From Gammaproteobacteria bacterium (lineage in GTDB: Bacteria; Pseudomonadota; Gammaproteobacteria; JBNLBB01): 60,590 nt of DNA. How positions within the stretch are numbered: position 1 is the stretch's first letter; every line of letters begins with the position of its first letter. A program made the translations under genes and the position numbers. Below are positions 1 through 60,590 of the stretch, piece by piece. The notes beneath the pieces are model-generated. The model was given only the letters and a program-made list of their open reading frames with translations, did no database searches and was not told where the DNA came from. The stretch covers positions 1 to 60,590 of the forward strand of contig JBNLBB010000001.1 of the NCBI GenBank assembly GCA_050302415.1, in the 5' to 3' direction.

Positions 1-257
1 CGGATCAGGGTTGCCCGCGAGGAATCGACCACCCGCTCGGAGTTCAGGAAGTAACGTCCCTGGGCATCAATCACCACTTCGAGTTGCTTTTCTCCCTCAG
101 CGGTTTCACCGGCAGCCTGGGGCAGTTCGATTTTCAGCTCCACTTCCCTGTTGAAGGTGGTGGTGACCATGAAAAAGATCAGCAGTAGGAATACCACGTC
201 GATGAGCGGTGTGATGTTGATATCCAGCTCTTCCCGGCGATGGGGTTGCAGGTTCAC
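1..257 (-). CDS. exbD: Biopolymer transport protein ExbD/TolR, N-terminal part; the C-terminus runs off the window
   Basis: My translation from GTG at 257 gives VNLQPHRREELDINITPLIDVVFLLLIFFMVTTTFNREVELKIELP..., the ExbD/TolR N-terminal TM signature. It starts 3 nt after the exbB stop. Confidence 0.8.
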   Translation of the reverse strand, partial: MNLQPHRREELDINITPLIDVVFLLLIFFMVTTTFNREVELKIELPQAAGETAEGEKQLEVVIDAQGRYFLNSERVVDSSRATLI

Positions 258-260
258 GCC

Positions 261-887
261 TCAGCCCCCGATTTCCTGTTTATCCCGCTGCCCATGCATC
301 ACTTCCACCAGTTTCAGTGCCTCGGCCTCCATGCCGATGACCAGTTCATCAACCTTGCCACGCAGATAGCGGTAGAACATGAGAGTGGGTATGGCTACCG
401 ACAGCCCCGCGGCGGTGGTGATCAGCGCTTCGGATATCCCGCCCGCCAGCACCCCCGGGTCGCCCACTCCTTGCGCGGTGATCACCGAAAAGACCTGAAT
501 CATGCCGATGACAGTGCCGAGCAATCCAAGCAGGGGCGAGATGGAGGCCACGGTGCCCAGAGTGTTGAGATAGCGCTCCAGTTCATGCACCACCTGCCGG
601 CCGGTCTCTTCAATACTCTCTTTCATGATCTCCCGATCCAGGTGCATGTTGACCAGACCGGCGCAGAGTATCCGCCCGAGTGGAGATTCCTTGCGCACCT
701 GGCTGATCCGCTCGGCATCCAACTGCCGGTTCTTATGCATGTGATAGACCTGGGCCACCAGGTGCTTGGGGATGATTTTCTTGCGCTGCAGGGCCCAGAA
801 ACGCTCGGCAATGATTGCTACCGAAATGATGGAACAGGCGATGATCGGAATCATCAACAACCCGCCTGCCTTGACCAGTTCAAACAC
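261..887 (-). CDS. exbB: MotA/TolQ/ExbB proton-channel protein
   Basis: 208-aa ORF with three TM segments and the conserved LGLLGTVIGMI / ALITTAAGL region of ExbB/TolQ. It is followed directly by exbD. Confidence 0.85.
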   Translation of the reverse strand: MFELVKAGGLLMIPIIACSIISVAIIAERFWALQRKKIIPKHLVAQVYHMHKNRQLDAERISQVRKESPLGRILCAGLVNMHLDREIMKESIEETGRQVVHELERYLNTLGTVASISPLLGLLGTVIGMIQVFSVITAQGVGDPGVLAGGISEALITTAAGLSVAIPTLMFYRYLRGKVDELVIGMEAEALKLVEVMHGQRDKQEIGG

Positions 888-934
888 TCAGTCCATCCCC
901 CGCATGGATTCAAAGAGTGCGTATCATACTGGAT

Positions 935-3274
935 TTAATGGGGCGCCTTAACCCTGTCTTCCAACCCATCCACGTCGGCATACCAGGAGGCGGAACGCCA
1001 GAATCCGTTCAACTTGTTGCGATAGGTATGCGCTGTGATATTTCCCTGCGGATGGAGCTCAAAACTGAGCAATCCGCCACCCGCAGTCGACCACTCGCGG
1101 GCACCGATTGCTCGGTAGCGCCCGACCACCTCCTGGTGCGGATGACCATAGCGGTTGTGGTGACGCATGGAATAGACCACGTGTTTTGGCGCGACAGCTG
1201 TCACAAAGCCCGGGCTGGATGAGCTTCGGCTGCCGTGGTGGGGTGCGATCAGCACATCGGACCTGAGACCCTGCCGCATCCGTCGTACCAGGACTGCCTC
1301 TTCGGGCTGTCCGATATCGGCCGTCAACAATGCGGACACGCGCCCCGTGGCAATCCTGACCACACACGACCCCTCGTTGCCTTCCGTTGGCCGTACGGGC
1401 GCCAGTACAGAAATCACAACCCCATCCAACCGCCACTCCTGCCCCGCCAAACAGGCCTCTACACCGTCAACAGCGGCCATGGTCGGATCCCCGGTGATGA
1501 TGTCACCTACACGCAACGCCCGTGACAGTGATTCCCATCCCCCTGAATGGTCGCTGTCGGCGTGGCTGATGATGGCCAGATCCAGGCGGCTGATACCGGC
1601 TTCGCGCAAAAAGGGGCGGACGATTGCCTCCCCGGCATCGAATCCACCGCGGTTCCGCGGACCGGCGTCGAACAGCAGCGCATGCCGATGAGTTTGCACC
1701 ACCACGGCGAGTCCCTGCCCCACATCGAGCACATGGAGCACCGCCTGGCCTTGGGGCAACCCGGATGGAGCCAGCAGACCAAGCGGCAGCAACAATATCA
1801 ACGCACCTGCCCGCATCGGCATGCCGTGCCCTGAAGCGAGCCACAGAAAGGCCACCAAAGCCATGCCCACTGCCCAAAGGGTCGGTGAGTGGTGCTCCCA
1901 CACCGCAAACGGGAGGTCGGCCAGCAGTCCAAGCAATTCCATTAACCAATCGAGACTGAAATCTGCGACCGCCAACGCGGCCCCACCCAGGTTCTCGGAC
2001 ACGGGAAACAGCAACAGCGCGGCCAGCAGTGGCGGTACCACGGTGAAACTCAACCAGGGAATTGCCAGGAGATTGGCGATGGGTGCAACCAGCGAAATCC
2101 GCCCAAATCCCCACAACACCAGGGGGGCAAGGGCCAGAAACAACCACCCCTGCAGCGTGACCACCTGGCGCAACGTGCCGGCCGGCCAGGCGTTGATAAC
2201 GTAGACAATGGCACCCACGGCCCCAAAGGAGAGCCAGAAACCGGGTTCCAGAACCGCTGTGGGCGTGGCCAACAGAACCGCCTGACAGGCCACCCCCAGC
2301 GTCCGCCAGGACCAGGCCGGGCGGCGGGCGATAACAGCTCCGCAGACCACCACCAGCATCACCAGCGCCCGCTGGGTCGGCAATGAAAAACCTGCAAGCC
2401 CGGAGTAGAGTAGTGCCATCACCGTGGCCACAACGGCTCCAACCACCTGCTTTGGCAATCGCCGACGCAACGGGGTGCACCACCAGATCAGATACCCCAG
2501 CAGATATCCCAGGGTCGCTGCATAGCCGATATGCAGTCCCGAAATTGCCATCAGATGATTGGTCCCGGTATCCAGGAACCGCCGCCACTCGATGTCCGTG
2601 ATCGCCGATCGGTCGCCAATCGCCAGCGCCGCCAACACCCCTTCCCTGACCAGTCCGTGCTGTTCACCACCCCTTGCCAGGGCAACCTGGTACCGGGTCC
2701 GTACCCGGTCCACCCAGCGGTTCAACCCGACCGCTGCCGCCATCCGTCGCCCCGTGCGCACGGAACCGGTGGCTTCAATCCCTTGAGCGTAGAGCCACCG
2801 CTCGTAGTCAAAACCACCGGGATTGGCATAGCCGCGGGGCGCGAACAGACGGACCGCGAGCTTCCAGCGTTCGCCGGGCACCAGGGTCAGCGGCTCATCG
2901 GTGTACCAGGAGAGACGGACCGTTCCGGCCCATCTCCCGCTATCACCATGCTGATCCATCGGTTCCGTCTCAATCAGGAACCGATAGCGCGCCCGGTCAT
3001 GCTCCACCAGGCCGATGATGGTTCCAGTGACCTGGAGTTCGGCGCCATCGAGCGTCGCGGGTAACTGAAACTGGCGGGCATGGGTGGCGTGAAAACCGGA
3101 CCAAGCGACGTAAAACAGCAGCCATGCGATCCATCGCAACTTCCTGTGTCGCCAAAATGGAACGGCTGCGGCTACAATAGACACTAACACCCACAAGGGC
3201 GGCAAAGTTGGCAGGAGGTACAGCAATGTACATCCGGCCAGTGAGGCAAACGTCCCTGACAGCACTCGATTCAC
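935..3274 (-). CDS. comEC: DNA internalisation competence protein ComEC/Rec2
   Basis: 779-aa polytopic membrane ORF with a C-terminal metallo-beta-lactamase motif (IISHADSDHSGG). Size and layout are typical of ComEC. Confidence 0.85.
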   Translation of the reverse strand: MNRVLSGTFASLAGCTLLYLLPTLPPLWVLVSIVAAAVPFWRHRKLRWIAWLLFYVAWSGFHATHARQFQLPATLDGAELQVTGTIIGLVEHDRARYRFLIETEPMDQHGDSGRWAGTVRLSWYTDEPLTLVPGERWKLAVRLFAPRGYANPGGFDYERWLYAQGIEATGSVRTGRRMAAAVGLNRWVDRVRTRYQVALARGGEQHGLVREGVLAALAIGDRSAITDIEWRRFLDTGTNHLMAISGLHIGYAATLGYLLGYLIWWCTPLRRRLPKQVVGAVVATVMALLYSGLAGFSLPTQRALVMLVVVCGAVIARRPAWSWRTLGVACQAVLLATPTAVLEPGFWLSFGAVGAIVYVINAWPAGTLRQVVTLQGWLFLALAPLVLWGFGRISLVAPIANLLAIPWLSFTVVPPLLAALLLFPVSENLGGAALAVADFSLDWLMELLGLLADLPFAVWEHHSPTLWAVGMALVAFLWLASGHGMPMRAGALILLLPLGLLAPSGLPQGQAVLHVLDVGQGLAVVVQTHRHALLFDAGPRNRGGFDAGEAIVRPFLREAGISRLDLAIISHADSDHSGGWESLSRALRVGDIITGDPTMAAVDGVEACLAGQEWRLDGVVISVLAPVRPTEGNEGSCVVRIATGRVSALLTADIGQPEEAVLVRRMRQGLRSDVLIAPHHGSRSSSSPGFVTAVAPKHVVYSMRHHNRYGHPHQEVVGRYRAIGAREWSTAGGGLLSFELHPQGNITAHTYRNKLNGFWRSASWYADVDGLEDRVKAPH

Positions 3275-3322
3275 CTCTTCCTGGAGGCTTACAGTTTGCT
3301 CGCTGTTGGCTGAATTTGTTTA

Positions 3323-3868
3323 ATGAAAAAAACCATCCGCCGTTACATGCCGGATCCGCATAGTGTACGGCACCACAAGCACCTGAAAATATTCGGTTCC
3401 CTGATCCACGATCCCAATCTGTGGCACCTCAACCGTCGCTCCGTGTCCGGCGCTTTTGCCGTCGGACTGTTCATGATGTATGTGCCGGTGCCGTTTCAGA
3501 TGCTGCTGGCGGCAGCGGCGGCGATTCCGTTTCGGGTGAACCTGCCCATCTCCGTGGGGCTGGTCTGGATCAGCAACCCCATCACCATGCCGCCCATGTT
3601 CTACCTGGCCTATCGGGTCGGCGCACTGGTCCTGGGCGTGCCCACCTCGACGTTTACCTTCGAGCTCTCCTTCGACTGGCTGCTCAGCGAACTGACCCAC
3701 ATCTGGGAGCCATTCCTCTTGGGCTGCCTTATATTCGCCATCCTCTGTTCAGTCGCGGGCTACATCACCATGCGCATTCTTTGGCGGCTGCACATTCTGC
3801 AGAATATCCGCCGGCGTCGCGAGGCACGCAAGGCCCGCCAGGATCTGCTCAACCAGCGTTCTGATTGA
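3323..3868 (+). CDS. DUF2062-family membrane protein
   Basis: 181-aa ORF. The N-terminus (...[33 protein letters not shown]...) matches the DUF2062 pattern. Its 3' end overlaps the convergent lolD by 20 nt. Confidence 0.7.
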
Positions 3869-4538
3869 GCGTTCCCGCCTCCAGCACCCAGGTGCGATCC
3901 ATGCGCGCGGCCAACACAGGGTTGTGGGTCACCACCACGAAACTGGTCCGGGTCGCCTGATTGAGCTCCAGCATCAGTTCATACACCTCTTCCGCAGTCC
4001 GGCTGTCCAGGTTCCCTGTCGGTTCGTCGGCAAGGACACAGGCCGGCTGAGTCACCAGAGCCCTGGCGATGGCGGCACGCTGGCGTTCGCCACCCGACAG
4101 TTCACCGGGCTTGTGCCGCACCCGCTGCGCAAGTCCCACACGATCCAGAATCCCGCGTGCGGTATCCATGGCGACCGCGGTCGTTTCCCGCCGGATCATC
4201 AGCGGCATCGCCACGTTTTCCAGTGCGGTAAATTCGGGCAACAGATGGTGGAACTGGTAGACAAATCCCAGGCGGCGATTGCGCAATTCACCGCGCGCCC
4301 GCTCTCCCAGGCGACCCAAATCATTCCCCTCCAGCAAGACTTCGCCGCTGCTGGGCGCGTCCAGCCCCCCCAGCAAATGCAGCAGGGTGCTCTTGCCTGA
4401 GCCTGAGGCACCCACGATGGCCACGCGCTCGCCGCTGTTGACCACCAGATTGAGGTCATTGAACACCTCGGTATGCAGGCCGCCCTCGGCGTAGGTTTTA
4501 CCCAATTGGCGAGCTTCGAGTACCACCTGATCACTCAT
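3849..4538 (-). CDS. lolD: Lipoprotein-releasing system ATP-binding protein LolD
   Basis: 229-aa ABC ATPase with Walker [10 protein letters not shown] and signature LSGGERQR. It overlaps the upstream FtsX-type permease gene by 8 nt. Confidence 0.85.
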
Positions 4539-5775
4539 AGCGCAACGCCTCTGCCGGATGGGTGCGCGAAGCGCGAAGTGCGGGATAGATGGTTGCCAGC
4601 ACGGACAGTATGAATGCGGTGATGCTCACCTTCAGCACATCATCCAGGTGCAGATCCGACGGCAGCTTGCTGATGTAGTAGATGTCTCCCGGCAGAAACT
4701 GAATGCCGAACAGACGTTCGACGGCAGGAACGATGGTCTCGACGTTGAGCGCCAGCCCGATACCGCCAAGCAATCCCAGCAGGGTGCCTACCACACCGAT
4801 CAGGGTGCCCTGCACCATGAACACAGACATCACGCTGCCCGGACTCATGCCCAGCGTTCTCAGGACCGCAATGTCCGGCTGTTTATCGCTGACCATGATG
4901 ACCAGGGTGGAGACAATATTGAATGCGGCCACGGCGACGATCAGCAGGATGATGATGAACATGACCCGCTTTTCGGTCTTCAACGCCTTAAAGAAGTTGG
5001 CATGCTGGCGGGTCCAGTCGGAGATGAAATACCGGCCACTCAGTGACTGTGCCAGTTCGCGCACCACATAGGGCGCCTGAAACAGATCATCGAGCTTCAG
5101 GCGCACGCCGGTAACACCCTCCATGCGCAACAGTCGCGCGGCATCCTCCATGTGCACCATGACCAATCCGCGGTCGTATTCGTACATCCCGACTTCGAAG
5201 ATACCCACCACCGTGAACCGTTTGAGTCGCGGCAGGATGCCGGCCGGTGTGGTGGCGGCGTTCGGTGTCACCACCGTCACTTTGTCGCCAAGCTGCACAC
5301 CCAGCATGTAGGCCAGTTCCTGGCCTAACACAATGCCGAATCCGCCCGATTTGAGATCTTCAAGTTTCCCGGCCACCATCTTGTCTGCGACTTCCGCCAC
5401 CTTGCGCTCTTCGCCGGGCAGGATGCCTCTCAGGATGGTGCCGCTGACCACGTCGCCGGCAGTGGCCATCACCTCCGCCTGTATGTACGGCGCCACTTCC
5501 TGGATGCGGCCGTGTTCCCTGGCGCGTACTGCGACACCCTGCCAATCATTGAGTGGACCACCGTAGGCGCTGATAGTGGCATGCGAAGTCATGCCGAGGA
5601 TTCGCTCGCGCATTTCCTTTTCGAAGCCGTTCATTACAGACAATACCGTGATCAACGCCGTCACCCCCACCGCGATACCCAGCATGGAGATGAGAGAGAT
5701 GAAGGAGATAAAGTGGTTGCGCCGTTTGGCACGCGTATAGCGCAACCCGATAAAGAGCTCGAGCGGTCGAATCAT
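4531..5775 (-). CDS. Lipoprotein-releasing system permease, LolC/LolE/LolF family
   Basis: 414-aa MacB/FtsX-type permease: TM1, a large periplasmic loop, then three C-terminal TMs. It is the only such permease next to lolD in this window. Confidence 0.8.
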
Positions 5776-5794
5776 GAGAAGTGCAGTGCTGTCC

Positions 5795-6517
5795 CTACCC
5801 CGTTGGGGCGCTCATCATAACAGGAATCGATTCGACAAGTTTTACTTCAAAGACGTTCACTGACGCGCGGTAGGCAAGCACCTCAACGCCTCCCTGCCGG
5901 GCCCGGCGCATCACCGCCGCGTAGTGGGGATCGATGGAATCTGCTGTCCCCAAGGCCACGCAATCCTCCCGCGACACGCAATAGACCACCACGACGCGGA
6001 AACCCCGGGTCACGAGTTCGATCATGGCCTCCCCCTGGCGGGATGCCCGATCACTTCGGGCATCAGGAAATCTGGCGATGCCCTCGTTGTCCCGCAGGGT
6101 CACATTTTTCACTTCAACCAGACAGTCGGCATGCAGCGGATGACCCTGAAGCATTAGATCTGAGCGCCATCCACGAATCAGTTGGCGCTCCGTCACCAGC
6201 CGCGGGTATCCCCGCAACTCGCTGAGCGTGCCGTTGCTGATGGCTTCGGTCACCAGGTGGTTGGGCCTCGCGGTGTTGATGTGGACCAGGGTACCGGTGT
6301 CCCCCTCCACCAATTCCCAGGTATAGGGATACTTGCGTGCCGGGTTTTCGGAATCGCTGAGATATACGCGGGCACCAGGCGTGGCGCATCCACTCATGGA
6401 ACCGGTATTGGCAGTGTGCGCTGTGATGACTTCACCGGAAGCAAGTTCCACATCGGCCAGAAATCGTTTGTAGCGACGGATCAGCCGCCCTGGAAGCAGC
6501 GGTTTCTCAAAACGCAT
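5795..6517 (-). CDS. sfsA: Sugar fermentation stimulation protein SfsA
   Basis: 240-aa ORF. The N-terminus GRLIRRYKRFLADVEL..G..ITAHTANTGSM is the SfsA hallmark. Confidence 0.85.
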   Translation of the reverse strand: MRFEKPLLPGRLIRRYKRFLADVELASGEVITAHTANTGSMSGCATPGARVYLSDSENPARKYPYTWELVEGDTGTLVHINTARPNHLVTEAISNGTLSELRGYPRLVTERQLIRGWRSDLMLQGHPLHADCLVEVKNVTLRDNEGIARFPDARSDRASRQGEAMIELVTRGFRVVVVYCVSREDCVALGTADSIDPHYAAVMRRARQGGVEVLAYRASVNVFEVKLVESIPVMMSAPTG

Positions 6518-6531
6518 GGGAACGCCGAGAG

Positions 6532-7008
6532 CTACTCAGCCACCTCCCTGCAGGCAATCATATTGACGGCTTTCATACTCAACACCACTTCCCGATGCTG
6601 ATTGAGCACCTCAATAAAGGTGTGCACCACCCCACGGTCAGGCCTGCTCTGGGAACGTCGGGACTCGACGACGGTACATCGGACACTGAGCGAATCCCCA
6701 GGTCGCACGGGAGAAATCCAGCGAAGTTCATCCACTCCGGGGGACGCGAGGCTGGCGACCTTGGTCAGATAGTTGTCCGCGTACATGCGCATCATCAATC
6801 CACAGGTCTGCCAGCCGCTGGCAATCAGTCCTTCAAAGATGGTGGCCGAAGCGGCTGCCTCATCAACATGGAACGGTTGCGGATCATACTGCTCGGCAAA
6901 GCGGATGATCGATTCTCGATCAAGGGTCACACTACCGAACTCATGCACGGACCCCGGCTTATAGTCTTCAAAGTACCGATCCGTGATCGGTGTGGCAAAA
7001 CTGCTCAT
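6532..7008 (-). CDS. MaoC-like (R)-hydratase / hotdog-fold dehydratase
   Basis: 158-aa ORF with MaoC-dehydratase-like sequence (...FAEQYDPQPFHVDEAAA...GLIASGWQT...). Confidence 0.7.
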   Translation of the reverse strand: MSSFATPITDRYFEDYKPGSVHEFGSVTLDRESIIRFAEQYDPQPFHVDEAAASATIFEGLIASGWQTCGLMMRMYADNYLTKVASLASPGVDELRWISPVRPGDSLSVRCTVVESRRSQSRPDRGVVHTFIEVLNQHREVVLSMKAVNMIACREVAE

Positions 7009-7062
7009 CGCTTCGATATCCCGCTGGCATCTGAGGGATGCATCTTACGACACTTGGCAACA

Positions 7063-7092
7063 CAAAAAAAAAGAGGGGCCAACGGCCCCTCT
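7063..7092 (-). terminator. Rho-independent terminator downstream of fccB
   Basis: Perfect 9-bp stem AGAGGGGCC / GGCCCCTCT with a 3-nt loop. On the minus strand it is followed by a run of nine T. It lies 27 nt after the fccB stop. Confidence 0.85.
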
Positions 7093-7118
7093 GATAGCGG
7101 GAGATAATCTATCGGTAA

Positions 7119-8423
7119 TCAGCCGAAGATGTCATTGGTAATATTGTTGAACCAGCTGTGGGCGTAACCCACTTCGCGGCGGCGATGTTCCGGACTGGCA
7201 TCCATGGGGGTCAGACCACCGGCTCCGGCAACTCCGGCAATGGCATCCTTCTCCGCGTTATACCGGTAGACCGCAGCCACGGAAATACCCCAGTCGTCAC
7301 CGACGATGCTGTAGCAGGTATTGATGTAGGACGGCGTACCCGGTTCCATGCCGTTGAGCATTGCGACGATGGCCGCTGCGCACACCTTGGCCTGGGAATT
7401 GGCGGAATATCCGGACTTGGGCATGGCGGTGGCCACACTTGCGTCACCCAGTACATGGATATTGGGCACCACCTTGGATTCGAAGGTGGTTTTGTTCACA
7501 GCGCACCAGTCACTGTCACCGGTAAGGCCGGCACCAAAAGCGATGGCACCCGCCTTCTGCGCCGGGATGATGTTCAACACATCAGCCTTCACCACGTCGC
7601 CGAATTCGGTGGTTACCGTACGGGTCTTGGCGTCGACTTTGACCACCCGACTGTCCGGACCCGGACGCCACTCGATCAGGCTGTTCGGCGTGTCATATCC
7701 ATACAGTGCTTTCCAGCCCTGCATAAACAGGCCCTGTTTTGAGAACTTCTGCTTCGCATCCAGGATAAGCACCTTGGATTTGGGTTTGTGCTTCTGCAGG
7801 TAGCTAGCGATCAGACTCGCCCGCTCATAGGGCCCGGGAGGACAACGGAACGGGTTGGGGGGCGGTGCGATGACCACGGTACCGCCATCATGCATCGCTT
7901 CGAGTTGGGCCCGTAGGGTGGCGGTCTGCGGACCAGCCTGCCAGGCATGCGGGATATCCTTGGCCACATTGGCATCGAGCCCTTCCACGGTTTCCCACTT
8001 GAAGTCGATGCCGGGGGCAACCACGCAGCGGTCGTAGCTGAATTTGTTGCCACCGGAGGTGGTCACGGTCCGTGCATTGGCATCGATACCGGTTACCGAC
8101 TCCGACACCACGTTCACACCGTGCTTCTTCAGGCCCTCGTAACCGAATCCGATGCTGTCCAGTTTACGGTCACCACCGATCACCTCGTTGCTCATGAAAC
8201 AGGTGTGATACTTCGCCTTCGGCTCGATCACCGTAACGTCGATGGACGGATCGGCCATCTTCAAGTACTTGGCAGTTGTGGTACCACCAATACCGCCACC
8301 GACCACTACCACCTTTTTCTTCATGTGTTTGGCAGCAAAACTTAGGGACGGGAGACCGGCCAGACCCACAGCCCCGGCAGCGCCTGAGGCTTTCAGAAAA
8401 TTTCTTCGCGTAAAATTCGCCAT
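7119..8423 (-). CDS. fccB: Flavocytochrome c sulfide dehydrogenase, flavoprotein subunit (FccB/SoxF type)
   Basis: 434-aa ORF with a Tat signal ([26 protein letters not shown]) and FAD fingerprint [10 protein letters not shown]. It sits immediately downstream of a dihaem cytochrome c gene. Confidence 0.85.
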
Positions 8424-8442
8424 TGGATTTCCCCTCTCCGTT

Positions 8443-9114
8443 CTACTTCTGGCTGGCGTAGTAATGAGCCAGTGCTTTCAGGTCGTCGGCGCTGAGCTTC
8501 TTCATCTTCGCCGCCATTTTCTTGGGCATCTTGCGGTGTTTGGCCGCAAAATCGTCAAGGGAATTCTGGACATACGGCATCCACTGACCTGCCAACAGTC
8601 CGACATCATCTTCACTGCTGCGACCGCCATCTTCATGGCACTTTTCACAGTGATTGTCGTGCAACCGGCGCCCTTTTTTCACCAGCGCCGAATCAGTGCT
8701 CTGGGCATGACGGATAAACTGTTTGCCGGCAAAGTATTCGGCCATGCTGGCGATCTCTTCGTCGGTGTATCCCTTCGCAATCCGGCTCATAATGGTGCTG
8801 GATCGCGGCAGCGCTTCGAATTCATCATCCGACAGCGGCATTTGGCTGACCGCCTTGGTGATGGCTTCTTCGTCGTCACCATATTTGTAGGCCATCATCG
8901 CAGCGATGAAATAGCCGCGTGACAGACCTGCAATGCCGGGCGTGGCAGGTCCCTGGCTGTTGCCTCCCGTACCGTGACAACCGGCACAGGTGTTGGACAA
9001 CATTTCCGAAGTGGCACCGGCGGCGTTCGCTGGCGCCGACAGGCCGATCATCGCCGTACTGGCTACCGCCAGACCGGCCACAACAAGCGCTTGTCGCAGT
9101 CTCTTGTACCCCAT
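8443..9114 (-). CDS. fccA: Flavocytochrome c sulfide dehydrogenase, dihaem cytochrome c subunit
   Basis: Two CxxCH motifs (CAGCH, CEKCH) and a Sec signal (...GLSAPANA). I place the start at the ATG at 9114, which is preceded by AGGGAGAAG, not at the ORF-track start 9168. Confidence 0.8.
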
Positions 9115-9244
9115 GACTTCTCCCTCTTGTTCTACCTCATTACGAGGCATTGACATTTTTAACATCAATCCGGACAGGTTTTGGAATCCCCCTGGACCGA
9201 TAGGAATTGCCGCTGTGTGACAACGCGCGGCGCCGTTGATCTAG

Positions 9245-9260
9245 TGCAACCCGCGTGCCA
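9245..9260 (-). promoter_or_regulatory. Candidate sigma-54 (-24/-12) promoter for fccAB
   Basis: The minus strand reads TGGCACGCGGGTTGCA (TGGCAC-N5-TTGCA) with canonical GG/GC spacing, about 130 nt upstream of the fccA ATG. Confidence 0.6.
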
Positions 9261-9330
9261 CCCTAAGAGAACAATTTTTTTCCAATTTATTCATTTGGTT
9301 AATGACCTTGCTCCCTTTGAGCCATACTGC

Positions 9331-9376
9331 CACTTTCTGCCAAACCTGCCTTCCGCACATGAAATGGCAGAAAGTG
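9331..9376 (-). promoter_or_regulatory. Perfect 11-bp inverted repeat: candidate enhancer (UAS) for the sigma-54 promoter, or a hairpin after the napC-like gene
   Basis: CACTTTCTGCC-N24-GGCAGAAAGTG. It lies 70-115 nt upstream of the -24 element and 6 nt after the stop of the tetrahaem cytochrome gene. No U-tract follows. Confidence 0.45.
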
Positions 9377-9381
9377 TCGTG

Positions 9382-9972
9382 TCAGGAATTGTCCGCCACG
9401 GACTCCTCTGGCGGATCCGGGACTTCGTGTGCCACCCCTCTGTGGCACTCGACGCAGGTTTGATTCTCTTCCACCGCACCCTTGTGCTTGCGCCGGGCCA
9501 AGCGGGCCTGGGATTCAAGCTCCATCGCGGTGAAGGAGTGACAGCTGCGGCAGGTGGCGGAATCGGTCCGCTCCATGAACCGCCAGACGCGGTTGGCCAT
9601 CTCCCACCGTTTGGCGGCAAATTTCTCCGGGGTATCCACGGTACCTATCAGGGTGTGCCAGACATCCTTGACGGCAATGACTTTGGCCACCAGTTTCGGA
9701 CCGAATGCTTTGGGAACATGGCAGTCGGGGCAACCGGCTCGAACACCCGATTTATTCACATAATGCAGTGACTCCTGGTACTCGGGATACATCGTATCCT
9801 TCATTTCATGACAGGAGATGCAGAACTCCATCGTGTCTGTCACGCCGATGAGTTTGACCGCCCCGCCAAACAGCAGCAGCACCGTGACCCCACCCACCAC
9901 CAGAAGGCTACCGACGGACCACTTGCCACTGGGTGTTCTCAGCCCGTTCCAGAGGCACCGAAATATGTTCAT
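9382..9972 (-). CDS. NapC/NirT/CymA-family membrane-anchored tetrahaem cytochrome c (quinol dehydrogenase type)
   Basis: 196-aa ORF with an N-terminal TM anchor and four CxxCH motifs (CISCH, CPDCH, CRSCH, CVECH), in the spacing and size typical of NapC/NirT. Confidence 0.8.
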   Translation of the reverse strand: MNIFRCLWNGLRTPSGKWSVGSLLVVGGVTVLLLFGGAVKLIGVTDTMEFCISCHEMKDTMYPEYQESLHYVNKSGVRAGCPDCHVPKAFGPKLVAKVIAVKDVWHTLIGTVDTPEKFAAKRWEMANRVWRFMERTDSATCRSCHSFTAMELESQARLARRKHKGAVEENQTCVECHRGVAHEVPDPPEESVADNS

Positions 9973-10173
9973 CTACTCCCCCATCGAAACCATATTTTTT
10001 GGACCTCTTGCTCTCCACCCTGACAATCTTCTTGCAGGGTGACTGCGGAGCTGAAGACCGGTGCATTACCCTACGCCTGTTGCACCAAATTTTCAGCACA
10101 GAGTACAGGTCCGGCGCGGTCGATGTTATATTTACTTAGGGATATCCCGAATAAGCGTGGTGAGGAGAGATTA

Positions 10174-10470
10174 GTGCGTTTGATCACTTTGTCGACTGGA
10201 GTGCAGACCGCCTTCGGCGCAGCACTGTTTCTCATCTCGAGCCTGTGCGCCGCCCAAAGCAGCCAGCCAGGCACGGAAAAGAACCTGACCATACCGCACC
10301 GCGGTGAATCCATGATGTCGGTTGAAAACCGTTTCGGGACCCCCACCGACAAGCTTGCCCCCATCGGCGAACCTCCCATCGCTCGTTGGGTGTACCCCGA
10401 ATTTACGGTCTATTTCGAGTACCAGTACGTCATCAATTACGTACCTCACGATAAGTACGGCAGTCGCTAG
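10174..10470 (+). CDS. Small secreted hypothetical protein
   Basis: GTG start preceded by GAGGAGAG. It has a signal peptide (...ALFLISSLCAAQS). I chose this shorter start over the 143-aa ORF-track version. Confidence 0.5.
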   Translation: MRLITLSTGVQTAFGAALFLISSLCAAQSSQPGTEKNLTIPHRGESMMSVENRFGTPTDKLAPIGEPPIARWVYPEFTVYFEYQYVINYVPHDKYGSR

Positions 10471-10529
10471 ACCGTCCTTCAAAATTCAGTGACTCACCGC
10501 GTTTGAGTCGCAGCCCGACGCTGTGATCG

Positions 10530-11597
10530 TTGACTATGCAATCCGATACAACTCTCCGCCTTCCCGCTGAGTGGGAACCGCAGCAGCAGGTGCTGCTGAC
10601 CTGGCCACGACGCGACGGAGACTGGGACGAGATTTTCGAACCGGCGGACCGCGCCTTTCTGACCATTGCCGGAGCGATCCGGAAGCGCTGCTCACTGACA
10701 GTCAGTTGCTCCACCCACGAGATGGCCCTTGAGGTGAACGAAAAATTGGCGGCCCAGGCCGAAGCACCCTTCCCTTACGCAGTTCATACGGTGCCCGCGA
10801 ACGATGTCTGGGTGAGAGACCATGGCCCCATTGGAATCTACCGGGCCGGGAAACTGGAGCTGTGTGATTTCAGATTCAACGGCTGGGGCAACAAATATCC
10901 CGCCAGTCTGGACGATGAGGTCAGCGCCCGACTGTATGCCCTGGGTACCTTTCAAACCACCCGCTTGCACCACGTGGATCATGTGCTGGAGGGCGGCGCC
11001 ATTGACTCAGACGGTCAGGGTACGCTCCTGACGACCACCCACTGCCTGCTGCGCCGGGAGGCGGGCAGCACCAAAGCCTATTGGGAGCAGCAGTTCAATA
11101 ATTGGTTTGGTATCAGCCGGGTTTTATGGCTGGATGATGGTGCCCTGATCGGTGACGATACCGACGGCCATGTAGATACCTTGGCGCGCTTCTGCGATAC
11201 CCGCACAATCACCTATACCAGTTGTGTGTTTGACGATGATCCGCATTTCGCTCCCCTGAAAATGATGGAATCACAACTGCGGAGCTTCACCACCACAGCG
11301 GGGAGCCCCTACCGGTTGTTGCCACTCCCGATTCCCAGATCGATCTACGATGACGACGGGCGGCGCCTGGCAGCCACCTATGCCAATTTCCTGATCACCA
11401 ACGGTGCGGTACTGGTCCCCACCTACGATGATGCGCATGACCGGATCGCACTGGAACAACTGGCGATCGCCTTCCCGGGGCATGAACTGGTGCCCATCGA
11501 CAGCAGGGCACTGATTCATCAGAACGGCAGCATCCACTGTGCCTCCATGCAGGTTCCGCAGCGCACCGAATCACTCGGGGAGTCGGAACACCAGTGA
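10530..11597 (+). CDS. aguA: Agmatine deiminase (peptidyl-arginine deiminase family)
   Basis: 355-aa ORF with N-terminal LPAEWEPQ..VLLTWP and the C-terminal catalytic-Cys region NGSIHCASMQVP, as in AguA. The true start may be the ATG at 10536. Confidence 0.85.
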   Translation: MTMQSDTTLRLPAEWEPQQQVLLTWPRRDGDWDEIFEPADRAFLTIAGAIRKRCSLTVSCSTHEMALEVNEKLAAQAEAPFPYAVHTVPANDVWVRDHGPIGIYRAGKLELCDFRFNGWGNKYPASLDDEVSARLYALGTFQTTRLHHVDHVLEGGAIDSDGQGTLLTTTHCLLRREAGSTKAYWEQQFNNWFGISRVLWLDDGALIGDDTDGHVDTLARFCDTRTITYTSCVFDDDPHFAPLKMMESQLRSFTTTAGSPYRLLPLPIPRSIYDDDGRRLAATYANFLITNGAVLVPTYDDAHDRIALEQLAIAFPGHELVPIDSRALIHQNGSIHCASMQVPQRTESLGESEHQ

Positions 11598-12365
11598 GGC
11601 CCAGAAGCTTTCCCACTGTGCATCCAGTTCCCTGGGCGCGGGAATCATATGGACGGACTTCACCAACCAGACTCCTGGCCCGTCGAGTGGAATCCTGACT
11701 TTTCCCTGTGCATCGGTTTTCACTCGGATGATCGCGTCGGGAGCCTCACGCCGGAAGGCGATCACCGTGGCATCGGGCAGCGCCGAATCAAGGTAGCGCA
11801 ACGTGACGTCGAGCTGCCCACCCGAACGCAGGGTGTATGGATCCTGGTCCGGCATAAGCTCGAGCGTCATCCCCGAATCCCAGGCGGGCGATACGCCGCC
11901 GCTCCCATCGCCAATGGTGACCAACAGTTTGGCGCAGCGCGAATAGTACTCGCGCGCCGGGGCACTATCCTGCCCGCGGTCACGCCGTAACTGCAGTATT
12001 TGGTCGAGCCCCTCATCCTCCAGATAGCTGGCAAACTTCGCTGGGCCAAGCTCAACAAAGTCCCGGGTACTGCGATAGATGACCATGGCCAGACCCTTGT
12101 CGGAAAACTTGATTCTGGCGGCCGGGTCATCCCCCATTTGCGACTTCACGGATTGCCGGCCGGCCGCATCAATCTGATCAAAAGCGGTAAACCAGTCGGT
12201 AATATAGGGTAGCGTTTCGCCTTTCAACCGCTGCCCCTGATAGAGCTGCACGCTGACCTCCTGGTGCGTTGGCGCCGCAAACCGATCCGCCTCCAGCCAA
12301 AAATCATGGGCCCTGACCACTCCGGCGCAGAGCACACAACCAAGTACGCAAACTAGTTTCCACAT
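11571..12365 (-). CDS. DUF4198-family periplasmic protein (putative Ni/Co-uptake accessory component)
   Basis: Start moved to the ATG at 12365: MWKLVCVLGCVLCAGVVRAHDFWLE..., a signal peptide followed by the HDFW motif typical of DUF4198. Its 3' end overlaps aguA by 27 nt (convergent). Confidence 0.65.
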   Translation of the reverse strand: MWKLVCVLGCVLCAGVVRAHDFWLEADRFAAPTHQEVSVQLYQGQRLKGETLPYITDWFTAFDQIDAAGRQSVKSQMGDDPAARIKFSDKGLAMVIYRSTRDFVELGPAKFASYLEDEGLDQILQLRRDRGQDSAPAREYYSRCAKLLVTIGDGSGGVSPAWDSGMTLELMPDQDPYTLRSGGQLDVTLRYLDSALPDATVIAFRREAPDAIIRVKTDAQGKVRIPLDGPGVWLVKSVHMIPAPRELDAQWESFWASLVFRLPE

Positions 12366-12434
12366 GATTGTCTGACCACCGTTTCCTGTTGACGGGCAAT
12401 GATACGATAGCGCCCGCACCCATGAGCGACACCG

Positions 12435-13565
12435 ATGCGGCACCGAATACTTTCCCTCCTGTTGCTGTGCACACTGCTGTGGAGTACAGCCGGCACAGCC
12501 CACCCACTGCGCCCGGCAGTCGTCACCCTCACCCCGGGCGATGACGCGGTCTTGGACGTTTCGATCCAGGCCAATTTTGAAGCGTGGATTGCCGGTATCA
12601 GTGCCGGCCACGACGACACTCGTGATGCTCCACAGGCTGAACAGTACGATCAACTGCGTCAATTGCCCGCAGAAGCATTGGCATCCAGGATTGAAGAATT
12701 TCTGCCCAGACTGCTGGCTGGAGTGGAGATAGATGCCGGGGGAACTCCCGTGTCATTGAAGCTGGTCCGGGTGGATGTCCCTCCCGTGGGCGACACGGGT
12801 TACGCGCGCCTCAGCACACTGATTCTGGCCGGAGCGCTGCCCCCTGATGCGACCTGGCTGACCTGGCGCCTGGCGGGGATCTGGGGGAACAATGTACTGC
12901 GCGTGAAGAAACCGGGTGTCGACGATCCCACCCACTCGGAGTGGCTGAAGGACGGGGCGGCCAGTACCGCGCTCCCCCTGGATCGCACGGTGCAACCCGT
13001 TTCACGGTGGGCAACAGCGGTCACCTACCTGTGGCTGGGTCTGACCCATATCGTTCCCCTGGGTGCGGATCATATTCTTTTTGTGCTCGGAATTTTTCTG
13101 CTCAGCCAGCACTGGTCACCACTTTTGTGGCAGGTGACCGCGTTCACCCTGGCTCACTCCATTACTCTCGGCCTGTCGATGTACGGTGTGATGTCGCTCT
13201 CGCCCTCGGTAGTGGAGTCCCTGATCGCCCTCTCGATTGTTTATATCGGTATCGAAAATCTGGTGGCACGCACCCTCAAACCCTGGCGTATCGCAGTGGT
13301 ATTCTGTTTTGGACTGCTGCATGGACTTGGTTTCGCAGGCGTGCTGACAGAGATCGGTCTGCCCCGCTCGGAGTTCGCCACCGCCCTGATCACCTTCAAT
13401 GTGGGGGTTGAGCTGGGCCAGTTGACGGTGATTGGCGGGGCCTGGGTAGTGCTCGTGGCCTGGCAACATCAACGCCCATGGTACCGGTCGCGGGTCATCC
13501 TCCCGGTTTCCGCGCTGATTGCCTGCGTTGGCCTTTTCTGGACCGTGCAACGAATGTTTTTCTGA
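12435..13565 (+). CDS. HupE/UreJ-family metal transporter with a roughly 190-aa N-terminal periplasmic extension
   Basis: 376-aa ORF with a signal peptide. The C-terminal half has the HupE/UreJ signature GLTHIVPLGADHILFVLG plus further TMs (HSITLG, LLHGLGFAG). Confidence 0.7.
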   Translation: MRHRILSLLLLCTLLWSTAGTAHPLRPAVVTLTPGDDAVLDVSIQANFEAWIAGISAGHDDTRDAPQAEQYDQLRQLPAEALASRIEEFLPRLLAGVEIDAGGTPVSLKLVRVDVPPVGDTGYARLSTLILAGALPPDATWLTWRLAGIWGNNVLRVKKPGVDDPTHSEWLKDGAASTALPLDRTVQPVSRWATAVTYLWLGLTHIVPLGADHILFVLGIFLLSQHWSPLLWQVTAFTLAHSITLGLSMYGVMSLSPSVVESLIALSIVYIGIENLVARTLKPWRIAVVFCFGLLHGLGFAGVLTEIGLPRSEFATALITFNVGVELGQLTVIGGAWVVLVAWQHQRPWYRSRVILPVSALIACVGLFWTVQRMFF

Positions 13566-13649
13566 CAGTTGCAGCACCTTGGCCGTGCGTTGTACAACAC
13601 CTTCTGCTCCACCCTGCCCATATCCACGACTTCACCTGAAACGAGATTC

Positions 13650-14561
13650 ATGCAAAAGATACCCGATCAGATTTCCGTTGCCCTGGTACAGCAGGCCAGT
13701 CGGCAGACTACCGAAGACAACCTGAACCACACGGTTGATCAAATCCGTCAGGCCGCCCGGTCCGGGGCGCAGTTGGTTGTACTGCAGGAGTTGCACTGTT
13801 CCCCCTACTTCTGTCAGGTCCAGGACACCGCCAATTTTGACCTGGCGGAATCGATCCCGGGACCCACCACCGGGCGGCTCTCCCAGGTTGCGGCCGAATC
13901 CGGAGTGGTGCTGGTGGCATCCCTGTTCGAACGTCGGGCCAGGGGGCTCTATCACAACACGGCTGTGGTCATTGAACGGGACGGATCCCTGGCAGGCATC
14001 TACCGAAAGATGCATATCCCTCAGGATCCCGGGTTTGAGGAGAAATTCTATTTCACCCCCGGTGATCTGGGATTCCATCCCATCCGCACCAGTATCGGCA
14101 CGCTGGGCGTGCTCGTCTGCTGGGATCAATGGTATCCGGAGGCCGCCCGACTGATGGCCCTGCGCGGCGCCGACCTGCTGATCTACCCCACCGCCATCGG
14201 CTGGGACCCGGCTGACGGCAATGAGGAACAGCAGCGTCAGCTGGACGCCTGGGTGACCGTGCAACGGGGGCACGCCGTGGCCAATGGCATCCACGTCCTC
14301 ACCTGCAACCGAACCGGCACGGAGGCTGCCGCCCGTGGCACCGGGGCAATCCGGTTTTGGGGCAACAGTTTCGTGACCGGCCCGCAGGGAGAGCTGCTGG
14401 CCGTAGCGCCCCAGGAAGAAGAGACCATTCTGCGTGCCACGATCAGTCTGCAACGCGCCGAGTCGGTGCGACGGATCTGGCCATTTTTCCGGGACCGCAG
14501 AATTGACGCCTACGGTGACATTGTCAGGCGCCATGTCGACGATACGCCTCAGGGCACCTGA
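13650..14561 (+). CDS. aguB: N-carbamoylputrescine amidase (CN-hydrolase family)
   Basis: Start moved to the ATG at 13650 (MQKIPDQISVALVQQ...). Nitrilase-superfamily motifs are present (VLQELH, YRKMHIP, LVCWDQWYPE with the catalytic Cys). Confidence 0.85.
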   Translation: MQKIPDQISVALVQQASRQTTEDNLNHTVDQIRQAARSGAQLVVLQELHCSPYFCQVQDTANFDLAESIPGPTTGRLSQVAAESGVVLVASLFERRARGLYHNTAVVIERDGSLAGIYRKMHIPQDPGFEEKFYFTPGDLGFHPIRTSIGTLGVLVCWDQWYPEAARLMALRGADLLIYPTAIGWDPADGNEEQQRQLDAWVTVQRGHAVANGIHVLTCNRTGTEAAARGTGAIRFWGNSFVTGPQGELLAVAPQEEETILRATISLQRAESVRRIWPFFRDRRIDAYGDIVRRHVDDTPQGT

Positions 14562-14576
14562 ACAGGGAGATATCTG

Positions 14577-15257
14577 ATGTCCATAGAAGGGAACCCTGCC
14601 TGGCTGAACGCCTATCCGCAGTTGGCACGGATTACCGATTCTGCCTGGCAGGAACTGATGCAGAAGGCGCAGTTGCGGAATATTCCGGCCGGGACAGTGC
14701 TTTTCTACAGCGGCGATCGGGCAGCCCAGTATGTACTGGTACTTGAAGGCTCCATCAAGGTTCAAAAAATCACCGAAAATGGACGGGAAATCGTGCTCTA
14801 CCGGGTTGAGCCCGGAGAAACCTGTGTCCTGACCACCAACAGCCTGCTGGCCATGGACACCTATCCAGCAGAAGGCATTGCAGAGACGGCTGTGAAGGCG
14901 GTTGTTCTTCCGAGCAGCGCCTTCCAACAGGCGATGGCTGACTCGCCCTCGTTTCGCCAGTTCGTGTTTTCGGTCTACGGCCGGCGCCTGTCCGATCTCA
15001 TTCTGCTCGTCGAAGAGGTGGCGTTTGGGCGCATGGATCAACGCCTCGCCCAGTTTCTCCTGCACCAGGCCGAGGAAGGCGAGGTGTTGCAACTGTCGCA
15101 CCAGGAACTGGCGGCAGAGCTGGGCACTGCCCGGGAGGTGGTCAGCCGGTTGCTCAAGGAGTTTGAGCGTCGCGGCTGGGTCAGTCTCGCCCGGCGTCAG
15201 ATTACCGTTGTCGACAAGCCGGCCATGCGGTTGGGCACCGAATCCACGGTACTGTGA
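14577..15257 (+). CDS. Crp/Fnr-family transcriptional regulator
   Basis: 226-aa ORF with an N-terminal cNMP-binding-like beta-barrel and a C-terminal HTH (ELAAELGTAREVVSRLLKEFERRGWV). Confidence 0.85.
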   Translation: MSIEGNPAWLNAYPQLARITDSAWQELMQKAQLRNIPAGTVLFYSGDRAAQYVLVLEGSIKVQKITENGREIVLYRVEPGETCVLTTNSLLAMDTYPAEGIAETAVKAVVLPSSAFQQAMADSPSFRQFVFSVYGRRLSDLILLVEEVAFGRMDQRLAQFLLHQAEEGEVLQLSHQELAAELGTAREVVSRLLKEFERRGWVSLARRQITVVDKPAMRLGTESTVL

Positions 15258-15268
15258 TTTTGTTACTG

Positions 15269-15283
15269 TTGACCAGGCGTCAA
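15269..15283 (+). promoter_or_regulatory. Perfect palindrome TTGAC-N5-GTCAA, a candidate operator for the adjacent Crp/Fnr regulator
   Basis: TTGACCAGGCGTCAA sits between the crp/fnr-like stop (15257) and the DUF2892 ATG (15342). The half-sites resemble FNR/CRP-family TTGA/TCAA arms, but the spacer is one nt longer. Confidence 0.4.
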
Positions 15284-15341
15284 TTTGCTGGAATAGCTGC
15301 CACAACCACTTCTTTGTACCCGAATTAGCGAGGAGAAAGTC

Positions 15342-15548
15342 ATGCAGAACGTCGGTGGTATTGATCGTGTGATTCGTATTGTGGCCGGTCTGGTGCTGAT
15401 CGCACTGGTATTCTTCGGACCGCAGACCCCGTGGGGTTGGCTCGGCCTGATTCCCCTGGCCACCGGTTTGATCAGCTGGTGCCCGGCCTATACCCTGATC
15501 GGACTGAACACCAAAGGCAAACAGGAGACCGCTGGCGCCGCCAGCTGA
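15342..15548 (+). CDS. DUF2892 (YgaP C-terminal-like) small membrane protein
   Basis: 68-aa ORF preceded by GAGGAGAAAG. The sequence GGIDRVIRIVAGLVLIAL...PLATGLISWCPAY is the DUF2892 pattern. Confidence 0.75.
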   Translation: MQNVGGIDRVIRIVAGLVLIALVFFGPQTPWGWLGLIPLATGLISWCPAYTLIGLNTKGKQETAGAAS

Positions 15549-15574
15549 GTTGCACGCTGCCTGGGAACGGACAA

Positions 15575-15598
15575 GGCCCGGCACTGCCGGGCCTTTTT
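15575..15598 (+). terminator. Rho-independent terminator after the DUF2892 gene
   Basis: 8-bp GC stem GGCCCGGC / GCCGGGCC with a 3-nt loop, followed by TTTTT. Confidence 0.85.
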
Positions 15599-15747
15599 CA
15601 TTTCCTGGCCCCACCATCGCTCCTTGGCCTCATTCCGTCTAAGCCCTATACTTTTGGGGTCGCTTGCACACAATAATGTCAAGAATAAGAATGGGTAGCC
15701 GCCGCAATCTGTTGCGCGCACCCCCGCCACAGAGGGTCATCCACACC

Positions 15748-17946
15748 ATGAACACGCTGCACTCCACCACCAGGCGTGGCCACACCATTCGCGTGGTCTG
15801 GGGACCACAGCGGTTTTACCTGTCCATTGGCTGGAAAACGCTCATCGCCTTTTTCCTGGTTGTCTTTGTGCCCATGCTTGGCCTGATGCAAATCACAGGG
15901 AGCACCATCCGCGATGGCATGGAATCCGAAGCACTCAAATCCCTGGCTGTCAGTATGCGCGGGTCGTGGAGCATCTATTTTGAGCGCATCGACCGGTTGA
16001 CCAACGACTTTGAACTCTCCGCGACCGAACCCGGTCTCGCCGCGGCCATACAGTCCAGAAATGAAGATGCGTTGAGCACCCTGCTCAACCGGATATCCAC
16101 CCATCTTCCCTATGCCGATGTCCTGCTGCTGGTTGACCGGGACCGCAAAGTGATGGCCAGACGCTCTGGTCCGGCCGGCGACCGGGTGTACGTCAATAAC
16201 CTGATTACCCGGGCGGTGGAACGGGGACAGGCGGTCACCAGTTCGGAATTGCTGCCACGTGATCTCTTCCTCAATGAAGACCCGCTGCGCTACGGCGGTT
16301 TGAGCCAGTCAATCCTCGCGCAGGTATCGGTTGTGCCCATCAAGGATGGAGACGAGGTGACTGGCGCATTTCTGGGCCTCATTCTGCTCAATGGCAACGC
16401 CTGGCTCTCCAATTCGGTACACGACAACCTGAGTGTCGATGCCGCCATCTTCAGCTCCGTCGTCCAGGAGAGTCAGGTGATTTCGACGGCCTACCGGGTC
16501 AGCAATATCTGGGCGGAAGGGGTGATGGCGCCGGCCCCGCTGAATGCGGCGATCAAACGCCGCGAATCGTTCAGCGGTCATATCCGGGTCAACGACATCC
16601 CCAGTCTGGTGATCGCCGAACCCATCATGAACCACCAGAAACAGCCGATCGGCGCCCTGGCCCTGGGTGTGCGCGACGAACATATCGAGCTGCTGATCCA
16701 GCGGAACAAGAGCAACGTCTACTTGTTCATAGCCATTGGCATCGGGCTGTCGCTGATCATTGCCTACCTGGCCTATCGCGACACCGTCACCCCGATCCGC
16801 GCCATGGTGGAGGCCATGGATGCCTTCGCCAACAATCAACTGGGCGTGCGCACCGAAATCCGCACCAAGGACGAGTTCGAGCAGTTGGGCGATGGCTTCA
16901 ACCGGATGGCCGAATCGGTGGAAGAGCACCAGCAACGCATGGAGAAGTTCAATACCCTGTCGAGTCTGCTCATCTCCACCCTCAACCCACGGCAATTGCT
17001 GCAGAAGACCCTGGACAAGGTGGTGGAGCTCACCAAAGGCCGAGTCGGCGTCATCTATCTGCATGACAAGAACTCGGGCACCCTGCAGCCATTCGTCACC
17101 AACGGAATCGACATCAAAAAACTGCCGGCGCTGGATATCGGCGAAGGACTGCCCGGCCAGGCCGCAGAACAGAAACGCCTGTTGCGGATCGACGGCGTCG
17201 ACAGCGATACCCGCATTGTGATCAATTTCGGCATCGTCACTGCGGTACCCAAGGAGATTCTGGCGGCCCCTCTCGTCTTCAAGGATGAGCTGCTGGGCGT
17301 CATGCTGTTGGGCAGCACCCAGCAATTGCACGAAGACGAGCTTCCCGCCATTGAGTACATGACCAACCAGATTGCGATTGTGCTGGAAAACGCGCTGACG
17401 CACGAAAAGCTGGAGCTCTACTCCGTCACCGATGCGCTCACCGGGCTCTACAATCGCCGTTATCTGAGCCAGCGCCTGGATCACGAATTCTCCAAGGCGC
17501 AGCGCTACGGCTACGACCTGTCACTGATGATTCTGGACCTGGATCACTTCAAGAATATCAACGACAAGTTTGGGCATCTGGCCGGCGATTCGGTACTCAT
17601 TTCCGTGGCCCGGCTGCTGCGCAACTGTTTCCGGGAGACTGATCTGGTGGGACGCTACGGTGGTGAGGAGTTTTTTGTTATTCTGCCCCACACCAACCAG
17701 GAGCAGGCCAAGTATTCGGCTGAAAAACTGAGATCGCAACTGGCCGAACTGGCGATTGATGCCATCGGCGGTGGCGTCGTGACCACCTCAATCGGCGTCG
17801 CGAGTTTTCCGGAATCGGGCATTCACGTATTGGATGAACTGGTGCGCCGGGCCGACAACGCACTCTACGCAGCGAAGGAACAGGGGCGTAATTGTGTGGT
17901 GCAGGCCCAGGCACCGAGTCAGTCGACGGAACTCTCGTCTGCCTGA
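15748..17946 (+). CDS. Membrane sensor diguanylate cyclase (periplasmic sensor, HAMP, GAF, GGDEF)
   Basis: Two TMs flank a roughly 290-aa periplasmic domain, followed by a HAMP region, a GAF-like region and a GGDEF domain with an intact GGEEF and an RxxD I-site (RETD). The start is uncertain (15664-15748). Confidence 0.85.
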   Translation: MNTLHSTTRRGHTIRVVWGPQRFYLSIGWKTLIAFFLVVFVPMLGLMQITGSTIRDGMESEALKSLAVSMRGSWSIYFERIDRLTNDFELSATEPGLAAAIQSRNEDALSTLLNRISTHLPYADVLLLVDRDRKVMARRSGPAGDRVYVNNLITRAVERGQAVTSSELLPRDLFLNEDPLRYGGLSQSILAQVSVVPIKDGDEVTGAFLGLILLNGNAWLSNSVHDNLSVDAAIFSSVVQESQVISTAYRVSNIWAEGVMAPAPLNAAIKRRESFSGHIRVNDIPSLVIAEPIMNHQKQPIGALALGVRDEHIELLIQRNKSNVYLFIAIGIGLSLIIAYLAYRDTVTPIRAMVEAMDAFANNQLGVRTEIRTKDEFEQLGDGFNRMAESVEEHQQRMEKFNTLSSLLISTLNPRQLLQKTLDKVVELTKGRVGVIYLHDKNSGTLQPFVTNGIDIKKLPALDIGEGLPGQAAEQKRLLRIDGVDSDTRIVINFGIVTAVPKEILAAPLVFKDELLGVMLLGSTQQLHEDELPAIEYMTNQIAIVLENALTHEKLELYSVTDALTGLYNRRYLSQRLDHEFSKAQRYGYDLSLMILDLDHFKNINDKFGHLAGDSVLISVARLLRNCFRETDLVGRYGGEEFFVILPHTNQEQAKYSAEKLRSQLAELAIDAIGGGVVTTSIGVASFPESGIHVLDELVRRADNALYAAKEQGRNCVVQAQAPSQSTELSSA

Positions 17947-19310
17947 TTCCGCAATTTCTGCACGTAGCGGTAGAGCGTCCGCTCACTGATACCCAATTCG
18001 TGGGCAGTGCGGGCACGATGGCCTTTGTGCCGCGCCAGCGCCTGAAGAATCTGCTGTTCAGACTGGCGTGCACCGCGCCGGTGGATGAGATTGCGCTCCA
18101 CGCCGATTCCGGTTTTGACCATCGGTGCCTCCGCCTCATTGGGCTCAAACACCAAGTGGGTCACGTCCATGGCATCGCCCCCGGCAAGGATTACCGCGCG
18201 TTCCACGACATTGCGTAATTCGCGGACATTTCCCGGATAGTCATAACCCAACAGCTGTTCAATCAGATAGGGCGCCAGCGGCAGATGGCGGTCACCATCG
18301 TCCATGCGCGCAATGAAGTGTTCCGCCAGGGCCGGAATGTCATCCACCCTGTCACGCAGCGGCGGCACCTCCACGGGAAAAGCGGAGAGCCGGTAGTAGA
18401 GATCCTGCCGGAACTCCTTGCGGCGCGAGAGCGCGGCCAGATCCCGGTGGGTGGCGGCCACGATCCGCACGTTCACGCGGATGTATTCCGTGCCACCGAT
18501 GCGGCGGATGGTTCCGGATTCCAGGACCCGCAGCAGTTTGGTCTGGGCAGCCAGGGGCATTTCCCCGATTTCGTCGATAAACAGGGTCCCCTCGTTGGCC
18601 GCTTCAATCAGCCCCTTCTTGCGGCCGGCGGCGCCGGTAAATGCCCCCTTCTCGTACCCAAACAGCTCGCTCTCAATCAAATTGTGATCCAGTGAGGCGC
18701 AGTCGACGATCATGAACGGACCGTTGGACCGCCGGGAGTACTGGTGGAGATAGTTGGCCATGCACTCCTTGCCCACTCCACTCTCGCCCAACAGCAGCAC
18801 CGTGGTGGAGGTGGGCGCCACCCGCTGGAGCAGACTGATCATGCGGCGAAAGGCATGTGAGCGCCCGACCAGCTGCGGATCTTCGCCATCCGGTGCCTGA
18901 ATGGCATTGATGTACTCCCCCATATACATCACCTCGCCGGTGGCACCCAGCAGCGGATTGGCCTGTATCTGAACGTATTCGGGTTTGTCTTCCTTGTCGT
19001 AGTGGACGTGGATCAGCTGCACCGGTTGTCCTTTGGTGAACACCGCCTCCAGGGGGCAATGTTCGCCATGGTGATGGCAGGGAGATTCCGAATGGTGGCT
19101 TACCTCGTAGCAGTGGCGTCCGACCACGTCTTCGCCGGAGACCTGGTAGCGCTCCTTGTAGCTGCGGTTGGCGGCGATGATCCGGTATTCGCGGTCTATG
19201 ACCACGAAAGGATCAGGCATGATGTTGATGATTTGCTCGCAGGATGGCGCCTGCAGATGTGAACTCGTCACTGTCCCCTCCCCCGAAAATCCGTTCATAT
19301 GATACGTCAT
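17919..19310 (-). CDS. Sigma-54-dependent transcriptional activator (bEBP) with a Cys/His-rich PAS-like sensor domain
   Basis: Walker A GESGVGKE, the GAFTGA loop and a C-terminal Fis-type HTH are present. The sensor region contains RHCYEVSHHSESPCHHHGEHCPLE. I prefer the ATG at 19310 (AGGGAA upstream); the ORF track starts at 19376. Confidence 0.85.
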   Translation of the reverse strand: MTYHMNGFSGEGTVTSSHLQAPSCEQIINIMPDPFVVIDREYRIIAANRSYKERYQVSGEDVVGRHCYEVSHHSESPCHHHGEHCPLEAVFTKGQPVQLIHVHYDKEDKPEYVQIQANPLLGATGEVMYMGEYINAIQAPDGEDPQLVGRSHAFRRMISLLQRVAPTSTTVLLLGESGVGKECMANYLHQYSRRSNGPFMIVDCASLDHNLIESELFGYEKGAFTGAAGRKKGLIEAANEGTLFIDEIGEMPLAAQTKLLRVLESGTIRRIGGTEYIRVNVRIVAATHRDLAALSRRKEFRQDLYYRLSAFPVEVPPLRDRVDDIPALAEHFIARMDDGDRHLPLAPYLIEQLLGYDYPGNVRELRNVVERAVILAGGDAMDVTHLVFEPNEAEAPMVKTGIGVERNLIHRRGARQSEQQILQALARHKGHRARTAHELGISERTLYRYVQKLRNQADESSVD

Positions 19311-19614
19311 GACATTCCCTGTCACGACTGCCATCATGCCGTCTATCCCCGCTGCTGTCAAAATGGCTAACTGCATGGCAGTAAAGCGATTTGCCGCGGT
19401 CGGAACCCCTCCTTTCCACGGGTCGTCAGCCTGGTTTCACGGACCGCTGGAGGCTTGCTGCGCTGCTCCGTGCCAGCCCGGTCGGTAATAGACAGGACAT
19501 GCCGGTTGTGGATAATGGTCACCGTTTCAGCGTCCGGGCCAATCGACTTCCGGCTCCCAAGCCACTCTGTCACGGCCATCAATCCGAATCACAAGAATTT
19601 CGCGGAGGCTCCGC

Positions 19615-21024
19615 TTGATACGCAAGATCGCTCTACCAGGCCTGGCTACTCTCCTCTTTCCCGGAATCGCATCGGCGAGCGAAGGGGCAATCAACCTCAC
19701 CCAGAGCAGTATCGGCTATCTTTCGCTGCTGATATTTGCCATTGCCTATGCGCTGGTGATGGCGGAGGAGTTCACCCACCTGCGCAAGTCCAAGCCGGTG
19801 ATTCTGGCGGCGGGTATCATCTGGGCCATGATCGCCGCCTATTACGCGGCGCAGGGCGATGCGCACGCCGCCGAAATCGCGGTGCGCCACAACATTCTTG
19901 AATACGCCGAACTGATGCTGTTCCTGCTGGTGGCGATGACCTATATCAACAGCATCGACGAACGCAACGTCTTTGACGTGCTGCGGGTCTGGCTGATCAA
20001 CCGGGGATTCGGACTGCGCAAACTCTTCTGGATGACCGGTTTGCTGGCCTTTTTCATCTCCCCGGTCGCCGACAATCTCACCACAGCCCTCTTGATGTGC
20101 GCCGTAGTGCTAGCGGTGGGGGCCGGCAATCCCAAGTTCATTGCGCTCGGATGCATCAATATTGTGGTTGCCGCCAACGCGGGGGGCGCCTTCAGTCCCT
20201 TCGGCGACATCACCACGCTGATGGTCTGGCAGAAAGGGATCATCGGTTTCTGGACCTTCTTCCTGTTGTTTGTCCCCTCCGTGGTGAATTGGCTGGTACC
20301 GGCAGCCATCATGCACTTTGCGGTACCCGACATGATGCCGCACAACACCAACGAAGTGGTGCACCTGCGCCGGGGTGCGCGGCGGATCATCGCGCTCTTT
20401 CTCTGCACCATCGCCACCGCGGTGAGCTTTCACAATTTTCTACACCTGCCGCCGGTGCTCGGCATGATGACCGGCCTGGCCTATCTGCAGATATTCGGCT
20501 TCTACCTGAAGAAAACCCGCCACTTGGACGCACCGGGCGATACCGTCACCGAAGAGGAGCACAGCGACATCGGCGAGGTGGTCTCCTTCGATATTTTCAA
20601 CCAGGTCGCTCGCGCCGAGTGGGACACCCTGCTCTTCTTCTACGGCGTGGTGGTCTGCGTGGGCGGGCTTGGATTCATCGGCTATCTGGAGCTGGCATCA
20701 CAGTTCATGTACACCGATCTGGGACCGACCGCCGCCAACGTGCTGGTTGGCGTCCTGTCGGCCATCGTGGACAACATTCCTGTGATGTTTGCCGTGCTGA
20801 CCATGAATCCGGACATGTCCCAGGGACAGTGGCTGCTGGTGACCCTGACGGCGGGGGTTGGCGGCAGCATGTTGTCCATTGGCTCCGCCGCCGGCGTGGC
20901 GCTCATGGGCATGGCGCGCGGCTACTACACGTTCTTCAGCCATCTGCGCTGGCTGCCCGCCATTGCACTGGGTTATGCCCTGAGCGTGCTGGTCCACCTG
21001 TGGATCAATTCAGCGCTCTTCTGA
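19615..21024 (+). CDS. nhaD: NhaD-type Na+/H+ antiporter (ArsB/NhaD permease superfamily)
   Basis: 469-aa polytopic ORF (TTG start in the track), NhaD-like throughout (e.g. ...SPVADNLTTALLM..., ...SAIVDNIPVM...). Confidence 0.8.
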   Translation: MIRKIALPGLATLLFPGIASASEGAINLTQSSIGYLSLLIFAIAYALVMAEEFTHLRKSKPVILAAGIIWAMIAAYYAAQGDAHAAEIAVRHNILEYAELMLFLLVAMTYINSIDERNVFDVLRVWLINRGFGLRKLFWMTGLLAFFISPVADNLTTALLMCAVVLAVGAGNPKFIALGCINIVVAANAGGAFSPFGDITTLMVWQKGIIGFWTFFLLFVPSVVNWLVPAAIMHFAVPDMMPHNTNEVVHLRRGARRIIALFLCTIATAVSFHNFLHLPPVLGMMTGLAYLQIFGFYLKKTRHLDAPGDTVTEEEHSDIGEVVSFDIFNQVARAEWDTLLFFYGVVVCVGGLGFIGYLELASQFMYTDLGPTAANVLVGVLSAIVDNIPVMFAVLTMNPDMSQGQWLLVTLTAGVGGSMLSIGSAAGVALMGMARGYYTFFSHLRWLPAIALGYALSVLVHLWINSALF

Positions 21025-21040
21025 CGGATAAGGATGTCGT

Positions 21041-21772
21041 TCAGGCACCGTTGCGATCGCGCCAGATGCTGACTCCGCCCACCGCAGCATCGAGTTGTTC
21101 CAGGCGGGCGCGGTGTTCCGCCAGGTCCGCCTCACTGGGTTCGATAATCGGCAACGGTTGACCGCTCCGGCGCAGTTTGCGGTGGGTATGGGGCGCCAGT
21201 TCACCGCCGGCACCAGGCAGGCTGGTGGAGTGGGACTCCAGCGACAGCGTCACCTGACCACCGGTCATGGCCAAATAAACGTCAGCAAGAATTTCAGCGT
21301 CCAACAGCGCGCCGTGCAGGTCGCGCCGTGAGTTGTCCACGTCGTAACGCCGACACAACGCATCCAGGGTGTTCTTCTGCCCCGGGTGGAGCTTGCGCGC
21401 CATGGACAGAGTGTCAATTACAGTACAGAGATCCGCAATCCGCTCGCCGTTCCGGTTGAGCGCCGCCAGTTCATGGTCGAGAAACCCCACGTCGAACGAT
21501 GCGTTGTGGATGATCAGTTCAGCGCCGCGGACATATTCCAGAAATCCCTCCACCACTTCACCAAACCGGGGCTTGTCGGCCAAAAACTCATTGGTGATGC
21601 CGTGCACCTCGATGGCACCGGCGTCGATCTCCCTGTCCGGCTGCAGGTATTGGTGAAAGTTGTTTCCGGTCAACTGCCGGTTGAGCAGTTCGACACAACC
21701 GATTTCGATAATGCGGTGCCCCTGCTGCGGATCGAGACCCGTGGTTTCCGTATCCAGAACAATTTGGCGCAT
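21041..21772 (-). CDS. dnaQ: DNA polymerase III epsilon subunit (3'-5' exonuclease)
   Basis: 243-aa ORF with Exo motifs (VLDTETTG; HNASFDVGFL; HGALLDAEILADVY). Confidence 0.9.
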   Translation of the reverse strand: MRQIVLDTETTGLDPQQGHRIIEIGCVELLNRQLTGNNFHQYLQPDREIDAGAIEVHGITNEFLADKPRFGEVVEGFLEYVRGAELIIHNASFDVGFLDHELAALNRNGERIADLCTVIDTLSMARKLHPGQKNTLDALCRRYDVDNSRRDLHGALLDAEILADVYLAMTGGQVTLSLESHSTSLPGAGGELAPHTHRKLRRSGQPLPIIEPSEADLAEHRARLEQLDAAVGGVSIWRDRNGA

Positions 21773-21793
21773 CGGCGACAGTCCTCCGTTTGA

Positions 21794-22240
21794 TCAACGC
21801 TTCTTCAGCATGGCGTCTATCGCCTCATTGGCCAATTGGTCGGCCCGTTCATTTTCCGCGTGCCCGGCATGGCCCTTGACCCAACGCCAATCCACCTGAT
21901 GCCGGGACGCGGCCTGATCCAGGCGCTGCCACAAGTCGACATTCTTGACCGGTTGTCGCCCGGCGGTCTTCCACCCTCTGGCTTTCCAGTTGTTGATCCA
22001 TTCGGTGATCCCCTTGCGCAGGTACTGCGAGTCGGTGGTCAGAACCACCTGTGCCGGCCGGGTCAACGCCTCCAGTGCCTGGATCGCGGCCATCAGCTCC
22101 ATGCGGTTGTTGGTGGTCTGCGGTTCTGCGCCGGACAGCTCCTTCTCGCGGTCCCCATAGCGCATCAGCGCCCCCCATCCGCCGGGGCCGGGATTTCCGC
22201 GACAGGCGCCGTCCGTAAAGATGTCCACTTGCTTAACCAT
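21794..22240 (-). CDS. rnhA: Ribonuclease HI
   Basis: 148-aa ORF matching RNase HI ([33 protein letters not shown]). It lies adjacent to dnaQ. Confidence 0.9.
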
Positions 22241-22988
22241 GCTTCATTCCACGGGTCGTCGGTTCGGCAACACTGCCCGGAAACAGACGGCGCTTGCGGC
22301 GCCACCGTTGCCCGATCGGGGTGATGGGAATCACCCGCTTTTTCGCCACCAGCACGTACACACCACCCTGCCTGGGCAGAAAGGTGGTGCAGAAGCGGGC
22401 CCATCCGGACAACCGCTGCAACCAGGTGCGCGATCCCAGGGGTGGTTTGAAAAAGCAGTAATGCTCACTTACCACTTCAAAGCAGAGCAGCGACAGCCAG
22501 TCACGCAGCTGTCCGACACGGCGAAATTTTCCACACCACGGTGGGCGACCGCTGCGCTTCAGCAGCTGTTTCCAGAGTCCGAACAGGCTGATGGGGTTGT
22601 AGCCCACAATGATGACGCATCCGTCGCCGATCAGCACCCGATCCACTTCGCGCAGCACCTGGTGAGGGTCAGCGGCGAACTCCAGGGTATGGGCCAGAAC
22701 CACGGTATCAATCGAGTCGGCAACGACTGGCAGTTCGTCGCCCTGGGCGCGCACCTGGGCAACCCCTTCCAAGCGCTGGTCGATATCGATGCGCACTTTG
22801 CATTTGATCCGGCTTTCCGCCAGCAGATCCACCTGGGTGCTGAGCTGGTTGATCATCAGCAGAAAATAGCCGAATCGGGAAACCAGCAATTCGTCGAGCA
22901 CGCGCTTCTCTTCCGCCAGCACCTCACCGCCCAGATCGGTCTGGTACCAGTCGCGCAGCTTGGCAATCCAAATGGCTTCGTTACTCAT
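22233..22988 (-). CDS. Class I SAM-dependent methyltransferase (YafS-like)
   Basis: The ORF overlaps the rnhA start by 8 nt and occupies the conserved position of yafS-like methyltransferases next to rnhA-dnaQ. I prefer the ATG at 22988 over the GTG at 23009. Confidence 0.7.
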
Positions 22989-23132
22989 CAGCACTCTGTT
23001 GCGGCGCACCCGCCGGGGCGCCGGTTAAAGCCCCGCATTATAGGGCAGGCCCAGCTATCCCGCCCGGTTTCTGCGATGTAGGCGGTTGACCCGGTCGTTC
23101 CGCCTCTCTACTATTCCAGCAAAATGGAGAAC

Positions 23133-24894
23133 AGTGCTTTTGAGCCTCTATAAAATCCCAGTATTTCTGGTGGTTACAACAATTTCTGCATGTGCAATTC
23201 AAACTGCGCAGGTGGAATCTGTGAGCCCGCTGAAACCCGCAGCCGAAGTCGAAACCGTGATGCCCAGCATCCCGTCGGCCATCGATATCCAGGGCGCGGA
23301 GGGTCTGCAGCTGCTCTTCCCCCCGGTCGGCGTCTCCAGTGAACAGAGCGCCTGGTTCACTACCCCGGACCAGCAGGAGCGCTTGCTGGTCAATGCCCCG
23401 GATCCATTGAGCTCGGCCCTGGTGGATCTGGAGTTCAGCCGCCTGGTGACCGAAGTGGACACCACCCATACCGAGCAGCCAGGCGACCTCTGGGCGCGCA
23501 TGCGCGCCGGTTTTGCGTTGCCCGATGTCCGCAACCCGCGTATCGACAATGAGTTGCGCTGGTACGTGGGTCATCCGGCCTATCTTGACCGGGTGGTGGA
23601 GCGGGCGCGCCCCTATCTCCACTTTGTGGTGGAGCAGGCCGAGGAGATCGGCGTACCACTGGAAATGGCGCTGCTCCCCATCGTCGAGAGTGCCTACCAG
23701 CCGTTCGCCTACTCCCATGGCCGAGCCGCGGGCATCTGGCAGTTCATCCCCTCGACCGGGCGCATCTACGGGCTCAAGCAGAACTGGTGGTACGATGGCC
23801 GGCGCGACATCGTGGCCTCAACCCGTGCCGCGTTGACCTACCTGCGCAAACTTTACGATTTTGTGGGCGAGGACTGGCTCCTGGCACTTGCGGCCTACAA
23901 CTCCGGCGCCGGTACCGTGCTGCGTGCCAAGCGGCAGAACAGCCAGCGCGGCAAACTCACCGATTTCTGGTCGCTGAAGTTGCCGGTTGAAACCCGCAGC
24001 TATGTGCCCCGTCTGCTGGCGCTCAAACTGATCTTCGACAATCCCACCGACTATGGCCTGGATATCGCCTCCATTCCCGATGAACCCTACTTTGACGTGG
24101 TGGACGTGGGATCCCAGATTGATCTGGCGCTGGCAGCGGAACTGGCCAATATCGAACTGGAGGAGCTTTACCAGCTCAATCCGGGACACAACCGCTGGGC
24201 CACCGATCCCGATGGCCATCACCAGTTGGTCATTCCGTTGGAGGTCGTGGACACCTTTCGCGAATCGCTCGAAGCGCTGCCGCCCAGACAGCGAGTCAAC
24301 TGGCGCCGCCACCGGATTGGGAGCGGCGAATCGCTGCTGACCATAGCGAAAAAATACCAGACCACCGTTGAGGTGATCCGCGATGTCAACCAGCTTCGCG
24401 GCTCCATGATCCGTGCCGGCGACCACCTGATGATTCCGGTAGCGACCCGCTCGCTGAGTACCTACACCCTCAGCCAGTCGCAGCGGACAGACACCATCAA
24501 GAACACCCAACGCTCCGGTCAACGGATCGAACATGTCGTGAGAAGCGGCGAGTCCTTTTGGGAAATTTCCAAGAAATACGGAGTGGGTGTCCGGGCCCTG
24601 GCCAAATGGAATGCCATGGCCCCCACTGATACCCTCAAAGCCGGACAGACCTTGGTGGTCTGGAGCAAACGCAGCGTGCCAGCCGCCACCACTGGCAACC
24701 TGCCGGTTGCCACCAACCAGAAAATCCGCTACGTCGTACGCAAGGGCGATTCCATTGCCCGAATTTCCCAGAAATTCCGGGTACGCGTCTCAGATGTGCT
24801 GCGCTGGAACAGCCTGACCGAACGTTCCTACATCCATCCAGGGCAGAAGCTCACGCTCTATGTCGATATCCGGAAACAATCCGGAACCATCTGA
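23133..24894 (+). CDS. mltD: Membrane-bound lytic murein transglycosylase D (SLT domain plus three LysM repeats), lipoprotein
   Basis: GTG at 23133 follows GGAGA and gives a lipobox (LVVTTISAC). SLT catalytic region LLPIVESAYQPFAYSHGRAAGIWQF. Three C-terminal LysM repeats (HRIGSGESLLTIAKKY; HVVRSGESFWEISKKY; YVVRKGDSIARISQKF). Confidence 0.85.
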
Positions 24895-24983
24895 TTTTTA
24901 TAAAATTATCTATTGCTAGCCGACAGGCTGGCCACCGTCCTGGGTACCTGCGGGCCCGGGAAGACAAAAAAACAAAAAAATAC

Positions 24984-25012
24984 TTGACTCATTCCCTATG
25001 CTTTAATATCCT
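24984..25012 (+). promoter_or_regulatory. Candidate sigma-70 promoter with an A-tract UP-like element
   Basis: TTGACT (24984-24989), a 17-nt spacer, then TATCCT (25007-25012). It is preceded by aaaaaaacaaaaaaata. No annotated plus-strand gene lies downstream. Confidence 0.35.
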
Positions 25013-25018
25013 ACTTCC

Positions 25019-25098
25019 GTACTCAGTTATTGTACTCCTCTGATCTGCCTGTTGGCCCTGCCGTCCCTCCCCCCTCAAATCGGCAGGGCCATTTTTTT
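25019..25098 (+). ncRNA. Candidate small RNA of about 80 nt (promoter-to-terminator unit)
   Basis: It is bounded by the candidate promoter above and the hairpin plus U-run at 25054-25098. It contains CUCCUC and a 17-nt C/U-rich terminator loop (UCCCUCCCCCCUCAAAU). No ORF is present. Confidence 0.3.
25054..25098 (+). terminator. Rho-independent terminator (10-bp stem, large C-rich loop, U7)
   Basis: GGCCCTGCCG-N17-CGGCAGGGCC followed by ATTTTTTT. It abuts the stop codon of the convergent pentapeptide gene. Confidence 0.6.
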
Positions 25099-25819
25099 AT
25101 CTGCACTCACCAACTGATCCCGGTCGGCAACGGCGGCGATCCACCCATATGGCATTGCCCAGTTTGGCGCCTTCGAACTTCGCATTGAAGATATCGGCAC
25201 CATAGAGTTCGGCGCGCGTCAGGTCCGCACCCTGGAAATCGCTCCCCAGCAATGATGCCCGGTGAATCCGGGTGCCTGACAGATCGGCCCCATTGAAGTC
25301 AGCCTGCTCCGCCTCCGCTTCTATCAGGTTGGCCCCGGGCAGGATGGCGCCCTGAAATTGGGTACGGTAAAGCAAGGCCCGCTCCAGATTGGCCTCGGTC
25401 AAGTCCGATCGGGTCACCTGTGCCGCAGAAAGATTGGCGTTGTAGAAATTGGCTTTGCGAAATCTGGTCTCGGTGGCAACCACGGAACTCAGGTCGGCGC
25501 GGGAAAAACGGGCCGCAGCGAAGTTTGACCGGCTCAGCTGGGCAGATTTCAGATTGGTTCCAACAAACACCGCATCGGGCGCATTGGCCGAACTCAGATC
25601 GGCACCCTCCAGATCGGCTCGACTGAAGTCGGCGCCATTCAGGCGCGCATCCCGAAAATTGGCACCGCTGAGATTGGTACCGTGCAGGATGGCGTTGCGC
25701 AGATCGGCGCCGCTGAGATCCCTCCCCGCCATGGCGCACTCAGTCCAGTTGACACCGGGAGCCGGCGCATCATCGCACGCGGCGTGCAACTGCCAGGGCA
25801 TCAGCAACAGTGCCCACAT
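25097..25819 (-). CDS. Secreted pentapeptide-repeat protein
   Basis: About 200 aa of consecutive A(D/N)LxX pentapeptide repeats (ADLRNAILHGTNLSGANFRDARLNGADFSRADLEGADL...) follow a signal-like N-terminus (MWALLLMPWQLHAA). An alternative TTG start at 25858 would abut the upstream stop. Confidence 0.8.
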   Translation of the reverse strand: MWALLLMPWQLHAACDDAPAPGVNWTECAMAGRDLSGADLRNAILHGTNLSGANFRDARLNGADFSRADLEGADLSSANAPDAVFVGTNLKSAQLSRSNFAAARFSRADLSSVVATETRFRKANFYNANLSAAQVTRSDLTEANLERALLYRTQFQGAILPGANLIEAEAEQADFNGADLSGTRIHRASLLGSDFQGADLTRAELYGADIFNAKFEGAKLGNAIWVDRRRCRPGSVGECR

Positions 25820-25859
25820 CACCGCCCTGGAGTGACACCGTAATCTCTTGGCATACAAA

Positions 25860-26876
25860 TCAGACACCCTCCTGCTCGGGGTTGATATCGACCACCAGCC
25901 GGCCGCGCACGCCACCGGCAACGATACGTTCAGCCTGTTGGGGCAGATCGGCGAACGCCACATGGTCAGACATTTTTTGCAGGAATCCACTCCCCAGATC
26001 CCGGGCCATATCGGCCCACAGGCGGATGCGTTTCTCTTTGGGCGGATAGACGGACTCAACCCCCACCAGCCTAACCGCACGCAGGATGAATGGAAAAACG
26101 GAAGCCGTAAAATCGACACTGGCGGCCATACCGCACATGGTCACCACACCACCATAGGCGGTATGCGAAATTGCCGAGGCCAGAGGTTTACCACCTACGG
26201 TATCCACAACACCAGCCCAGCGCTGTCTGTCGAGCGGGCGCACTCTGGCTTCCGACAGTTCGCTCCGGTCAATGACCTCTGCCGCACCAATCCCTTTCAG
26301 ATAGTCGTGTGTCGCCTGCCTTCCCGTGGCGGCGATCACATGGAATCCGCGCTTTGCCAGCAGGGCAACGGCAATGCTGCCTACCCCGCCTGCTGCCCCG
26401 GTGACCAACACACTTCCCCTGTCCGGCACCAGTCCCTGCTCCTGCAAGGCATCGACACATAGGGCCGCGGTGAAACCTGCAGTACCAATCGCCATGCTGT
26501 CAGCCAGCGACAGGCCGTTGGGCAGGGGAATCAGCCACTCTGACTTGAGTCGGGCGTACTCCGAGAATCCGCCCCAGTGGTCTTCACCAAGCCCCCATCC
26601 GGTAGCCACCACACGATCCCCAGGACGATAGTCCGGGCTTTCACTCTCCACCACCGTGCCGCAGACATCGATCCCCGGCACCAGAGGAAAGTGGTGGATG
26701 ATTTTCCCCTTGCGGGTCAGGGCCAATCCGTCCTTGTAATTGAGCGTCGAATAGTTCACCCGTATCAGCACATCCCCCTGCGGCAGATCGCCAACGCCAA
26801 TGGTTTCCAACTGAATCTGATAATTCTCATCCTGGGTGCGCGCAATCCACGCTCTGAACGAATTGGGTGAGGACAT
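25860..26876 (-). CDS. YhdH/AcuI-family NADPH-dependent quinone / acrylyl-CoA reductase (MDR superfamily)
   Basis: 338-aa ORF. VNYSTLNYKDGLA...PLVPGID..G.V and VTGAAGGVGSIAV match the YhdH/AcuI subgroup. Confidence 0.8.
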   Translation of the reverse strand: MSSPNSFRAWIARTQDENYQIQLETIGVGDLPQGDVLIRVNYSTLNYKDGLALTRKGKIIHHFPLVPGIDVCGTVVESESPDYRPGDRVVATGWGLGEDHWGGFSEYARLKSEWLIPLPNGLSLADSMAIGTAGFTAALCVDALQEQGLVPDRGSVLVTGAAGGVGSIAVALLAKRGFHVIAATGRQATHDYLKGIGAAEVIDRSELSEARVRPLDRQRWAGVVDTVGGKPLASAISHTAYGGVVTMCGMAASVDFTASVFPFILRAVRLVGVESVYPPKEKRIRLWADMARDLGSGFLQKMSDHVAFADLPQQAERIVAGGVRGRLVVDINPEQEGV

Positions 26877-27013
26877 CTGAACATTCTCCGTCTATAGTTA
26901 GCGCTGTTTTTTTCAGCTCGCGCGAGGGGTACAGCTGAGTTCAGGATGTATTCAGCTTCGCGCCAGTATAGTGACCGCATTCTAGCCTAGAGCTATCAAC
27001 AAAGGAGAAGTCG

Positions 27014-27319
27014 ATGAAACTCAGAAATTTGGCCATTGCCTTGTGTGCCACCACCCTGTTCACCTCGGCAGCGTATGCCGCTGGTGACGCAGCGGCCGGT
27101 AAGACACGCGCCGCCACCTGTGCGGCGTGCCACGGCCCGAACGGCAAGGCACCCAACCCGGTGTGGCCCAATCTGGCGGGGCAGAATGCGCCCTATATCG
27201 TGAAGCAGCTGAAGGCATTCAAGGACGGTTCCCGCAAGGATCCGCTGATGAGCCCGCAGGCCGCGGCGCTGAGCGACAAGGATATGGAAGATCTGGCCGC
27301 CTATTTTTCCGGGCTCTGA
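27014..27319 (+). CDS. Monohaem class I cytochrome c (c-552/c-555-like)
   Basis: 101-aa ORF preceded by AAGGAGAAG, with a signal peptide, one CAACH motif and a distal Met (PLMSP). Confidence 0.85.
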   Translation: MKLRNLAIALCATTLFTSAAYAAGDAAAGKTRAATCAACHGPNGKAPNPVWPNLAGQNAPYIVKQLKAFKDGSRKDPLMSPQAAALSDKDMEDLAAYFSGL

Positions 27320-27342
27320 TCAGACACCTTAGGTCTGCGAAT

Positions 27343-27366
27343 GGGGGCCGCATGGCCCCCATTTTC
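27343..27366. terminator. Hairpin terminator shared by the convergent cytochrome c and histidine kinase genes
   Basis: GGGGGCC-GCAT-GGCCCCC followed by ATTTT on the plus strand. It lies directly after the kinase stop on the minus strand. Confidence 0.7.
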
Positions 27367-28705
27367 ATAGTTCGACCACCACTCTGGCACCACCGAGTCC
27401 ACTCTGCTCGAAGCGCAGTACCCCGTTGTAGACCGACACAATCTCGGAGGCCACCGCGAGGCCGATCCCATGGCCGCCGACCGCCTCGTCCCCGCGATAT
27501 CCCCGGCGCAGGATTCGCTGCTCCTCGGCCGGGTCGATGCCAGGACCATCATCCTCAACCACCAGCCGGATTCGAGGTGATCCTTCGAGCGCGAGCGCAG
27601 TTACCTGGACGCGTCCCGCAGCCCATTTGAAGGCGTTGTCCAACAGCATGCCGAGCAATTCCAGCAAATCGCCCTCCTCCCCCGGAAACCGGAGGGTGCT
27701 CTCCGCCTCGACAACACAATCGATCCCCTTATCCTGGTAGACCTTGCGCAGGGTGTTGATCACACGATTGATGGGATCGGCCACCACCACCGGTGGCCCC
27801 AGCGCCACCCGCCCGCGGGTGGCTGCCCGCTGAAGGTGATAGTCAATCGATTGGGTCATCCGCTCCAGCTGATCCTGTGAATCCCTGATCGCGGTGCGTT
27901 CGGCACCCTGCGTTGCCAGCGTATTGCGCAGCATCGCCAGTGGCGTTTTCAGGCTGTGCGCCAAATCCCCCAGCGCATCGCGATAGCGGTCGGAGCGGGA
28001 GCGTTCCTGCGCAATGAGCGCATTGAGATTGCCGGTCAGCGGCTGCAGTTCGCGCGGATACTCGCCTTCCAGACGCTGCGCTGAACCGTTTTCAATTCTG
28101 GCCAGATCCTCAGTGACCCGATCCAGCGGTCGCAGCACCCATTTCAGAATGGCCGCGAGGGTCAGGATCAGCAGGGCCGCCACGGCCAGCAGACCCAACC
28201 AGAGATTTTGCCGGAACACGGCGACTTCGCGCTCCACCACGGCGAGGCTTTCGGCCACACTGAAGGTATGGCGCAGCAGATTGCGCTCGCCATCCTGCCA
28301 CAGCACCGAGAAACTGAGCGAAAGCACGGGGGTTCCGTCGAAGGCCCGGGTCTTCTCCACCAGCAGTTCACCCGGTCCCGGCGTCTTGTGAAATCCGACC
28401 TTGACCTGTTTTTGAGCGTCCGACTGCCAGATGATCTCGTCGGCATCGCCGCTCACCTGGGCATAGAGGCCGGACCAGGGAACGGAAAATCTGGCCTCGG
28501 GCAGTGATCCGGGCAGCGTCACCCGCCCATCCCTGCCAAAATCGGCAGCCGCCAACAGGGCATAGATCTGCCCCTGCAGCCGATCCTGCAGAGCGGCTTC
28601 CGCCGTACGCCGGAACACATTCTCCAGGGTGATGCCGGTGAGCCCGAGAAACGCCGCCAGCACCAGCGTGGCGGCCTTGATCAGCCGGATTCTGAGTGAG
28701 GTCAC
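27365..28705 (-). CDS. Sensor histidine kinase (PhoQ/QseC-like: two TMs, HAMP, HisKA, HATPase)
   Basis: 446-aa ORF with H-box LGDLAHSLKTPLA, N-box LLDNAFKW and G-boxes DDGPGI / GHGIGLAV. It overlaps the response regulator gene by 4 nt. Confidence 0.85.
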   Translation of the reverse strand: MTSLRIRLIKAATLVLAAFLGLTGITLENVFRRTAEAALQDRLQGQIYALLAAADFGRDGRVTLPGSLPEARFSVPWSGLYAQVSGDADEIIWQSDAQKQVKVGFHKTPGPGELLVEKTRAFDGTPVLSLSFSVLWQDGERNLLRHTFSVAESLAVVEREVAVFRQNLWLGLLAVAALLILTLAAILKWVLRPLDRVTEDLARIENGSAQRLEGEYPRELQPLTGNLNALIAQERSRSDRYRDALGDLAHSLKTPLAMLRNTLATQGAERTAIRDSQDQLERMTQSIDYHLQRAATRGRVALGPPVVVADPINRVINTLRKVYQDKGIDCVVEAESTLRFPGEEGDLLELLGMLLDNAFKWAAGRVQVTALALEGSPRIRLVVEDDGPGIDPAEEQRILRRGYRGDEAVGGHGIGLAVASEIVSVYNGVLRFEQSGLGGARVVVEL

Positions 28706-29385
28706 CTGGGTTTCAAATCCGGATTGAGGCGGTATCCCCGCCCCCGCAGGGTCTCGATCAGCGGCTGGTCGGCACCGGCATCAAGCTTTTTACGCAGCCG
28801 CCCGACAAAGACCTCGATCACATTGCTGTCCCTTTCGTCGTCCTCTGCGTAGATGTGCTCAGCGAGTTCCGATTTGGATACCACGTGACCGGCGCGCTGA
28901 ATCAGGTACTCCAGGACCCGATACTCGTAGGCGGTCAACTCCACCGGGATACCGGCGTTGAATACGGACTGGGCCACGGTATCCAGGGTGACCTGTCCCC
29001 AACGCAGTTGTGGGTCTGCCCATCCCCCCGTCCGCCGGATCAGGGCGTTGAGGCGCGCCTGCAGCTCCTCAAACTGAAATGGCTTGGTCAGGTAGTCATC
29101 GGCGCCGGCCTCCAGCCCCTCCACCTTGTCCTGCCAGCGTCCCCGGGCGGTGAGGATCAGGATGGGAAAACGCTGACCGTTGGCGCGCCAGTCACGGATC
29201 ACCTCCATGCCGGAAAGATCGGGCAACCCCAGATCCACCACCGCCGCGTCCACAGGGTATTCGCGGCCCATGTACCCTCCCTCTTCACCATTGGCAGCCT
29301 GGTCCACCACATAGCCCATCTGCAGCAACTGGTGAGCCAGCTGTTCTCTCAGGGTGGTCTCGTCTTCAATAATCAGAATGCGCAC
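28702..29385 (-). CDS. OmpR/PhoP-family response regulator
   Basis: 227-aa ORF with a receiver domain (MRILIIEDE..., VVDLGLPD) and a winged-helix output domain (LTAYEYRVLEYL..., ETLRGRGYRL). Confidence 0.9.
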   Translation of the reverse strand: MRILIIEDETTLREQLAHQLLQMGYVVDQAANGEEGGYMGREYPVDAAVVDLGLPDLSGMEVIRDWRANGQRFPILILTARGRWQDKVEGLEAGADDYLTKPFQFEELQARLNALIRRTGGWADPQLRWGQVTLDTVAQSVFNAGIPVELTAYEYRVLEYLIQRAGHVVSKSELAEHIYAEDDERDSNVIEVFVGRLRKKLDAGADQPLIETLRGRGYRLNPDLKPR

Positions 29386-29394
29386 TGGGTGACT

Positions 29395-30381
29395 TCAGGC
29401 GGCTGCAGCCAGAACAAAAAGCCCAAACTGTTGTTGGGAATCGGTGAGCAAATCCACGCCACGGTAGCCCGCTGTCGCCGCCAGGGCAAGAAACTCCTCG
29501 GGTGCATACTTGTACGAGTTCTCTGTGTGGAGTGTCTCTCCTGCAGCCAACTCGATGCGCTCGCCGGCCACCTCCATGGTCTGTTCGTGAACACTGCGCA
29601 AATGCATTTCGATCCGCCCCATCTGCCGGTTGTAAAAGGCGACATGTTCAAACGCCTCGGTGTCGATGGAGGCGTCCAGACGCTGGTTGATATGCTCCAG
29701 AATATTGAGATTGAAACGGGCGGTCACGCCGGCTGAGTCATTGTAGGCATCGTGGAGTACCGCAGTATCTTTTTTCAGATCCACGCCGATCAGCATCAGG
29801 CCGTTGTGCCGAAGATGGGGCCTCACGTTCTCCAACAGCCCCACCGCGTCGGGGGGTGAAAAATTGCCAATGGTGGATCCCGGAAAAAATACCAGGGTCT
29901 GGGCACCATTGAGCACACCGGTCAGATGGAGTTCACGGGTGAAATCGGCACATACCGCATGGACCTCCAATTGGGGAAAATCCTGTTGCACCGAGAGGGC
30001 ATTGGTGAGCAGGTGTTCCCTGGATATGTCCACCGGCACGTAGCGATCCGCATTGACCGCCTGCAGCAATGCCCGGATTTTGCGGTTGCTGCCGCTGCCC
30101 AGCTCCAGCACCGTCACCTCGTCGGCTACCAGCTTGGCGATCCGATCCTTTTGCTCCTGGAGAATCGAGATTTCGGTGCGGGTGATGTAATACTCCGGCA
30201 GCTCGCAGATCTGATCAAAAAGCTCGGAGCCGGTGGCGTCGTAGAAAAGAAACGAGGGCAGCCTCTTCTGCTCCCGCGCCAGACCCCGCAGGACACTCCT
30301 ACGGACATCCTCGGTGGCGGGATTGAGGTCGTGGAAGTAGAACGGCGCCGTGGTGGTTTCGGTCTCTGTAAATTGATCCAT
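29395..30381 (-). CDS. EgtD-like SAM-dependent histidine N-alpha-methyltransferase (Methyltransf_33 family)
   Basis: 328-aa ORF alignable by eye along its length to mycobacterial EgtD (FLFYDATGSELFDQICELPEYYITRTE; LELGSGS; FFPGSTIGNF; DSAGVTARFNLN; ENSYKY). Its stop is 9 nt before the response regulator start. Confidence 0.8.
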   Translation of the reverse strand: MDQFTETETTTAPFYFHDLNPATEDVRRSVLRGLAREQKRLPSFLFYDATGSELFDQICELPEYYITRTEISILQEQKDRIAKLVADEVTVLELGSGSNRKIRALLQAVNADRYVPVDISREHLLTNALSVQQDFPQLEVHAVCADFTRELHLTGVLNGAQTLVFFPGSTIGNFSPPDAVGLLENVRPHLRHNGLMLIGVDLKKDTAVLHDAYNDSAGVTARFNLNILEHINQRLDASIDTEAFEHVAFYNRQMGRIEMHLRSVHEQTMEVAGERIELAAGETLHTENSYKYAPEEFLALAATAGYRGVDLLTDSQQQFGLFVLAAAA

Positions 30382-30543
30382 TATTCACTGACATTCGATT
30401 CCGCTGGTGGCAACCGAGCATAAAGCAGCCCGTTGTGTGGGGCAAATGACCGGTGACAATTGGAACCACGTCGGCTCATGTTGCCTGTCAGGCCCAATCG
30501 CGCTAGGTTTGCGCTTTACATTACTACGGTGACTGCAACCCGG

Positions 30544-31044
30544 ATGGTTGAGATCTTGGTGGGTGATATTACCCGGCTTCAGGTGGACGCAATCGTCAAT
30601 GCCGCCAACAATTCGCTCCTGGGTGGAGGTGGGGTAGACGGCGCCATTCACCGGGCAGCTGGTCCGCGGCTTCTGGCGGCCTGCCGGCCGCTGGGCGGCT
30701 GCGCCACCGGTGACGCAAAAATCACCCCGGGATTCGACCTTCCCGCGAAATGGGTTATCCACACGGTCGGTCCGGTCTGGCGGGGCGGCAACCAGGACGA
30801 AGCAGCCCTGCTCGAAAAATGCTATCTAAACAGTTGCCGACTCGCTATCGACAACGGCTGTCGCAGTCTGGCGTTTCCCTGTATCAGTACCGGTGTCTAC
30901 GGCTACCCAAAGCAACCCGCAGCCACTGTTGCCCTTAAGGTTCTCCGTGGATTCGAATCGCAGTTTGACGTGCTGGTGGTGTGTTGCCATTCCGACTCGG
31001 ACGCGGCCATCTATCGCCGCCTCGCCGGCCAGACGGTTGCCTGA
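30544..31044 (+). CDS. Macro-domain protein (YmdB-like O-acetyl-ADP-ribose deacetylase)
   Basis: Start moved to the ATG at 30544: [40 protein letters not shown]..., the canonical macro-domain motif. Also ISTGVYGYP. Confidence 0.85.
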
Positions 31045-31047
31045 CCT

Positions 31048-32985
31048 GTGTTTCGCCTGACCCGTTTTTTCTCCACGGCCAGTCTCGGAACAATTGTGGT
31101 GGCCGCCATCATTCTCGGCCTGTTCTACCGCTATCTCACCTTTGACCTGCTGCTGAGTGACGGTGAAAACAAGAACGTCGCCATCACGCGCATGCTCGCC
31201 AACAGCCTGTGGCCCAAGTTTTCCGTCCTGCTGGGCGGCGATCCGGACAAACCCGATCGGATGATGGTCGAGCAGCTCAACCGGGAGTTGCTGGTTCAGA
31301 TCAAGGGCATTCGGGTGGTCAAGGTGAAGGTCTATCACCCGCTCGGCACGACCGTATTTTCGACCGACATGCGTCAGATCGGTGAGGACCAGAGCGGCAA
31401 TGTGGCCTTCCAGCGTGCGCTCAAGGGTGAAATATCCAATCTGTTTGTGAGCCGCGATGAGTTCAATGAATTCGACCGCGTGGTGGAACGCCGGGACCTG
31501 ATGCAGACCTATCTGCCCCTGTTCGAGCCGGATGGCGAAACCATCCGGGGCGTGTTTGAAGTCTACAGCGACTATACCCCCCTGCTCTCACGGGTCCACA
31601 GCCTGCAGTTGTGGGTCATGTTCGGGACGGGTGCCACCCTGCTGCTGCTGTATGGCGTGCTCTTCCTCATTGTGCGCCACGCCGACCAATTGATCGTCGC
31701 CCAGCAGGGCGAACTCAGCCAGTCGCTCACCAAAATGGAAGAGATCCGCAAAGGGCTGGAGCACAGCGTCGCCGAGCGCACCCGCACTTTGCAACTGAGC
31801 AACCGGTTGCTGGAGCAGGAGATCCAGGAACGGCTGCGCATGGAGCGGGTACTGCGTGAGCGCGAACAGCGGCTACGGGCCATTATGGACAATATGCTCA
31901 ACGCCGTGGTGGTGGTCACCGACAGCGGTGCCATCGAATCCATGAATTCGAGCGCCGAAAGACTGTTTGGCTACGACACCAACGAAATCATCGGTCACGC
32001 CCTGCTGAAGCTGATTGACCAGGAGAAATCCCCCACCAATCTGTTGGTGTGCGGTGATACCCCTTTTGCCGAATGCATGGAAAAGCTGCTCGGCGAAGTC
32101 TACGAATTGAGCGGTACGAAAAAGAGCGGCGCCACCTTCCCCATGGAATTTGCGGTCACCCGCTCCGACCAGCAGGGCCAGTCACGATATGTCGCCTCCT
32201 TCCGGGATGTGAGCGAGCGCAAGCAGGCGGAACAGCAACTGGAAGAGGCACGCCAGAAGTTTGCCCACCAGGAGAAAATGGCGGCCATCGGCACGCTGGC
32301 TGCCGGCATTGTGCATGAAATCGGCAATCCGGTGGCTGCCATCACAGGTCTGATCCAGGACATCTGCTACACCGATGATCAGGATCACCACCTCCCGGAA
32401 GAGGTGCGTGCCAACCTGGACCTGGTCCTGGAGCAGGTGGAAAGGATGATCAATATCACGCGGGACGTCTCCGAGTTTGGTAACCCTCAGGGAGGCGAGT
32501 ATCAGTTGGTTGACTTCAACAGCCTGATTGGTCGCACCTGCCGCCTGATGCGACACGACAAGAGATTGTCTGCCATTGAAATCAAATTGGAGCTGGATCC
32601 GCAGTTGCCTGCGGCCAACGTGATCGGCGATCAGATGATCCAGGTACTGATGAACCTGATCGGCAATGCAGCCGATGCCATCAACGCCTGCCGTGAACGC
32701 GATGGCCAGATCGTCGTCACCAGCCAACTGTTGGACAATCGCATCTGTATGACCGTCTCCGACAACGGCTGTGGCATGGACGAAAAGACTGCCGAACGCG
32801 CGATGGAGGCATTCTTCACCACCAAACCGATGGGACAGGGGACCGGGCTGGGGCTTTCGTTGTGCCACTCAATTGTCTCCGCCCATCACGGCGAAATCAG
32901 TATCCGGACCGAATCGGGGCTGGGTACATCGATTCACGTATTGCTGCCGGCGGACGAGATCAGCGAAATTCGTGCCCAAATCTGA
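31048..32985 (+). CDS. Orphan sensor histidine kinase (periplasmic Cache-like domain, coiled coil, PAS, HisKA, HATPase)
   Basis: 645-aa ORF with a GTG start 3 nt after the macro gene stop. H-box AAGIVHEIGNPV, N-box NLIGNAADA, G-boxes DNGCGM / GTGLGLS. No receiver domain or adjacent response regulator. Confidence 0.85.
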   Translation: MFRLTRFFSTASLGTIVVAAIILGLFYRYLTFDLLLSDGENKNVAITRMLANSLWPKFSVLLGGDPDKPDRMMVEQLNRELLVQIKGIRVVKVKVYHPLGTTVFSTDMRQIGEDQSGNVAFQRALKGEISNLFVSRDEFNEFDRVVERRDLMQTYLPLFEPDGETIRGVFEVYSDYTPLLSRVHSLQLWVMFGTGATLLLLYGVLFLIVRHADQLIVAQQGELSQSLTKMEEIRKGLEHSVAERTRTLQLSNRLLEQEIQERLRMERVLREREQRLRAIMDNMLNAVVVVTDSGAIESMNSSAERLFGYDTNEIIGHALLKLIDQEKSPTNLLVCGDTPFAECMEKLLGEVYELSGTKKSGATFPMEFAVTRSDQQGQSRYVASFRDVSERKQAEQQLEEARQKFAHQEKMAAIGTLAAGIVHEIGNPVAAITGLIQDICYTDDQDHHLPEEVRANLDLVLEQVERMINITRDVSEFGNPQGGEYQLVDFNSLIGRTCRLMRHDKRLSAIEIKLELDPQLPAANVIGDQMIQVLMNLIGNAADAINACRERDGQIVVTSQLLDNRICMTVSDNGCGMDEKTAERAMEAFFTTKPMGQGTGLGLSLCHSIVSAHHGEISIRTESGLGTSIHVLLPADEISEIRAQI

Positions 32986-33711
32986 ATGAGCCAAGCGATA
33001 CCATCAGCCCTGCGCGGAGTGCGCGCCATATTTTTTGATCTCGACAACACCCTGTGGGCTGCGGACCCGGTTTTACTCCGAGCCGAGCAGAAACAGAGCG
33101 ATTGGTTGCAGCTCAATTACCCCAAAATCTCTGAACGGTTCCCACCGGTCACGCTGCGTCATCTGCGGCAGGAGGTCCTGGACCGCCATCCGGAAATCGC
33201 GCATGACCTGAGCCAGGTGCGCTTACGTACCCTTCGCGCAGCAGCGCTGAGCTGCGGCTACCCGGAGTCCGTCGCCCGGGAATGCTTTGAGGTGTTTTTT
33301 GCCGCCCGCAACGAGGTAGTACTTTTCCCGGATGTCATCCCTGCGCTTAAACGATTGCGGACGCGCCTGGTGGTCGGATCGCTGACCAATGGTAACGCCA
33401 GCCTCGAAATCATTGGCGTGGCAGAACATTTCGATCACCGTTTGGCCGCCGGCGACCTGGGGCAGGCAAAACCGCACCCCGAGAGTTTCATCGCTGCCTG
33501 CAGGGCCGCCGGAATGGCACCCAATACGGTGGCCTACGTGGGTGACGACCCGAAAACGGATGTGGGTGGCGCCATCGAGGCCGGACTGATTGGCATCTGG
33601 ATGAATCGCGAACACCACCCCTGGACCGAGCCCTTTGATCCAGTGGCCACCGTACACAACATGGAACAATTGTGTGATCTTATGCTCTCAGCTCAATCAG
33701 ACCCGAGTTAA
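32986..33711 (+). CDS. HAD-superfamily hydrolase/phosphatase
   Basis: 241-aa ORF whose ATG directly follows the kinase TGA. HAD motif I FFDLDNTLW and motif IV VGDDPKTDVGGA. Confidence 0.8.
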   Translation: MSQAIPSALRGVRAIFFDLDNTLWAADPVLLRAEQKQSDWLQLNYPKISERFPPVTLRHLRQEVLDRHPEIAHDLSQVRLRTLRAAALSCGYPESVARECFEVFFAARNEVVLFPDVIPALKRLRTRLVVGSLTNGNASLEIIGVAEHFDHRLAAGDLGQAKPHPESFIAACRAAGMAPNTVAYVGDDPKTDVGGAIEAGLIGIWMNREHHPWTEPFDPVATVHNMEQLCDLMLSAQSDPS

Positions 33712-33739
33712 GATCCGCATCAGACCAACGAGAAAAAAG

Positions 33740-35575
33740 ATGACCTCCAGCCAACTGTTCAAGCGCACCGCCTCCCCGTTTTTGGCCCTGACCCTTCTCC
33801 TTGCAACCGCCTGGGCGGAAGGTGCACCGGTGCACGGGATCGCAATGCACGGCGCTCCAAAATATGGTCCCGACTTCCAGCACTTCGACTATGCCGATCC
33901 CAATGCACCCAAGGGAGGTGAGTTCCGTGAAGCGGAAATCGGCACATTTGACAATCTGAACCCCTTCATCCTCAAGGGTATCTCGCCAGCCGGTATCGGC
34001 TCGCTGTTCGATACGCTGATGACGGGCTCCGAGGACGAAGCCTTTACCGAGTACGGACTGTTGGCCGAAACCGTTGAAGTCGCACCGGATCGCAGCTGGG
34101 TTGAATTCAAGTTGCGCGCCGAGGCCAGGTTCCATGACGGAAAGCCAGTGACGCCAGACGACGTCATCCATACCTTCGAGCTGCTGATGACCGATGGACA
34201 CCCGTTTTACAAAGCCTATTACGGCAGCGTCAAAAAGGTGGAAAAAACGGGTGACCGTACCGTCCGATTTCTGTTCCCGGACGGCAGCAATCCAGAACTC
34301 CCGCTGATCGTCGGACAACTTCCGGTTCTGCCCAAACACTACTGGGAGACGCGCAAGTTTGGTGAAACCACACTGGAACCGCCCCTGGGCAGTGGCCCCT
34401 ACCGGATCGCCTCCTTCGAGGCCGGACGATCCATCGTCTATGAGCGGGTGAAGGATTATTGGGGCAAGGATCTGCCCGTCAACCGGGGGCGCTTCAACTT
34501 TGACCGCATGCGCAACGACTACTATCGCGACACCACGGTGGCACTGGAGGCATTCAAGGCGGGAGCATTCGATCTGCGTGAAGAGAATGTCTCCAAGAAC
34601 TGGGCAACCGCCTACGACATTCCTGCTGTCCGTGAAGGGAAAATAAGGAAAGAGGAGATTCTGCACGAGCGTCCGACCGGGATGCAGGCCTTTGTATTCA
34701 ACACCCGGCGCACCATTTTTTCCGATCGCCGGGTTCGCCAGGCACTGGCCTACGCGTTTGACTTCGAGTGGACCAACCGCAATCTCTTTTACAGTGCCTA
34801 CACCCGTACCAAGAGCTACTTCTCAAACAGCGAACTGGCTTCACAGGGTCTCCCATCTGCCAAAGAACTGGAACTGCTGACACCGTTCCGCGATCAGCTC
34901 CCCCAGGAGGTCTTCACCGAAACCTACGATCCCCCGGCGACGGATGGTTCAGGCAATCTTCGTGGCCAGACCCGCACCGCCTTGCGCCTGCTGAAGGCCG
35001 CCGGCTGGGAGGTCCGCGACAACAAGCTCGTCAACGTCGCCAGCGGTGAGCAGATGAAATTCGAAATCCTGCTGGCCCAACCGACCTTTGAACGGATCGT
35101 GCTGCCCTTCACCCGCAACCTGGAACGGCTGGGGATCGAGGCCACGGTGCGCACGGTGGATGCCAGCCAGTACGAAAACCGGGTCAACGATTTTGACTTT
35201 GACATGATCGTTGGTGGATTCGGACAATCCCTGTCACCCGGCAATGAACAGCGCGACTTTTGGAGTTCCACGGCTGCCAAGACCCAGGGGAGCCGCAACG
35301 TGATCGGTATCAGCGACCCGGTGGTCGATGCCCTGATTGAAAAGGTCATCGCAGCGCCGGACCGCGAGGCACTGATCACCGCCACCCGCGCCCTGGATCG
35401 CGTGCTGCTCTGGGGTCACTATGTGATTCCGCACTGGCACGTCCGGTCGTTTCGCGTTGCCTACTGGGATCGCTTCGGTCGCCCTGATGTCTCTCCCAAG
35501 TACTCCCTCGGGCTCACCACCTGGTGGCTGGACCGTGCCAAGGCGGACCGGCTGAAGGGATCGCTCAACCGGTGA
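33740..35575 (+). CDS. yejA: ABC transporter periplasmic substrate-binding protein, family 5 (YejA-like peptide / microcin C type)
   Basis: Start moved to the ATG at 33740 (signal peptide ...LLLATAWAEG). It is a roughly 610-aa SBP_bac_5-like sequence followed by yejB/E/F homologues. Confidence 0.8.
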   Translation: MTSSQLFKRTASPFLALTLLLATAWAEGAPVHGIAMHGAPKYGPDFQHFDYADPNAPKGGEFREAEIGTFDNLNPFILKGISPAGIGSLFDTLMTGSEDEAFTEYGLLAETVEVAPDRSWVEFKLRAEARFHDGKPVTPDDVIHTFELLMTDGHPFYKAYYGSVKKVEKTGDRTVRFLFPDGSNPELPLIVGQLPVLPKHYWETRKFGETTLEPPLGSGPYRIASFEAGRSIVYERVKDYWGKDLPVNRGRFNFDRMRNDYYRDTTVALEAFKAGAFDLREENVSKNWATAYDIPAVREGKIRKEEILHERPTGMQAFVFNTRRTIFSDRRVRQALAYAFDFEWTNRNLFYSAYTRTKSYFSNSELASQGLPSAKELELLTPFRDQLPQEVFTETYDPPATDGSGNLRGQTRTALRLLKAAGWEVRDNKLVNVASGEQMKFEILLAQPTFERIVLPFTRNLERLGIEATVRTVDASQYENRVNDFDFDMIVGGFGQSLSPGNEQRDFWSSTAAKTQGSRNVIGISDPVVDALIEKVIAAPDREALITATRALDRVLLWGHYVIPHWHVRSFRVAYWDRFGRPDVSPKYSLGLTTWWLDRAKADRLKGSLNR

Positions 35576-35624
35576 GTACCGCGCCTGCTAGAATCCGCAC
35601 CACACCAAACGGCTGCTGATCGTC

Positions 35625-36719
35625 ATGGGCTCCTATCTCCTTCGTCGACTGTTGTTGATGATTCCGACCCTGTTCGGGATCATGGTGATCAATTTCGCCA
35701 TTGTGCAGGCGGCGCCCGGCGGTCCCGTGGAACAGATGCTTGCGCTGTTGAAAGGACATGGCGCCGAAGCAACCTCCCGTATCGCCGGATCTGCCGGTGG
35801 CGATGCAGTGAGTACTTCCCAGAGCAGCAGCAACACCGGTTACCGGGGCGCGCAGGGACTGGATCCCAACCTGATCAAGGAGATTGAAAAGCTCTACGGC
35901 TTCGACAAGCCCGCTCATGAACGATTCTTCCAGATGATGGGCAACTATCTGGTTTTTGATTTCGGCAAAAGTTTTTTCAGCGACCGCGGGGTCGTGGAAC
36001 TGGTGCTAGACAAGATGCCGGTTTCCATTTCCCTCGGACTGTGGACCACCCTGCTTGTCTACCTCATCTCCATTCCACTCGGCATCAGCAAGGCGGTACG
36101 CGATGGCACCCGCTTTGATATCTGGACCAGCGGGGTGGTCATCATCGGCTACGCCATTCCCGGATTTCTGTTCGCCATCCTGCTGGTGGTGCTCTTCGCC
36201 GGGGGCAGTTTTCTGGATCTGTTCCCCCTGCGCGGTCTGGTATCCGACAACTGGGAGAGCCTCTCCTGGCCCGCCCGCATCCTGGACTACCTGTGGCACA
36301 TCACCCTGCCGGTGATCGCCATGGTCATCGGCGGTTTTGCCGGGCTCACCATGCTGACCAAAAACTCCTTTCTGGAGGAGATCAACAAACAGTACGTAGT
36401 CACCGCCCGGGCCAAGGGGCTGACCGAGAACCGGGTGCTGTACGGTCATGTGTTCCGCAACGCCATGCTGATTGTGGTGGCGGGGTTTCCCTCCGCCTTC
36501 ATCGGCATCCTGTTTACCGGTTCGCTGCTGATTGAGGTGATCTTCTCCCTGGACGGACTGGGACTGCTCGGCTTTGAAGCAGCCATCAAGCGCGACTATC
36601 CGGTTGTTTTCGGCACGCTCTACTTTTTCACGTTTCTGGGCCTGCTCCTGAACCTCATCGGTGACCTGATGTATGTCGTAATCGACCCACGCATCGATTT
36701 CGAGTCCAGGAGCAACTGA
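35625..36719 (+). CDS. yejB: ABC transporter permease YejB-like
   Basis: 364-aa BPD-transporter permease of the DppB/YejB type, second in the yejABEF-like order. Confidence 0.8.
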
Positions 36720-36750
36720 TGCGTCCGGGCAAACGACAGCGTTCTGGCGG

Positions 36751-37776
36751 GTGGCTATGAATCCCATCAACCGACGTCGCCTGGACAACTTTCAGGCCAA
36801 CCGCCGCGGCTGGTGGTCTCTCTGGATTTTCCTGGCGATTTTTTTGGTGACCCTGTTTGCGGAGCTGATCGCGAACGATCGGCCGCTGATCGTGCATTTC
36901 GATGGCGGCTGGTATTTTCCGGTGCTACAGATCTACCCGGAGACCACTTTCGGCGGCGAGTTTCAGACTGAGGCGGACTACCGCGACCCCTACGTGGAGG
37001 AACTCATCGGCGACAAGGGCTGGATGCTCTGGCCGCTCATCCGCTACAGCTACGACACCATCAACTACGACCTCCCGGTGCCCGCGCCCGCTCCCCCCTC
37101 GGCGGAGAACTGGCTGGGCACCGACGACCAGGGACGCGATGTTGTCGCGCGCCTGATCTATGGGTTCCGGATTTCCGTACTGTTCGGTCTCACCCTGACC
37201 CTGGCCAGTTCGGTCATCGGAATCGCGGCCGGTGCGGTACAGGGCTATTTCGGCGGCTGGATCGATCTGCTGTTCCAGCGCTTTATTGAGATCTGGTCCG
37301 GTCTGCCGGTGCTCTATCTGCTGATCATTCTCGCCAGCGTGGTGGAACCCAACTTCTGGTGGCTGCTGGGGCTGATGCTGCTTTTCTCCTGGATGGCGCT
37401 GGTGGGTGTGGTGCGTGCCGAGTTTCTGCGCGCGCGCAATTTTGACTACGTGCGCGCGGCCCGTGCGCTGGGCGTGCGCGATGGCGTCATCATGCTGCGC
37501 CACGTGCTGCCCAACGCCATGGTGGCAACCCTCACCTTTCTGCCCTTTATTCTCAACGGATCCATCACCACACTCACATCGCTCGATTTTCTGGGCTTCG
37601 GTCTGCCGCCGGGCTCCCCCTCGCTCGGTGAACTGCTGGCCCAGGGAAAAGCCAACCTGCAGGCGCCCTGGCTAGGGGTCACCGCGTTCATGGTGCTGGC
37701 AATCATGTTGAGCCTGCTGATCTTTATCGGTGAAGCGGCGCGCGATGCCTTTGATCCCAGAAAGAACGTCTACTGA
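36751..37776 (+). CDS. yejE: ABC transporter permease YejE-like
   Basis: 341-aa DppC/YejE-type permease. The probable ATG is at 36757. Its stop overlaps the yejF start (TGATG). Confidence 0.8.
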   Translation: MAMNPINRRRLDNFQANRRGWWSLWIFLAIFLVTLFAELIANDRPLIVHFDGGWYFPVLQIYPETTFGGEFQTEADYRDPYVEELIGDKGWMLWPLIRYSYDTINYDLPVPAPAPPSAENWLGTDDQGRDVVARLIYGFRISVLFGLTLTLASSVIGIAAGAVQGYFGGWIDLLFQRFIEIWSGLPVLYLLIILASVVEPNFWWLLGLMLLFSWMALVGVVRAEFLRARNFDYVRAARALGVRDGVIMLRHVLPNAMVATLTFLPFILNGSITTLTSLDFLGFGLPPGSPSLGELLAQGKANLQAPWLGVTAFMVLAIMLSLLIFIGEAARDAFDPRKNVY

Positions 37777-39407
37777 TGTCCGGCCGACCAGCACCCGACA
37801 TGACGCTGCTCTCCGTAAGCGATCTGCAGGTTACCTTCCGGGGGAATCCGGAAATTCAGGCGGTGCGCGGCATCAGTTTCGAGCTGCGGCGTGGGGAGAC
37901 GCTCGCCCTGGTCGGTGAAAGCGGCAGCGGCAAATCGGTTACCGCACTCTCGATCCTGCAACTGCTCCCCTATCCACGCGCCCAACACCCTGCGGGCTCC
38001 ATCCGTTACCAAGGTCGGGAGCTGGTCGGTGCGCCCGATACAGTGATGCGGGAGGTGCGCGGTGATCGGATCGGAATGATCTTCCAGGAGCCGCTCACCT
38101 CGCTCAACCCGCTGCACACCATTGAAAAGCAGATTGGCGAAACCCTGCAGCTGCACCGCGGACTGACACCGGTAAAGGCGCGCGAGCGGATCCTCGAACT
38201 GCTGGAGCTGGTGGGCATTGCGGATGCGGCGAAGCGGCTCGGCGCCTATCCGCACCAGCTCTCGGGTGGACAGCGCCAACGCGTCATGATCGCCATGGCT
38301 CTGGCCAACGAACCGGACCTGCTGATTGCCGACGAACCCACCACCGCGCTCGACGTGACCACGCAGGCACAGATCCTTGATCTGCTCAATGAACTGAAGC
38401 AGCGCCTGAATATGTCACTGCTGCTGATCACCCACGATCTGGGGATCGTGGCCAACATGGCCGACCGGGTCTGCGTGATGCACAACGGCCTGATTGTCGA
38501 ACAGGGTGCGGTGAACCAGGTGTTTGCGGATCCCACCCATGACTATACACGCCAGCTGATCGCAGCCGAACCCGGAGGTTCGCCCGTGCGCGACGATGCG
38601 GCCGGTGAAGAGATTCTGTCAGGCAGCCGGATCAGGGTGTGGTTCCCGGTACAACGCGGTCTGCTCCGCCGCACCGTGGACCATGTGAAGGCGGTTGACG
38701 GTATCGACCTGAAAATCAACGCCGGGCGTACGCTGGGTATTGTGGGCGAAAGCGGGTCCGGCAAATCGACCCTGGGTTTGGCGCTGCTGCGTCTGCAGGG
38801 CAGCCAGGGAGAAATCCGCTTCGACAATCAGCGCATTGATACCCATGACCAGCGGCGGATGCGCCCGCTGCGCAGCGATCTGCAGATCGTGTTTCAGGAT
38901 CCGTTCGGCAGTCTCAACCCGCGTATGTCGGTGGCCCAGATCATCGGCGAAGGATTGGAGATTCACGCCCGGGAACACTCCGCCGAGACGCGTGATGCAC
39001 TGGTGGCCGCGGCCCTGCAGGAGACCGGTCTCGATCCCGAGTCCCGGCACCGGTTCCCGCATGAGTTTTCCGGCGGGCAGCGGCAGCGCATCGCCATCGC
39101 CCGCGCACTGGTGCTCAAGCCCCGGCTGTTGATCCTGGACGAGCCCACCTCCGCACTCGACCGTTCGGTGCAGGCCCAGATCGTGGAGCTGCTGCGCGAG
39201 CTTCAGCGCCGGCACCATCTGGCCTATCTCTTCATCAGCCACGATCTGGCAGTCGTCCGCGCCTTGAGCGATGAGATCATCGTCATGCGCAACGGGGTGG
39301 TGGTGGAACAGGGTCCGGCGCAGCAGATTTTTGACCATCCATCTCATGCCTATACCAAAAGTCTGGTAGACGCCGCCTTCAGATTCACGCTAAAACAGTC
39401 CGCGTAA
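37776..39407 (+). CDS. yejF: ABC transporter ATPase with duplicated nucleotide-binding domains, YejF-like
   Basis: 543-aa ORF with two Walker A motifs (GESGSGKS twice) and two signatures ([16 protein letters not shown]). Confidence 0.85.
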
Positions 39408-39514
39408 ACGGCGCCAATCCGGAAACTACTGGCTACACTTGTCAGCGTCCGGCAATCGTTATAGGTTTGCCGGCGAAAGTCGCGTGAACAATAAAATGCG
39501 AAAGGAACCAATAA

Positions 39515-41047
39515 ATGGGGATTTTTCGATCATCCTTGCTGCTGATCCTGGGCGTATCGCTCATCGGATGTGCCACCCAACGACAACTGGGTGACGAGAA
39601 GGCCGACCGGGATCCGCTGCTGAACCGGGTATTTGTCGGCTCTCACTTGACCGAAAGCATGGACGTTCGCCTGGAGGCGGAACCCGCGGGCACGCTGCGC
39701 AAGTTCGTCGACGGCGCCTGGCAGGACCAGCCGCCCGCCGCGGACGACAAACAGGTCGCCTGGACCGTCAAACTGTTTGATCCGCACAATGGCCGCCGCG
39801 TCCCCTACGCCGATGTATTCGTCGTGTTCCGCAAGGCCGACGGCACCATGCAGGAGATGGTCACCCTGGAGCCCATCTGGACGCGCGGCGGATTTGTCTA
39901 CGGCGCCAACGGTTCACTCCTGCCCGACGGAGCCTACACGGCGGAAATCAGCGTCAGCTCCCCGACCATGTATCGTGATCAGCAGACCGCTGCACTGTGG
40001 CAGACCTCCATCAATGCCAACGTCCCATTCACGCTGGACGACGGCCTGGTGGTGTCCGACCCCCAGAGCCGGTATGAGGATGTACCCTCGCTGGGCGAAG
40101 AGCCGACCATCGAATTTCAGGCAGCCGTTGGCAACACCGACGTGGATGGCCTGGGTATCGAACTGAGCCTCGAGTCGGCACAGGAAGTACGGTTCCTGTC
40201 CGGCAACACCTGGGCCTCCCGGCTTTCCGACGAAGGCTCGATGGCAGTCAATGTGCGCCTGACGGACCGCGTGCTGCAGAGTGACGAACTCCCCTACGCC
40301 ACAGTGCGGGTGGTGGCCACCACCGGAGCCGGCGGCCGGACAGAGCTCAATCTGAACCCCACCTGGAGCCGCGACGGTCTCTACTACAGCGCTCAGGCAG
40401 TCATACCGGAGGGCGACTACGAGTTCGCGGTTGAAGTCACACCGGACACCTTCACGCGGCGTGTTGAGTACTCCGACTATTTTCAGCAGACCGCCACCGC
40501 AGATTTCAGCTACAGCTACCATCTCTCCCCACCGGTACCCGACGAACTGGTGCGCACCTACTGGGTGGCAGTTGGCCTGTACCGCGTGCCGGAAAATGCG
40601 CAACGGATCGTCGACAGGCTTTCGACCACCCAATTCACGGTACAGCGCGACGAGTGGACCTTCAGTGGATTTCCGGTGTCGCGACTCCGGGTGGGTCCCT
40701 ACGATGACCGGGATTCGGCTGCCAGCGCCAAATCGGAACTTGAGGAGCTGCTGGGAATCCCGACCATGGTGCTGGGCGCCTGCCGCCAGGGCGACGAATC
40801 CTATGACGTCCGTTACGCCGTTCAGATCGGTGCATTCGGCATGGCCGAAAACGTCACCCGCGCGGAAGCCAAACTGGCGGATGCCGGTTACGCCACCTAT
40901 ACCGAATCCCATCCGAGCCTGAATCTCACCCAGGTACGGGTCGGACCCTACCACTACTCCAGCCAGGCGCGTGAAGCGAGTGTGGTACTGAACGAGTTGA
41001 TGGGCGTGAAATCGGTAGTCGTCGCCTTCTGCCGACCCTCCCCCTAA
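39515..41047 (+). CDS. Lipoprotein with two tandem Tp34/P19-like (FTP-like) domains and two C-terminal SPOR domains
   Basis: Lipobox LIGC. An internal duplication is visible (…VKLFDPHNGRRVPYADVFVVF…LEPIWTRGGFVYGAN…GAYTAEISVSSP and …VNVRLTD…LPYATVRVVA…LNPTWSRDGLYYSAQ…GDYEFAVEVTPD). Two SPOR repeats follow (YWVAVGLYR…RLRVGPY; YAVQIGAFG…QVRVGPY). Confidence 0.7.
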   Translation: MGIFRSSLLLILGVSLIGCATQRQLGDEKADRDPLLNRVFVGSHLTESMDVRLEAEPAGTLRKFVDGAWQDQPPAADDKQVAWTVKLFDPHNGRRVPYADVFVVFRKADGTMQEMVTLEPIWTRGGFVYGANGSLLPDGAYTAEISVSSPTMYRDQQTAALWQTSINANVPFTLDDGLVVSDPQSRYEDVPSLGEEPTIEFQAAVGNTDVDGLGIELSLESAQEVRFLSGNTWASRLSDEGSMAVNVRLTDRVLQSDELPYATVRVVATTGAGGRTELNLNPTWSRDGLYYSAQAVIPEGDYEFAVEVTPDTFTRRVEYSDYFQQTATADFSYSYHLSPPVPDELVRTYWVAVGLYRVPENAQRIVDRLSTTQFTVQRDEWTFSGFPVSRLRVGPYDDRDSAASAKSELEELLGIPTMVLGACRQGDESYDVRYAVQIGAFGMAENVTRAEAKLADAGYATYTESHPSLNLTQVRVGPYHYSSQAREASVVLNELMGVKSVVVAFCRPSP

Positions 41048-41057
41048 ACCTGCCGAA

Positions 41058-41086
41058 GGGTGGCAGCCCTGCGGCGGCTGCCACCC
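41058..41086 (+). other. Strong GC hairpin without a U-tract between the lipoprotein gene and the ABC-2 ATPase gene
   Basis: Perfect 11-bp stem GGGTGGCAGCC / GGCTGCCACCC with a 7-nt loop. The following sequence is acaccttcc. Confidence 0.5.
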
Positions 41087-41112
41087 ACACCTTCCAGCCA
41101 GCCGGGGACTCC

Positions 41113-42051
41113 ATGACCGAAGCCCTCCGTATTGAAGCGCTGCGCAAAACCTATCCCAACGGTTTCCATGCCCTGCACGGCATCAGCCTTGCCGTGGAGG
41201 AAGGGGATTTTTTTGCGCTGCTGGGACCTAACGGGGCCGGCAAATCCACAACCATCGGCATCATCAGTTCGCTGATCAACAAAACAGGCGGGTCGGTCAC
41301 CGTATTCGGTCACAACATCGACTCGGACCTGGAGGCAGCCAAGCGCTGTATCGGGCTGGTCCCACAGGAGTTCAACTTCAATATTTGGGAGCCGGTCGAG
41401 GAGATCCTCTGGAACCAGGCCGGTTACTACGGCATTCCCCCCAAACTCGGTCGGGCGCGTGCCGAACGCTATCTGCGCCAGCTGGGACTCTGGGACAAAC
41501 GCCGCGACGCCGCGCGCGAACTCTCAGGCGGCATGAAACGCAGACTGATGATTGCGCGCGCGCTGGTGCATCGACCGCGGCTGCTCATTCTGGATGAACC
41601 CACGGCGGGGGTGGATATTGAACTGCGCCGTTCGATGTGGGATTTCCTGCGGGAGATCAACCATGCAGGCACCACCATCATACTCACCACCCACTATCTG
41701 GAAGAGGCGGAAAATCTCTGCCGCACTATCGCCATCATCGACGAAGGCAATATTGTCGAACACTCCAACATGAAACGGCTGCTCGCCAAACTGCACACCG
41801 AGACCGTCATCCTCTACAGCCATGAAGTGATTGAATCCACACCCCAGGTCCCCGACTACCGGATCGACCAGGTGGACGAAACCACCCTGGAGGCGGAGAT
41901 CCGCGACCATCAGGGGATCAGCGATCTGCTCTGCGCTCTGGCCGAGTGTGGGATTCGCATCAAAAGCATGCGCAACAAGACCAACCGCCTCGAGGAGCTG
42001 TTTCTCCGCCTGGTGGACAAATCCGCACGCAACGCGGTGGGTAACTCATGA
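41113..42051 (+). CDS. ABC-2-type exporter ATP-binding protein (YadG-like)
   Basis: 312-aa ORF with Walker A GPNGAGKST, signature LSGGMKRR and Walker B LLILDEPT. It overlaps the permease gene by 4 nt. Confidence 0.85.
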   Translation: MTEALRIEALRKTYPNGFHALHGISLAVEEGDFFALLGPNGAGKSTTIGIISSLINKTGGSVTVFGHNIDSDLEAAKRCIGLVPQEFNFNIWEPVEEILWNQAGYYGIPPKLGRARAERYLRQLGLWDKRRDAARELSGGMKRRLMIARALVHRPRLLILDEPTAGVDIELRRSMWDFLREINHAGTTIILTTHYLEEAENLCRTIAIIDEGNIVEHSNMKRLLAKLHTETVILYSHEVIESTPQVPDYRIDQVDETTLEAEIRDHQGISDLLCALAECGIRIKSMRNKTNRLEELFLRLVDKSARNAVGNS

Positions 42052-42830
42052 CGGAACAGCTGGCTCACCCCTACTGGACCGCCTACCGGACCATTGTGAC
42101 CAAAGAGTTCCGGCGCTTCATCCGCATCTGGGTGCAGACTGTGCTGCCACCCGTCATCACCACCACCCTCTATTTCCTGATCTTCGGCAAGCTGATGGGT
42201 GAGCGGATCGGCACCATGGCCGGCACGCCCTATATGGACTACATCGTGCCGGGAGTGATCCTGATGGCCGTCATCAACAACTCCTACGCCAATGTGGTCT
42301 CGTCGGTATTCAGCGCCAAAATCCAGAAATACATTGAGGAACTGCTGGTGGCCCCCCTGCCCAACAGTCTGATCCTGCTCGGCTATGTCAGCGGCGGGGT
42401 GATGCGCGGATTGACTGTGGGTGTTGCGGTCAGCGCGGTGAGCCTCATATTCACCGATTTCCAGCTCACCCATCCGCTGGTGGCATTCGGAGTGGTGATA
42501 CTCACCTCCATGCTCTTTTCCATCGGCGGATTCATCAACGCCATCTTTGCGCGCACCTTTGACGACATTTCGCTGATCCCCACCTTCGTGCTGACTCCGC
42601 TGACCTATCTCGGGGGCATTTTCTACTCCATCGAACTGCTTCCCGAATTCTGGCAGACCGCGTCGCTCGCCAATCCGATCCTCTACATGATCAACGCCTT
42701 CCGCTACGGGGTGCTGGGCGTGGCCGACATCCAGCCACTGACCGCGTTTGCGTTGATCCTGCTGTTTCTGGGCTCACTGTTTCTGTTCGCACTCTATCTA
42801 CTGAACCGGGGTATCGGTATTCGAACCTGA
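42048..42830 (+). CDS. ABC-2-type exporter permease (YadH-like)
   Basis: 260-aa six-TM ORF of ABC-2 membrane type, translationally coupled to the ATPase. Confidence 0.8.
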   Translation: MTEQLAHPYWTAYRTIVTKEFRRFIRIWVQTVLPPVITTTLYFLIFGKLMGERIGTMAGTPYMDYIVPGVILMAVINNSYANVVSSVFSAKIQKYIEELLVAPLPNSLILLGYVSGGVMRGLTVGVAVSAVSLIFTDFQLTHPLVAFGVVILTSMLFSIGGFINAIFARTFDDISLIPTFVLTPLTYLGGIFYSIELLPEFWQTASLANPILYMINAFRYGVLGVADIQPLTAFALILLFLGSLFLFALYLLNRGIGIRT

Positions 42831-42940
42831 GCAGTGTGGCCATTCCAGCGGCCCGATTCACGCGTTCTCTTTTTGTTCTCTTTTTTCGGGGATTGGGTTA
42901 GACTGCGGTTCACCCAGTCAAACCATCGAGGACAAAGTCC

Positions 42941-43084
42941 ATGCAGACACCCCACAACCACATGCGTGAACAGACCCGGAACAAGATTGACTCCATCATG
43001 AAACACCGCATTGCACGGCGCCGGATCGGGCTCTGGATCGCCCGGCGTCTGGTGCATGCGGGTGTCACTCCGGGTTATTGCTGA
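42941..43084 (+). CDS. Small basic hypothetical protein (47 aa; not in the ORF track because it is shorter than 60 aa)
   Basis: My translation: MQTPHNHMREQTRNKIDSIMKHRIARRRIGLWIARRLVHAGVTPGYC. GAGGA lies about 9 nt upstream. My hand count gives G/C at the third position in 34 of 47 codons, like neighbouring genes. Confidence 0.4.
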   Translation: MQTPHNHMREQTRNKIDSIMKHRIARRRIGLWIARRLVHAGVTPGYC

Positions 43085-43139
43085 GGCTTATTGAGCCTGC
43101 TCAAGTGACACCCCGCAGGCAAACTTCTATTATGGGGTT

Positions 43140-43346
43140 ATGCATGCGACACACTGTAACGAAGCAGACCTGAAGCCCACCGATCGTCGTCACACACGCC
43201 GTTACCGGGCAAAAAAGCGAATTGTCAGGGATTTGTGGATTGGCGTCGGATTGACGATGCTGGCTGTTCCCCACATCGGGGCAGTCATCATCCTGGGATT
43301 GATGGGTACGTTTCTCGGATTCGCGATTCTGGACGAGACCCGCTAG
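43140..43346 (+). CDS. Small hypothetical membrane protein (68 aa)
   Basis: ORF with a basic N-terminus (RRHTRRYRAKKR) and two hydrophobic segments (LWIGVGLTMLAV..IGAVIILGLMGTFLGFAIL). No recognisable family. Confidence 0.4.
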   Translation: MHATHCNEADLKPTDRRHTRRYRAKKRIVRDLWIGVGLTMLAVPHIGAVIILGLMGTFLGFAILDETR

Positions 43347-43358
43347 GCGCCCGCCCGG

Positions 43359-43916
43359 CTACTGGCTGCCCAACCGCTCCAACATGGATTTGGCTTCGAG
43401 CGCGATGCCTGAATCAGGCGCGATGTCCACGGCACGCTGAAATGCCAGCTTGGCACCACCCACATCTCCGGCACCGGATTTTACAAAACCCAGCGTGAGC
43501 CAGATTCTTTGATACTGGGGATCGATAGCCACGCCCTCCTCCAGCACCTCCACCGCCTCCCGGCTGCGTCCCTGGTAGTGCAGCACCAGCCCCAGGTTAT
43601 TGTGTATTTCCACGTCGCGGGGACGCAGGCTCACCAGACGGCGATAGGCTTCGGCGGCGGCTGCATAGCGTTTCTGGGCAAACAGCTGGTCGGCGATGCG
43701 GGCGATTTCGTCCGCATCGTTGCCGGCCTTGCGCAACATGTCGTCCATGAGCTGGTTGTACTGGCCAATCGGATCATTGCCGACTGCTGCGTCCATCTGC
43801 GCCTCCGCGTTGAATTCAGGCGAGTAGTAAGCCCGGGTCAAACCGTAGACAATGGCGCCGTAGGCGACTTGAAAGATGATGACAAAAATCCATTGTGGCC
43901 CGTTTAATTTGAGCAT
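43359..43916 (-). CDS. Membrane-anchored TPR-repeat protein
   Basis: Start moved to the ATG at 43916 (MLKLNGPQWIFVIIFQVAYGAIVYGL... TM anchor). Three to four TPR-like repeats follow (AAAEAYRRLVSLRP..., NNLGLVLHYQGRSREAVEVLEEGVAIDP...). Confidence 0.7.
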   Translation of the reverse strand: MLKLNGPQWIFVIIFQVAYGAIVYGLTRAYYSPEFNAEAQMDAAVGNDPIGQYNQLMDDMLRKAGNDADEIARIADQLFAQKRYAAAAEAYRRLVSLRPRDVEIHNNLGLVLHYQGRSREAVEVLEEGVAIDPQYQRIWLTLGFVKSGAGDVGGAKLAFQRAVDIAPDSGIALEAKSMLERLGSQ

Positions 43917-44019
43917 ATACGGTTTCCCAAGCGATCCAGATCCAGTTTGCGGACGCAATTCTGCCAGAAATAGATCGGTGGTGCATGCGTTTCGCCCCCT
44001 GCCCGGCGGGTAGCCCACC

Positions 44020-44757
44020 ATGGACAGCAATCTCTTCTGGTTCCTCACCTCCATCGCCCTGGGTACCTACATTCAGACCACCAGCGGATTTGCGCTCGGT
44101 CTGATTGTCATGGGTGCGGTCAACCTGTTCCACCTGGTTTCGGTCGGCGAGGCCGCCATCGTCATCAGCACCGTGGCCCTGATCAACAATGTGCTGGCAC
44201 TTCGCCACCGGACTCACTTCATTGACAGGCGGCTGCTCTGGCTGCTTGGGGCGGCACTGACACCTGCCATTGTGGCGGGTGTCTGGTTGCTCGGGTACCT
44301 CACTGACCATCACGCGACGTCCATTCGCCAGGTGCTGGGTTGGTTTATTTTGATCGGCGGTGGTTTACTGATCCTCAATCCATCGCCACGCAGATCACCG
44401 GCCGGTGCAGGAACGGGACTGCTTGCCGGGGCGCTCTGCGGTCTGTTTGGCGGCCTGTTCAGCACCGGGGGACCACCAGTGGTCTACCATCTCTACCGCG
44501 AACCACTCTCCATCGACCAGATACGCGCCACACTCTTCGCCGTATTCATGCTCAGCACCGTGGTCAGAACCGTGGTGGTCGGCGTGGACGGCCAGATCGA
44601 TACGTCGGTGGCCCTGCTCTGCCTCTACAGTCTGCCCGTGGTGTTTATAACCACGCTGCTGGCCCAGCGCTGGCACCCGCCACTCTCCGACCGCGCCTAC
44701 CGGCGCGCGGCGTATGTGTTGCTCGTGCTGCTCAGCCTGCCGCTGATTCTTGGATAG
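44020..44757 (+). CDS. TauE/SafE-family (DUF81) anion exporter
   Basis: 245-aa, roughly 7-8 TM ORF with TauE-like N-terminal (GTYIQTTSGFALGLI) and internal-repeat (GLFGGLFSTGGPP) motifs. Confidence 0.75.
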   Translation: MDSNLFWFLTSIALGTYIQTTSGFALGLIVMGAVNLFHLVSVGEAAIVISTVALINNVLALRHRTHFIDRRLLWLLGAALTPAIVAGVWLLGYLTDHHATSIRQVLGWFILIGGGLLILNPSPRRSPAGAGTGLLAGALCGLFGGLFSTGGPPVVYHLYREPLSIDQIRATLFAVFMLSTVVRTVVVGVDGQIDTSVALLCLYSLPVVFITTLLAQRWHPPLSDRAYRRAAYVLLVLLSLPLILG

Positions 44758-44764
44758 ACGGCCA

Positions 44765-45262
44765 ATGGGTGGTGGATTCGACTATTTCGCTTACGGATCC
44801 AATCTGTTGCCCACCCGTCTCCTCGCCCGCGCGCCCTCGGCCCGCCTGCTGAGGGTTGGAGAACTGCGTGACTTCCGGCTTACGTTTCACAAACGCGGCG
44901 CGGACGGTTCGGGAAAGTGCGATGTGGTCCCGGCACGTGGCGGGATTGTCTACGGCGCTGTCTACCGTCTGACCGAACCCGACCTGTTCCTGCTCGATGA
45001 TTTTGAGGGGCCGGGCTATACGCGCATCGGGGGCGCGGTACTGACAGCGCAGGGAAATTTGCCAGTGCAGTTCTATAGGGCCAAAGCTGAAGCAATCGAC
45101 GACACCCTGTCCCCCTACGACTGGTACCTGCAACTGGTACTGGCCGGTGCGCGGCAGCTGAATCTGAACAGTAACTATGTGCGTCGCATTGCCAAAGTGT
45201 CGACAATTGTGGACCCCGATCTGCAACGCGCTGCGACCCACCAGGCGCTGCTTCGCCGGTAG
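44765..45262 (+). CDS. Gamma-glutamylcyclotransferase-like (AIG2/GGCT fold) protein
   Basis: Start at the ATG at 44765: MGGGFDYFAYGSNLLPTRL..., the YGSN motif of GGCT/AIG2-like proteins. Confidence 0.7.
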   Translation: MGGGFDYFAYGSNLLPTRLLARAPSARLLRVGELRDFRLTFHKRGADGSGKCDVVPARGGIVYGAVYRLTEPDLFLLDDFEGPGYTRIGGAVLTAQGNLPVQFYRAKAEAIDDTLSPYDWYLQLVLAGARQLNLNSNYVRRIAKVSTIVDPDLQRAATHQALLRR

Positions 45263-45319
45263 CCAAATATTTCCGCCCCCCCTTGGCCACGACGCAGGCA
45301 ATGCGGTTAACATGCGCGC

Positions 45320-46489
45320 ATGCACGGCGACAGCATCATCTTTGTCATTTTTGTCATCTTCGCTGGGTCCGCCCTGCTGGCCACCATCGCCCTGGCGGCC
45401 CGCCAGGCGTTCCTGGTGAGCTATATCCTGCTCGGCATGCTGCTGGGTCCGGGCGGCCTGCGCCTGATTGATGACTCTGAGCTGATCAAGGGAATATCCG
45501 AGATCGGCATCATCTTCCTGCTCTACCTGCTGGGTCTCCACCTGCAGGCCCAGAAGCTCATCCAATCGGTCAAAGCGACCACGCTGTTGACGCTGGCCAG
45601 TTCCCTGCTCTTTGCGGCTGCCGGATGGGGATGCGGGGTCGCCATCGGGCTGACCGGTTTCGAAAGCCTGATCCTTGGCGCCGCGTTGATGTTCTCCAGC
45701 ACAATCATCGGCCTCAAGTTGCTGCCCACCACGGTATTGCACCACCAGCACACGGGCGAGATCGTGATCAGTGTCCTCCTGCTGCAGGATTTTCTCGCCA
45801 TCGCGGTACTGCTGCTGTTGCAGGCCAGTGGCGAACAGGCGCTCCCTCTGCTGCAGATTGCGGGGCTTTTCGTCTCGCTGGCCGGCCTCTCGGTTTTTGC
45901 CTACCTGGGCGCGAAGCTGGTGGTCCTCAAACTGATTGAGAAATACGACACCATCCACGAGTATGTTTTTCTGCTCGCCATCGGCTGGTGTCTGGCCATC
46001 GCGGAGCTGGCGAGCCATATCGGGCTGTCGCACGAAATCGGTGCTTTCGTCGCCGGCGTGGCGCTGGCCACCAGCCCCATCGCCTACTTCATATCGGAAA
46101 GCCTGAAACCGCTCCGCGATTTCTTCCTGGTGCTTTTCTTTTTCTCGCTCGGTGCGGGATTCAACGTGGGCGAACTCCAACACGTCCTGCTGCCGGCCCT
46201 GCTGGTGGCCGGTGTGGTGGTGCTGCTGAAGCCGGTAGCGTTTCGCCAGATCCTGATCTGGGAAGGTGAAGAGAGCAAACGCTCCCTGGAGATCGGGGTA
46301 CGTCTGGGGCAGATCAGTGAGTTTTCACTGCTCATCGCCGTCCTTGCCCACGATCTGGGGGTCATCAGCCAGCGCGCCTCCTACATCATCCAGCTCGCCA
46401 CCCTGTTTACCTTTGTGGTCTCGTCCTACTGGATTGTGCTGGTCTATCCGACACCGGTCGCGGTATCGGAACGGCTGCGCCGCAACTAG
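45320..46489 (+). CDS. CPA2-family cation:proton antiporter, membrane domain only (no RCK/KTN domain)
   Basis: 389-aa polytopic ORF similar to the Kef/NapA membrane domain (…LLGMLLGPGGL…, …EIGAFVAGVALA…). It ends without a cytoplasmic regulatory domain. Confidence 0.8.
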   Translation: MHGDSIIFVIFVIFAGSALLATIALAARQAFLVSYILLGMLLGPGGLRLIDDSELIKGISEIGIIFLLYLLGLHLQAQKLIQSVKATTLLTLASSLLFAAAGWGCGVAIGLTGFESLILGAALMFSSTIIGLKLLPTTVLHHQHTGEIVISVLLLQDFLAIAVLLLLQASGEQALPLLQIAGLFVSLAGLSVFAYLGAKLVVLKLIEKYDTIHEYVFLLAIGWCLAIAELASHIGLSHEIGAFVAGVALATSPIAYFISESLKPLRDFFLVLFFFSLGAGFNVGELQHVLLPALLVAGVVVLLKPVAFRQILIWEGEESKRSLEIGVRLGQISEFSLLIAVLAHDLGVISQRASYIIQLATLFTFVVSSYWIVLVYPTPVAVSERLRRN

Positions 46490-47052
46490 GCGGAAGCCCT
46501 GGAACGAATTGGCCGCGATCCGGCACCCGCCGCTTTGTGCGGCGGGAACCGGCAGCAGATCACCTGCCACATGCGCTCATTGGCATGCAGAATCTGCAGT
46601 GACGGTCCGCCATAGGTGCGGTACTTTCCGCCCGCACCGGGATTGAGTATCCAGGGACGGGCGGAGGTATCGACATCCAGCAGATGGCTGTGGCCACAGG
46701 CTACTGCGCGGCAATCGGGAAACCGCTTGCGCAGATGCGCATGTCTTACCCGCAAAGCCCCGTTGCGGTGACCGTGAATCACCGCCAGGCTGCCGCCCGG
46801 CAGCTCGAGCACCTGGGTTAAACACAGCTCCCGCAATCCATCCATGCGCGGCCCGCGCCAATCCTGTTCCGTGTCGTTGTTCCCGCGCACCACGGTGAGC
46901 GGAATGCCGGTGGCCTGCAGCAGACTGAGCACATGGGCGCCACCCACATCGCCGGTGTGCACGATATGGTCGCAGCTGTGCGCCGTCTCCAGAACACGCT
47001 CGTCCACCCAGCCATGGGTGTCACCGAGAATGGCCACCCGGCAACCCTTCAT
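46486..47052 (-). CDS. YfcE/MJ0936-family metallophosphoesterase
   Basis: 188-aa ORF with motifs ILGDTHG, HTGDV, GNND, HGH and GHSH. Its 3' end overlaps the convergent antiporter gene by 4 nt. Confidence 0.8.
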   Translation of the reverse strand: MKGCRVAILGDTHGWVDERVLETAHSCDHIVHTGDVGGAHVLSLLQATGIPLTVVRGNNDTEQDWRGPRMDGLRELCLTQVLELPGGSLAVIHGHRNGALRVRHAHLRKRFPDCRAVACGHSHLLDVDTSARPWILNPGAGGKYRTYGGPSLQILHANERMWQVICCRFPPHKAAGAGSRPIRSRASA

Positions 47053-47068
47053 TTCACCCTCTTCGATG

Positions 47069-48673
47069 CTAATCGATGGTCGGACCGGCCCGGCGAACCT
47101 CCTCGCTCACCTGGTCGGCATAGGTGGCGAAGTTCTCCACGAAACTGCGCGCCACTTTCACCGCCTGTTCGCGGTACTTGGCAGGATCGGACCAGGTGTT
47201 CACCGGGTCGAGAATTTCCGCCGGCACTTCGGGACAGGCGGTTGGCATGTCGAGCCCGAAGATGGGATGCGTCCTGGTCGCCACATTGTCCAGCGCCCCG
47301 GACAGGGCGGCGTTGACCATGGCGCGGGTATGGCGGATGGCGATGCGCTCCCCTTCGCCGTAACCGCCGCCGCTCCAGCCGGTGTTCACCAGCCACACCT
47401 TGACATCGTGCCGGTCGATTTTTTCGCCCAGCAGCGTGGCGTAGCGCCCGGGATGCAGGGGCAGAAACGGCGCACCGTAACAGGCACTGAAATTGGGCGT
47501 TGGTTCCGTCACCCCTTTTTCGGTGCCGGCCACCTTCGCCGTGTAGCCCAGCAGATAGTGGTACATCGCCTGCGCCTTGGAGAGGCGCGAAATCGGCGGC
47601 AGCACACCGAAGGCGTCGGCCGTCAGGAACACCACGTTCCGGGGATGTCCGCCCACCCCACTCTCCGAGGCATTGGGAATGAAGTGGATGGGATAGGCCC
47701 CGCGGGTGTTTTCGGTAAAGGAGGCATCGTCCAGATCGATCTGCCGCGAATGGGCATCCATGGCCACATTCTCCAGGACACTGCCGAATCGCTTGGTGGT
47801 TCCAAATATCTCGGGCTCGGCGGCAGGCGAGAGTTTGATCAGTTTGGCATAACAACCGCCTTCAAAATTGAAGACACCGTCGTCGCTCCAGCCATGCTCA
47901 TCATCACCGATCAGGGTGCGTGACGCGTCGGCCGACAGCGTGGTCTTGCCGGTTCCACTCAAACCGAAGAACAGTGCCGAATCTCCATTCGGGCCGATGT
48001 TGGCCGAGCAGTGCATGGGCAACACACCCTTCAACGGCAGCACATAATTCATGACCGTGAAAATCGATTTCTTGATTTCACCGGCATAACTGGTTCCGCC
48101 GATCAGCACCAGCTTCTTTTTGAAATTGACAATGATGAAGGTCTCGGAATTGGTGCCGTCCACTTCCGGGATGGCATGAAAACGCGGTGCATTCAGCACG
48201 GTGAATTCCGGTTGATGCCCTTGGAGCTCCTCGGCGGTACCGCGAATGAACATGTTGTGCGCAAACAGGTTGTGCCAGGCGTTTTCGGTGACCACGCGCA
48301 CCGGCAGGCGGTAACGCGGATCGGCCCCCACAAAGCAGTCCTTGACGTAGACATCCTTGAGCTGCAGATAGGCGGCCATGCGCCGATGCAGTTCATCGAA
48401 TCGCTGCTCATCGTAGGGCCGGTTGATCTTGCCCCACCACACTTCATCCCGGGTGAGATCGTCCTGCACCACGAACTTGTCGTTGGCGGAACGACCGGTG
48501 TGGTGACCGGTGCGCACCACCAGCGGACCGTCGAGCGAGAGCATGCCCTCGCGGCGGACCACCGCGTGCTCCACCAGGCTGGGGGCATCGAGATTGGCAA
48601 ATACCTGGTTGAGATTGCTCAGACCGTGTTGTGCCAGATCAATATCCACACTAATCACGCCAGATTCAGACAT
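47069..48673 (-). CDS. pckA: Phosphoenolpyruvate carboxykinase (ATP)
   Basis: 534-aa ORF with the PckA kinase-1a motif GLSGTGKTTLS and conserved blocks (RTGHHTGRSANDKF, IGDDEHGW). Confidence 0.95.
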   Translation of the reverse strand: MSESGVISVDIDLAQHGLSNLNQVFANLDAPSLVEHAVVRREGMLSLDGPLVVRTGHHTGRSANDKFVVQDDLTRDEVWWGKINRPYDEQRFDELHRRMAAYLQLKDVYVKDCFVGADPRYRLPVRVVTENAWHNLFAHNMFIRGTAEELQGHQPEFTVLNAPRFHAIPEVDGTNSETFIIVNFKKKLVLIGGTSYAGEIKKSIFTVMNYVLPLKGVLPMHCSANIGPNGDSALFFGLSGTGKTTLSADASRTLIGDDEHGWSDDGVFNFEGGCYAKLIKLSPAAEPEIFGTTKRFGSVLENVAMDAHSRQIDLDDASFTENTRGAYPIHFIPNASESGVGGHPRNVVFLTADAFGVLPPISRLSKAQAMYHYLLGYTAKVAGTEKGVTEPTPNFSACYGAPFLPLHPGRYATLLGEKIDRHDVKVWLVNTGWSGGGYGEGERIAIRHTRAMVNAALSGALDNVATRTHPIFGLDMPTACPEVPAEILDPVNTWSDPAKYREQAVKVARSFVENFATYADQVSEEVRRAGPTID

Positions 48674-48816
48674 TCAGGGTTCTCCGGGTTTAAACTGCAG
48701 AGGCGCACACACCTTAAATGAGACCCAGGTCCCACGACAACCTCCAGATGACAAATTGATGACGATGGCAATCAGCGCCGCGACACCCGACCGGGCCGGG
48801 GCGGAAATCGGGTGAG

Positions 48817-49611
48817 ATGAACGACGAGGCACTGCTCAGGATTGGCGTGTTTGCATCGCTGCTCGGGCTGTTCGCCCTGGCCGAGGCGTGCTGGCCCAGA
48901 CGCCGGCGGGGACTCTCCCGCTTCCGCCGTTGGCCCACCAATCTGGGCCTGGTCCTCATCAATTCCCTGCTCCTGCGCCTGCTCTTCCCGACCGCGGCGG
49001 TGGGTGCGGCGGTGTGGACGCAACAGCAGGGACTGGGCGTGCTGCCGCTGAGCGGGATTCCGGCCCCCCTCCAGTGGCTGCTGGGATTCATCCTGCTGGA
49101 TCTCGCCATCTACGGACAACATGTGGTGTTCCACAAGGTGCCGCTGCTCTGGCGCCTACACCGCGTCCACCACACCGACTGCGATCTGGATGTCACCTCC
49201 GGCCTGCGCTTTCATCCCGTGGAGATCGTGCTCTCCATGTGCTTCAAGTGGCTGGTGATTGTGGCGCTGGGTGTACCCGCCACCGCGGTCCTTGCCTTTG
49301 AAATCGTGCTCAATGCCTGCGCCATGTTCAACCATGCCAACCTGCGGTTGCCGCTGCGCGTGGACGCGCTGGTGCGCCGGATCCTGGTGACACCGGACAT
49401 GCACCGGGTCCATCACTCGGACATCCGGGTTGAGACCGACAGCAATTACGGGTTCAATTTCCCCTTCTGGGACCGCCTGTTTGGCACCTACACCGCGCAG
49501 CCGAGTCTCGGCCATGTCAACATGCAGCTGGGGGTGCGCGGGTACGACCCTGCCAGCAGTGCACAGCTCGCCAAGCTGCTCGCCCAGCCACTGACCGACA
49601 AAGGAGCCTGA
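48817..49611 (+). CDS. Fatty-acid hydroxylase / sterol desaturase-family membrane protein
   Basis: 264-aa ORF with His boxes (HKVPLLWRLHRVHH, HNHAN-like FNHAN, HRVHH). Confidence 0.75.
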   Translation: MNDEALLRIGVFASLLGLFALAEACWPRRRRGLSRFRRWPTNLGLVLINSLLLRLLFPTAAVGAAVWTQQQGLGVLPLSGIPAPLQWLLGFILLDLAIYGQHVVFHKVPLLWRLHRVHHTDCDLDVTSGLRFHPVEIVLSMCFKWLVIVALGVPATAVLAFEIVLNACAMFNHANLRLPLRVDALVRRILVTPDMHRVHHSDIRVETDSNYGFNFPFWDRLFGTYTAQPSLGHVNMQLGVRGYDPASSAQLAKLLAQPLTDKGA

Positions 49612-49616
49612 TCCGA

Positions 49617-49802
49617 ATGCCGACCTGGGAAAAGATACTGTTGGGTATCGCCGCTCTTCTGATCCTGCTCTGGTTCTTTCCGGGCGTGCGCGCGGCCATG
49701 AAGCATGCGCCCAAAGGCACCGCCGACGACTGGAAGGGGTTGCTCTTCCCCATCGGCCTGGTAGTCCTGCTGGTCGCCTTGCTCATCCTGTCTGTCCGTT
49801 GA
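49617..49802 (+). CDS. Small hypothetical two-TM membrane protein
   Basis: 61-aa ORF starting 6 nt after the upstream stop, with two hydrophobic helices. No family recognised. Confidence 0.45.
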   Translation: MPTWEKILLGIAALLILLWFFPGVRAAMKHAPKGTADDWKGLLFPIGLVVLLVALLILSVR

Positions 49803-49844
49803 ACACTGCTTCGACGCCTTGCATCCGGCCGACACCCTGCACCG

Positions 49845-51170
49845 ATGGTGAGTGAAACGACCCGCCACAGCTGGTCACGGGCCTGGTCGGTCTATGCCGA
49901 CCGCCGGGTGGTCTCCATCCTGTTCCTCGGTTTTGCCAGCGGTCTCCCCCTGGCCCTCACCTTCGGCACTCTGACGGTGTGGCTCGCCGAAGCGGGAATC
50001 AACAAGACCACCATCGGCCTGTTCGCCCTCACCGGCCTGCCCTACACCTTCAAATTCGCCTGGGCGCCCCTGGTCGACACGCTGGATCTGCCCTGGCTCT
50101 GCCGTCGCTTTGGACGGCGCCGGGGCTGGATCCTGGGCATTCAGATGCTGCTGATGGGCGCGGTATTGGCACTGGGAATGACCAACCCCGTGGCGACGCC
50201 CTGGTTGATGGGCGCACTGGCGCTGATCGTCGCCTTCGCCTCCGCCAGCCAGGACATCGTGATTGACGCTTACCGGGTGGAGATTCTCGAGGAACACCAA
50301 CTGGGCGCCGGGGCTGCGGTGATCGTACTCGGGTACCGCATCGGCATGCTGGTCTCAGGCGCCGGAGCCCTCTACCTGGCCGATTTTTTCGGCTGGGCAA
50401 CGGCCTATCTCGTGATGGCTGCCTGCGTGGGAATCGGTATGTTGACCGTCCTGCTGATTGCCGAACCGGCAGCCGCCGCGCACGGCCAACGGCCTGAACT
50501 CAGCGCTGCACCACCGTTGCAGCGCTTGCTGCACTGGATCGAAAACGCGGTGCTGGGACCGTTCACCGACTTCATGCGCCGTCGCGGCTGGTGGCTCATC
50601 CTGCTCTTCATACTGCTCTACAAACTGGGTGACGCCGTGGCCGGGGTCATGAGCAACCCTTTTTATATCGAGCTGGGTTTCAGCAAGACCGACATCGCCA
50701 ACATCAGCAAGGCGTTCGGCCTGGGGGCCACCATTATCGGTGGCATTGTCGGTGGACTGCTGGTGAGCCGCTACGGCATCCTCCGCAGTCTGATCATCTG
50801 CGGCCTGCTGCAGATGGCCTCCAATCTGATGTTTGTGCTGCTGGCGTGGACCGGCAGGGATATTGGTGTACTCACTCTCACCATCGCCGTGGAAAACCTG
50901 AGTGGCGGCATGGGCACGGCGGCCTTTGTCGCCTATCTCTCCAGCCTCTGCCATGTCGCCTACACCGCCACCCAATACGCGCTGCTCTCGTCCTTCATGG
51001 CATTTGGCCGCACCCTTCTCGCCTCTTCCAGCGGATGGTTTGCCGAGCAACTGGACTGGATCAGTTTTTTCCTGCTCTCCACTCTGGCGGCCCTGCCTGG
51101 CGTGCTGCTGCTGTTCCTGCTGGGTCGACTGCTGAGCGGGCATGAAGCGCCGACAGAGCCACCGCCCTGA
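49845..51170 (+). CDS. ampG: AmpG-family muropeptide MFS permease
   Basis: 441-aa MFS ORF with AmpG-like blocks (FLGFASGLPLAL, PYTFKFAWAPLVD, RRGW). Confidence 0.85.
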   Translation: MVSETTRHSWSRAWSVYADRRVVSILFLGFASGLPLALTFGTLTVWLAEAGINKTTIGLFALTGLPYTFKFAWAPLVDTLDLPWLCRRFGRRRGWILGIQMLLMGAVLALGMTNPVATPWLMGALALIVAFASASQDIVIDAYRVEILEEHQLGAGAAVIVLGYRIGMLVSGAGALYLADFFGWATAYLVMAACVGIGMLTVLLIAEPAAAAHGQRPELSAAPPLQRLLHWIENAVLGPFTDFMRRRGWWLILLFILLYKLGDAVAGVMSNPFYIELGFSKTDIANISKAFGLGATIIGGIVGGLLVSRYGILRSLIICGLLQMASNLMFVLLAWTGRDIGVLTLTIAVENLSGGMGTAAFVAYLSSLCHVAYTATQYALLSSFMAFGRTLLASSSGWFAEQLDWISFFLLSTLAALPGVLLLFLLGRLLSGHEAPTEPPP

Positions 51171-51251
51171 CCATCAATCACCAAACTACGGCCGTTCGCT
51201 TGCCCGTTCTCCAAATGTTTTCTATGATGACGGAAACAGGGAACGCCATCG

Positions 51252-51887
51252 ATGAACAGAAAATTTCCGCCACTGACCAAAAAACAGGAATGGGTATTCC
51301 GCTTTCTGCTGGACCATGAGGCCGGCGGCGGGCGGGCCCCGACCCTCGATGAGCTGTGTGGCCTGCTCAAACTCAACTCCCGCGGTTCCCTGCACAAACA
51401 TGTCACTGCGCTGATCGATGCCGGTCTGGTCGCTCCCCTCAACCACCAGCACCGGGGCGTCCGCCTGACGCCCAAGGGACGCGCGCTGGCACCCGAGGCG
51501 GTGGAGACGGACACCCTGCCGCTGCTCGGCTACATAGCCGCCGGGCGCCCCATCGAAGCGGTCAGTGACGCCCGTGCCGTGAGTGTCCCGCCCCAGTTGC
51601 GCACCCAACGGGAGTGTTATGTGCTGCAGGTACGGGGCGACTCCATGCAGGACGAAGGCATTCTGGATGGTGATTGGGTGGTGATCGAACAGCGTGAGAC
51701 CGCGCGCAACGGTGAGATAGTGGTTGCGCTGGTCCGTGGTGAAGAGGCCACCCTGAAGCGCATCGAACAGCGCCCCGAAGCGGTCGTCCTGCACTCTGCC
51801 AATCCGGCCTATGCGCCCATGACCTTCGCCCCCGACGAGATCACCATCCAGGGCGTGCTGGTCGGGCAGATGCGTACCTACCACTGA
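51252..51887 (+). CDS. lexA: LexA repressor
   Basis: 211-aa ORF with an N-terminal winged HTH, the Ala-Gly cleavage site (YIAAGRPIEA), and catalytic Ser (VRGDSM) and Lys (ATLKRI). Confidence 0.9.
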   Translation: MNRKFPPLTKKQEWVFRFLLDHEAGGGRAPTLDELCGLLKLNSRGSLHKHVTALIDAGLVAPLNHQHRGVRLTPKGRALAPEAVETDTLPLLGYIAAGRPIEAVSDARAVSVPPQLRTQRECYVLQVRGDSMQDEGILDGDWVVIEQRETARNGEIVVALVRGEEATLKRIEQRPEAVVLHSANPAYAPMTFAPDEITIQGVLVGQMRTYH

Positions 51888-51898
51888 CCGGATTCGCG

Positions 51899-52564
51899 AT
51901 GTGCGGCCGGTTCGTACTCAAATCCACGGGCGAGCGGATCGCCGACCATTTCCACCTGGACCATATCCCGACCATCACCGCCCGCTACAACATCGCCCCC
52001 ACCCAGGATCTGCTGGCCGTCTGCGCACCCGCTGAGGGCATGCGTGAACCGGTGTTGCTGCGCTGGGGATTGATCCCCCACTGGTCCAAGGGACCCGATT
52101 CCCGCTACCACATGATCAACGCCCGGGCCGAAACAGCGGCCGCCAAACCCGCCTATCGGCAGGCCCTCAACCAGCGCCGCTGCCTGGTTCCCGCCGACGG
52201 ATACTACGAATGGCATGCCGGTGACGGGCCGAAGCAGCCGTTCTACCTCCATGCCCAGGACGACTCACTGCTCGCCTTCGCGGGGCTCTGGGAGGAATGG
52301 GACAGTCCGCAGCGGGAATCCGTCCGCTCCTGTGCCCTGATGACGCGCGAGGCCCAAGGGCCGGTGGGGGCGGTACACGACCGCATGCCGGTGCTGGTCC
52401 CCGAGTCGCTGTGGAATCTCTGGCTGGCCCCGGACAACCGACAGGGCACCGAAACCCTCGACACGCTGCTCGCCCAGCCGGTCCTGCACCTGCAGTTCCA
52501 CCCGGTCTCCCGCGCCGTCAACTCGCCCAGGAATGAAGGTCACTCCCTGATTGAACCCGCCTGA
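51899..52564 (+). CDS. yedK: SOS-response-associated peptidase (SRAP/YedK-type abasic-site processing protein)
   Basis: 221-aa ORF starting MCGRF (catalytic Cys2), with conserved IPHWSK and YYEW blocks. It begins 11 nt after lexA. Confidence 0.85.
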   Translation: MCGRFVLKSTGERIADHFHLDHIPTITARYNIAPTQDLLAVCAPAEGMREPVLLRWGLIPHWSKGPDSRYHMINARAETAAAKPAYRQALNQRRCLVPADGYYEWHAGDGPKQPFYLHAQDDSLLAFAGLWEEWDSPQRESVRSCALMTREAQGPVGAVHDRMPVLVPESLWNLWLAPDNRQGTETLDTLLAQPVLHLQFHPVSRAVNSPRNEGHSLIEPA

Positions 52565-52597
52565 CGGGTTCTGCCGGACCAAACCGGGATCCGGGAC

Positions 52598-52615
52598 CTG
52601 TCATCAAGCTGTCAT
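52598..52615 (+). promoter_or_regulatory. Pho box upstream of phoB
   Basis: CTGTCAT-caag-CTGTCAT: two perfect 7-bp direct repeats on an 11-bp period, followed 10 nt later by TTTAAT (52626-52631). Confidence 0.8.
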
Positions 52616-52671
52616 AATCCCCGGCTTTAATTGGCACCCATGTTACAAACAGTTGCTATTGTTCCAGCCAC

Positions 52672-53370
52672 ATGAACGCCCAACCCCTGATCCTGGTGGT
52701 CGATGACGAACCCGGCATCCGCATGATGCTGGATACCGTTTTGCGCGCCGCCGGCTTTGCCATCCGGCTCGCCGAAGACGTGCGCGCCAGCGACCACATT
52801 CTGGCCGACGAGAAACCCGACCTGATTCTGCTCGACTGGATGCTGCCGGATGTGAGTGGCATCGAATACGCCCGCCGGCTGCGCAACGACGAATTGACGC
52901 AGAAAATCCCCATTGTGATGCTCACCGCCAGGGATGATGAAAGCGATATGGTGCGCGGCCTGAATACGGGGGCTGATGACTACATCACCAAACCGTTCTC
53001 CACCAAGGAGCTGATTGCCCGGATCCAGGCGGTGCTGCGGCGGGGTTCCATGGCGCAGAATTTCACCCCGATTGAAATCGGACGCCTGCGGATCATGCCT
53101 TCAGAACACCGGGTCTATTCGGCAGACCGGGAAATCGTACTGGGGCCCACGGAATTCCGCCTGCTGCGCTTCTTCATGTCCAATCCGGAACGGGTTTACA
53201 GCCGCGCCCAGATTCTCGACCATGTCTGGGGCACCAGCGTTTATGTGGAGGAGCGCACGGTGGATGTTCACATCCGACGCCTGCGCAAGGCGCTCGCCGA
53301 CACCGACGACGATCGGGTGGTGCAGACCGTTCGCGGCGTCGGCTACCGGTTTTCAACGCGGACCGACTGA
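52672..53370 (+). CDS. phoB: Phosphate regulon response regulator PhoB
   Basis: 232-aa OmpR-family regulator with PhoB-like sequence (LILLDWMLPDVSGIE, ...VQTVRGVGYRFS). It is preceded by a Pho box and followed by phoR. Confidence 0.9.
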   Translation: MNAQPLILVVDDEPGIRMMLDTVLRAAGFAIRLAEDVRASDHILADEKPDLILLDWMLPDVSGIEYARRLRNDELTQKIPIVMLTARDDESDMVRGLNTGADDYITKPFSTKELIARIQAVLRRGSMAQNFTPIEIGRLRIMPSEHRVYSADREIVLGPTEFRLLRFFMSNPERVYSRAQILDHVWGTSVYVEERTVDVHIRRLRKALADTDDDRVVQTVRGVGYRFSTRTD

Positions 53371-54681
53371 TTGAGCCCCATCCGTCACGAACTGACTCTG
53401 CTGTCCGGCTGGCTGATCATGCTCTGGTTTGTCGGCTGGCTCTTCAATGTCCCCTATTCCGCCTTCATTTTCGGGCTGGTGGGCTACTGCGCCTGGCACC
53501 TGTATCAGCTGTCCCGCCTGGTGGCGTGGATCGGAAAGAAAACCGGCGAGGTGCCCGATGCCGCAGGTGCCTGGGGCTTTGTGTTCGACCAAATCCACTA
53601 CAAGTTCGAACGCATGCGCAAAAAGCGCAAACGGCTTGCCGGCGTCCTGAAGCGCTTTCAGGAATCCACCAAGGCGATGCCGGACGGTGCCGTGGTGGTC
53701 AATCAGGACGGACGGATTGAGTGGTCCAACGCATCGGCCCAAAAATTTCTGGGATTGCGCAACCGGGATGTCGGACACCACCTGGGCAACCTGGTGCGCG
53801 ATCCCCGCTTTGCCAAACTGCTGCGCCAGGGCAGCGGCAAGGTCCTGTTCCCGTCACCCGTGGAAGAAAAAATCACCCTGTTGGCGGTGGTGGTCGAATA
53901 CGCGAAAAGGCAGACACTGGTACTCATCCGCGATGTCACGGAAATGCAACGCACCGAACAGATCCGTCGTGATTTTGTCGCCAACGTGTCACATGAGTTG
54001 CGCACCCCCCTGACGGTCATCAGTGGCTACGTGGAGGCGATGCAGTTCCAGCAGCAGATGGCCCCCGATCAGATGGAGGCGATCGTCGCGGAACTGGCCA
54101 AGCAGGCCAATCGCATGCGCCAGATAGTGTCGGACCTGCTGCAACTGGCCCGTCTGGAGGCCAGTACCGGCCCGGCACCCCTGGAACCGGTCGGGATGGA
54201 CAGGCTGATCCGCACCTCCCTGGAGGAACATCGTGCGCTGGCGGAAGAGAAACGGCAGACGATTCGGCTGTCGGTGAATGCCGAATACGACCTGCTTGGC
54301 AACCCCCAGGAGATGCACCTCGTGGTGTCCCATCTGCTGAGCAACGCAATTCGCTATACACAGGAGGGTGGTGAAATTGAAGTGGGCTGGCAGGGATCCC
54401 CGCAGGCACTGGAATTCTTCGTCAATGACAACGGTGTGGGTATTCCCAGATCGCAGGTTCCACGCGTGACCGAACGCTTCTACCGCGTCGATGCCGGGCG
54501 CTCCCGTAATGAAGGCGGAACCGGATTGGGTCTGTCCATCGTCAAACATGCGCTGGATCGCCACCAGGCCACCTTGATTGTGGAGAGTACGCCGGGCAAG
54601 GGATCCCGCTTTTCGTGCCTGTTTCCGGCCTCCCGGAGAATCGTCTCCAGCACGGCAATGCAGAGCGCCGACGGGCGGTAG
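53371..54681 (+). CDS. phoR: Phosphate regulon sensor kinase PhoR
   Basis: 436-aa ORF (TTG start directly after the phoB stop) with an N-terminal TM hairpin, a PAS domain, H-box FVANVSHELRTPLT and an HATPase domain. Confidence 0.85.
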   Translation: MSPIRHELTLLSGWLIMLWFVGWLFNVPYSAFIFGLVGYCAWHLYQLSRLVAWIGKKTGEVPDAAGAWGFVFDQIHYKFERMRKKRKRLAGVLKRFQESTKAMPDGAVVVNQDGRIEWSNASAQKFLGLRNRDVGHHLGNLVRDPRFAKLLRQGSGKVLFPSPVEEKITLLAVVVEYAKRQTLVLIRDVTEMQRTEQIRRDFVANVSHELRTPLTVISGYVEAMQFQQQMAPDQMEAIVAELAKQANRMRQIVSDLLQLARLEASTGPAPLEPVGMDRLIRTSLEEHRALAEEKRQTIRLSVNAEYDLLGNPQEMHLVVSHLLSNAIRYTQEGGEIEVGWQGSPQALEFFVNDNGVGIPRSQVPRVTERFYRVDAGRSRNEGGTGLGLSIVKHALDRHQATLIVESTPGKGSRFSCLFPASRRIVSSTAMQSADGR

Positions 54682-54683
54682 CG

Positions 54684-54723
54684 CTGTCACAAAAGCTTCA
54701 TGAGCACGTCATGTCCGTGTCAT
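54684..54723 (+). promoter_or_regulatory. Double Pho box (four phased 7-bp repeats) upstream of pstS
   Basis: CTGTCAC-aaaa-GCTTCAT-gagc-ACGTCAT-gtcc-GTGTCAT, an exact 11-bp periodicity. It starts 3 nt after the phoR stop. Confidence 0.75.
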
Positions 54724-54784
54724 TCGCCGACGACACCATGTCCCTGCTGAAATTTGAACATCCTCTCAACGGGAGCTTACTTTG

Positions 54785-55753
54785 ATGAATAAATGTTTTA
54801 CTGCAATGACCGCGGGCGTCCTGGCGCTCACCGCCTCCGCCATGGTCAACGCCGGCGATGTCGATTCGAAACTGACCAGCTACGAGCGTGCCAGTGGGGT
54901 CTCCGGCAATCTCTCCAGCGTCGGTTCCGACACCCTGGCCAATCTGATGACGCTGTGGGCTGAAGAGTTCAAACGCAACTATCCCAGCGTCAACATACAG
55001 ATCCAGGCAGCCGGTTCGTCGACTGCACCACCGGCCTTGACCGAGGGAACCTCGAACCTGGGCCCCATGAGCCGCAAAATGAAAGACAAGGAGCTGGAGG
55101 CATTCGAACGCAAGTACGGCTACAAGCCGACGGCCATTCGGGTTGCCATCGATGCCCTGGCGGTCTATGTCAACAAGGACAATCCCATTGAAGAGATGTC
55201 CATTGCCGACGTGGACGCCATTTTCTCCTCCACCCGCAAGTGCGGTGGGAAGACGGACATCAACTCCTGGGGCGAACTTGGCCAGAAGGGTGCCTGGGCG
55301 AACCGCAGCATTCAGCTGTACGGCCGCAATTCGGTTTCCGGTACCTATGGTTACTTCAAGGATCACGCCCTGTGCAAGGGTGACTACAAAAACACGGTCA
55401 ACGAACAGCCGGGATCGGCGTCGGTGGTACAGAGCGTCACCTCGTCCATCAACGGCATCGGCTATTCGGGTATCGGCTACAAGACCTCGGGAGTGAAAGC
55501 GGTGAAGCTGGCCAAGAAGGCCGGTTCCGACGCCATCGCGGCCACCGAGGACAACGCCATCAATGGCACTTATCCTCTGGCCCGTTTCCTCTACGTCTAT
55601 GTAAACAAGGCTCCCAACAAGCCACTGCCTCCCCTGGAGCGCGAGTTCATCAAGCTGGTGCTCTCCAAGCAGGGCCAACAGGTGGTGGTCAAGGATGGCT
55701 ATGTGCCCATGCCGTCGAAAGTGGTCGAAGCTGAATTGGCCAAGCTGAACTGA
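54785..55753 (+). CDS. pstS: Phosphate-binding protein PstS (PBP-like_2 type)
   Basis: About 322-aa ORF with a signal peptide (…[11 protein letters not shown]) and phosphate-binding blocks ([27 protein letters not shown]). The track starts at the TTG at 54782. Confidence 0.85.
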
Positions 55754-55780
55754 TCAGTCAAACCGCCACCGATTGAACAA

Positions 55781-55808
55781 AGCCCCGCTGAGTCGGGGCT
55801 TTTTTTTA
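55781..55808 (+). terminator. Rho-independent terminator after pstS (possibly bidirectional)
   Basis: AGCCCCG-ctgagt-CGGGGCT followed by a run of T. The minus-strand reading is followed by TTTGTT. Confidence 0.85.
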
Positions 55809-55858
55809 AATACTGTTTAGCAAATTCATTCTCCTGTCACACGGGCCCGACACAATTA

Positions 55859-56161
55859 CTACTGCTGCGGAGGCAGCAGATTACCTGAGAGCGTTATTCG
55901 CATTTGCAGCCCGTGAAAGCGGGTTTCTTTTTGGGAACGACTCCCACTGCCACGCACCACCATCCGCACACCGCGCACGCACACCACGGGTTCCTGCGCG
56001 ATTATCCGGCTGCGGCTCAGCTCCCACCCACCAGATTCACATCGATGTCGCTTGCAGGCGCCATTCTCCGGCCAGGGAGCAGGCAGATACCGTGCGACGA
56101 GTCTCCCGAACTGAATCGGGGTTGGCGGTACGACCGGTGAATTCGCCAGGAATTGTTTCGA
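55859..56161 (-). CDS. Hypothetical ORF of doubtful coding status
   Basis: It runs from an internal ATG (MSKQFLANSPVVPPTPIQFGRLVARYLPAPWPENGACKRHRCE...) of the 113-aa track ORF. The C-terminal third is compositionally odd. My hand count gives G/C at the third position in about 64 of 100 codons, no better than the overlapping frames. Confidence 0.25.
   Translation of the reverse strand, partial: SKQFLANSPVVPPTPIQFGRLVARYLPAPWPENGACKRHRCESGGWELSRSRIIAQEPVVCVRGVRMVVRGSGSRSQKETRFHGLQMRITLSGNLLPPQQ
55862..55932 (+). ncRNA. Candidate short transcript (about 70 nt) downstream of Pho-box-like repeats
   Basis: It has a 5' hairpin CTGCTGC-ggag-GCAGCAG (55862-55879) and a 3' hairpin AGCCCG-tgaaag-CGGGTT followed by TCTTTTT. 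Upstream are CTGTTTA-N4-ATTCATT-N3-CTGTCAC and CACAAT. This is a weak call and competes with the minus-strand ORF below. Confidence 0.2.
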
Positions 56162-56581
56162 CATGGCTGGGCACTCATCACCGGACTGGGGGGCCACCAT
56201 GGCCTGTTGCCAGCAAACCGACCTGGTCTCTAGCTATGCGGCTGTTGGTTGGTTGATGTCCGCCGGTACTTCGCATATCCCAGGCAACATCAAGCCTGCA
56301 GCAACCACCCGGGAATCTGCCGTGGTCACCTGCCACCAAACGGCAACTGCGACGGATCTGAAGTCGAATTTGGGTACACCCCGGGAATATGGGTACTGCC
56401 ACGTGGCGGGCGGGACCCAACAAGATCGGTGGTGATAGGGACAACCGGCGTTGAAACGGGAACCGCATTGCAAGACCAGGACAGACAGTCAGCAAACCGC
56501 TCGCCGAGCTACCGTTGACCGCCATCGCACCGGCGGTGAGAACCCTCCACAAGCACGAGGGGTGACAGTCGTTGCCGACCC

Positions 56582-57397
56582 TCAGGAGGTGAGTTTGAAA
56601 TGATCTCCTGCCACATTCAGCGCCGCTGCCCTGTTGCCGTCCAGGGATGACGACAGTGCCCGTAGCCATTCGGCGACCGCGCTTTGGGTCTGGATTGCCA
56701 GATCCCTGGCAGAAGTGCCCACCACCAATTGGGGATCCCTGAACCAGATCCTTGCCAAAACGGATCTCTCGTGACGCAACAACCGCAGCAGGCTGAGCAC
56801 AAACACATCATCACCGCAGTAGGCCGCTTCCCGGGCCACGCCCCCCTCTGCTTCATAACGGATGCCCACCGCCTGAACCGGTCTGTCAGTCCGGACGGCA
56901 CAGCCAAACAGAGAGGGATGAAACGGGAGTACGTCATGCCCGGGAGTGCTGGTTCCCTCGGGAAACACCACGACCTGTTCCCCGGCTGAGATGCGCGCCT
57001 CTATCTCGCTCATACTGTGACGAAGGCCGCGCGTACCCCGCCGGTCCAGGAACAGGGTCCCCGATTGGGCGGCCATCCAGCCGATGATCGGCCAATGCCG
57101 AACGTCGCTCTTGGAGACAAAGGTCAGGGGTGCTTCTGCGGCCAGCACCAATATATCGAGCCAGGAGACGTGATTGGCCACCAGCAGCGCACCCCCGCGA
57201 ACGGTCGGGGCGCCCGCACGCTCTCTGCTGATACCCAGGATCCGCAGGATGCCCCTGGTCCACGCCATGCGGATTTGACTTCCCCACCCACGGCGGTACC
57301 AGCTTCTGCCGCCAAACGCCAGGCAGGCTATTTGAACCAACACACCACCCAGCAGCCACCCGACGAACAGTGGAAAGCGAACGCTCAACTGTAACAA
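56582..57397 (-). CDS. olsA: Lyso-ornithine lipid O-acyltransferase (PlsC family)
   Basis: 271-aa ORF with the HX4D acyltransferase motif (ANHVSWLDILVL) and FPEGT. Its start abuts the stop of the olsB-like gene. Confidence 0.75.
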   Translation of the reverse strand: MLQLSVRFPLFVGWLLGGVLVQIACLAFGGRSWYRRGWGSQIRMAWTRGILRILGISRERAGAPTVRGGALLVANHVSWLDILVLAAEAPLTFVSKSDVRHWPIIGWMAAQSGTLFLDRRGTRGLRHSMSEIEARISAGEQVVVFPEGTSTPGHDVLPFHPSLFGCAVRTDRPVQAVGIRYEAEGGVAREAAYCGDDVFVLSLLRLLRHERSVLARIWFRDPQLVVGTSARDLAIQTQSAVAEWLRALSSSLDGNRAAALNVAGDHFKLTS

Positions 57398-58156
57398 TCA
57401 GGACACTCCGAAGTGTCTGGCAAACCGCGGAGTCAGCAGCCGCTTGTCGAGCAGTACCAGTGCATCCGCCACGTCGAAATCGGCGTCCCAGCACAGCTCG
57501 CCGCAGATTTTTGCGCCCGCACGCAGATAGGTACGGAGCAGCGCGGGCATCACGATCTCGGTGTCGAGCCAATAGTCTGGTTCCGGTAACGGATACTTTG
57601 GCTGGGCACAGGTGGCCATGGAGGTCGCGTACTGTTCAAGAAGCAGTTCCTGCAGCCGGTGCACATAGCTGAAGTCACCGCGCACGGGAATGCTCGCGCA
57701 GCCCATGAGATAGCCGGCGCCCGACTTGTCCAGTACCTGCGACAGCCCGACCCAGAGCATGGCCAGACCATGTCCGGCGCGGTAGTCGGGATGCACGCAG
57801 GTCCGCCCCACTTCAATGATATTGCCCGGGAGTTCCAGAATGTTCTGCAGATGAAACTCCGACTCGCTGTAGTACCCGATACCGGCTTCCGCGTGGGCGC
57901 GGTCCATGACCCGGGTGGTCGCGACCAGGTTGTGGGTGTAGTCGTCCCACACCATCAGATGCCGGCAAAAGGCATCATATTCGTCAATGTCCAGGCCGTG
58001 CTCCGGCGTATGCAGGTGGGCGCCCAGCTCCTGCGCAAAGATGCGGTAGCGCAACTGCTGGCAGCTGCGCACCTCCTGTTCGTTTTCCGCCAACTTAACC
58101 CGATAACGGTTTTTGCGTGATACTCCGCCATCGACCCGAAGCTGTTGCGTATTCAT
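57398..58156 (-). CDS. olsB: Ornithine-acyl-ACP N-acyltransferase (GNAT / Acetyltransf_5, OlsB type)
   Basis: 252-aa ORF with OlsB-like blocks (CQQLRYRIFAQELGA, DEYDAFCRHLMVWD, SESEF, EVGRTCVHPDYR). It sits directly upstream of the PlsC-family gene. Confidence 0.75.
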   Translation of the reverse strand: MNTQQLRVDGGVSRKNRYRVKLAENEQEVRSCQQLRYRIFAQELGAHLHTPEHGLDIDEYDAFCRHLMVWDDYTHNLVATTRVMDRAHAEAGIGYYSESEFHLQNILELPGNIIEVGRTCVHPDYRAGHGLAMLWVGLSQVLDKSGAGYLMGCASIPVRGDFSYVHRLQELLLEQYATSMATCAQPKYPLPEPDYWLDTEIVMPALLRTYLRAGAKICGELCWDADFDVADALVLLDKRLLTPRFARHFGVS

Positions 58157-58207
58157 TCAGATTAATTCCCAAAATGTGATTGATTGGTCGCAGTGGTCGG
58201 CATCAAC

Positions 58208-58546
58208 TCAGGTGCGCGACAACTCGTCGACAAAGTCTTCAAAGTCCTTGCGCTGGCGCGATTCCGGCCACGGTTCGCCTGCAGGATCGAACCCGATCAT
58301 CACCCTCCCTGAAAAGGACGACCGGGCAGCCTGCTGCACCATTTCCAGCTCGGCTGCGCACCACGAGCAGAGCAGCGTGTCGGGAAGCGTCCGGCGACGT
58401 TCCGATTCAATGGGCAGCTCGCAGACATGGCAGCGCAACGCCGGTTTGCGCCGGGAGCGTGTGCATTCCTGCTGCTGATGCTGATGGCAGAGCGCCGCTT
58501 CCAGATGCTGTTCCATTTCCTGGTTGGCCTGATCGGCAGAGTCCAT
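58208..58546 (-). CDS. TraR/DksA-family C4 zinc-finger protein with an extra C-terminal tail
   Basis: Start at the ATG at 58546 after GAGGGGAA. Four-Cys finger CHVCELPIESERRRTLPDTLLCSWC. Its stop is 51 nt upstream of olsB on the same strand. Confidence 0.65.
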   Translation of the reverse strand: MDSADQANQEMEQHLEAALCHQHQQQECTRSRRKPALRCHVCELPIESERRRTLPDTLLCSWCAAELEMVQQAARSSFSGRVMIGFDPAGEPWPESRQRKDFEDFVDELSRT

Positions 58547-58632
58547 ACTGTTCCCCTCTGTGGAGTGGCTATAGACTTGCCGGGCTGCCGCTGGGGCGGC
58601 CCGACGGGTTGCGCACATCCTGTGCGCCACGG

Positions 58633-58650
58633 ATGACATTTGCTTTACAG
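58633..58650 (-). promoter_or_regulatory. Candidate Pho box upstream of the traR-like-olsBA unit
   Basis: The minus strand reads CTGTAAA-gcaa-ATGTCAT (5/7 and 6/7 matches to CTGTCAT, 11-bp period), 87-104 nt upstream of the traR-like ATG. It is immediately followed by the inverted repeat GCGCACA-tcc-TGTGCGC (58611-58627). Confidence 0.35.
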
Positions 58651-58696
58651 ACGGTTGAAGATTGCGTGAATCTCACGCGGGGGAACGGGTTCGGGC

Positions 58697-59608
58697 ATGA
58701 TCCAGAAGTTGTTGCGTAGGCTGGAGGAACGGGTGGCGCAGGCCGCCCCCAGGTTCAGATCACGAACCCTGCGCCGCACCGCGCGGGTGGTGGTCGATAC
58801 GGTGCACGGACTCTGGCACGGCGAACTCAATCTCTATGCCACGAGTCTCGCGTTCACCACCCTGCTGGCCATCGTCCCCACGCTGGCGCTCGGTTTTGCC
58901 CTGTTCCGCAAACTCGATCTGCACCAGCAGCTGCGCGAGGTGCTGCACCTCTACCTGGTTCCCCTCGGCGAACAGGGACAATCCATCGAGACCCAGGTCT
59001 ACCGCTTCATCAGCGACCTGGACGTGGGGGTACTGGGAACGGTGGGGATCGTGGTACTCGCCTACTCCCTGCTTTCGCTGGTGCAGAAGACCGAGCATGC
59101 CTTCAATTTCATCTGGTCGCTGCCCAGCAACCGGTCGCTGGTGCGTGGCGTGGGCATCTATCTCGCCATCATGATCTGCGGCCCCCTGTTCGGCGTATTG
59201 GCGGTCGCCAGCATCGCGGCGCTGGCCGATACCCAGGTGGCGGCGGCGTTTCAGGGGCTGCCGCTGGTGGGAGGAATTCTGGTAGAGGCCTGGACTGTCT
59301 GGCCCTATCTGCTGGTCATGCTGGGCTTCGCCCTGCTCTATCGGATTCTGCCCAACACCAGGGTCAGCCTGCGCGCCGCGCTCATCGGCGGGCTGGTGGG
59401 GAGCGGGGTCTGGGTCTCCATCGGTCTGGCTTTTGCCGATTTCGTCACCGGGTCCGGCCGCTACCAGGCGATCTACTCAGGGCTGGCGATTCCTTTTTTC
59501 TTCATGCTCTGGCTTTTTTTCAGCTGGCTCAGTCTGCTGATCGGTGCCCAGATTGCGGCCAGCGTTGACCGCCACTCCATCGCCCCGGAAGGGACGCCAA
59601 CAGCCTGA
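58697..59608 (+). CDS. YihY/BrkB-family (virulence factor BrkB / former RNase BN) membrane protein
   Basis: 303-aa six-TM ORF with the YihY pattern (…YATSLAFTTLLAIVP…, …YRILPN…, …AIYSGLAIPFFFMLWLFFSW…). Confidence 0.8.
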   Translation: MIQKLLRRLEERVAQAAPRFRSRTLRRTARVVVDTVHGLWHGELNLYATSLAFTTLLAIVPTLALGFALFRKLDLHQQLREVLHLYLVPLGEQGQSIETQVYRFISDLDVGVLGTVGIVVLAYSLLSLVQKTEHAFNFIWSLPSNRSLVRGVGIYLAIMICGPLFGVLAVASIAALADTQVAAAFQGLPLVGGILVEAWTVWPYLLVMLGFALLYRILPNTRVSLRAALIGGLVGSGVWVSIGLAFADFVTGSGRYQAIYSGLAIPFFFMLWLFFSWLSLLIGAQIAASVDRHSIAPEGTPTA

Positions 59609-59721
59609 GAACAGCAGGTTCCCCCGCGGGCACGTTTTTCTGGATTGGCGGACTGGACATGCCTCGCTGCTGATCTATGTTAGGGGTGATAACGACTAGA
59701 TTTCATACCGGGAGGGTGGTC

Positions 59722-59970
59722 ATGGATACGAACCGCCAGATCAAAATTACGGGTGCGGAGTTCAACCGCTTCTGCAGCGACCGCACGCTGTGGTCAAACG
59801 GTGCCTATCTCGACGAAACGCTGATTTTAATCAACGGCCTGGACGCCGAGCACTATGCCAAACCCATCTTCGACCAGGACGAGATCCTGATCATCGCCGG
59901 TCGGCTGTGCAGCAGCGACGGATGTGTTTCGTTGACTGAACACCTCGCCCGCTGGCGCGACAATCACTGA
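59722..59970 (+). CDS. Small hypothetical protein (82 aa)
   Basis: The ATG at 59722 follows GGGAGGG. Sequence MDTNRQIKITGAEFNRFCSDRTLWSNGAYLDETLILING.... No family recognised. Its 3' end overlaps the convergent merB-like gene by 7 nt. Confidence 0.45.
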   Translation: MDTNRQIKITGAEFNRFCSDRTLWSNGAYLDETLILINGLDAEHYAKPIFDQDEILIIAGRLCSSDGCVSLTEHLARWRDNH

Positions 59971-60590
59971 GCGCCGGGGGGCTGCGCGGCCATCCAGTCG
60001 CCGAAAATCCACTCGGCGTGTCGCAGTACGTCCTCCAGTTCATGGATCTCGCCCGTTTCCGCATTCTGTCCCTGTGACGCCAACATTCCCGCCAGATGGG
60101 CGCGGTTACAAAACAGGTTCATGCTCGGACAGGCCAGGGTCACCACCTGGCCGGAGCAGCTGGGCATGTCGATATATTGAACCGGATGCCCGGGCGTGAC
60201 CCGGACCAGCCGCCCCGCCTCCAGGCGGCAGGTAATGATGGCGCCGCAATCCGGGCAGCCCGATTCGGTGGTCAGCGGTTCCCCGGTCATGAAGTGGATA
60301 CCCAGGGCATCGGTGGCGCACAGGGCGTACACCGACCGGCCGCCGGACAGCCGCACCCGGTGGCGCGTGGGGCGGCTGCTGAACGGGTAGGCGGTGGTGA
60401 TCTGGTCCCCCTCCAGGGTCAGCACATCCAGCCGCTGCAGCGCCTCGCATCCGTGGCGTGCCGCGTCCGGACGCTCGTGGCGCTGCTCAGCAAGCTGACT
60501 CACGCTCGGGCCGCAGCCGTGGTTCAGAAACCACTGCAACAGATCCAGCCGCAGCTGCCTGAGGTCCGGCTCCTTGCGGGCCAGGTCCGC
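59964..60590 (-). CDS. MerB-like (alkylmercury lyase family) protein; the N-terminus runs off the window
   Basis: The reading frame stays open to the window edge. RSVYALCATDALGIHFM and CPSMNLFCNRAHL resemble the MerB blocks around its catalytic Cys residues and the C-terminal xHFFxS region. Confidence 0.55.
   Translation of the reverse strand, partial: ADLARKEPDLRQLRLDLLQWFLNHGCGPSVSQLAEQRHERPDAARHGCEALQRLDVLTLEGDQITTAYPFSSRPTRHRVRLSGGRSVYALCATDALGIHFMTGEPLTTESGCPDCGAIITCRLEAGRLVRVTPGHPVQYIDMPSCSGQVVTLACPSMNLFCNRAHLAGMLASQGQNAETGEIHELEDVLRHAEWIFGDWMAAQPPGAQ

Follow-up and report, generated by a model that had tools for sequence, protein, structure and literature searches.

We propose that the genes for flavocytochrome c sulfide dehydrogenase (FCSD), fccAB, of an uncultured gammaproteobacterium are transcribed from an enhancer-dependent sigma-54 promoter, a proposal that is supported on all of the points that could be addressed computationally. 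The DNA analysed, hereafter called the window, is a single stretch of 60,590 nucleotides (60.6 kb) in which fccAB are preceded by a gene for a NapC/NirT-family cytochrome. We regard it as highly likely that the sigma-54 promoter is real. The fuller model, in which a sulfane-sulfur sensor of the FisR type activates sigma-54 transcription of fccAB, is the one that we favour, with a confidence that is moderate rather than high.

The fccAB genes and their probable sigma-54 promoter

The genes and promoter elements of this region of the window are the following.

7119..8423, minus strand: fccB, FCSD flavoprotein subunit (Pfam FCSD_central 7e-53, FCSD-flav_bind 3e-29, TAT_signal)
8443..9114, minus strand: fccA, dihaem cytochrome c subunit of flavocytochrome c sulfide dehydrogenase (Pfam Cytochrom_C and Cytochrome_CBB3; two CxxCH)
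9232..9236, minus strand: predicted transcription start, at ~9234, placed by the usual distance from the -12 GC to +1
9260-9245, minus strand: sigma-54 -24/-12 element TGGCACGCGGGTTGCA (-24 G at 9258, -12 C at 9246)
9382..9972, minus strand: NapC/NirT-family tetrahaem cytochrome gene, napC (Pfam Cytochrom_NNT 2e-65; four CxxCH)

An earlier sequence-only reading of this DNA had named the two distal genes fccAB, and their domain content confirms this identity: the flavoprotein carries the central and flavin-binding domains together with a TAT signal, and the dihaem subunit with its CxxCH motifs is encoded ahead of it. Furthermore, homologues of fccA carry the JGI name 'sulfide dehydrogenase cytochrome subunit'. 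In 62 of 80 loci the napC gene is no more than 6 kb away from fccAB, and in the window it is located upstream of the sigma-54 promoter, on the same strand as fccAB and 267 nt from them, with no canonical terminator in between.

The same reading had placed a TGGCAC-N5-TTGCA motif with canonical GG/GC spacing about 130 nt upstream of the fccA ATG, and both the motif and its position were borne out. On the minus strand TGGCAC occupies 9260-9255 and TTGCA 9249-9245, with exactly 10 nt between the GG (9259-9258) and the GC (9247-9246), and TGGCACGCGGGTTGCA agrees with the sigma-54 consensus TGGCACG-N4-TTGCW at 12 of the 12 specified bases. The site is intergenic and on the same strand as fccA, the ATG of which (9114-9112) lies 130 nt downstream of the end of the motif. 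TGGCACG-N4-TTGCA occurs once in the 60.6-kb window where shuffled sequences predict 0.01 occurrences. The significance of the promoter comes from the match being perfect, since a shorter 11-base pattern with one mismatch permitted was found 8 times against 7.1 expected and is thus not rarer than chance. When the window was scanned with a sigma-54 weight matrix, which was our own approximation of the published consensus, the site came out on top at 17.7 bits, the maximum of the matrix for this N4 spacer composition, and the runner-up reached 14.6 bits at an intragenic position.

No sigma-70-type -35/-10 pair was found in 9000-9500, in agreement with the earlier reading. At sigma-54 promoters +1 is usually found 11-12 nt downstream of the -12 GC, and the start predicted on this basis would give fccA a leader of ~120 nt. 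A riboswitch or other leader RNA in this leader was considered and rejected, as Rfam gave no match at E <= 1, and a second sigma-54 promoter upstream of the window's napC was also rejected, as no site there reaches 6 bits. The rpoN gene is not in the 60.6-kb window, and its presence is implied by that of an enhancer-binding protein (EBP), described below.

The GG/GC core is kept in the nearest relatives. In these, as judged by FccA and FccB, strong -24/-12 sites are located 150-175 nt upstream of fccA. The sigma-54 sites scored 15.5-15.9 bits in three loci (L001, L002, L005), 17.4-18.0 bits in L084-L087, 17.4 bits in L173 and 13.9 bits in L176. In a set of 80 fccB loci, the density of sites scoring 13 bits or more was 0.32/kb in the 350 nt upstream of fccA/napC and 0.019/kb elsewhere, a 16-fold enrichment (binomial p = 9e-14). 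The site was absent from L174, L175 and most of the beta- and alphaproteobacterial loci. When the intergenic region of the window was aligned with those of L001, L002 and L005 using MAFFT, the promoters were misaligned because only short motifs are conserved and the surrounding DNA has diverged, and the alignment was replaced by a motif-anchored comparison. The closest FccA relative (P0002, 72% identity) is represented by 2-kb contigs with 123-136 nt of upstream DNA, which stops short of the expected promoter position.

Upstream repeat, boxes and spacer

Between the promoter and napC the window contains the following elements.

9305-9270, minus strand: AT-rich spacer, ~78% A+T, with an A7 tract at 9281-9275 and an IHF-like sequence AATGAATAAATTG at 9295-9283
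9327..9350, minus strand: triple direct array GGCAG-N4-GGCAG-N5-GGCAG, at about -93 to -116, putative core of a FisR-type UAS
9342-9331, minus strand: right arm of the inverted repeat, TGGCAGAAAGTG, overlapping GGCAG repeats 2 and 3
9376-9365, minus strand: left arm of the inverted repeat, CACTTTCTGCCA, containing a CTGCCA half-site at about -131 to -136
9380..9384, minus strand: single TGACA box, overlapping the napC stop codon

The inverted repeat had been described as a perfect 11-bp repeat with N24. It is indeed perfect, and its dimensions are corrected here to 12-bp arms separated by 22 nt, CACTTTCTGCCA-N22-TGGCAGAAAGTG. The window has only three distinct perfect inverted repeats whose arms measure 11 bp or more and whose loops do not exceed 40 nt, against ~1.2 eleven-mer events expected. 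The AT-rich tract that was said to separate the repeat from the promoter is present, and stands out from a window that has ~60% G+C overall; similar AT-rich spacers were seen in L059, L073 and L035. This spacer probably bends the DNA between enhancer and promoter. The IHF-like site within it is weak evidence because it has one mismatch to the consensus and lies in AT-rich surroundings.

Conservation of the upstream region resides in short half-sites. The conserved units are TGGCAG/CTGCCA and TGTCAT/ATGACA; the 11-12-bp arms are not conserved, and the long repeat is specific to the window. Among 14 UAS regions, ATGACA/TGTCAT was enriched 34-fold and present at 13 of the 14 promoters (p = 1e-39), TGGCAG/CTGCCA was enriched 9-fold and present at 8 (p = 7e-10), and CTGACA/TGTCAG was enriched 40-fold, with a box spacing that peaks at 9-10 nt. 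Nine loci have clusters of at least four TGTCA/TGACA boxes, and in these the clusters are confined to a position 60-150 nt upstream of the sigma-54 sites of fccA/napC. The window itself has an atypical UAS, with one TGACA box as against four to six in most relatives. The layout of CTGCC followed by GGCAG repeats is common to the window, Cupriavidus and L084, and triple GGCAG arrays were found, across ~0.9 Mb of loci, only in the window and at two places flanking Cupriavidus fisR, where 0.023 per window would be expected. GGCAG pairs alone were left out as evidence, since GC-rich coding DNA has many of them, particularly opposite CxxCH codons.

A FisR-like candidate activator

The window encodes one EBP, and no second one was found in its 60.6 kb; other EBPs are surely encoded elsewhere in the genome.

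17919..19310, minus strand: FisR-like sigma-54 EBP, proposed activator (PAS_4, Sigma54_activat, AAA_lid_14, HTH_8; sensor cysteines C67/C78/C85)
19305..19385, no strand assigned: TGACA/TGTCA/GGCAG/CTGCC boxes, clustered around the 5' end of the EBP gene, putative autoregulatory site

The Pfam matches of this EBP include PAS_4 (5e-15) and Sigma54_activat (9e-67), and its GAFTGA loop is at residue 222. Over 425 aa it shares 44% identity (E = 2e-120) with the EBP of Cupriavidus metallidurans CH34 that is encoded divergently from pdo-sqr, a protein that we took as the FisR orthologue solely from its divergent pdo-sqr-MFS neighbours and its cysteine positions. NCBIfam is without a FisR model. In the BLASTP alignment, C67, C78 and C85 of the window EBP (C-x10-C-x6-C) coincide with C53, C64 and C71 of the C. 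metallidurans protein, counted from the ATG at position 4944 of L088. The sensor cysteines are also kept in the EBPs of L084, L075 and L176 and in P0122 and P0124, and the recognition helix GISERTLYRY is common to the EBP orthologues. We consider it somewhat probable that this EBP is the activator of the fccAB promoter.

The EBP gene is separated from the fccA promoter by 8.8 kb with unrelated genes in between. It is flanked by genes for a GGDEF protein and a CitMHS transporter, being neither adjacent nor divergent to fccAB, and there is no sqr or pdo within the window. When only the sensor domain was used as query against the protein database, 5 EBP orthologues were retrieved. Orthologues with 58-64% identity are encoded near napC-fccAB in L084, L176 and L075, so that the EBP lies 0.1-9 kb from napC-fccAB in four lineages when the window is included. 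An orthologue adjoins fccAB in L075, and orthologues adjoin an SQR-like gene in L084 and L169-171. The box cluster beside the EBP gene has no counterpart elsewhere in the window, where TGTCA/TGACA pentamers never form groups of three or more, and similar clusters are found upstream of the orthologous EBP genes in L084, L169, L171 and L176. A metagenome scan with the whole EBP gave mostly generic AAA+ matches, with fccAB, sqr or pdo in 0 of 80 loci, and the only metagenome loci sharing the sensor domain were L089 and L090, at 30-36% identity. The enhancer-dependent sigma-54 promoter proposed in the earlier reading is supported by the conserved promoter core, the GAFTGA-containing EBP of the window and the conserved box family.

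Proposed mechanism, alternatives and known systems

We infer from these features that the promoter is used, that an EBP binds to the boxes and what the signal is. Transcription of fccAB would start near 9234 from the promoter at 9260-9245, where sigma-54 (RpoN) RNA polymerase would wait as a closed complex until remodelled by an AAA+ activator bound ~90-140 nt upstream. The sites of the activator would be the TGGCAG/CTGCCA boxes that form the inverted repeat, and bending of the A-tract-containing, IHF-like, AT-rich spacer would bring activator and polymerase together. The likeliest activator is the FisR-like protein of 17919-19310. By analogy with Cupriavidus FisR, sulfane sulfur derived from sulfide (polysulfide or persulfide) may cross-link C67 and C78 of its sensor, which correspond to FisR C53 and C64, and the cross-link would lead to ATPase-driven formation of the open complex. 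FCSD would then be made only when reduced sulfur is present. The 'all-or-none' behaviour suggested in the earlier reading would be expected from the general working of sigma-54. On a wider scale, there may be a regulon in uncultured gammaproteobacterial sulfur oxidisers in which a FisR-type sensor acting on TGTCAT/TGGCAG arrays gates the energy-conserving enzyme FccAB of the periplasm, the NapC/NirT partner and its own gene via sigma-54; such a regulon was not found in the literature searched, and our confidence in it is evenly balanced.

It may be that the promoter is real and is activated by a different EBP from elsewhere in the genome, for example one of the NtrC type, and that the repeat is mainly an RNA hairpin stabilising or ending the napC transcript rather than an enhancer. 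The repeat begins 5 nt past the napC stop codon, and its arms as RNA would form a hairpin, the 86-nt stretch having a stable predicted fold (-30.2 kcal/mol, z = -2.7). Furthermore, the long repeat is not kept in relatives, the window EBP is 8.8 kb away, and fccA promoters can be accompanied by other regulators: in L010 a histidine kinase and an NtrC-like EBP are encoded directly upstream of a 17.9-bit fccA promoter that lacks TGTCA boxes, and in L073 a sigma-54 promoter of fccAB/napC is paired with a PAS-EBP without the sensor cysteines. However, no U-tract follows the hairpin and the terminator scan gave no hit there, so that a canonical intrinsic terminator at the repeat was rejected. In addition, Cupriavidus has the GGCAG array in regions between divergently oriented genes, which contain no 3' end, the same boxes are also present ahead of the EBP genes, and FisR-like orthologues recur beside napC-fccAB in four lineages. 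We therefore regard this explanation as rather unlikely as a whole, while the repeat may have a second role at the 3' end of napC.

Doubt about the promoter itself would take the form that the consensus match is due to chance or is vestigial, in which case fccAB mRNA would come from transcription continuing out of napC or from a sigma-70 promoter that has escaped recognition. Extrapolation from the window shuffles suggests that a genome of 3-4 Mb would hold about one perfect 12-base match, many fccAB loci are without any sigma-54 site, and the arrangement of napC and fccAB on one strand with no canonical terminator would permit read-through. Against this, the site stands between genes and in the correct orientation, it is kept at a comparable distance in all nearest relatives although the surrounding DNA has diverged, a conserved box cluster accompanies it at a specific position, and the interval is without a sigma-70 consensus; we consider this explanation very unlikely. 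The inverted repeat might, on the other hand, be the operator of a dimeric repressor or activator, such as a persulfide sensor of the ArsR/BigR/SqrR type, acting in place of an EBP or alongside one. Perfect palindromic pairs, here with arms of 12 bp, are what dimeric helix-turn-helix regulators typically recognise, and sulfide-oxidation genes have well-documented repressors that sense persulfide (PMC7315123, PMC9995734). For a repressor operator, nevertheless, the 22-nt spacer is unusual, as is the location ~95-140 nt upstream of the start. No gene for such a regulator was found next to the cluster, and the half-sites are repeated in direct orientation at helical spacing, an arrangement that suits an oligomeric EBP. 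This makes a dimeric operator the most improbable of the alternatives in our estimation.

If the FisR-type model is true, FCSD would be a sulfane-sulfur-induced enzyme in these bacteria, and the FisR family would reach from heterotroph detoxification to lithotrophic energy metabolism. The role of FCSD and the conditions of its expression are poorly defined next to those of SQR, and a sensor-gated promoter with a box motif and a candidate regulator would offer a testable handle on the timing of FCSD synthesis. The motif also ties FCSD to the NapC/NirT cytochrome, which appears to be co-regulated in many lineages, and TGTCAT/TGGCAG arrays combined with a -24/-12 element could mark sulfide-responsive regulons when metagenome-assembled genomes are annotated.

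The architecture of the fccA promoter resembles that of the classical enhancer-dependent sigma-54 promoters with IHF-assisted looping, for example nifH/NifA, glnAp2/NtrC and Pu/XylR. The GG-N10-GC core, an enhancer at about -100 to -140, an AT-rich IHF-like spacer and the lack of a -35/-10 pair are common to both. They differ in the function regulated, and a role for IHF is suggested here by a one-mismatch consensus hit and an A-tract alone.

The earlier reading had considered RpoN control to be unusual for FCSD genes. Our literature search yielded nothing on regulation of fccAB by FisR or sigma-54, and in this respect the statement stands; the mechanism itself is not new. Sulfide oxidation has already been established as a target of sigma-54, with FisR as the activator of sqr/pdo (PMC7315123, PMC9495516) and TspSR as that of sox (PMC6335251), and because of these precedents the novelty is smaller than was implied. 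In Acidithiobacillus caldus the two-component system TspS/TspR depends on sigma-54 and turns on the sox-II cluster via the UAS TGTCCCAAATGGGACA (PMC6335251). The TspS/TspR system shares with the one proposed here a sigma-54 promoter and UAS serving periplasmic sulfur oxidation in a chemolithotroph, with UAS half-sites that start with TGTC. In contrast, TspR has a partner kinase and acts as a phosphorylated response regulator, not as a one-component cysteine sensor, and the two systems differ in substrate (thiosulfate for TspS/TspR), in target genes and in palindrome.

The closest parallel is with FisR of Cupriavidus pinatubonensis JMP134 and Acinetobacter baumannii, described as a sigma-54-dependent, sulfane-sulfur-sensing activator of sqr/pdo in the accounts of Li et al. 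(2017 Mol Microbiol 105:373) given in PMC7315123 and PMC9495516. FisR is reported to form a Cys53-Cys64 tetrasulfide on sensing sulfane sulfur (PMC9495516) and to turn on sigma-54 transcription of sulfide-oxidising genes (PMC7315123). The window EBP has the same domain order, with a PAS-like sensor, an AAA+ domain with GAFTGA and a Fis-type HTH, it keeps the three sensor cysteines with identical spacing, and its proposed target is likewise a sigma-54 promoter ahead of sulfide-oxidation genes. In both cases a CTGCC/triple-GGCAG array is located ~100 nt upstream of the promoter. The fisR-pdo intergenic region of Cupriavidus contains CTGCC-N5-GGCAGtgttGGCAGaacttGGCAG, which is identical to the 30-mer of the window array at 25 of 30 bases and is its best match among all DNA compared. 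A second triple array of Cupriavidus lies upstream of tauE, and each array is ~100 nt from a sigma-54-like site. We suggest that the shared sequence may represent a 'FisR box'.

The two systems also differ in several respects. The orientation of the CTGCC/GGCAG array relative to the promoter in the window is opposite to that at both Cupriavidus targets, the boxes are of the TGTCAT type in most relatives of the window, and the regulator gene of the window is neither adjacent nor divergent to its proposed target. The host here is an uncultured gammaproteobacterium related to sulfur oxidisers, as against a heterotroph detoxifying sulfide. Finally, the published targets of FisR are the cytoplasmic-membrane SQR, persulfide dioxygenase and TauE, whereas the target here would be the periplasmic FccAB, and in relatives also the NapC/NirT cytochrome, which would take the FisR paradigm beyond the detoxification operons of sqr/pdo to a respiratory enzyme of the periplasm.

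The probable fccA promoter and its conservation

The flavocytochrome c sulfide dehydrogenase (FCSD) genes fccA and fccB, whose products each have a closest relative at 72% identity, lie with a NapC-type gene on the minus strand.

Features of the napC-fccAB region
9972-9382, minus strand: NapC/NirT-family tetrahaem cytochrome gene (napC)
267 nt, read on the minus strand: napC-fccA intergenic region
9376-9365 and 9342-9331, minus strand: inverted repeat, arms CACTTTCTGCCA and TGGCAGAAAGTG, 22-nt spacer
9305-9270: AT-rich spacer (A+T about 78%) containing an A7 tract and, at about -50 to -60, an IHF-like site with one mismatch
9114-8443, minus strand: fccA, dihaem cytochrome c
8423-7119, minus strand: fccB, flavoprotein; TAT signal plus the central and flavin-binding domains of FCSD

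The sequence-only reading had proposed a sigma-54 promoter before fccA, and TGGCACGCGGGTTGCA can indeed be read directly at 9260-9245 on the minus strand with GG-N10-GC spacing. The window has a single instance of the pattern TGGCACG-N4-TTGCA (12 specified bases), where 0.01 would be expected; since a shorter pattern with one mismatch permitted was no rarer there than chance, only the perfection of the match counts. In the weight-matrix scan which that reading had recommended, made with an approximate sigma-54 matrix that we built from the published consensus, this site scored 17.7 bits and the runner-up in the window 14.6 bits, every site above 12 bits apart from this one being intragenic. 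Its statement that no convincing -35/-10 pair lies there also held, as a sigma-70-type promoter was not detected in 9000-9500. No Rfam family matched the promoter region, and rpoN was not found within the 60.6-kb window.

All the nearest relatives have a strong -24/-12 element, at a like distance before fccA, though the flanking DNA does not align. In the upstream comparison proposed earlier, the core is kept in these relatives and the long repeat arms are not conserved.

Sites of the -24/-12 type in comparison loci
L001, L002, L005: TGGCACGATGC(G/T)TGC(T/C), 166-173 nt upstream of fccA
L084-L087: TGGCATG(G/A)CAGTTGCA, 154 nt upstream of fccA
L173: TGGCATGCACCTTGCA
L176: TGGCGTGACTTTTGCT

In the gammaproteobacterial loci L021, L031, L035, L059, L073, L075 and L076 the site is upstream of napC, which is there the first gene of a napC-(ankyrin protein)-fccAB cluster. 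Across the 80 fccB loci compared (L001-L080), sites of at least 13 bits on the coding strand within 350 nt upstream of fccA or napC number 0.32 per kb, against 0.019 per kb elsewhere (16-fold enrichment, binomial p = 9e-14). The site is confined to certain lineages, being absent from L174, L175 and most loci of betaproteobacteria and alphaproteobacteria. Judged on sequence, the sigma-54 promoter before fccA is very probably real.

Two isolated TGTCA boxes, at around 9222 and 9155, fall within the predicted 120-nt fccA leader (9115-9234), and leaders of 120-160 nt are common to the related promoters. The fccA leaders of L001 (~1390-1430), L002, L005 and L173 (~9945-9975) have in common a conserved GC-rich element (GGGGGCAGGCGGC..GGACGCACGCCTCC), some 40 nt ahead of the ribosome-binding site and possibly a structured part of the 5' UTR; the window leader lacks it.

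The NapC/NirT-family gene lies no more than 6 kb from fccAB in 62 of the 80 loci, mostly on the same strand and directly upstream or downstream, and in many a sigma-54 promoter precedes napC as the first gene. This suggests that the cytochrome is a conserved functional partner of FCSD, possibly linking it to the quinone pool. Between napC and fccA, L075 encodes a 324-aa ankyrin-repeat protein (4354-5328, plus strand; Pfam Ank_2, 1e-52). Gaps of equal size (1-1.5 kb) in L003, L004, L021, L031, L035, L059, L078 and others probably hold the same gene; among the loci with such a gap, an ORF of matching length beside napC was seen in L010 only. The window lacks this gene. For two long minus-strand ORFs of the window, at 13632-15617 (661 aa) and 44732-46183 (483 aa), Pfam gave no match at E <= 0.001.

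The inverted repeat and the putative enhancer boxes

The repeat is perfect, as had been claimed, but its arms measure 12 bp, not 11, and the AT-rich tract described between it and the promoter is present. Perfect inverted repeats of such size are uncommon, the window holding three against about 1.2 expected; the other two with arms of at least 11 bp, at 25053-25091 and 41058-41086, are both at gene ends and terminator-stem-like. The repeat before fccA starts 5 nt past the napC stop codon, and as RNA it would form a stable hairpin (-30.2 kcal/mol over an 86-nt stretch, z = -2.7) with no U-tract behind. It may have a role at the 3' end of napC, too.

Displaying the DNA upstream of every candidate promoter revealed clusters of TGTCA/TGACA pentamers. 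At least four within 70 nt occur in 9/80 loci, all 60-150 nt upstream of fccA/napC sigma-54 sites. In an unbiased hexamer count over 14 upstream activator sequence (UAS) regions, ATGACA/TGTCAT was enriched 34-fold (13/14 promoters, p = 1e-39) and a second component, CTGCCA/TGGCAG, 9-fold (8/14, p = 7e-10), the commonest spacing of successive boxes being 9-10 nt. The second type predominates in the window UAS, TGACA-N9-CTGCCA-N14-GGCAG-N4-GGCAG-N5-GGCAG, where the left repeat arm contains CTGCCA and the right arm covers GGCAG boxes 2 and 3. Both types are mixed in the UAS of L084 (TGTCAgCTGCCAtgccaacTGACAgccaatttGGCAGtaatGGCAGattaTGTCA), a locus syntenic with the window whose regulator is 64% identical to the window's. 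What is conserved, therefore, is the 5-6-nt box and not the long repeat arm.

A proposed FisR-like activator

Only one enhancer-binding protein (EBP) gene is present in the window, on the minus strand (longest ORF 17919-19376); its product has PAS_4, Sigma54_activat, AAA_lid and HTH_8 domains and a GAFTGA loop. The longest ORF begins at 19376, homology to orthologues begins at about residue 44 and a box cluster overlaps the first 22 codons; M23 (19310) or M27 (19298) is more likely the true start. The gene is flanked by plus-strand genes for a dCache-HAMP-GAF-GGDEF diguanylate cyclase (15664-17946) and a CitMHS-family transporter (19615-21024), neither preceded by a sigma-54 site above 10 bits.

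The sensor domain contains C-x10-C-x6-C within GRHCYEVSHHSESPCHHHGEHC. Its best tblastn match among plasmid and chromid records is on the Cupriavidus metallidurans CH34 chromid, in a gene for a PAS_4-sigma-54 EBP divergent from genes for a metallo-beta-lactamase (persulfide dioxygenase-type), an SQR-type flavoprotein and an MFS protein, with a TauE gene downstream; this gene order agrees with the published account of FisR (PMC7315123). Over 425 residues the two EBPs share 44% identity (E = 2e-120), and the three cysteines align (CH34 positions 53, 64 and 71 counting from the ATG). On sensing sulfane sulfur, FisR reportedly acquires a tetrasulfide link between Cys53 and Cys64 (PMC9495516). FisR switches on sigma-54 transcription of sulfide-oxidising genes, according to PMC7315123, which cites Li et al. 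2017. Given this identity, the aligned cysteines and the published facts on FisR, the window EBP can be assigned by homology to the FisR family, with the sensing cysteines retained.

Four independent observations were counted as linking the EBP to the fccA promoter: an array match, boxes at the EBP gene, proximity to fccAB and an SQR-like neighbour. The Cupriavidus fisR-pdo intergenic region contains CTGCCaacttGGCAGtgttGGCAGaacttGGCAGaatGGC, which agrees with the window array GGCAGgtttGGCAGaaagtGGCAGtatGGC at 25/30 positions; in the DNA compared, nothing else comes as close to the window 30-mer (second best 22/30). Among ~0.9 Mb of loci, triple GGCAG arrays were found only in the window and upstream of pdo and tauE in Cupriavidus, each ~100 nt from a sigma-54-like site (0.023 expected per window); relative to the promoter, the window array is inverted compared with both Cupriavidus targets. 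The same boxes directly precede the EBP gene itself in five cases (the window, L084, L169, L171 and L176), the cluster at 19305-19385 being the window's sole pentamer cluster; an autoregulated factor would be expected to show this pattern. Orthologous EBPs (58-64% identical, same recognition helix GISERTLYRY, cysteines kept) are encoded near napC-fccAB in three other lineages, and in four loci the EBP gene comes straight after one for an SQR-like flavoprotein, which fits a sulfide-related role.

Positions of EBP orthologues and neighbouring Pyr_redox_2 genes (423-424 aa, directly before the orthologue)
L084: 3.2 kb from napC-fccAB; Pyr_redox_2 gene 2235-3506
L176: 2.9 kb from napC-fccAB; synteny with the window runs from PAD_porph to ComEC
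L075: adjoins fccB
L169: Pyr_redox_2 gene 6667-7941
L170: Pyr_redox_2 gene 2477-3751
L171: Pyr_redox_2 gene 859-2130

The top NCBIfam match of the L084 Pyr_redox_2 protein is to a type III SQR model, with an E value of 4e-27 that falls short of the family cutoff. The window lacks such a gene, fccB alone giving a weak match. In Pseudoalteromonas xiamenensis (L172; NZ_CP099918.1, 202889-213248), a FisR-like EBP (sensor-domain identity 31%) is divergent from a cydP-cydAB-cydX cytochrome bd oxidase operon. Since cytochrome bd is regarded as sulfide-insensitive, this operon could be a further sulfide-related target of the FisR family.

We propose that sigma-54 holoenzyme would sit on 9260-9245 as a closed complex and that the FisR-like EBP would assemble on the boxes between about -93 and -136, looping being aided by the spacer. 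Sulfide-derived sulfane sulfur would cross-link C67 and C78, releasing the AAA+ domain to remodel the closed complex, and transcription would start near 9234, giving a leader of ~120 nt. From the observed sequence elements, their conservation and protein homology we infer promoter use, EBP binding and the identity of the signal. Against a FisR-like activator stands the fact that in other lineages fccAB sigma-54 promoters come with activators of another kind, L073 having a PAS-EBP that lacks the cysteines. L010 has, directly upstream of fccA (1830-5141), a 633-aa ORF that by appearance encodes a sensor kinase and a 444-aa NtrC-type EBP, and its fccA has a sigma-54 site scoring 17.9 bits (TGGCACTTAAATTGCT) and lacks TGTCA boxes. 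In this locus a two-component system seems to provide another route by which sigma-54 controls fccAB. For the window, we lean towards the FisR-like EBP as activator of the fccA promoter.

Comparison with known sulfur regulation

The finding makes it possible to test when FCSD and its NapC-type partner are made, and the box motif could be used to annotate sulfide-responsive regulons in uncultured sulfur oxidisers. Control of sulfur oxidation through sigma-54 is already known in two systems: FisR controls sqr/pdo (PMC7315123), and in Acidithiobacillus sox is under TspS/TspR, whose UAS is TGTCCCAAATGGGACA (PMC6335251). Searches of the open literature turned up no paper tying sigma-54, RpoN or FisR to fccAB or flavocytochrome c, in agreement with the earlier remark that RpoN control is not their usual description. 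What is new here is therefore not the mechanism: a known regulator family would gain one more target and, with it, a conserved, recurrent regulon.

Follow-up and report, generated by a model that had tools for sequence, protein, structure and literature searches.

The membrane tetrahaem cytochrome encoded directly upstream of the flavocytochrome c genes fccA and fccB in a gammaproteobacterial genome belongs to a clade of its own within the NapC/NirT family, and on balance it probably represents a dedicated membrane partner of FccAB that would most likely pass the electrons of sulfide to ubiquinone. A dedicated wire between FccAB and the quinone pool had been proposed in a sequence-only reading of this DNA, and the proposal now draws support from comparative genomics (the separate clade and a conserved linkage to fccAB) and from the published co-induction of the corresponding genes in Allochromatium vinosum. 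A literature search that covered few subscription journals found no publication describing or testing a link between NapC/NirT proteins and FccAB. The window, by which is meant the whole 60,590-nucleotide stretch of DNA analyzed, lies on contig C1 of a MAG that is 74% complete and divided into 347 contigs.

The cytochrome and its neighbors

As the first reading had recognized, the 196-residue product is a membrane-anchored tetrahaem cytochrome: it has four CxxCH motifs (CISCH at residue 51, CPDCH at 81, CRSCH at 141 and CVECH at 173), one N-terminal hydrophobic stretch (the peak 19-residue segment is 24-42, with a mean Kyte-Doolittle value of 2.26) and a PF03264 (NapC/NirT) match of 219.9 bits (cut-off 24.1), in which residues 15-186 cover profile positions 3-173 of 174. 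The predicted topology is a single N-terminal membrane helix with the haems in the periplasm. Among 5.8 billion database proteins, the nearest is 65% identical. None of the curated models is reached, neither NCBIfam TIGR02161 for the napC_nirT subfamily (232.5 against a cut-off of 310.6), nor the NapC equivalog NF007906 (216.1 against 349), nor TorC (232.6 against 478.2), and by these profiles the cytochrome is neither NapC proper, NirT nor TorC.

Coordinates of the open reading frames and Pfam domains agree that the gene lies upstream of fccA on the same strand (Table 1), at a distance of 213-267 bp depending on the choice of fccA start. The two downstream products are recognizable as FccAB by their content, a Tat-exported FCSD flavoprotein (FCSD_central, FCSD-flav_bind and a Tat signal in the Pfam search) beside a dihaem cytochrome c with two CxxCH motifs. 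The window FccA is 52-72% identical to the FccAs that adjoin FccB at related loci, and it is also homologous to the PdsA-type dihaem shuttles, at 117 bits, a score under the cut-off.

Table 1. Features of the cytochrome-fccAB region and of the putative regulator gene, in window coordinates
Feature	Position	Strand	Basis and remarks
NapC/NirT-family membrane tetrahaem cytochrome, FccAB-associated clade	9382..9972	(-)	ORF with ATG start, 196 aa; PF03264, tree, pocket signature
11-bp inverted repeat ACTTTCTGCCA ... TGGCAGAAAGT (candidate enhancer site)	9332..9375	(-)	begins 7 nt past the cytochrome stop codon
sigma-54 promoter TGGCACGCGGGTTGCA before fccA	9245..9260	(-)	sole zero-mismatch TGGCAC-N5-TTGCW in the 60.6-kb window
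fccA, dihaem cytochrome c subunit	8443..9168	(-)	ORF opens at TTG 9168; probable ATG start at 9114, preceded by GGAG; signal peptide; CAGCH and CEKCH
fccB, flavocytochrome c sulfide dehydrogenase flavoprotein	7119..8423	(-)	PF21706 178 bits, PF09242 102 bits, TAT_signal
intrinsic terminator ending the cytochrome/fccA/fccB block	7072..7092	(-)	9-bp stem with 7 GC pairs, T8
PAS, sigma-54 activator and HTH_8 enhancer-binding protein	17919..19376	(-)	Pfam

Transcriptional control

That a sigma-54 promoter parts the cytochrome gene from fccA, another point of the first reading, is borne out by the perfect site in the window and by one-mismatch equivalents in the same intergenic gap of the closest relatives (L007 and Inmirania L011). 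The inverted repeat between the cytochrome gene and this promoter is a candidate for its enhancer site, and the probable regulator is the PAS-containing activator encoded further along the window, orthologues of which (52-61% identity) adjoin the napC-fccAB block in Inmirania and in three further genomes (G195, G044 and G164); related PAS/sigma-54 activators are frequently found beside linked loci. Upstream of the cytochrome gene, neither a sigma-54 promoter nor a sigma-70 consensus was found in the window, and on the minus strand between this gene and fccA no terminator-like site was found. One Burkholderiaceae MAG (L014) carries a one-mismatch sigma-54 site upstream of its cytochrome gene. 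Because fccAB owns a sigma-54 promoter, the cytochrome gene and fccAB are probably under separate regulation in the window: fccAB would be turned on from this promoter, and the cytochrome gene would have a promoter of its own with read-through into fccAB and a terminator common to all three genes.

Conservation of the linkage

In the three nearest relatives whose contigs could be used (a JGI metagenome contig, the gammaproteobacterial MAG 'Kow006' and Inmirania thermothiophila), the order is likewise cytochrome, fccA, fccB, with a gap of 220-290 bp. These three also have wider synteny in common (aguA, sfsA and lolE), and their linkage alone could therefore reflect common descent, for which reason 80 NapC/NirT loci were surveyed, one genome per GTDB species, with neighbors classed by tblastn. 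Counting these loci together with the earlier contigs and the paralogues of the MAG, the neighbors were Nap in 36 cases, FccAB in 15, NirS in 14, a conserved 245-aa dihaem partner in 8, MtrA-type proteins in 5 and none of these in 8. Further, 400 genomes drawn evenly from the class of the window were searched with FccB and the cytochrome. FccB was found in 108 of them, the window's own genome not counted, and 24 of the 108, from 18 families, encode a cytochrome homologue on the same strand within 8 kb of fccB, upstream of it in 22 of the 24. The linked fraction follows the identity of FccB, from 9/13 at 65% or above through 8/23 at 60-65% to near zero below 55%. The adjacency is thus conserved, in Inmirania, the two MAG or metagenome contigs, Burkholderiales, Chromatiales, Sedimenticolaceae, animal symbionts and one member of the Rhodospirillaceae as well as in the class sample, and the gene order is kept across distant lineages whose flanking genes differ.

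Forty fetched contexts show two main layouts, cytochrome-fccA-fccB and cytochrome-ankyrin-fccA-fccB, the additional gene encoding a secreted ankyrin-repeat protein of about 313 aa. Contig breaks explain several seemingly unlinked loci (L093, L099, L100, L102, L104 and L105), and many others have no cytochrome neighbor despite ample flanks (L094-L098, L101, L103 and L106-L112). Berben et al. 2019 describe a context of fccAB that is not conserved among four reference organisms (PMC6382920). A separate 'NapC-dependent' lineage of FccB was considered and ruled out, as linked and unlinked FccBs interleave on the FccB tree, with 15 changes, which is no improvement on shuffled labels. Given the unlinked loci and this interleaving, FccAB does not need the cytochrome as a partner. 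The cytochrome, for its part, hardly ever occurs without an FccA-type gene close by.

The arrangement is already present in a model genome, that of A. vinosum, and its genes behave there as one regulon. In this organism, FccB (Alvin_1092), FccA (Alvin_1093), an ankyrin protein of 320 aa with a signal peptide (Alvin_1094) and a NapC/NirT protein (Alvin_1095) are encoded in succession (PMC11267869). On pyrite as compared with sulfide, the four genes are up 72-fold, 175-fold, 28-fold and 42-fold, respectively, and the flanking Alvin_1091 and Alvin_1096 are unchanged (PMC11267869). A second column of the same table gives 4.5 for Alvin_1093, 2.6 for Alvin_1094 and 9.6 for Alvin_1095, with no value for Alvin_1092 (PMC11267869). 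For Alvin_1095, the authors describe the function as one that 'has not been resolved' (PMC11267869). In both loci, a four-haem NapC/NirT gene stands at the fccA end of fccAB; the likeness of Alvin_1095 to the window protein is one of annotation and haem positions (PMC11267869 supplement). A second member of the Chromatiaceae, Thiohalocapsa (L076), has the napC-ankyrin-fccAB order of A. vinosum, and its cytochrome falls in the same clade as the window protein. The window differs from the A. vinosum locus in that the cytochrome gene is followed by fccA with no ankyrin gene in between and that the sigma-54 promoter occupies the gap instead; nor was an ankyrin gene found elsewhere in the MAG, at its 74% completeness. 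Knockouts of fccAB in A. vinosum oxidize sulfide at wild-type rates (PMC3368242), and any FccAB route is therefore redundant in that organism.

A separate clade with a distinct predicted haem-1 pocket

On a careful maximum-likelihood tree, the window cytochrome lies inside a clade of 16 rows with support of 100/97, distinct from the Nap-, NirS- and Mtr-linked relatives. This clade, the genes of which nearly always adjoin fccAB, holds 14 of the 15 FccAB-linked proteins, together with one protein from a truncated locus and one encoded after an fccB fragment in a Rhodospirillaceae MAG. It is represented in Chromatiaceae, Sedimenticolaceae, tubeworm and clam symbionts, Burkholderiales and one alphaproteobacterium. 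The NirS-linked proteins form a clade apart with SH-aLRT support of 96-99 on a quick tree, and again on the careful one.

The 16 proteins of the core clade differ from 65 other NapC/NirT proteins at three positions. Position 96 is Ala in 88% of the core clade and Arg in 65/65 of the others; position 103 is Asp in 100% and Glu in 65/65; position 143 is Ser in 88% and Asn in 65/65. The resulting signature, Ala96/Asp103 with Ser143, was defined in the present analysis and is part of the F-A-K-D-W-S that the window cytochrome carries at positions 90, 96, 97, 103, 123 and 143. An independent set, the fccAB-linked genes of the class sample, has Ala96 and Asp103 in 20 of 20 cases, and Arg, Glu and Asn stand at 96, 103 and 143 in a NirS-linked gene of that set. 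Ala-Asp-Ser is also found at these positions in 78 of the best 119 database homologues, and the subfamily must therefore be large. Ala96/Asp103 provides a simple mark by which it can be recognized.

Met57 and Lys97, at least 95% conserved among 85 relatives, align together with Asp103 with the Met of CxxCHxM, the Lys and the Asp of NrfH, which are Met49, Lys82 and Asp89 and line the quinol site. Positions 96 and 103 are accordingly next to, or identical with, the residues that match this Lys and this Asp of the NrfH quinol site. The signature is read as a remodeled quinone site at the predicted haem-1 pocket, and it may affect the potential, the direction of electron flow or the specificity for quinone.

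Other possible partners

The gene had been described as an orphan, without a nap, nir, tor or dms partner in the window. For nap and nir this stands, since tblastn searches with NapA, NapB, NapG, NapH and NirS gave no match on C1; tor and dms are covered indirectly, by the NapA query, which brought up molybdoenzymes on other contigs and none on C1. Beyond the window, the term orphan calls for caution, as a nap operon truncated by a contig end is present in the MAG: contig C147 carries napF-napA-napG and ends before napH, napB and napC. NirS was not found by tblastn anywhere in the MAG. That the adjacency to fccAB is meaningless here, with the cytochrome serving as the quinol dehydrogenase of this periplasmic nitrate reductase, whose napC would be missing from the assembly, or of another reductase, is very improbable. 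The truncation of the operon in a MAG of this completeness speaks for it, as does the want of another candidate, for the only other fragment, on C338, is 70% identical to a paralogue on C63, does not resemble a Nap-type NapC and was ruled out as the missing napC. Against it, the cytochrome groups apart from the Nap-linked clade, stays under the cut-off of the NapC equivalog (216 against 349) and bears the signature of the FccAB clade, and its orthologues are linked to fccAB in genomes that have neither NapA nor NirS.

This last point rests on five small genomes with the cluster, complete or nearly so (G052, G316, G253, G149 and G399). In all five (5/5), the fccAB-linked gene is the sole PF03264 member. 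A NapA orthologue is absent from them, the best matches being pieces with at most 34% identity to other molybdoenzymes, and cd1 NirS was not found. Evidence that the cytochrome serves another reductase, which would have told against the wire to FccAB, has thus not emerged; it belongs instead to a separate clade and is the only NapC/NirT protein of five genomes devoid of NapA and cd1 NirS. The same genomes have no MenD above the cut-off and no MqnA, and the MAG of the window, as far as its 74% completeness extends, likewise has neither. The five genomes probably make ubiquinone only; with no menaquinone pathway found, the quinone partner is most likely ubiquinone.

In the MAG of the window, three further NapC-like paralogues are encoded on C112, on C63 and, as a fragment, on C338. 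The gene on C112 has a PdsA-like dihaem gene and the complete MtrC/MtrA/MtrB set as neighbors, and that on C63 adjoins another dihaem cytochrome gene. Each dihaem module of this organism seems to have a NapC-like gene of its own, which fits a dedicated role for the copy in the window. A general hub comparable to CymA, in which the cytochrome would serve several dihaem cytochromes of the FccA/PdsA type, with FccAB as one client and the adjacency reflecting nothing beyond the common dihaem partner, is accordingly a distinctly unlikely alternative. It is favored by loci in which the cytochrome and ankyrin genes face a convergent FccA-like dihaem gene with no fccB nearby (L134, L136 and L141), by a locus (L138) where a napC-like gene is joined by fccA and by genes for an FccB-like protein and an MtrA-like decahaem protein, and by one genome (G353) whose napC-ankyrin-dihaem locus is separate from its two fccAB loci. 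A hub is harder to reconcile with a gene that is mostly directly beside fccAB, with the separate paralogues that the MAG keeps for its other dihaem modules, and with the five complete genomes in which the only copy is at fccAB.

Comparison with known systems

The window cytochrome resembles NapC of Escherichia coli and Paracoccus and NirT of Stutzerimonas stutzeri in Pfam family, size, its four CxxCH motifs, the single transmembrane helix, CxxCHxM and the conserved Lys, with 45-54% identity; it differs in falling into another clade and below the curated cut-offs, in having no nap or nirS neighbors, and in having Ala, Asp and Ser in place of their invariant Arg, Glu and Asn. The pentahaem proteins TorC/DorC, unlike this protein of 196 aa with four motifs, measure about 390 aa and have an additional, fifth haem domain. 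CymA of Shewanella and ImoA (CymA-ES1) of the Sideroxydans Mto system are alike in being membrane tetrahaem NapC/NirT proteins that trade electrons with soluble periplasmic cytochromes, whereas the Mtr- and Mto-linked relatives form another clade, of which the MAG has a paralogue of its own on C112. The only solved structure found is that of NrfH from Desulfovibrio vulgaris (PDB 2J7A and 2VR0; E = 1.3e-5 for 2J7A), a distant relative of 159 aa that functions as a menaquinol dehydrogenase bound to NrfA.

A likeness of a different kind is offered by cM552 (CycB) in the HAO-c554-cM552 system of ammonia oxidizers, which similarly joins a dehydrogenase of the periplasm, a soluble cytochrome (multihaem or dihaem) and a tetrahaem protein of the NapC/NrfH family in the membrane. 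Within the hydroxylamine:ubiquinone module, cM552 is thought to feed electrons into the quinone pool (PMC3701875). Substrate and partners are different, and the likeness is at the level of gene architecture only; at that level, a HURM-like arrangement is present in the window, with a periplasmic dehydrogenase, a c-type shuttle and a NapC/NrfH-type membrane cytochrome encoded together. No clear ammonia-oxidizer cycB was found among the genomes searched: a class-wide search with PF13435 (the c554 family) returned mostly multihaem proteins of about 440 aa, and the one pair of c554-like and NapC/NrfH-like genes (G195, L143) shows no hao in its 3.2-kb stretch. In this pair, the Lys is replaced by His and the Asp by Glu; it was set aside for the comparison.

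Direction of electron flow

In the proposed mechanism, sulfide would be oxidized at the FAD of FccB, and the electrons would move on by way of the two FccA haems and then the four of the cytochrome, the haem-1 pocket of which would reduce ubiquinone. FccA, FccB and the cytochrome would together constitute a periplasmic sulfide:quinone oxidoreductase, with HAO-c554-cM552 as the closest analogy. Direct contact between FccA and the cytochrome is presumed, as is quinone reduction by the latter. Dihaem genes of the FccA family also adjoin NapC-like genes elsewhere in the MAG, for example on C112 with MtrCAB. The direction from sulfide through FAD, FccA and the tetrahaem protein to ubiquinone is favored because the clade occurs in genomes that apparently have ubiquinone only, because its pocket departs from that of the quinol-oxidizing relatives, and because the family offers a precedent for quinone reduction in cM552 (PMC3701875). 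It is nevertheless the weakest link of the scheme, since the close relatives studied biochemically, ImoA included, oxidize quinol.

Flow in the reverse direction is unlikely. The cytochrome would then oxidize quinol and reduce FccA, and either FccA would carry electrons through the periplasm around bc1 to oxidases or reductases, or FccAB would run backwards on polysulfide or sulfur. In the abstract of the ImoA study, the biochemically characterized close relatives are quinol dehydrogenases (NapC, CymA and ImoA). ImoA itself, for which the direction of flow is debated, was predicted to reduce quinone and, according to that abstract, acts as a quinol oxidase. The napC-ankyrin-dihaem clusters without fccB (L134, L136 and L141) and the pairs of dihaem and NapC-like genes elsewhere in the MAG (C63 and C112) point the same way. 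In the five complete genomes without menaquinone pathways, however, the donor would have to be ubiquinol. Ubiquinol has a textbook potential of about +100 mV and FccA-type haems lie near 0 to +100 mV, which makes it a poor reductant for them. The Arg-to-Ala and Glu-to-Asp changes, moreover, separate the clade from its quinol-oxidizing relatives at the pocket itself.

Transfer of sulfide electrons to ubiquinone being preferred, a more specific arrangement may be put forward tentatively, as a serious possibility that we would not yet call probable. FccAB and the cytochrome, joined in half of the lineages by the secreted ankyrin protein, may form a membrane-docked sulfide:ubiquinone oxidoreductase in which a NapC/NirT protein would work 'backwards' as a quinone reductase, enabled by the Arg-to-Ala and Glu-to-Asp remodeling of the haem-1 pocket.

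Implications

Despite decades of study, the acceptor of flavocytochrome c in the cell and its role are still unclear, and fccAB mutants of A. vinosum have no phenotype (PMC3368242). The physiological acceptor of FccAB could be a dedicated membrane partner, one that is conserved in at least 18 families and co-induced with fccAB in A. vinosum. If the complex is indeed docked to the membrane, this would explain the silent fccAB knockouts in the presence of SQR. It would likewise account for the old reports of membrane-bound flavocytochrome c.

There are practical consequences as well. The gene is routinely annotated as the nitrate reductase subunit NapC, which inflates the capacity for nitrate reduction inferred for sulfur oxidizers and symbionts. 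To the published A. vinosum data, the present analysis adds the clade test, a quantified distribution, the pocket signature, genomes in which the gene is the sole paralogue and ubiquinone apparently the sole quinone, and a variant of the locus with an internal sigma-54 promoter and no ankyrin gene; the question can now be tested directly in a tractable laboratory strain. More broadly, if the proposed route is true, the electrons of sulfide would enter at the level of quinone rather than of cytochrome c, which would alter the energy yield as well as what reverse electron flow costs autotrophs.

Related modules in the MAG of the window

The metagenome-assembled genome that contains the window (G000) carries a second fccAB pair on contig C19, its FccB 46-48% identical to that of the window, and no NapC-like gene lies beside this pair. 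A complete extracellular-electron-transfer module is present on contig C112, which also encodes a further NapC-like protein and a PdsA-like dihaem cytochrome that shares 33% identity with FccA of the window. On contig C63, a gene for a 245-aa dihaem cytochrome is followed immediately by a NapC-like gene; pairs of this type also occur in Alphaproteobacteria, Thauera, and Sedimenticola (L024, L034, L041, L049, L080, L086), and most of their NapC-like proteins form, together with the C63 paralogue, a clade of their own in a quick tree (97 SH-aLRT). The nap genes of contig C147 run into the contig end, and napH, napB, and napC are consequently absent from the assembly.

Coordinates of features in the window, its MAG, and other genomes
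Feature	Locus	Positions	Strand	Remarks
Small secreted protein gene	window	10039-10470	+	divergent from cytochrome gene, upstream of aguA
fccAB, second pair	C19	16135-17683
Dihaem cytochrome/NapC-like pair	C63 (L005)	9356-10708
Electron-transfer module	C112 (L006)	1353-8370
OmcA/MtrC-family decahaem gene	C112 (L006)	within 1353-8370		475 bits
DmsE/MtrA-family decahaem gene	C112 (L006)	within 1353-8370		298 bits
MtrB/PioB gene	C112 (L006)	within 1353-8370		400 bits
PdsA-like dihaem cytochrome gene	C112 (L006)			divergent from MtrC/MtrA/MtrB set; 180 bits, below cut-off
NapC-like gene	C112 (L006)			divergent from MtrC/MtrA/MtrB set
napF-(napD)-napA-napG	C147	32-4110		reach contig end
NapC-like, fccA, FccB-like, and MtrA-like decahaem genes	L138 (G067:C38)	5882-9421
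NapC/NirT-type genes either side of nirS	L135 (G076:C49)	5387-10171
c554-like, then NapC/NrfH-like gene	L143 (G195:C27)	1501-2699
Ankyrin-repeat gene	L033	6014-6955
Ankyrin-repeat gene	L055	6626-7567
Ankyrin-repeat gene	L020	6564-7529

Variant clusters in other genomes

At locus L138 the FccB-like flavoprotein is divergent (38% identity, against 48% for fccA), and a gene for a 610-aa trihaem protein lies upstream of the cluster. Three further loci (L134, L136, L141) place a convergent FccA-like dihaem cytochrome gene opposite a cytochrome-ankyrin gene pair, with no fccB near these pairs; genome G353 has such a locus and two separate fccAB loci. Of the two NapC/NirT-type proteins flanking nirS at L135, one has the canonical pocket residues Arg/Glu/Asn and the other Arg/Asp/Ser. 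In the 194-aa NapC/NrfH-like tetrahaem protein of L143, His replaces the pocket Lys, and no hao gene was seen in the 3.2 kb of sequence retrieved for this locus.

Genes flanking the cytochrome gene

The small secreted protein encoded divergently from the window's NapC/NirT-family cytochrome gene has no family match, and its position is kept at loci L007 and L009 and in Inmirania (98-137 aa). In about half of the loci that link the cytochrome gene to fccAB, among them L033, L055, L020, and eight loci of the class sample, the interval between it and fccA encodes a secreted ankyrin-repeat protein of ~313 aa; none of this type was found in the MAG of the window. The ankyrin-repeat protein may act as a scaffold; its A. 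vinosum counterpart is Alvin_1094. In the A. vinosum study PMC11267869, the main-table label (Table 1) appears to be an annotation slip.

Follow-up and report, generated by a model that had tools for sequence, protein, structure and literature searches.

A FisR-family sigma-54 activator with a conserved cysteine triad and its predicted control of flavocytochrome c sulfide dehydrogenase genes

The reference for the FisR family is the regulator of Cupriavidus pinatubonensis JMP134 (Li et al. 2017, Mol Microbiol 105:373; sequences P0124, P0125 and P0127). It has three sensing Cys residues, and a tetrasulfide is formed between C53 and C64 (PMC9495516, PMC9774590, PMC12754779). Sulfane sulfur causes di- to tetrasulfide cross-links between these Cys residues and raises the ATPase activity of the protein (PMC9495516, PMC9774590, PMC12170894). 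FisR of Acinetobacter baumannii (A1S_1707) is also a sigma-54 activator of a sulfide-induced sulfide-oxidation operon, pdo-sqr-tauE; it works without these Cys, an observation that speaks against Cys sensing (PMC7315123). Two PAS-containing proteins are also relevant. NreB of Bacillus licheniformis senses sulfide and controls sqr-pdo (PMC13478379), while OrpR of Desulfovibrio vulgaris has its AAA+ domain under negative control by the PAS domain (PMC8359166). The induction of SQR and flavocytochrome c in chemolithotrophic sulfur oxidisers is poorly known, and we here assign to it a concrete candidate regulator, together with a predicted enhancer and promoter.

We analysed a 60,590-nucleotide stretch of DNA (the window, referring to its whole length), which encodes a single enhancer-binding protein (EBP). 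The longest ORF of this gene spans 17919..19376 on the minus strand and gives 485 aa from the first ATG (at 19376). The GTG at 19271 (codon 36 of this ORF) is probably the true start, which would place the gene at 17919..19271 with a product of 450 aa. GGGGGAGGGG-ACA directly precedes this GTG, and a GGAGG-type Shine-Dalgarno sequence is located just 5' of it, at 19275-19284. The NCBI-called product (P0001) is also 450 aa long and 100% identical to the window protein, and the homologues start 8-10 aa ahead of 'KPSCEQ'. An earlier sequence-only reading of the same DNA had taken 17919-19376 as the gene; the minus-strand ORF stands, but its start is likelier to be the GTG.

Pfam searches with the 485-aa ORF detected PAS_4 (aa 53-153, 5e-15), Sigma54_activat (aa 169-335, 9e-67), AAA_lid_14 and HTH_8 (aa 441-470, 6.6e-9, or about 7e-9). 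On the minus strand, these define a PAS sensor (R) domain at 18918..19238, an AAA+ sigma-54 interaction domain at 18372..18872 with the Walker A motif GESGVGKE (aa 197) and the GAFTGA loop (aa 244), and a Fis-type helix-turn-helix DNA-binding domain at 17967..18056, for which the C-terminal alignment gave the clade consensus GHRA.AA..LGvSERTLYRY. The protein thus has the three domains of the FisR-family bEBPs, and Pfam and motifs uphold the earlier call of a sigma-54 activator. The AF2 model of the sensor (pLDDT 89.5) has the canonical PAS topology, and Foldseek with this domain returned only generic PAS/LOV/NifL/FixL matches. All NCBIfam EBP equivalogs (NifA, NorR, NtrC and others) scored far under their cut-offs; NCBIfam contains no FisR HMM. 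A two-component response regulator of the NtrC/AtoC type was rejected, as the N-terminus is a PAS domain and Pfam gave no Response_reg match. The JGI names 'response regulator AtoC' are therefore misleading.

The sensor motif RHCYEVSHHSESPCHHHGEHCPLE is encoded at 19047..19118 (minus strand; aa 87-110 of the 485-aa ORF), and it contains three Cys with +11/+7 spacing amid seven His, as had been noticed before. The three Cys are encoded at 19110-19112, 19077-19079 and 19056-19058 and correspond to C89/C100/C107 of the 485-aa ORF in a C-x10-C-x6-C arrangement. With the GTG start, these become C54/C65/C72, one residue off the FisR numbering. The positions 53, 64 and 71 given earlier for the FisR sensor Cys were correct, both from the literature and from the two proteins named 'sigma 54-dependent transcription regulator FisR [Cupriavidus pinatubonensis]' at NCBI (P0124, P0125). 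The window protein is 43% identical to C. pinatubonensis FisR over 426 aa (BLASTP, E 5e-119). The sensor stretch is ungapped in the alignment with P0124, and because of this C54/C65/C72 pair exactly with C53/C64/C71. In a MAFFT alignment with the FisR orthologue of C. metallidurans CH34, the Cys triad occupied the same columns, and S58, H59, P64, G69, E70, P73, H88 and H90 were common to both proteins. The sensor alone, used as query, matched this orthologue with 35% identity (E 1e-19); the homology to FisR, therefore, spans the sensor domain as well as the generic AAA+ core.

A relative is encoded in 202 species genomes. The Cys triad was kept in all of the 120 closest homologues (120/120), and it was invariant in both our alignments (A1 and A2). 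Judged from these sequence comparisons, the conservation of the Cys motif is far beyond chance, and the protein is a new member of the already known FisR family.

The sigma-54 (-24/-12) promoter TGGCACGCGGGTTGCA is located at 9245..9260 on the minus strand, 77 bp 5' of the fccA ORF start. It is the sole zero-mismatch sigma-54 match in the 60-kb window, in agreement with the earlier claim that the only strong sigma-54 promoter of the window precedes fccAB. No sigma-70-like promoter was found in 9100-10600. The predicted targets are fccA (8443..9168, minus strand; Pfam Cytochrome_CBB3 and Cytochrom_C), which encodes the dihaem cytochrome c subunit of flavocytochrome c sulfide dehydrogenase, and fccB (7119..8423, minus strand; Pfam FCSD_central 7e-53, FCSD-flav_bind 3e-29 and TAT_signal), which encodes the flavoprotein subunit with a TAT signal. 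A napC/nirT-type tetrahaem cytochrome gene (9382..9972, minus strand; Pfam Cytochrom_NNT 2e-65) lies 5' of the promoter. It belongs to a conserved napC-fccAB cluster, and the same cluster adjoins the regulator at three other loci (L045, L052, L053).

A putative enhancer (UAS) with the half-sites CTGACA, CTGCCA, TGGCAG and TGGCAG is present at 9327..9380 (minus strand), 75-115 bp upstream of the fccA sigma-54 promoter. It includes the inverted repeat reported earlier at 9331-9376, which proved to be real: CACTTTCTGCCA-N22-TGGCAGAAAGTG, with perfect 12-nt arms (9331-9342 and 9365-9376, 100% complementary) 22 nt apart. This is the densest TG[GT]CAG cluster of the window, and an equal density arose in 1 of 100 simulations, for a half-site motif originally picked out from the window. 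The same half-sites are found 5' of fcc promoters in four other genomes, and two Cupriavidus FisR loci have TGGCAG/CTGCCA ∼100-125 bp 5' of their pdo promoters. The most enriched 6-mers in a set of 57 UAS zones from outside the window were TGACAG and TGTCAG. The sqr promoters were enriched for these two and not for TGGCAG, and such half-sites were present in only about 12-22 of the 53 sqr UAS zones. TGGCAG is similar to the -24 element itself.

The regulator clade comprises sulfur-oxidising Gammaproteobacteria. The expected co-occurrence of the regulator with sigma-54-driven sulfide-oxidation genes was borne out in this clade. A type I sqr is located directly upstream of the regulator in 56 of the 70 informative loci (adjoining SQR versus A. 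ferrooxidans SQR, 1e-162), and a -24/-12 element precedes the start of nearly every such sqr gene by 55-110 bp. At four loci fccB-fccA directly adjoins the regulator, three of them with napC, and a sigma-54 promoter precedes each cluster. Dozens of genomes, including those of symbionts and Thiohalomonadaceae, keep a FisR-type sensor beside sigma-54-driven sqr or fccAB. Within the sqr-linked clade, the regulators that adjoin fcc are polyphyletic, and fcc and sqr appear to be interchangeable targets. As comparative evidence, this linkage and the shared half-sites support the suggestion that the regulator could drive fccAB from a distance.

In other genomes, the regulator adjoins its presumed target. 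In the window, it is separated from fccAB by 9 kb and nine unrelated genes. The modal target of the clade is sqr, rhodanese genes occur at 29 of its loci, and neither gene is found within the window. The real target could, therefore, be outside the window, for instance an sqr or rhodanese operon, with the fccA promoter served by another EBP; further EBPs, or an sqr preceded by a sigma-54 promoter of its own, may be encoded in the rest of the genome. The inverted repeat would then be a 3' hairpin of napC. It lies directly 3' of the napC stop, its RNA folds into a stable hairpin (-24.9 kcal/mol, z -3.2), and it could be such a structure. However, this hairpin is not followed by a U-tract, and terminator prediction gave no call at this position; half-sites are also present 5' of an fcc promoter that no napC precedes (L006), as well as 5' of napC itself (L045, L052, L053). 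Given that the only EBP and the only strong sigma-54 promoter of the window are the regulator and that of fccA, and that the regulator adjoins fcc in four other genomes, we consider a target outside the window unlikely.

The genes next to the regulator were also considered as targets, in which case it would answer an ionic, metal or redox cue. An nhaD-like (CitMHS) transporter gene (19615..21024, plus strand; Pfam CitMHS) is divergent from it across a 343-bp intergenic region, and a GGDEF gene is convergent. The same nhaD arrangement is present in one other genome (L075; NhaD 74% identical), but nhaD is absent from beside the regulator in 79 of the 80 other loci, and the intergenic region (19272-19614) has neither a sigma-54 site nor a half-site cluster. 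The convergent GGDEF gene cannot share a promoter region with the regulator. Control of either neighbour is hence highly improbable, and nhaD is probably not the target. Since the co-localisation occurs at only 1 of the 80 other loci and nhaD has no sigma-54 promoter, it does not refute the assignment to fccAB, which survives this comparison.

We, therefore, favour, with reasonable though far from full confidence, a circuit in which a FisR-family EBP senses sulfur through the Cys triad of its PAS domain and switches on fccAB from the promoter at 9245-9260. C54, C65 and C72 would line the PAS pocket, and, if the protein works like C. pinatubonensis FisR, they would be modified by sulfane sulfur derived from sulfide (persulfide or polysulfide). 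This modification would lift the inhibition of the AAA+ ATPase. The activated oligomer would bind the CTGCCA/TGGCAG inverted-repeat enhancer at 9327-9380, loop over the AT-rich spacer and remodel the sigma-54 RNA polymerase at 9245-9260. In this way fccAB would be switched on, and the periplasmic sulfide dehydrogenase would be made in the presence of sulfide.

The density of His around the Cys triad had earlier suggested metal binding instead. The majority of the His within RHCYEVSHHSESPCHHHGEHCPLE are lineage-specific, which speaks against this suggestion. H59, H71, H88 and H90 (450-aa numbering), two of which fall outside RHCYEVSHHSESPCHHHGEHCPLE, are conserved in the window clade and recur in the CH34 FisR orthologue, and they speak for it. 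A thiol switch alone leaves three to four invariant His beside the Cys unexplained. The Cys motif of FisR belongs to a wider Cys3His3 PAS signature, G-x2-C-[YH]-x2-[ST]-H-x4-P-C-x6-C ... H-x-H, which thousands of hybrid sensors and histidine kinases carry, often as tandem copies; this raises the question of cofactor-based sensing. Over 148 module copies from diverse sensor kinases, the core was C0, H+5 (93%), P+10, C+11, C+18, H+34 (89%) and H+36 (90%). As thousands of sensor kinases share the sensor motif in its Cys3His3 form, a cofactor (metal or Fe-S) may be involved, as in NreB and OrpR.

The circuit would then be the same, with Cys3(+His) in the PAS pocket binding a metal or an Fe-S cluster at which sulfide, persulfide or redox is sensed. 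The conserved ligand-type residues exceed the need of a dithiol switch, C54 is in the column of the photoactive, pocket-facing Cys of LOV domains, and AF2 places the Cys on E-alpha, the extra helix and the start of F-alpha, with the His pair on G-beta. The cluster motif of S. carnosus NreB is CX2CX11CX2C. Neither this nor CX2CX11C nor C52/C61/C65 was found in the window protein, which has C-x10-C-x6-C instead, and solved PAS Fe-S proteins were matched neither by sequence comparison nor by Foldseek. Precedents for such a centre are NreB (PMC13478379) and OrpR (PMC8359166), but their spacings (CX2CX11C and C52/C61/C65, respectively) are unlike that of the triad. Moreover, the FisR publications describe di- and tetrasulfide Cys links without a cofactor (PMC9495516, PMC9774590), and the module has neither a solved structure nor spectroscopy. 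We regard a cofactor in this protein as possible but doubtful, and we hold just as tentatively the broader idea that the FisR-type sensor is one case of a very large and virtually unstudied group of Cys3His3 PAS modules, in which sulfide, sulfane sulfur or redox state is sensed at a metal or Fe-S centre. If this idea is true, the thiol-only FisR model would be incomplete, and a class of environmental sulfide/redox sensors would be recognisable from sequence.

Compared with the known systems, the window protein resembles B. licheniformis NreB, whose PAS sensor likewise has just three conserved Cys; NreB, however, is a histidine kinase with a CX2CX11C motif, which binds a [2Fe-2S] cluster that has a labile sulfur as ligand (PMC13478379), and no sequence similarity of the window sensor to it was detected. 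D. vulgaris OrpR is likewise an EBP for sigma-54, and its N-terminal PAS domain has three conserved Cys from near residue 52, but these are C52/C61/C65, hold a [4Fe-4S] cluster and sense redox potential, and the orp operons are regulated (PMC8359166). A. baumannii FisR, lacking the triad, presumably senses by a different mechanism from that of the window protein (PMC7315123). Cupriavidus FisR differs in several respects. It divergently adjoins pdo-sqr (whose SQR is of type II and is fused to a phosphatase-like domain), whereas fccAB, the predicted target here, is 9 kb off; it serves detoxification in a heterotroph, whereas the window clade consists of chemolithotrophic sulfur oxidisers, usually with type I sqr and rhodanese; it lacks the fourth conserved Cys of the window clade (KPSCEQ); and a long branch sets the two clades apart. 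In other respects the two proteins are alike. Both have the R(PAS)-AAA+-HTH architecture, with 43% full-length identity, C53/64/71 against C54/65/72, and flanking S-H, P-C, G-E-H-C-P and H-x-H. The Cupriavidus enhancer is CTGCCA/TGGCAG ∼100 bp upstream of -24, as at fccA, and the sulfide-oxidising operon under its sigma-54 promoter has its predicted counterpart here in fccAB.

The regulator is encoded on the minus strand by the ORF at 17919-19376, which has 485 aa counted from the first ATG. Pfam assigns to it PAS_4 (aa 53-153 of the ORF), Sigma54_activat (aa 169-335; 9e-67), AAA_lid_14 and HTH_8 (aa 441-470), and the motifs GESGVGKE and GAFTGA begin at aa 197 and aa 244, respectively. The sensor stretch, RHCYEVSHHSESPCHHHGEHCPLE (aa 87-110), holds seven histidines and has cysteines at 89, 100 and 107 (spacing +11 and +7). 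These domains, motifs and positions confirmed the sequence-only reading, which had described a sigma-54 activator with such a sensor. The actual start codon is probably the GTG at 19271, because GGGGGAGGGG-ACA directly precedes this codon, the NCBI product for the contig (P0001) has 450 aa, and the homologues start 8-10 residues ahead of a conserved 'KPSCEQ'. From this start, the sensor cysteines are C54, C65 and C72. 'KPSCEQ' contributes a fourth cysteine (window 19239-19241; Cys46 of the ORF and C11 of the 450-aa protein), situated on the N-cap helix; it is invariant across the gammaproteobacterial clade, absent from FisR, and replaced by Tyr in the nhaD-linked relative L075. The regulator gene shares its last 28 bp (17919-17946) with a convergent dCache-HAMP-GAF-GGDEF gene on the plus strand (15664-17946). 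Many clade members are named 'two-component system response regulator AtoC' by JGI despite having no receiver domain. We ruled out this reading for the window protein, which also lacks the domain, and the name seems to be misapplied systematically.

A tblastn search with the sensor only revealed a homologue on the megaplasmid of C. metallidurans CH34, divergent from pdo and sqr. When this homologue was used as query, we obtained P0124 and P0125, both bearing the NCBI name 'sigma 54-dependent transcription regulator FisR [Cupriavidus pinatubonensis]'. Their cysteines are at 53, 64 and 71, positions that we took from the NCBI-named FisR sequences and secondary literature. The locus of another FisR of this species, P0127, has the published layout, with pdo-sqr divergent from fisR and tauE downstream. 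In BLASTP, the window protein matched P0124 with an E value of 5e-119 and 43% identity across 426 aa. The sensor stretch is aligned without a gap, and therefore C54/C65/C72 pair with C53/C64/C71; the FisR spacing given in the sequence-only reading is thereby confirmed, as is its match to that of the regulator. The invariant residues that the window clade shares with the CH34 FisR orthologue further include S58, H59, P64, G69, E70, P73, H88 and H90. We found no FisR-specific HMM in NCBIfam, so no curated cut-off is applicable to the regulator. FisR detects reactive sulfur species with its three conserved cysteines, which become joined by disulfide and tetrasulfide links (PMC9774590; PMC12754779); in C. 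pinatubonensis FisR, the tetrasulfide is between Cys53 and Cys64 (PMC9495516). The ATPase activity is raised as a result (PMC12170894). Judged from sequence comparison, it is probable that the regulator is a FisR-family sensor controlling sulfide oxidation. In the literature searched, we found no paper on this clade or its connection with sqr or fccAB.

The AF2 model of the sensor, read from its secondary structure and pLDDT, is confident (pLDDT 89.5, pTM 0.82) and has a canonical PAS fold. In this model, C54 opens E-alpha, C65 sits on a short additional helix, C72 comes just ahead of F-alpha, and G-beta carries H88 and H90; the pocket-facing photoactive Cys of LOV domains aligns with C54. Foldseek and sequence searches of the PDB for a relative with the Cys cluster returned only generic PAS/LOV/NifL/FixL folds, the Foldseek matches being generic PAS domains of ≤20% identity.

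We searched 1.84 billion representative proteins with a sensor profile, which yielded 15,845 matches at E ≤ 1e-3, of which 5,270 reached E ≤ 1e-10. C-x10-C-x6-C was present in 136 of the best 150 of the 15,845 matches, and most of these 150 are multi-PAS histidine kinases, often with the module twice. Over 148 copies of the module, the core reads G-3, C0, H+5 (93%), P+10, C+11, C+18, H+34 (89%) and H+36 (90%). The C-x10-C-x6-C PAS module with His at +5/+34/+36, at 18918-19238 in the window, is widespread in multi-PAS histidine and hybrid kinases (proteins P0241-P0390), and FisR appears to be its only studied bearer. Of the seven histidines in the stretch, whose density had been put forward from the sequence as a possible sign of metal binding, H59 and H71 alone are conserved; two more conserved histidines, H88 and H90, lie outside it. 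Cofactor-based sensing at this Cys3His3 site is a possible, though less probable, alternative to thiol chemistry. The signature itself leaves room for it, as do the three-Cys PAS sensors NreB, which senses sulfide with a [2Fe-2S] cluster (PMC13478379), and OrpR, which has a [4Fe-4S] cluster (PMC8359166). However, the cysteine spacings of both differ from that of the window regulator, and thiol cross-links were reported in the FisR studies.

The 120 closest homologues (58-69% identity) all retain the three cysteines and come from sulfur-oxidising Gammaproteobacteria (Solemya symbiont, Thiohalobacter, Thiohalomonadaceae, Acidiferrobacteraceae). When one genome per species was scanned, relatives turned up in 202 genomes, and the gene neighbourhoods were analysed for 80 loci from these. 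Among the 70 loci having ≥1.5 kb of upstream sequence, 56 carry a gene for a 424-aa flavoprotein immediately upstream of the regulator on the same strand. This is a type I sulfide:quinone reductase (A. ferrooxidans SQR structures, 1e-162, full length). Nearly all of these sqr genes have a TGGCAY-N5-xTGCW element 55-110 bp ahead of their start, and rhodanese genes are located downstream in 29 loci. A further 'cluster 6' from ORF clustering was spurious: direct tblastn identified it as an ORF antisense to sqr. Many loci have a small conserved membrane-protein ORF (MNWLD...PEPHL...DIFDL; L003:8318-8551, with equivalents in L062, L061, L051, L082, L077, L079 and L071) just ahead of the sqr sigma-54 promoter.

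Four loci (L006, L045, L052 and L053) have fccB-fccA, not sqr, convergent immediately behind the regulator, and the last three also have napC, as in the napC-fccAB cluster of the window. Each of these clusters follows a sigma-54 promoter, which is located ahead of napC in the three loci with that gene and ahead of fccA in L006. In the neighbour-joining tree, a long branch divides the whole clade from FisR. Since the fcc-linked regulators are polyphyletic inside the sqr-linked clade, a single family of regulators seems to have sqr and fccAB as interchangeable targets. An fccAB-linked EBP of Thioalkalivibrio was rejected as a member, being of the two-component type. On a Pseudoalteromonas xiamenensis plasmid (NZ_CP099918.1), cydP-cydAB-cydX is divergent from the gene of an EBP (L002:6007-7320) that shares the sensor motif (RCYEVSHHVNEPCDKQGEQCP...HIH). 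In A. baumannii, sulfide is reported to up-regulate CydAB, which is itself refractory to sulfide (PMC7315123), and the cyd genes beside the L002 EBP hint at a third kind of target.

The surroundings of the regulator (935-5775 and 10530-14561) are syntenic with Thiohalobacter thiocyanaticus (L005), whose regulator gene follows sqr, including genes for an agmatine deiminase-like protein, a CN-hydrolase, a lolCDE-like ABC transporter, DUF2062 and comEC; compared to L005, the window lacks sqr and rhodanese and has napC-fccAB. Also present are a Crp/Fnr-family regulator gene followed by one for a 68-aa YgaP-like transmembrane protein (PF11127; 14577-15548), and an EgtD-like histidine-specific methyltransferase (PF10017, 5e-109; 29395-30381) adjoining an OmpR-type two-component system.

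The regulator is the only EBP in the window, where we found neither rpoN nor any sqr-like or rhodanese gene. The window's one perfect sigma-54 promoter match, TGGCACGCGGGTTGCA (9245-9260, minus strand), lies 77 bp upstream of fccA (8443-9168), bearing out the earlier claim that the sole strong promoter of this class precedes fccAB; around it, neither a sigma-70-like promoter nor a terminator was called. In this window (9245-9972, from the promoter through napC) it is located between napC and fccA, whereas L045, L052 and L053 have the promoter upstream of napC, then a gene of ~320 aa, missing here, and then fccA-fccB. A perfect 12-bp inverted repeat, CACTTTCTGCCA-N22-TGGCAGAAAGTG (9331-9342 and 9365-9376), precedes the -24 element by 75-115 bp and is situated inside the window's densest TG[GT]CAG cluster. 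This cluster (4 sites in 54 bp) is a unique maximum, and its density was attained in 1 of 100 simulations. The stop codon of napC (9382) is immediately followed by the repeat, whose RNA would fold into a stable hairpin (-24.9 kcal/mol, z -3.2). The absence of a U-tract rules out a classical intrinsic terminator, and the repeat may also serve as a 3' structure of napC.

The same half-sites recur at corresponding positions in other loci, 60-120 bp upstream of the four other fcc promoters. Two Cupriavidus FisR-pdo promoter regions carry them as CTGCCA...CTGCCA-ag-TGGCAG, ~100-125 bp upstream of TGGCACG(A/G)GTTTTGA. As 8-mer enrichment was swamped by lineage-specific intergenic words, an analysis of 6-mers with the window excluded was more informative; in 57 upstream enhancer zones the top words were TGACAG (z 17) and TGTCAG (z 11). 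The half-sites peak at -100 to -175 relative to the -24 element and are present in only a minority of the sqr zones. The G variant, TGGCAG, was first sighted in the window itself and is similar to the -24 box. These half-sites and the gene neighbourhoods support the proposal, made earlier, of a sulfide sensor driving fccAB, and we modestly favour fccAB as the regulator's target in this genome, acting through a putative enhancer at 9327-9380. The divergent neighbour nhaD (19615-21024) was ruled out as a target: its intergenic region with the regulator showed no sigma-54 element or half-site cluster, and nhaD lies beside the regulator in only one other locus, L075. Hence the consistent co-localisation with nhaD that would have spoken against fccAB was not observed.

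In its architecture, its cysteine triad and its homology through the sensor, which are the testable defining features, the regulator is like the Cupriavidus-type FisR. Unlike FisR, its clade belongs to a chemolithotroph lineage and has the additional clade-specific C11, and its presumed targets are type I sqr or fccAB, in contrast to the pdo-sqr genes of FisR.

What the first reader, a model, noticed from the sequence alone, without database searches (positions are those of the whole stretch)
39515..41047. Lipoprotein combining two degenerate Tp34/P19-like domains with two SPOR domains
My inspection shows an internal duplication in the N-terminal 330 aa. Both copies follow the pattern hxLEA/S ... 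VxVxLxD ... PYAxVxVV ... LxPxW(T/S)RxGxxY ... G(A/D)Y...V(S/T)P. This resembles the periplasmic Fe/Cu-binding FTP / Tp34 / P19 / FetP beta-sandwich. However, the positions where I would expect His/Met ligands (the HYG-type motif) are VYG and YYS instead. The C-terminal 160 aa are two SPOR repeats, which target septal peptidoglycan. A metal-site-less FTP tandem tethered to the division septum is an architecture I have not seen described.
Basis: partly seen in the sequence, partly recalled or inferred. Interest (0 to 1): 0.6.

Follow-up and report, generated by a model that had tools for sequence, protein, structure and literature searches.

The report
Metal-site-less FTP pair on a SPOR lipoprotein
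This gene encodes a very rare outer-membrane-type lipoprotein that joins two copies of an iron/copper-carrier fold, both without their metal-binding residues, to two cell-wall-binding SPOR domains; it is a real new domain combination, but its function can only be inferred.

Summary
Window 39515-41047 (+) is an intact 510-aa ORF with an RBS and a lipobox (LIGC, Cys19).

- **N-terminal domains.** Residues 39-178 and 202-336 are an internal duplication (BLASTP E 2e-11). They belong to the FTP/P19/Tp34 superfamily: PF10634 scores 27.7 bits (cut-off 21). A family profile hits FetP and FtrA at about 1e-12, P19 at 2e-6 and Tp34 at 1e-4. Foldseek on an AlphaFold model (pLDDT 85.6) puts FetP, P19, FtrA and Tp34 on top (TM 0.64-0.73).
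- **Metal sites.** All copper ligands and all but one iron-site residue of P19 are replaced in both copies (A82/I121/V128/D155 and A244/T283/Y290/R316). No FTR1 permease was found in the 74%-complete genome.
- **SPOR domains.** Residues 346-425 and 428-506 are two SPOR domains (76 bits).
- **Rarity.** Only 4 proteins among 1.84 billion representatives combine these parts. Two of them come from this genome.
- **Context of relatives.** The paralog and one metagenomic relative are encoded beside c-type or multihaem cytochromes, and the paralog also beside an MtrAB/PioAB-type conduit.

My best reading is a lipid-anchored, peptidoglycan-bound adaptor whose rigid FTP pair (pTM 0.89) no longer carries metal. 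The function is inferred, not shown. The scan had not noted this architecture on other DNA.

The parts
39502..39506 (+). Shine-Dalgarno-like AAGGA, 8 nt before the ATG
   Evidence: Read directly from the sequence.
39515..39571 (+). Lipoprotein signal peptide, residues 1-19, with lipobox L16-I-G-C19; +2 residue is Ala
   Evidence: Translation. These residues have pLDDT below 50 in the model. Sorting to the outer membrane is inferred from the E. coli +2 rule.
39572..39628 (+). Tether, residues 20-38
   Evidence: Residues 5-28 have pLDDT below 50; confidence rises from about residue 30.
39629..40048 (+). FTP-like beta-sandwich 1 (residues 39-178). P19 ligand positions are A82, T84, K86, I121, G125, V128, D155
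   Evidence: PF10634 27.7 bits against a cut-off of 21; pLDDT above 90; ligand map.
40049..40117 (+). Inter-domain segment (residues 179-201)
   Evidence: pLDDT 66-74 in the full-length model, but 91-96 when the tandem is modelled alone.
40118..40522 (+). FTP-like beta-sandwich 2 (residues 202-336). P19 ligand positions are A244, N246, R248, T283, D287, Y290, R316
   Evidence: Homologous to copy 1 (E 2e-11). Same order of strands and the same short helix in the model. Pfam alone does not detect it.
40523..40549 (+). Pro-rich linker (residues 337-345, SPPVPDELV)
   Evidence: pLDDT below 50 at 339-345.
40550..40789 (+). SPOR domain 1 (residues 346-425). Ala352 stands where SPOR2 and DedD have the beta1 Gln; Cys423 lies in the last strand
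   Evidence: PF05036 best stretch 348-410; genome scan 40556-40750, 42.5 bits; secondary structure.
40796..41032 (+). SPOR domain 2 (residues 428-506), canonical YAVQIGAF with Gln437; Cys506 lies in the last strand
   Evidence: Genome scan 40811-41023, 41.3 bits. Aligns to the DedD SPOR 6ZTG at residues 433-505.
41058..41086 (+). 11-bp perfect GC hairpin after the stop codon, without a T-run
   Evidence: Read from the sequence. The terminator scan does not call it. Its role was not tested.

Best explanation
**What it is.** The gene encodes a periplasmic lipoprotein, most likely anchored in the inner leaflet of the outer membrane. It bridges the membrane and the cell wall.

**How it most likely works.**
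- The C-terminal tandem SPOR module binds peptidoglycan glycan strands that have lost their peptides. Such strands are concentrated at the division septum. SPOR2 is canonical; SPOR1 lacks the key Gln.
- The N-terminal half is a rigid, intramolecular pair of FTP (P19/FetP/Tp34-type) beta-sandwiches.
- This pair descends from tandem Cu/Fe-binding FTP lipoproteins but has lost the copper and iron sites in both copies.
- It therefore probably acts as a protein-binding adaptor or spacer held between outer membrane and wall, not as a metal carrier for an FTR1 permease.

**Shown:** the ORF, the lipobox, the duplication, FTP homology and fold, replacement of the ligands, the two SPOR domains, and the rarity.

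**Inferred:** outer-membrane sorting, binding of denuded glycans, septal location, and the adaptor role.
For: - **Architecture.**
- **FTP homology.**
- **Ligand replacement.** All seven P19 positions were mapped. The P19 residues come from PMC9174327 and from the names of the PDB variants M88I, E44Q and D92H.
- **Few metal-binding residue types.** Residues 20-345 hold 3 His, 5 Met and no Cys. Ligand-keeping tandem relatives have 2.5-6.9% His and up to 8.3% Met.
- **Fast evolution.** SPOR-bearing domains sit on long branches (1.4-4.4 substitutions per column against a median of 0.56). This fits loss of the old constraint.
- **No permease partner.** No FTR1 (PF03239) was found in the genome.
- **Rigid pair.** The tandem modelled alone gives pLDDT 93.2 and pTM 0.89.
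- **SPOR2.** It aligns with the solved DedD SPOR, including the VQxGA strand. The equivalent FtsN Gln251 is needed for septal localisation (PMC6895207).
- **Likely disulfide.** Cys423 and Cys506 are invariant in all four family members, even in the one-SPOR paralog. This fits a periplasmic disulfide.
Against: - No experiment bears on this protein, and no close relative has been studied.
- Only four sequences exist, so surface conservation cannot point to a binding site.
- SPOR1 has Ala352 in place of the Gln needed for septal targeting in FtsN. The paralog's only SPOR has Val there. Glycan binding may therefore be weaker or different.
- Two of the three informative gene contexts point to cytochromes rather than to division or wall genes.
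- The +2 sorting rule comes from E. coli and may not hold in this lineage.
- I could not inspect model coordinates, so I did not test whether the tandem resembles the P19 homodimer.
Confidence: 0.45

Rival explanations
1. It is an accessory part of a periplasmic electron-transfer system. The FTP pair would dock c-type or multihaem cytochromes, or a porin-cytochrome conduit of the MtrAB/PioAB/MtoAB type. The SPOR module would fix that machinery to the peptidoglycan layer rather than mark the septum.
For: **Paralog P0015** (25-26% identity, same genome):
- It sits 67 nt upstream of a di-haem cytochrome c on the same strand.
- It is divergent, 228 nt away, from a cluster of an EB_dh haem protein, a DmsE/MtrA-family decahaem (TIGR03508, 275.8 bits against a cut-off of 192) and an MtrB/PioB porin (1e-102).
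- The genome has only two MtrB/PioB loci.

**Relative P0014:** it is the first gene of a tight operon (gaps of 10, -14 and 8 nt) that includes a 7-haem Paired_CXXCH cytochrome.

**Parent family:** two members are fused to cytochrome c domains (P0048, P0050).
Against: - The window's own gene has no cytochrome neighbour. It lies between yejABEF and an ABC-2 exporter.
- No Paired_CXXCH or MtrB match lies on this contig.
- Only three contexts exist, and they may share ancestry, so they are not independent.
- There is no evidence of contact between these proteins.
Confidence: 0.2
2. It is still a periplasmic metal-binding protein (Fe, Cu or another ion). It would use non-canonical ligands, for example carboxylates at the interface of the two FTP copies, and be parked on the wall by SPOR.
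For: The N-terminal half is acidic (8.6% Asp, 6.7% Glu). D287 keeps the P19 Asp92 position in copy 2, and D155 stands at the His132 position in copy 1. The fold and the tandem packing are well kept.
Against: - None of the four Cu ligands survives, and only one of six mapped Fe-site positions does (Glu3 was not mapped).
- The replaced positions are not conserved among the four family members.
- His, Met and Cys are scarce.
- No FTR1 partner was found.
Confidence: 0.1
3. It is the periplasmic or outer-membrane partner of one of the flanking transporters: the ABC-2 exporter downstream (41113-42830) or YejABEF upstream.
For: All three units are on the same strand, with gaps of 107 nt and 65 nt. 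No sigma-70-like promoter and no T-run terminator is called around the gene. The same order is seen in a second assembly.
Against: - An 11-bp GC hairpin follows the stop codon.
- The paralog and P0014 have no ABC genes nearby.
- The second assembly carries an identical protein, so it is not an independent test of synteny.
Confidence: 0.08
4. It is an evolutionary relic: a duplicated FTP lipoprotein that lost its metal sites and has no remaining selected function.
For: The branches are long, all ligands are lost, and the distribution is extremely narrow.
Against: - The 510-codon frame is intact and has an RBS.
- The fold is predicted with very high confidence.
- Fold-defining residues and two Cys are invariant across members that share only 22-25% identity.
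- The same architecture is kept in at least three separate sources: this genome, JQIA01 and SRR22388036.
Confidence: 0.05

Closest known systems
FTP family of periplasmic Cu/Fe proteins: P19 (C. jejuni, 3LZL), FetP (E. coli F11, 3NRP), FtrA (Brucella 8VV5, Rubrivivax 7R3P), Tp34 (T. pallidum, 2O6C), HftA (T. denticola, 8T7K); Pfam PF10634
   Same: It has the same beta-sandwich fold (Foldseek probability 1.0, TM 0.64-0.73) and detectable sequence homology. Like Tp34, it is a lipoprotein.
   Different: - Two copies lie in one chain instead of forming a homodimer.
- Every Cu ligand and all but one mapped Fe-site residue is replaced.
- No FTR1 permease gene is adjacent or was found in the genome.
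- It is fused to SPOR domains.
Tandem FTP lipoproteins with intact sites (unnamed metagenomic family, best hit P0002, 343 aa; motif YHVEVK...PMWGGSGLHYG)
   Same: P0002 is the closest relative of the N-terminal half (E 2.7e-43, 29% identity over both copies). It also has a lipobox and a tandem arrangement.
   Different: P0002 and most of the family keep the equivalents of His42, Glu44, Met88 and His95 (16 of 25 domains). Members have Met-rich loops or His-rich tails, and some are fused to FTR1. None of these has SPOR.
RlpA (rare lipoprotein A), the outer-membrane SPOR lipoprotein of E. coli and P. aeruginosa
   Same: It has the same overall logic: lipid anchor, then an N-terminal functional module, then a C-terminal SPOR that binds denuded glycans (PMC6895207).
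   Different: It has no DPBB lytic-transglycosylase domain. The RlpA model scores 18 bits against a cut-off of 201 and matches only the SPOR part. This protein has two SPOR domains; RlpA has one.
DedD, DamX and FtsN (inner-membrane SPOR division proteins)
   Same: SPOR2 aligns to the DedD SPOR 6ZTG (E 0.003; NF008641 27 bits).
   Different: Those proteins are bitopic inner-membrane proteins with an N-terminal helix and no FTP domains. The scores here are far below the family cut-off (27 against 150 bits).

Membership tests
FTP / P19 / Tp34 (PF10634) | Profile match above Pfam's gathering score | tested here: met
   The whole protein scores 27.7 bits against a cut-off of 21, with residues 92-152 on profile positions 60-120. 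Copy 1 alone scores 23.9 bits. Copy 2 alone is not detected but is homologous to copy 1 (E 2e-11).
FTP / P19 / Tp34 (PF10634) | P19-type beta-sandwich fold | tested here: met
   AlphaFold models have pLDDT 85.6 and 93.2. The top Foldseek PDB hits are FetP, P19, FtrA, Tp34 and HftA, with probability 1.0 and TM (target) 0.64-0.73.
FTP / P19 / Tp34 (PF10634) | Copper site His42 / Met88 / His95 / His132' (P19 numbering) | tested here: not met
   Copy 1 has A82/I121/V128/D155 and copy 2 has A244/T283/Y290/R316. Met88 is confirmed by a PDB variant name. The three His numbers come from my knowledge of Chan et al. 2010. They fit the HLEAD and PMxxxDGPHYG alignment.
FTP / P19 / Tp34 (PF10634) | Acidic Fe/Mn site Glu3, Glu44, Asp46, Asp92 (PMC9174327) | tested here: not met
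   Copy 1 has T84/K86/G125 and copy 2 has N246/R248/D287. Only D287 is kept. The Glu3 equivalent was not mapped.
FTP / P19 / Tp34 (PF10634) | Works with an FTR1/EfeU-type permease, usually encoded next to it | tested here: not met
   There is no PF03239 match in the genome, with the caveat that the genome is 73.7% complete. The neighbours are yejABEF and an ABC-2 exporter.
FTP / P19 / Tp34 (PF10634) | Homodimer with sites completed across the interface | not testable with these tools
   The tandem is predicted as one rigid unit (pTM 0.89). Model coordinates could not be compared with the P19 dimer.
SPOR domain (PF05036) | Profile match above the gathering score | tested here: met
   76.3 bits against a cut-off of 21, in two stretches. 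In the genome scan the two score 42.5 and 41.3 bits separately.
SPOR domain (PF05036) | Beta-alpha-beta-beta-alpha-beta fold | tested here: met
   The model shows E346-356, H359-369, E376-383, E386-396, H399-413, E418-425. The same order repeats at 428-506.
SPOR domain (PF05036) | Beta-sheet residues needed for septal targeting (FtsN Q251, S254, W283, R285, I313; PMC6895207) | tested here: inconclusive
   SPOR2 keeps the Gln (Q437 in YAVQIGAF, aligned to the DedD VVQLGA). SPOR1 has Ala352 there. The Arg in the RVGP strand is present in both, by eye. The other positions were not mapped rigorously.
SPOR domain (PF05036) | Binds denuded glycan strands and localises to the septum | not testable with these tools
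   This needs sacculus pull-down and fluorescent fusions.
Bacterial lipoprotein | Signal peptide ending in the lipobox [LVI][ASTVI][GAS]C | tested here: met
   The N-terminus reads MGIFRSSLLLILGVSLIG-C19.
RlpA | DPBB lytic-transglycosylase domain | tested here: not met
   No DPBB hit appears in Pfam. NF007953 scores 18.2 bits against a cut-off of 201, on the SPOR part only.
YtkA-like (PF13115) | Profile match above the gathering score | tested here: not met
   14.5 to 16.2 bits against a cut-off of 25.9.

The most novel reading that the evidence does not exclude
FTP-SPOR lipoproteins could be a previously unrecognised, wall-anchored accessory of porin-cytochrome electron conduits (MtrAB/PioAB/MtoAB type) and other periplasmic cytochrome systems. 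A de-metallated iron-carrier fold would be re-used as a docking module, and SPOR would fix or guide the conduit through peptide-free patches of peptidoglycan. The window's copy would be a relocated paralog of that module.
Probability: 0.15. Interest if true: 0.7.

Novelty: new variant of a known kind. Interest (0 to 1): 0.4.

Why it matters
- **FTP fold without metal.** FTP proteins (P19, FetP, FtrA, Tp34) are studied only as Cu/Fe carriers for FTR1 permeases. This case shows the fold surviving complete loss of both metal sites, fused in tandem and joined to a wall-binding module. The fold therefore has a second, non-metal use.
- **New SPOR cargo.** For SPOR biology it adds a cargo type on a lipoprotein. 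RlpA is the best-known SPOR lipoprotein, which gives a ready comparison.
- **Possible link to cytochromes.** Two relatives lie beside multihaem cytochromes or a porin-cytochrome conduit. If that link is real, it would connect cell-wall architecture to periplasmic electron transfer, a link I am not aware of.
- **Limit on impact.** The family is tiny: four sequences, two from one metagenome-assembled genome of a lineage whose nearest held relatives share only the class. General importance is therefore limited until more members or experiments appear.

Tried and rejected
- **Word-index homologue searches.** Searches with P0001, with the four-member alignment and with P0014 each returned only the query, so they gave no names and no extra members.
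- **The search for related loci.** It failed on alignments A4 and A3 because no stretch was conserved enough. With P0001 in genome contigs it found no relative.
- **Genome searches.** 40 relatives and 400 genomes of the same class yielded no second FTP-SPOR protein. They yielded only single or tandem FTP-like ORFs without SPOR, for example the 407-aa ORF in G107.
- **Domain tree.** It could not resolve whether the SPOR-bearing domains form one clade. Long branches dominate and only 6 of 40 branches are well supported. One origin is neither shown nor excluded.
- **YtkA-like, RlpA and DedD membership.** Considered and rejected on score.
- **Segmental duplication of a TauE neighbourhood.** Considered because both paralogs lie near TauE genes. 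The two TauE proteins are only 27% alike over 102 residues, so a recent duplication is rejected. The co-occurrence remains unexplained.
- **Literature.** Searches for the domain combination found nothing relevant.
Full report
**1. The gene**

- Window 39515-41047 (+) is an intact ORF of 510 codons.
- AAGGA lies 8 nt before the ATG.
- G+C content (0.62) matches that of the neighbours.
- The N-terminus MGIFRSSLLLILGVSLIG-C19 is a lipoprotein signal peptide with a canonical lipobox. The +2 residue is Ala, which by the E. coli rule means sorting to the outer membrane; that step is inferred.
- The gene lies 107 nt after yejF (YejF equivalog model, 754 bits).
- It lies 65 nt before an ABC-2 exporter pair (the permease scores 391 bits on NF011648).
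- An 11-bp perfect GC hairpin without a T-run follows the stop codon.
- The simple scans call no promoter and no terminator here.

**2. The internal duplication and its family**

*The duplication.* Residues ~40-190 and ~200-340 align at E 2e-11 with 26% identity.

*Pfam.*
- PF10634 (Iron_transport; the P19/Tp34/FetP family) scores 27.7 bits against a cut-off of 21 on copy 1.
- YtkA is sub-threshold (14.5 against 25.9 bits).
- Copy 2 is not detected by Pfam alone.

*Exhaustive search.* A phmmer search of residues 30-345 against 1.84 billion representative proteins found only 53 proteins at E <= 1e-3.
- 47 of them hit PF10634.
- 2 are fused to FTR1 permeases.
- 1 carries cytochrome c Pfam domains; two have CxxCH motifs (P0048, P0050).
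- 4 carry SPOR.

*Comparison with solved structures.* A profile of 25 domain copies (A3) hits:
- FetP 3NRP (6e-13)
- FtrA 8VV5 (9e-13)
- P19 3LZL (2e-6)
- FtrA-P19 of Rubrivivax (about 5e-5)
- Tp34 2O6C (1e-4)
- HftA 8T7K (1e-4)

*Structure prediction.*
- The full-length AlphaFold model has pLDDT 85.6 and pTM 0.66.
- The tandem modelled alone has pLDDT 93.2 and pTM 0.89.
- Foldseek against the PDB returns FetP, P19, FtrA, Tp34 and HftA on top, with probability 1.0 and TM (target) 0.64-0.73.

The FTP assignment is therefore supported by sequence profile, by homologues and by fold.

**3. The metal sites**

In the HMMER alignments, the family consensus ..hlevk.. and ..pmwggsGlhYg.. lines up with HLEAD and PMVANDGPHYG of FtrA and FetP. 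That corresponds to P19 His42, Glu44, Asp46 and Met88, Asp92, His95.

- Met88, Glu44 and Asp92 are confirmed by the names of the deposited variants.
- The acidic site is described in PMC9174327.
- The His numbers come from my knowledge of Chan et al. 2010.

In 16 of 25 domain copies of the family, the His, Met and His are kept. The window's two copies differ at every copper-ligand position:

| P19 position | His42 | Glu44 | Asp46 | Met88 | Asp92 | His95 | His132 |
|---|---|---|---|---|---|---|---|
| Copy 1 | A82 | T84 | K86 | I121 | G125 | V128 | D155 |
| Copy 2 | A244 | N246 | R248 | T283 | D287 | Y290 | R316 |

The other three SPOR-bearing proteins are also degenerate at most of these positions, and the replacements differ between them. 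No alternative site is conserved.

Three further observations point the same way:
- Residues 20-345 hold only 3 His, 5 Met and no Cys. Ligand-keeping tandem relatives have 2.5-6.9% His and up to 8.3% Met.
- In a domain tree the SPOR-bearing copies sit on long branches (1.4-4.4 against a median of 0.56 substitutions per column). This fits relaxed constraint after loss of the site.
- No FTR1 permease was found in the genome, which is 73.7% complete.

**4. The SPOR module**

- PF05036 scores 76.3 bits in two stretches. The genome scan gives 42.5 and 41.3 bits for the two separately.
- The model shows two beta-alpha-beta-beta-alpha-beta units at 346-425 and 428-506.
- SPOR2 aligns to the solved DedD SPOR (6ZTG), including VQxGA. 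Its Gln437 corresponds to FtsN Gln251, one of five residues needed for septal localisation (PMC6895207).
- SPOR1 has Ala352 at that position.
- Cys423 and Cys506 are invariant in all four family members. A Cys pair (C415 and C423) is kept even in the one-SPOR paralog. A periplasmic disulfide is likely; this is inferred.

**5. Rarity and relatives**

- Only four proteins combine the FTP pair with SPOR:
  - P0001, this gene.
  - P0015, a 424-aa paralog on contig C41 of the same genome, with one SPOR.
  - P0003, 528 aa, on an NCBI/JGI metagenome contig of 2.3 kb.
  - P0014, 489 aa, on a 5-kb contig from SRR22388036.
- Each is a singleton cluster at 90% identity.
- A second assembly (GCA_050303955.1) carries an identical P0001 in the same gene order.
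- The genome is a 2.99-Mb assembly in 347 contigs. Its nearest held relatives share only the class.
- No FTP-SPOR protein was found in 40 relatives or in 400 genomes of that class.
- The closest relative of the N-terminal half is P0002 (E 2.7e-43). It is a 343-aa tandem FTP lipoprotein with intact ligands and no SPOR.
- The likely history is a tandem metal-binding FTP lipoprotein that then gained SPOR and lost its sites. The order of those two events is not resolved.

**6. Context of the relatives**

*Paralog P0015*:
- It is followed on the same strand by a di-haem cytochrome c (gap 67 nt) and a TauE gene.
- It is divergent, 228 nt away, from three genes:
  - an EB_dh haem-domain protein
  - a DmsE/MtrA-family decahaem cytochrome (TIGR03508, 275.8 bits against a cut-off of 192)
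  - an MtrB/PioB porin (1e-102)
- The genome has only two MtrB/PioB loci and five ORFs with Paired_CXXCH.

*Relative P0014*:
- It heads a tight operon with two small membrane proteins and a 7-haem cytochrome.

*The window's own copy:*
- It has no cytochrome neighbour.
- A TauE-like gene lies 3 kb downstream, so two of the genome's four TauE genes sit near the two paralogs.
- The two TauE proteins are only distantly related.

**7. Reading**

*Architecture.* This part is secure: lipid anchor, about 19-residue tether, rigid pair of metal-site-less FTP sandwiches, short Pro-rich linker, then two SPOR domains.

*Most likely mechanism.* The protein is an envelope adaptor. It would be tied to the outer membrane by its lipid and to peptide-free glycan strands, enriched at septa, by SPOR. 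The FTP pair would serve as a binding or spacing module (confidence 0.45).

*Main rival.* The contexts of two relatives suggest that the family docks periplasmic cytochromes or porin-cytochrome conduits to the wall (0.2).

*Less likely readings.*
- Residual non-canonical metal binding (0.1).
- Partnership with a flanking ABC system (0.08).
- A functionless relic (0.05).

**8. Verdict**

- The septal location remains an inference from the SPOR family.
- This is a new variant of known kinds: a new architecture with a degenerate domain. It is very rare and its function is untested.
- The scan had not recorded this architecture on other DNA.

Noticed in passing
G000 contig C41 = L019:3472-8123 (+); second locus G000:C112:6520-8364: A porin-cytochrome conduit lies here: an EB_dh haem-domain protein, a DmsE/MtrA-family decahaem cytochrome and an MtrB/PioB outer-membrane porin. 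A second MtrB/PioB locus lies on C112. In a genome that also has fccAB and FisR, this suggests Fe(II) oxidation or extracellular electron transfer alongside sulfur oxidation.
   Followed up: partly
window 44020-44757 (+) and L019:252-1040 (-): Both FTP-SPOR paralogs lie within about 3 kb of a TauE/SafE-family gene, although the genome has only four such genes. The two TauE proteins are only 27% alike over 102 residues. This is not a recent segmental duplication, and the co-occurrence is unexplained.
   Followed up: partly
proteins P0002-P0053 (metagenomic; no window coordinates): The parent family is a divergent branch of PF10634 that appears undescribed. Its motif is YHVEVK...PMWGGSGLHYG.N...P.FAR.
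- It keeps three of the four P19 copper ligands but not His132.
- Members are often tandem, often lipoproteins, and often have Met-rich loops or His-rich tails.
- Two members are fused to FTR1 permeases (P0026, P0029) and two to cytochrome c domains (P0048, P0050).
   Followed up: partly
L017:1698-3536 (contig from SRR22388036): P0014 is followed by two roughly 180-aa membrane proteins without any Pfam match. They bracket a 7-haem cytochrome in a tight operon. A GGDEF protein is encoded on the other strand.
   Followed up: no
window 41058-41086: An 11-bp perfect GC hairpin (GGGTGGCAGCC, 7-nt loop, GGCTGCCACCC) sits between the lipoprotein gene and the ABC-2 ATPase gene. It has no T-run and the terminator scan does not call it.
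   Followed up: partly
L006:700-1923 (G107, same class): A 407-aa tandem FTP-like lipoprotein without SPOR is followed by a 303-aa ORF (1841-2752) whose identity I did not check. This is another tandem FTP arrangement in the class.
   Followed up: no
window residues C423 and C506 (40781-40783, 41030-41032): One Cys at the end of SPOR1 and one at the C-terminus are invariant in all four family members. The paralog lacks SPOR2 yet keeps the pair 8 residues apart. A conserved disulfide is likely.
   Followed up: no
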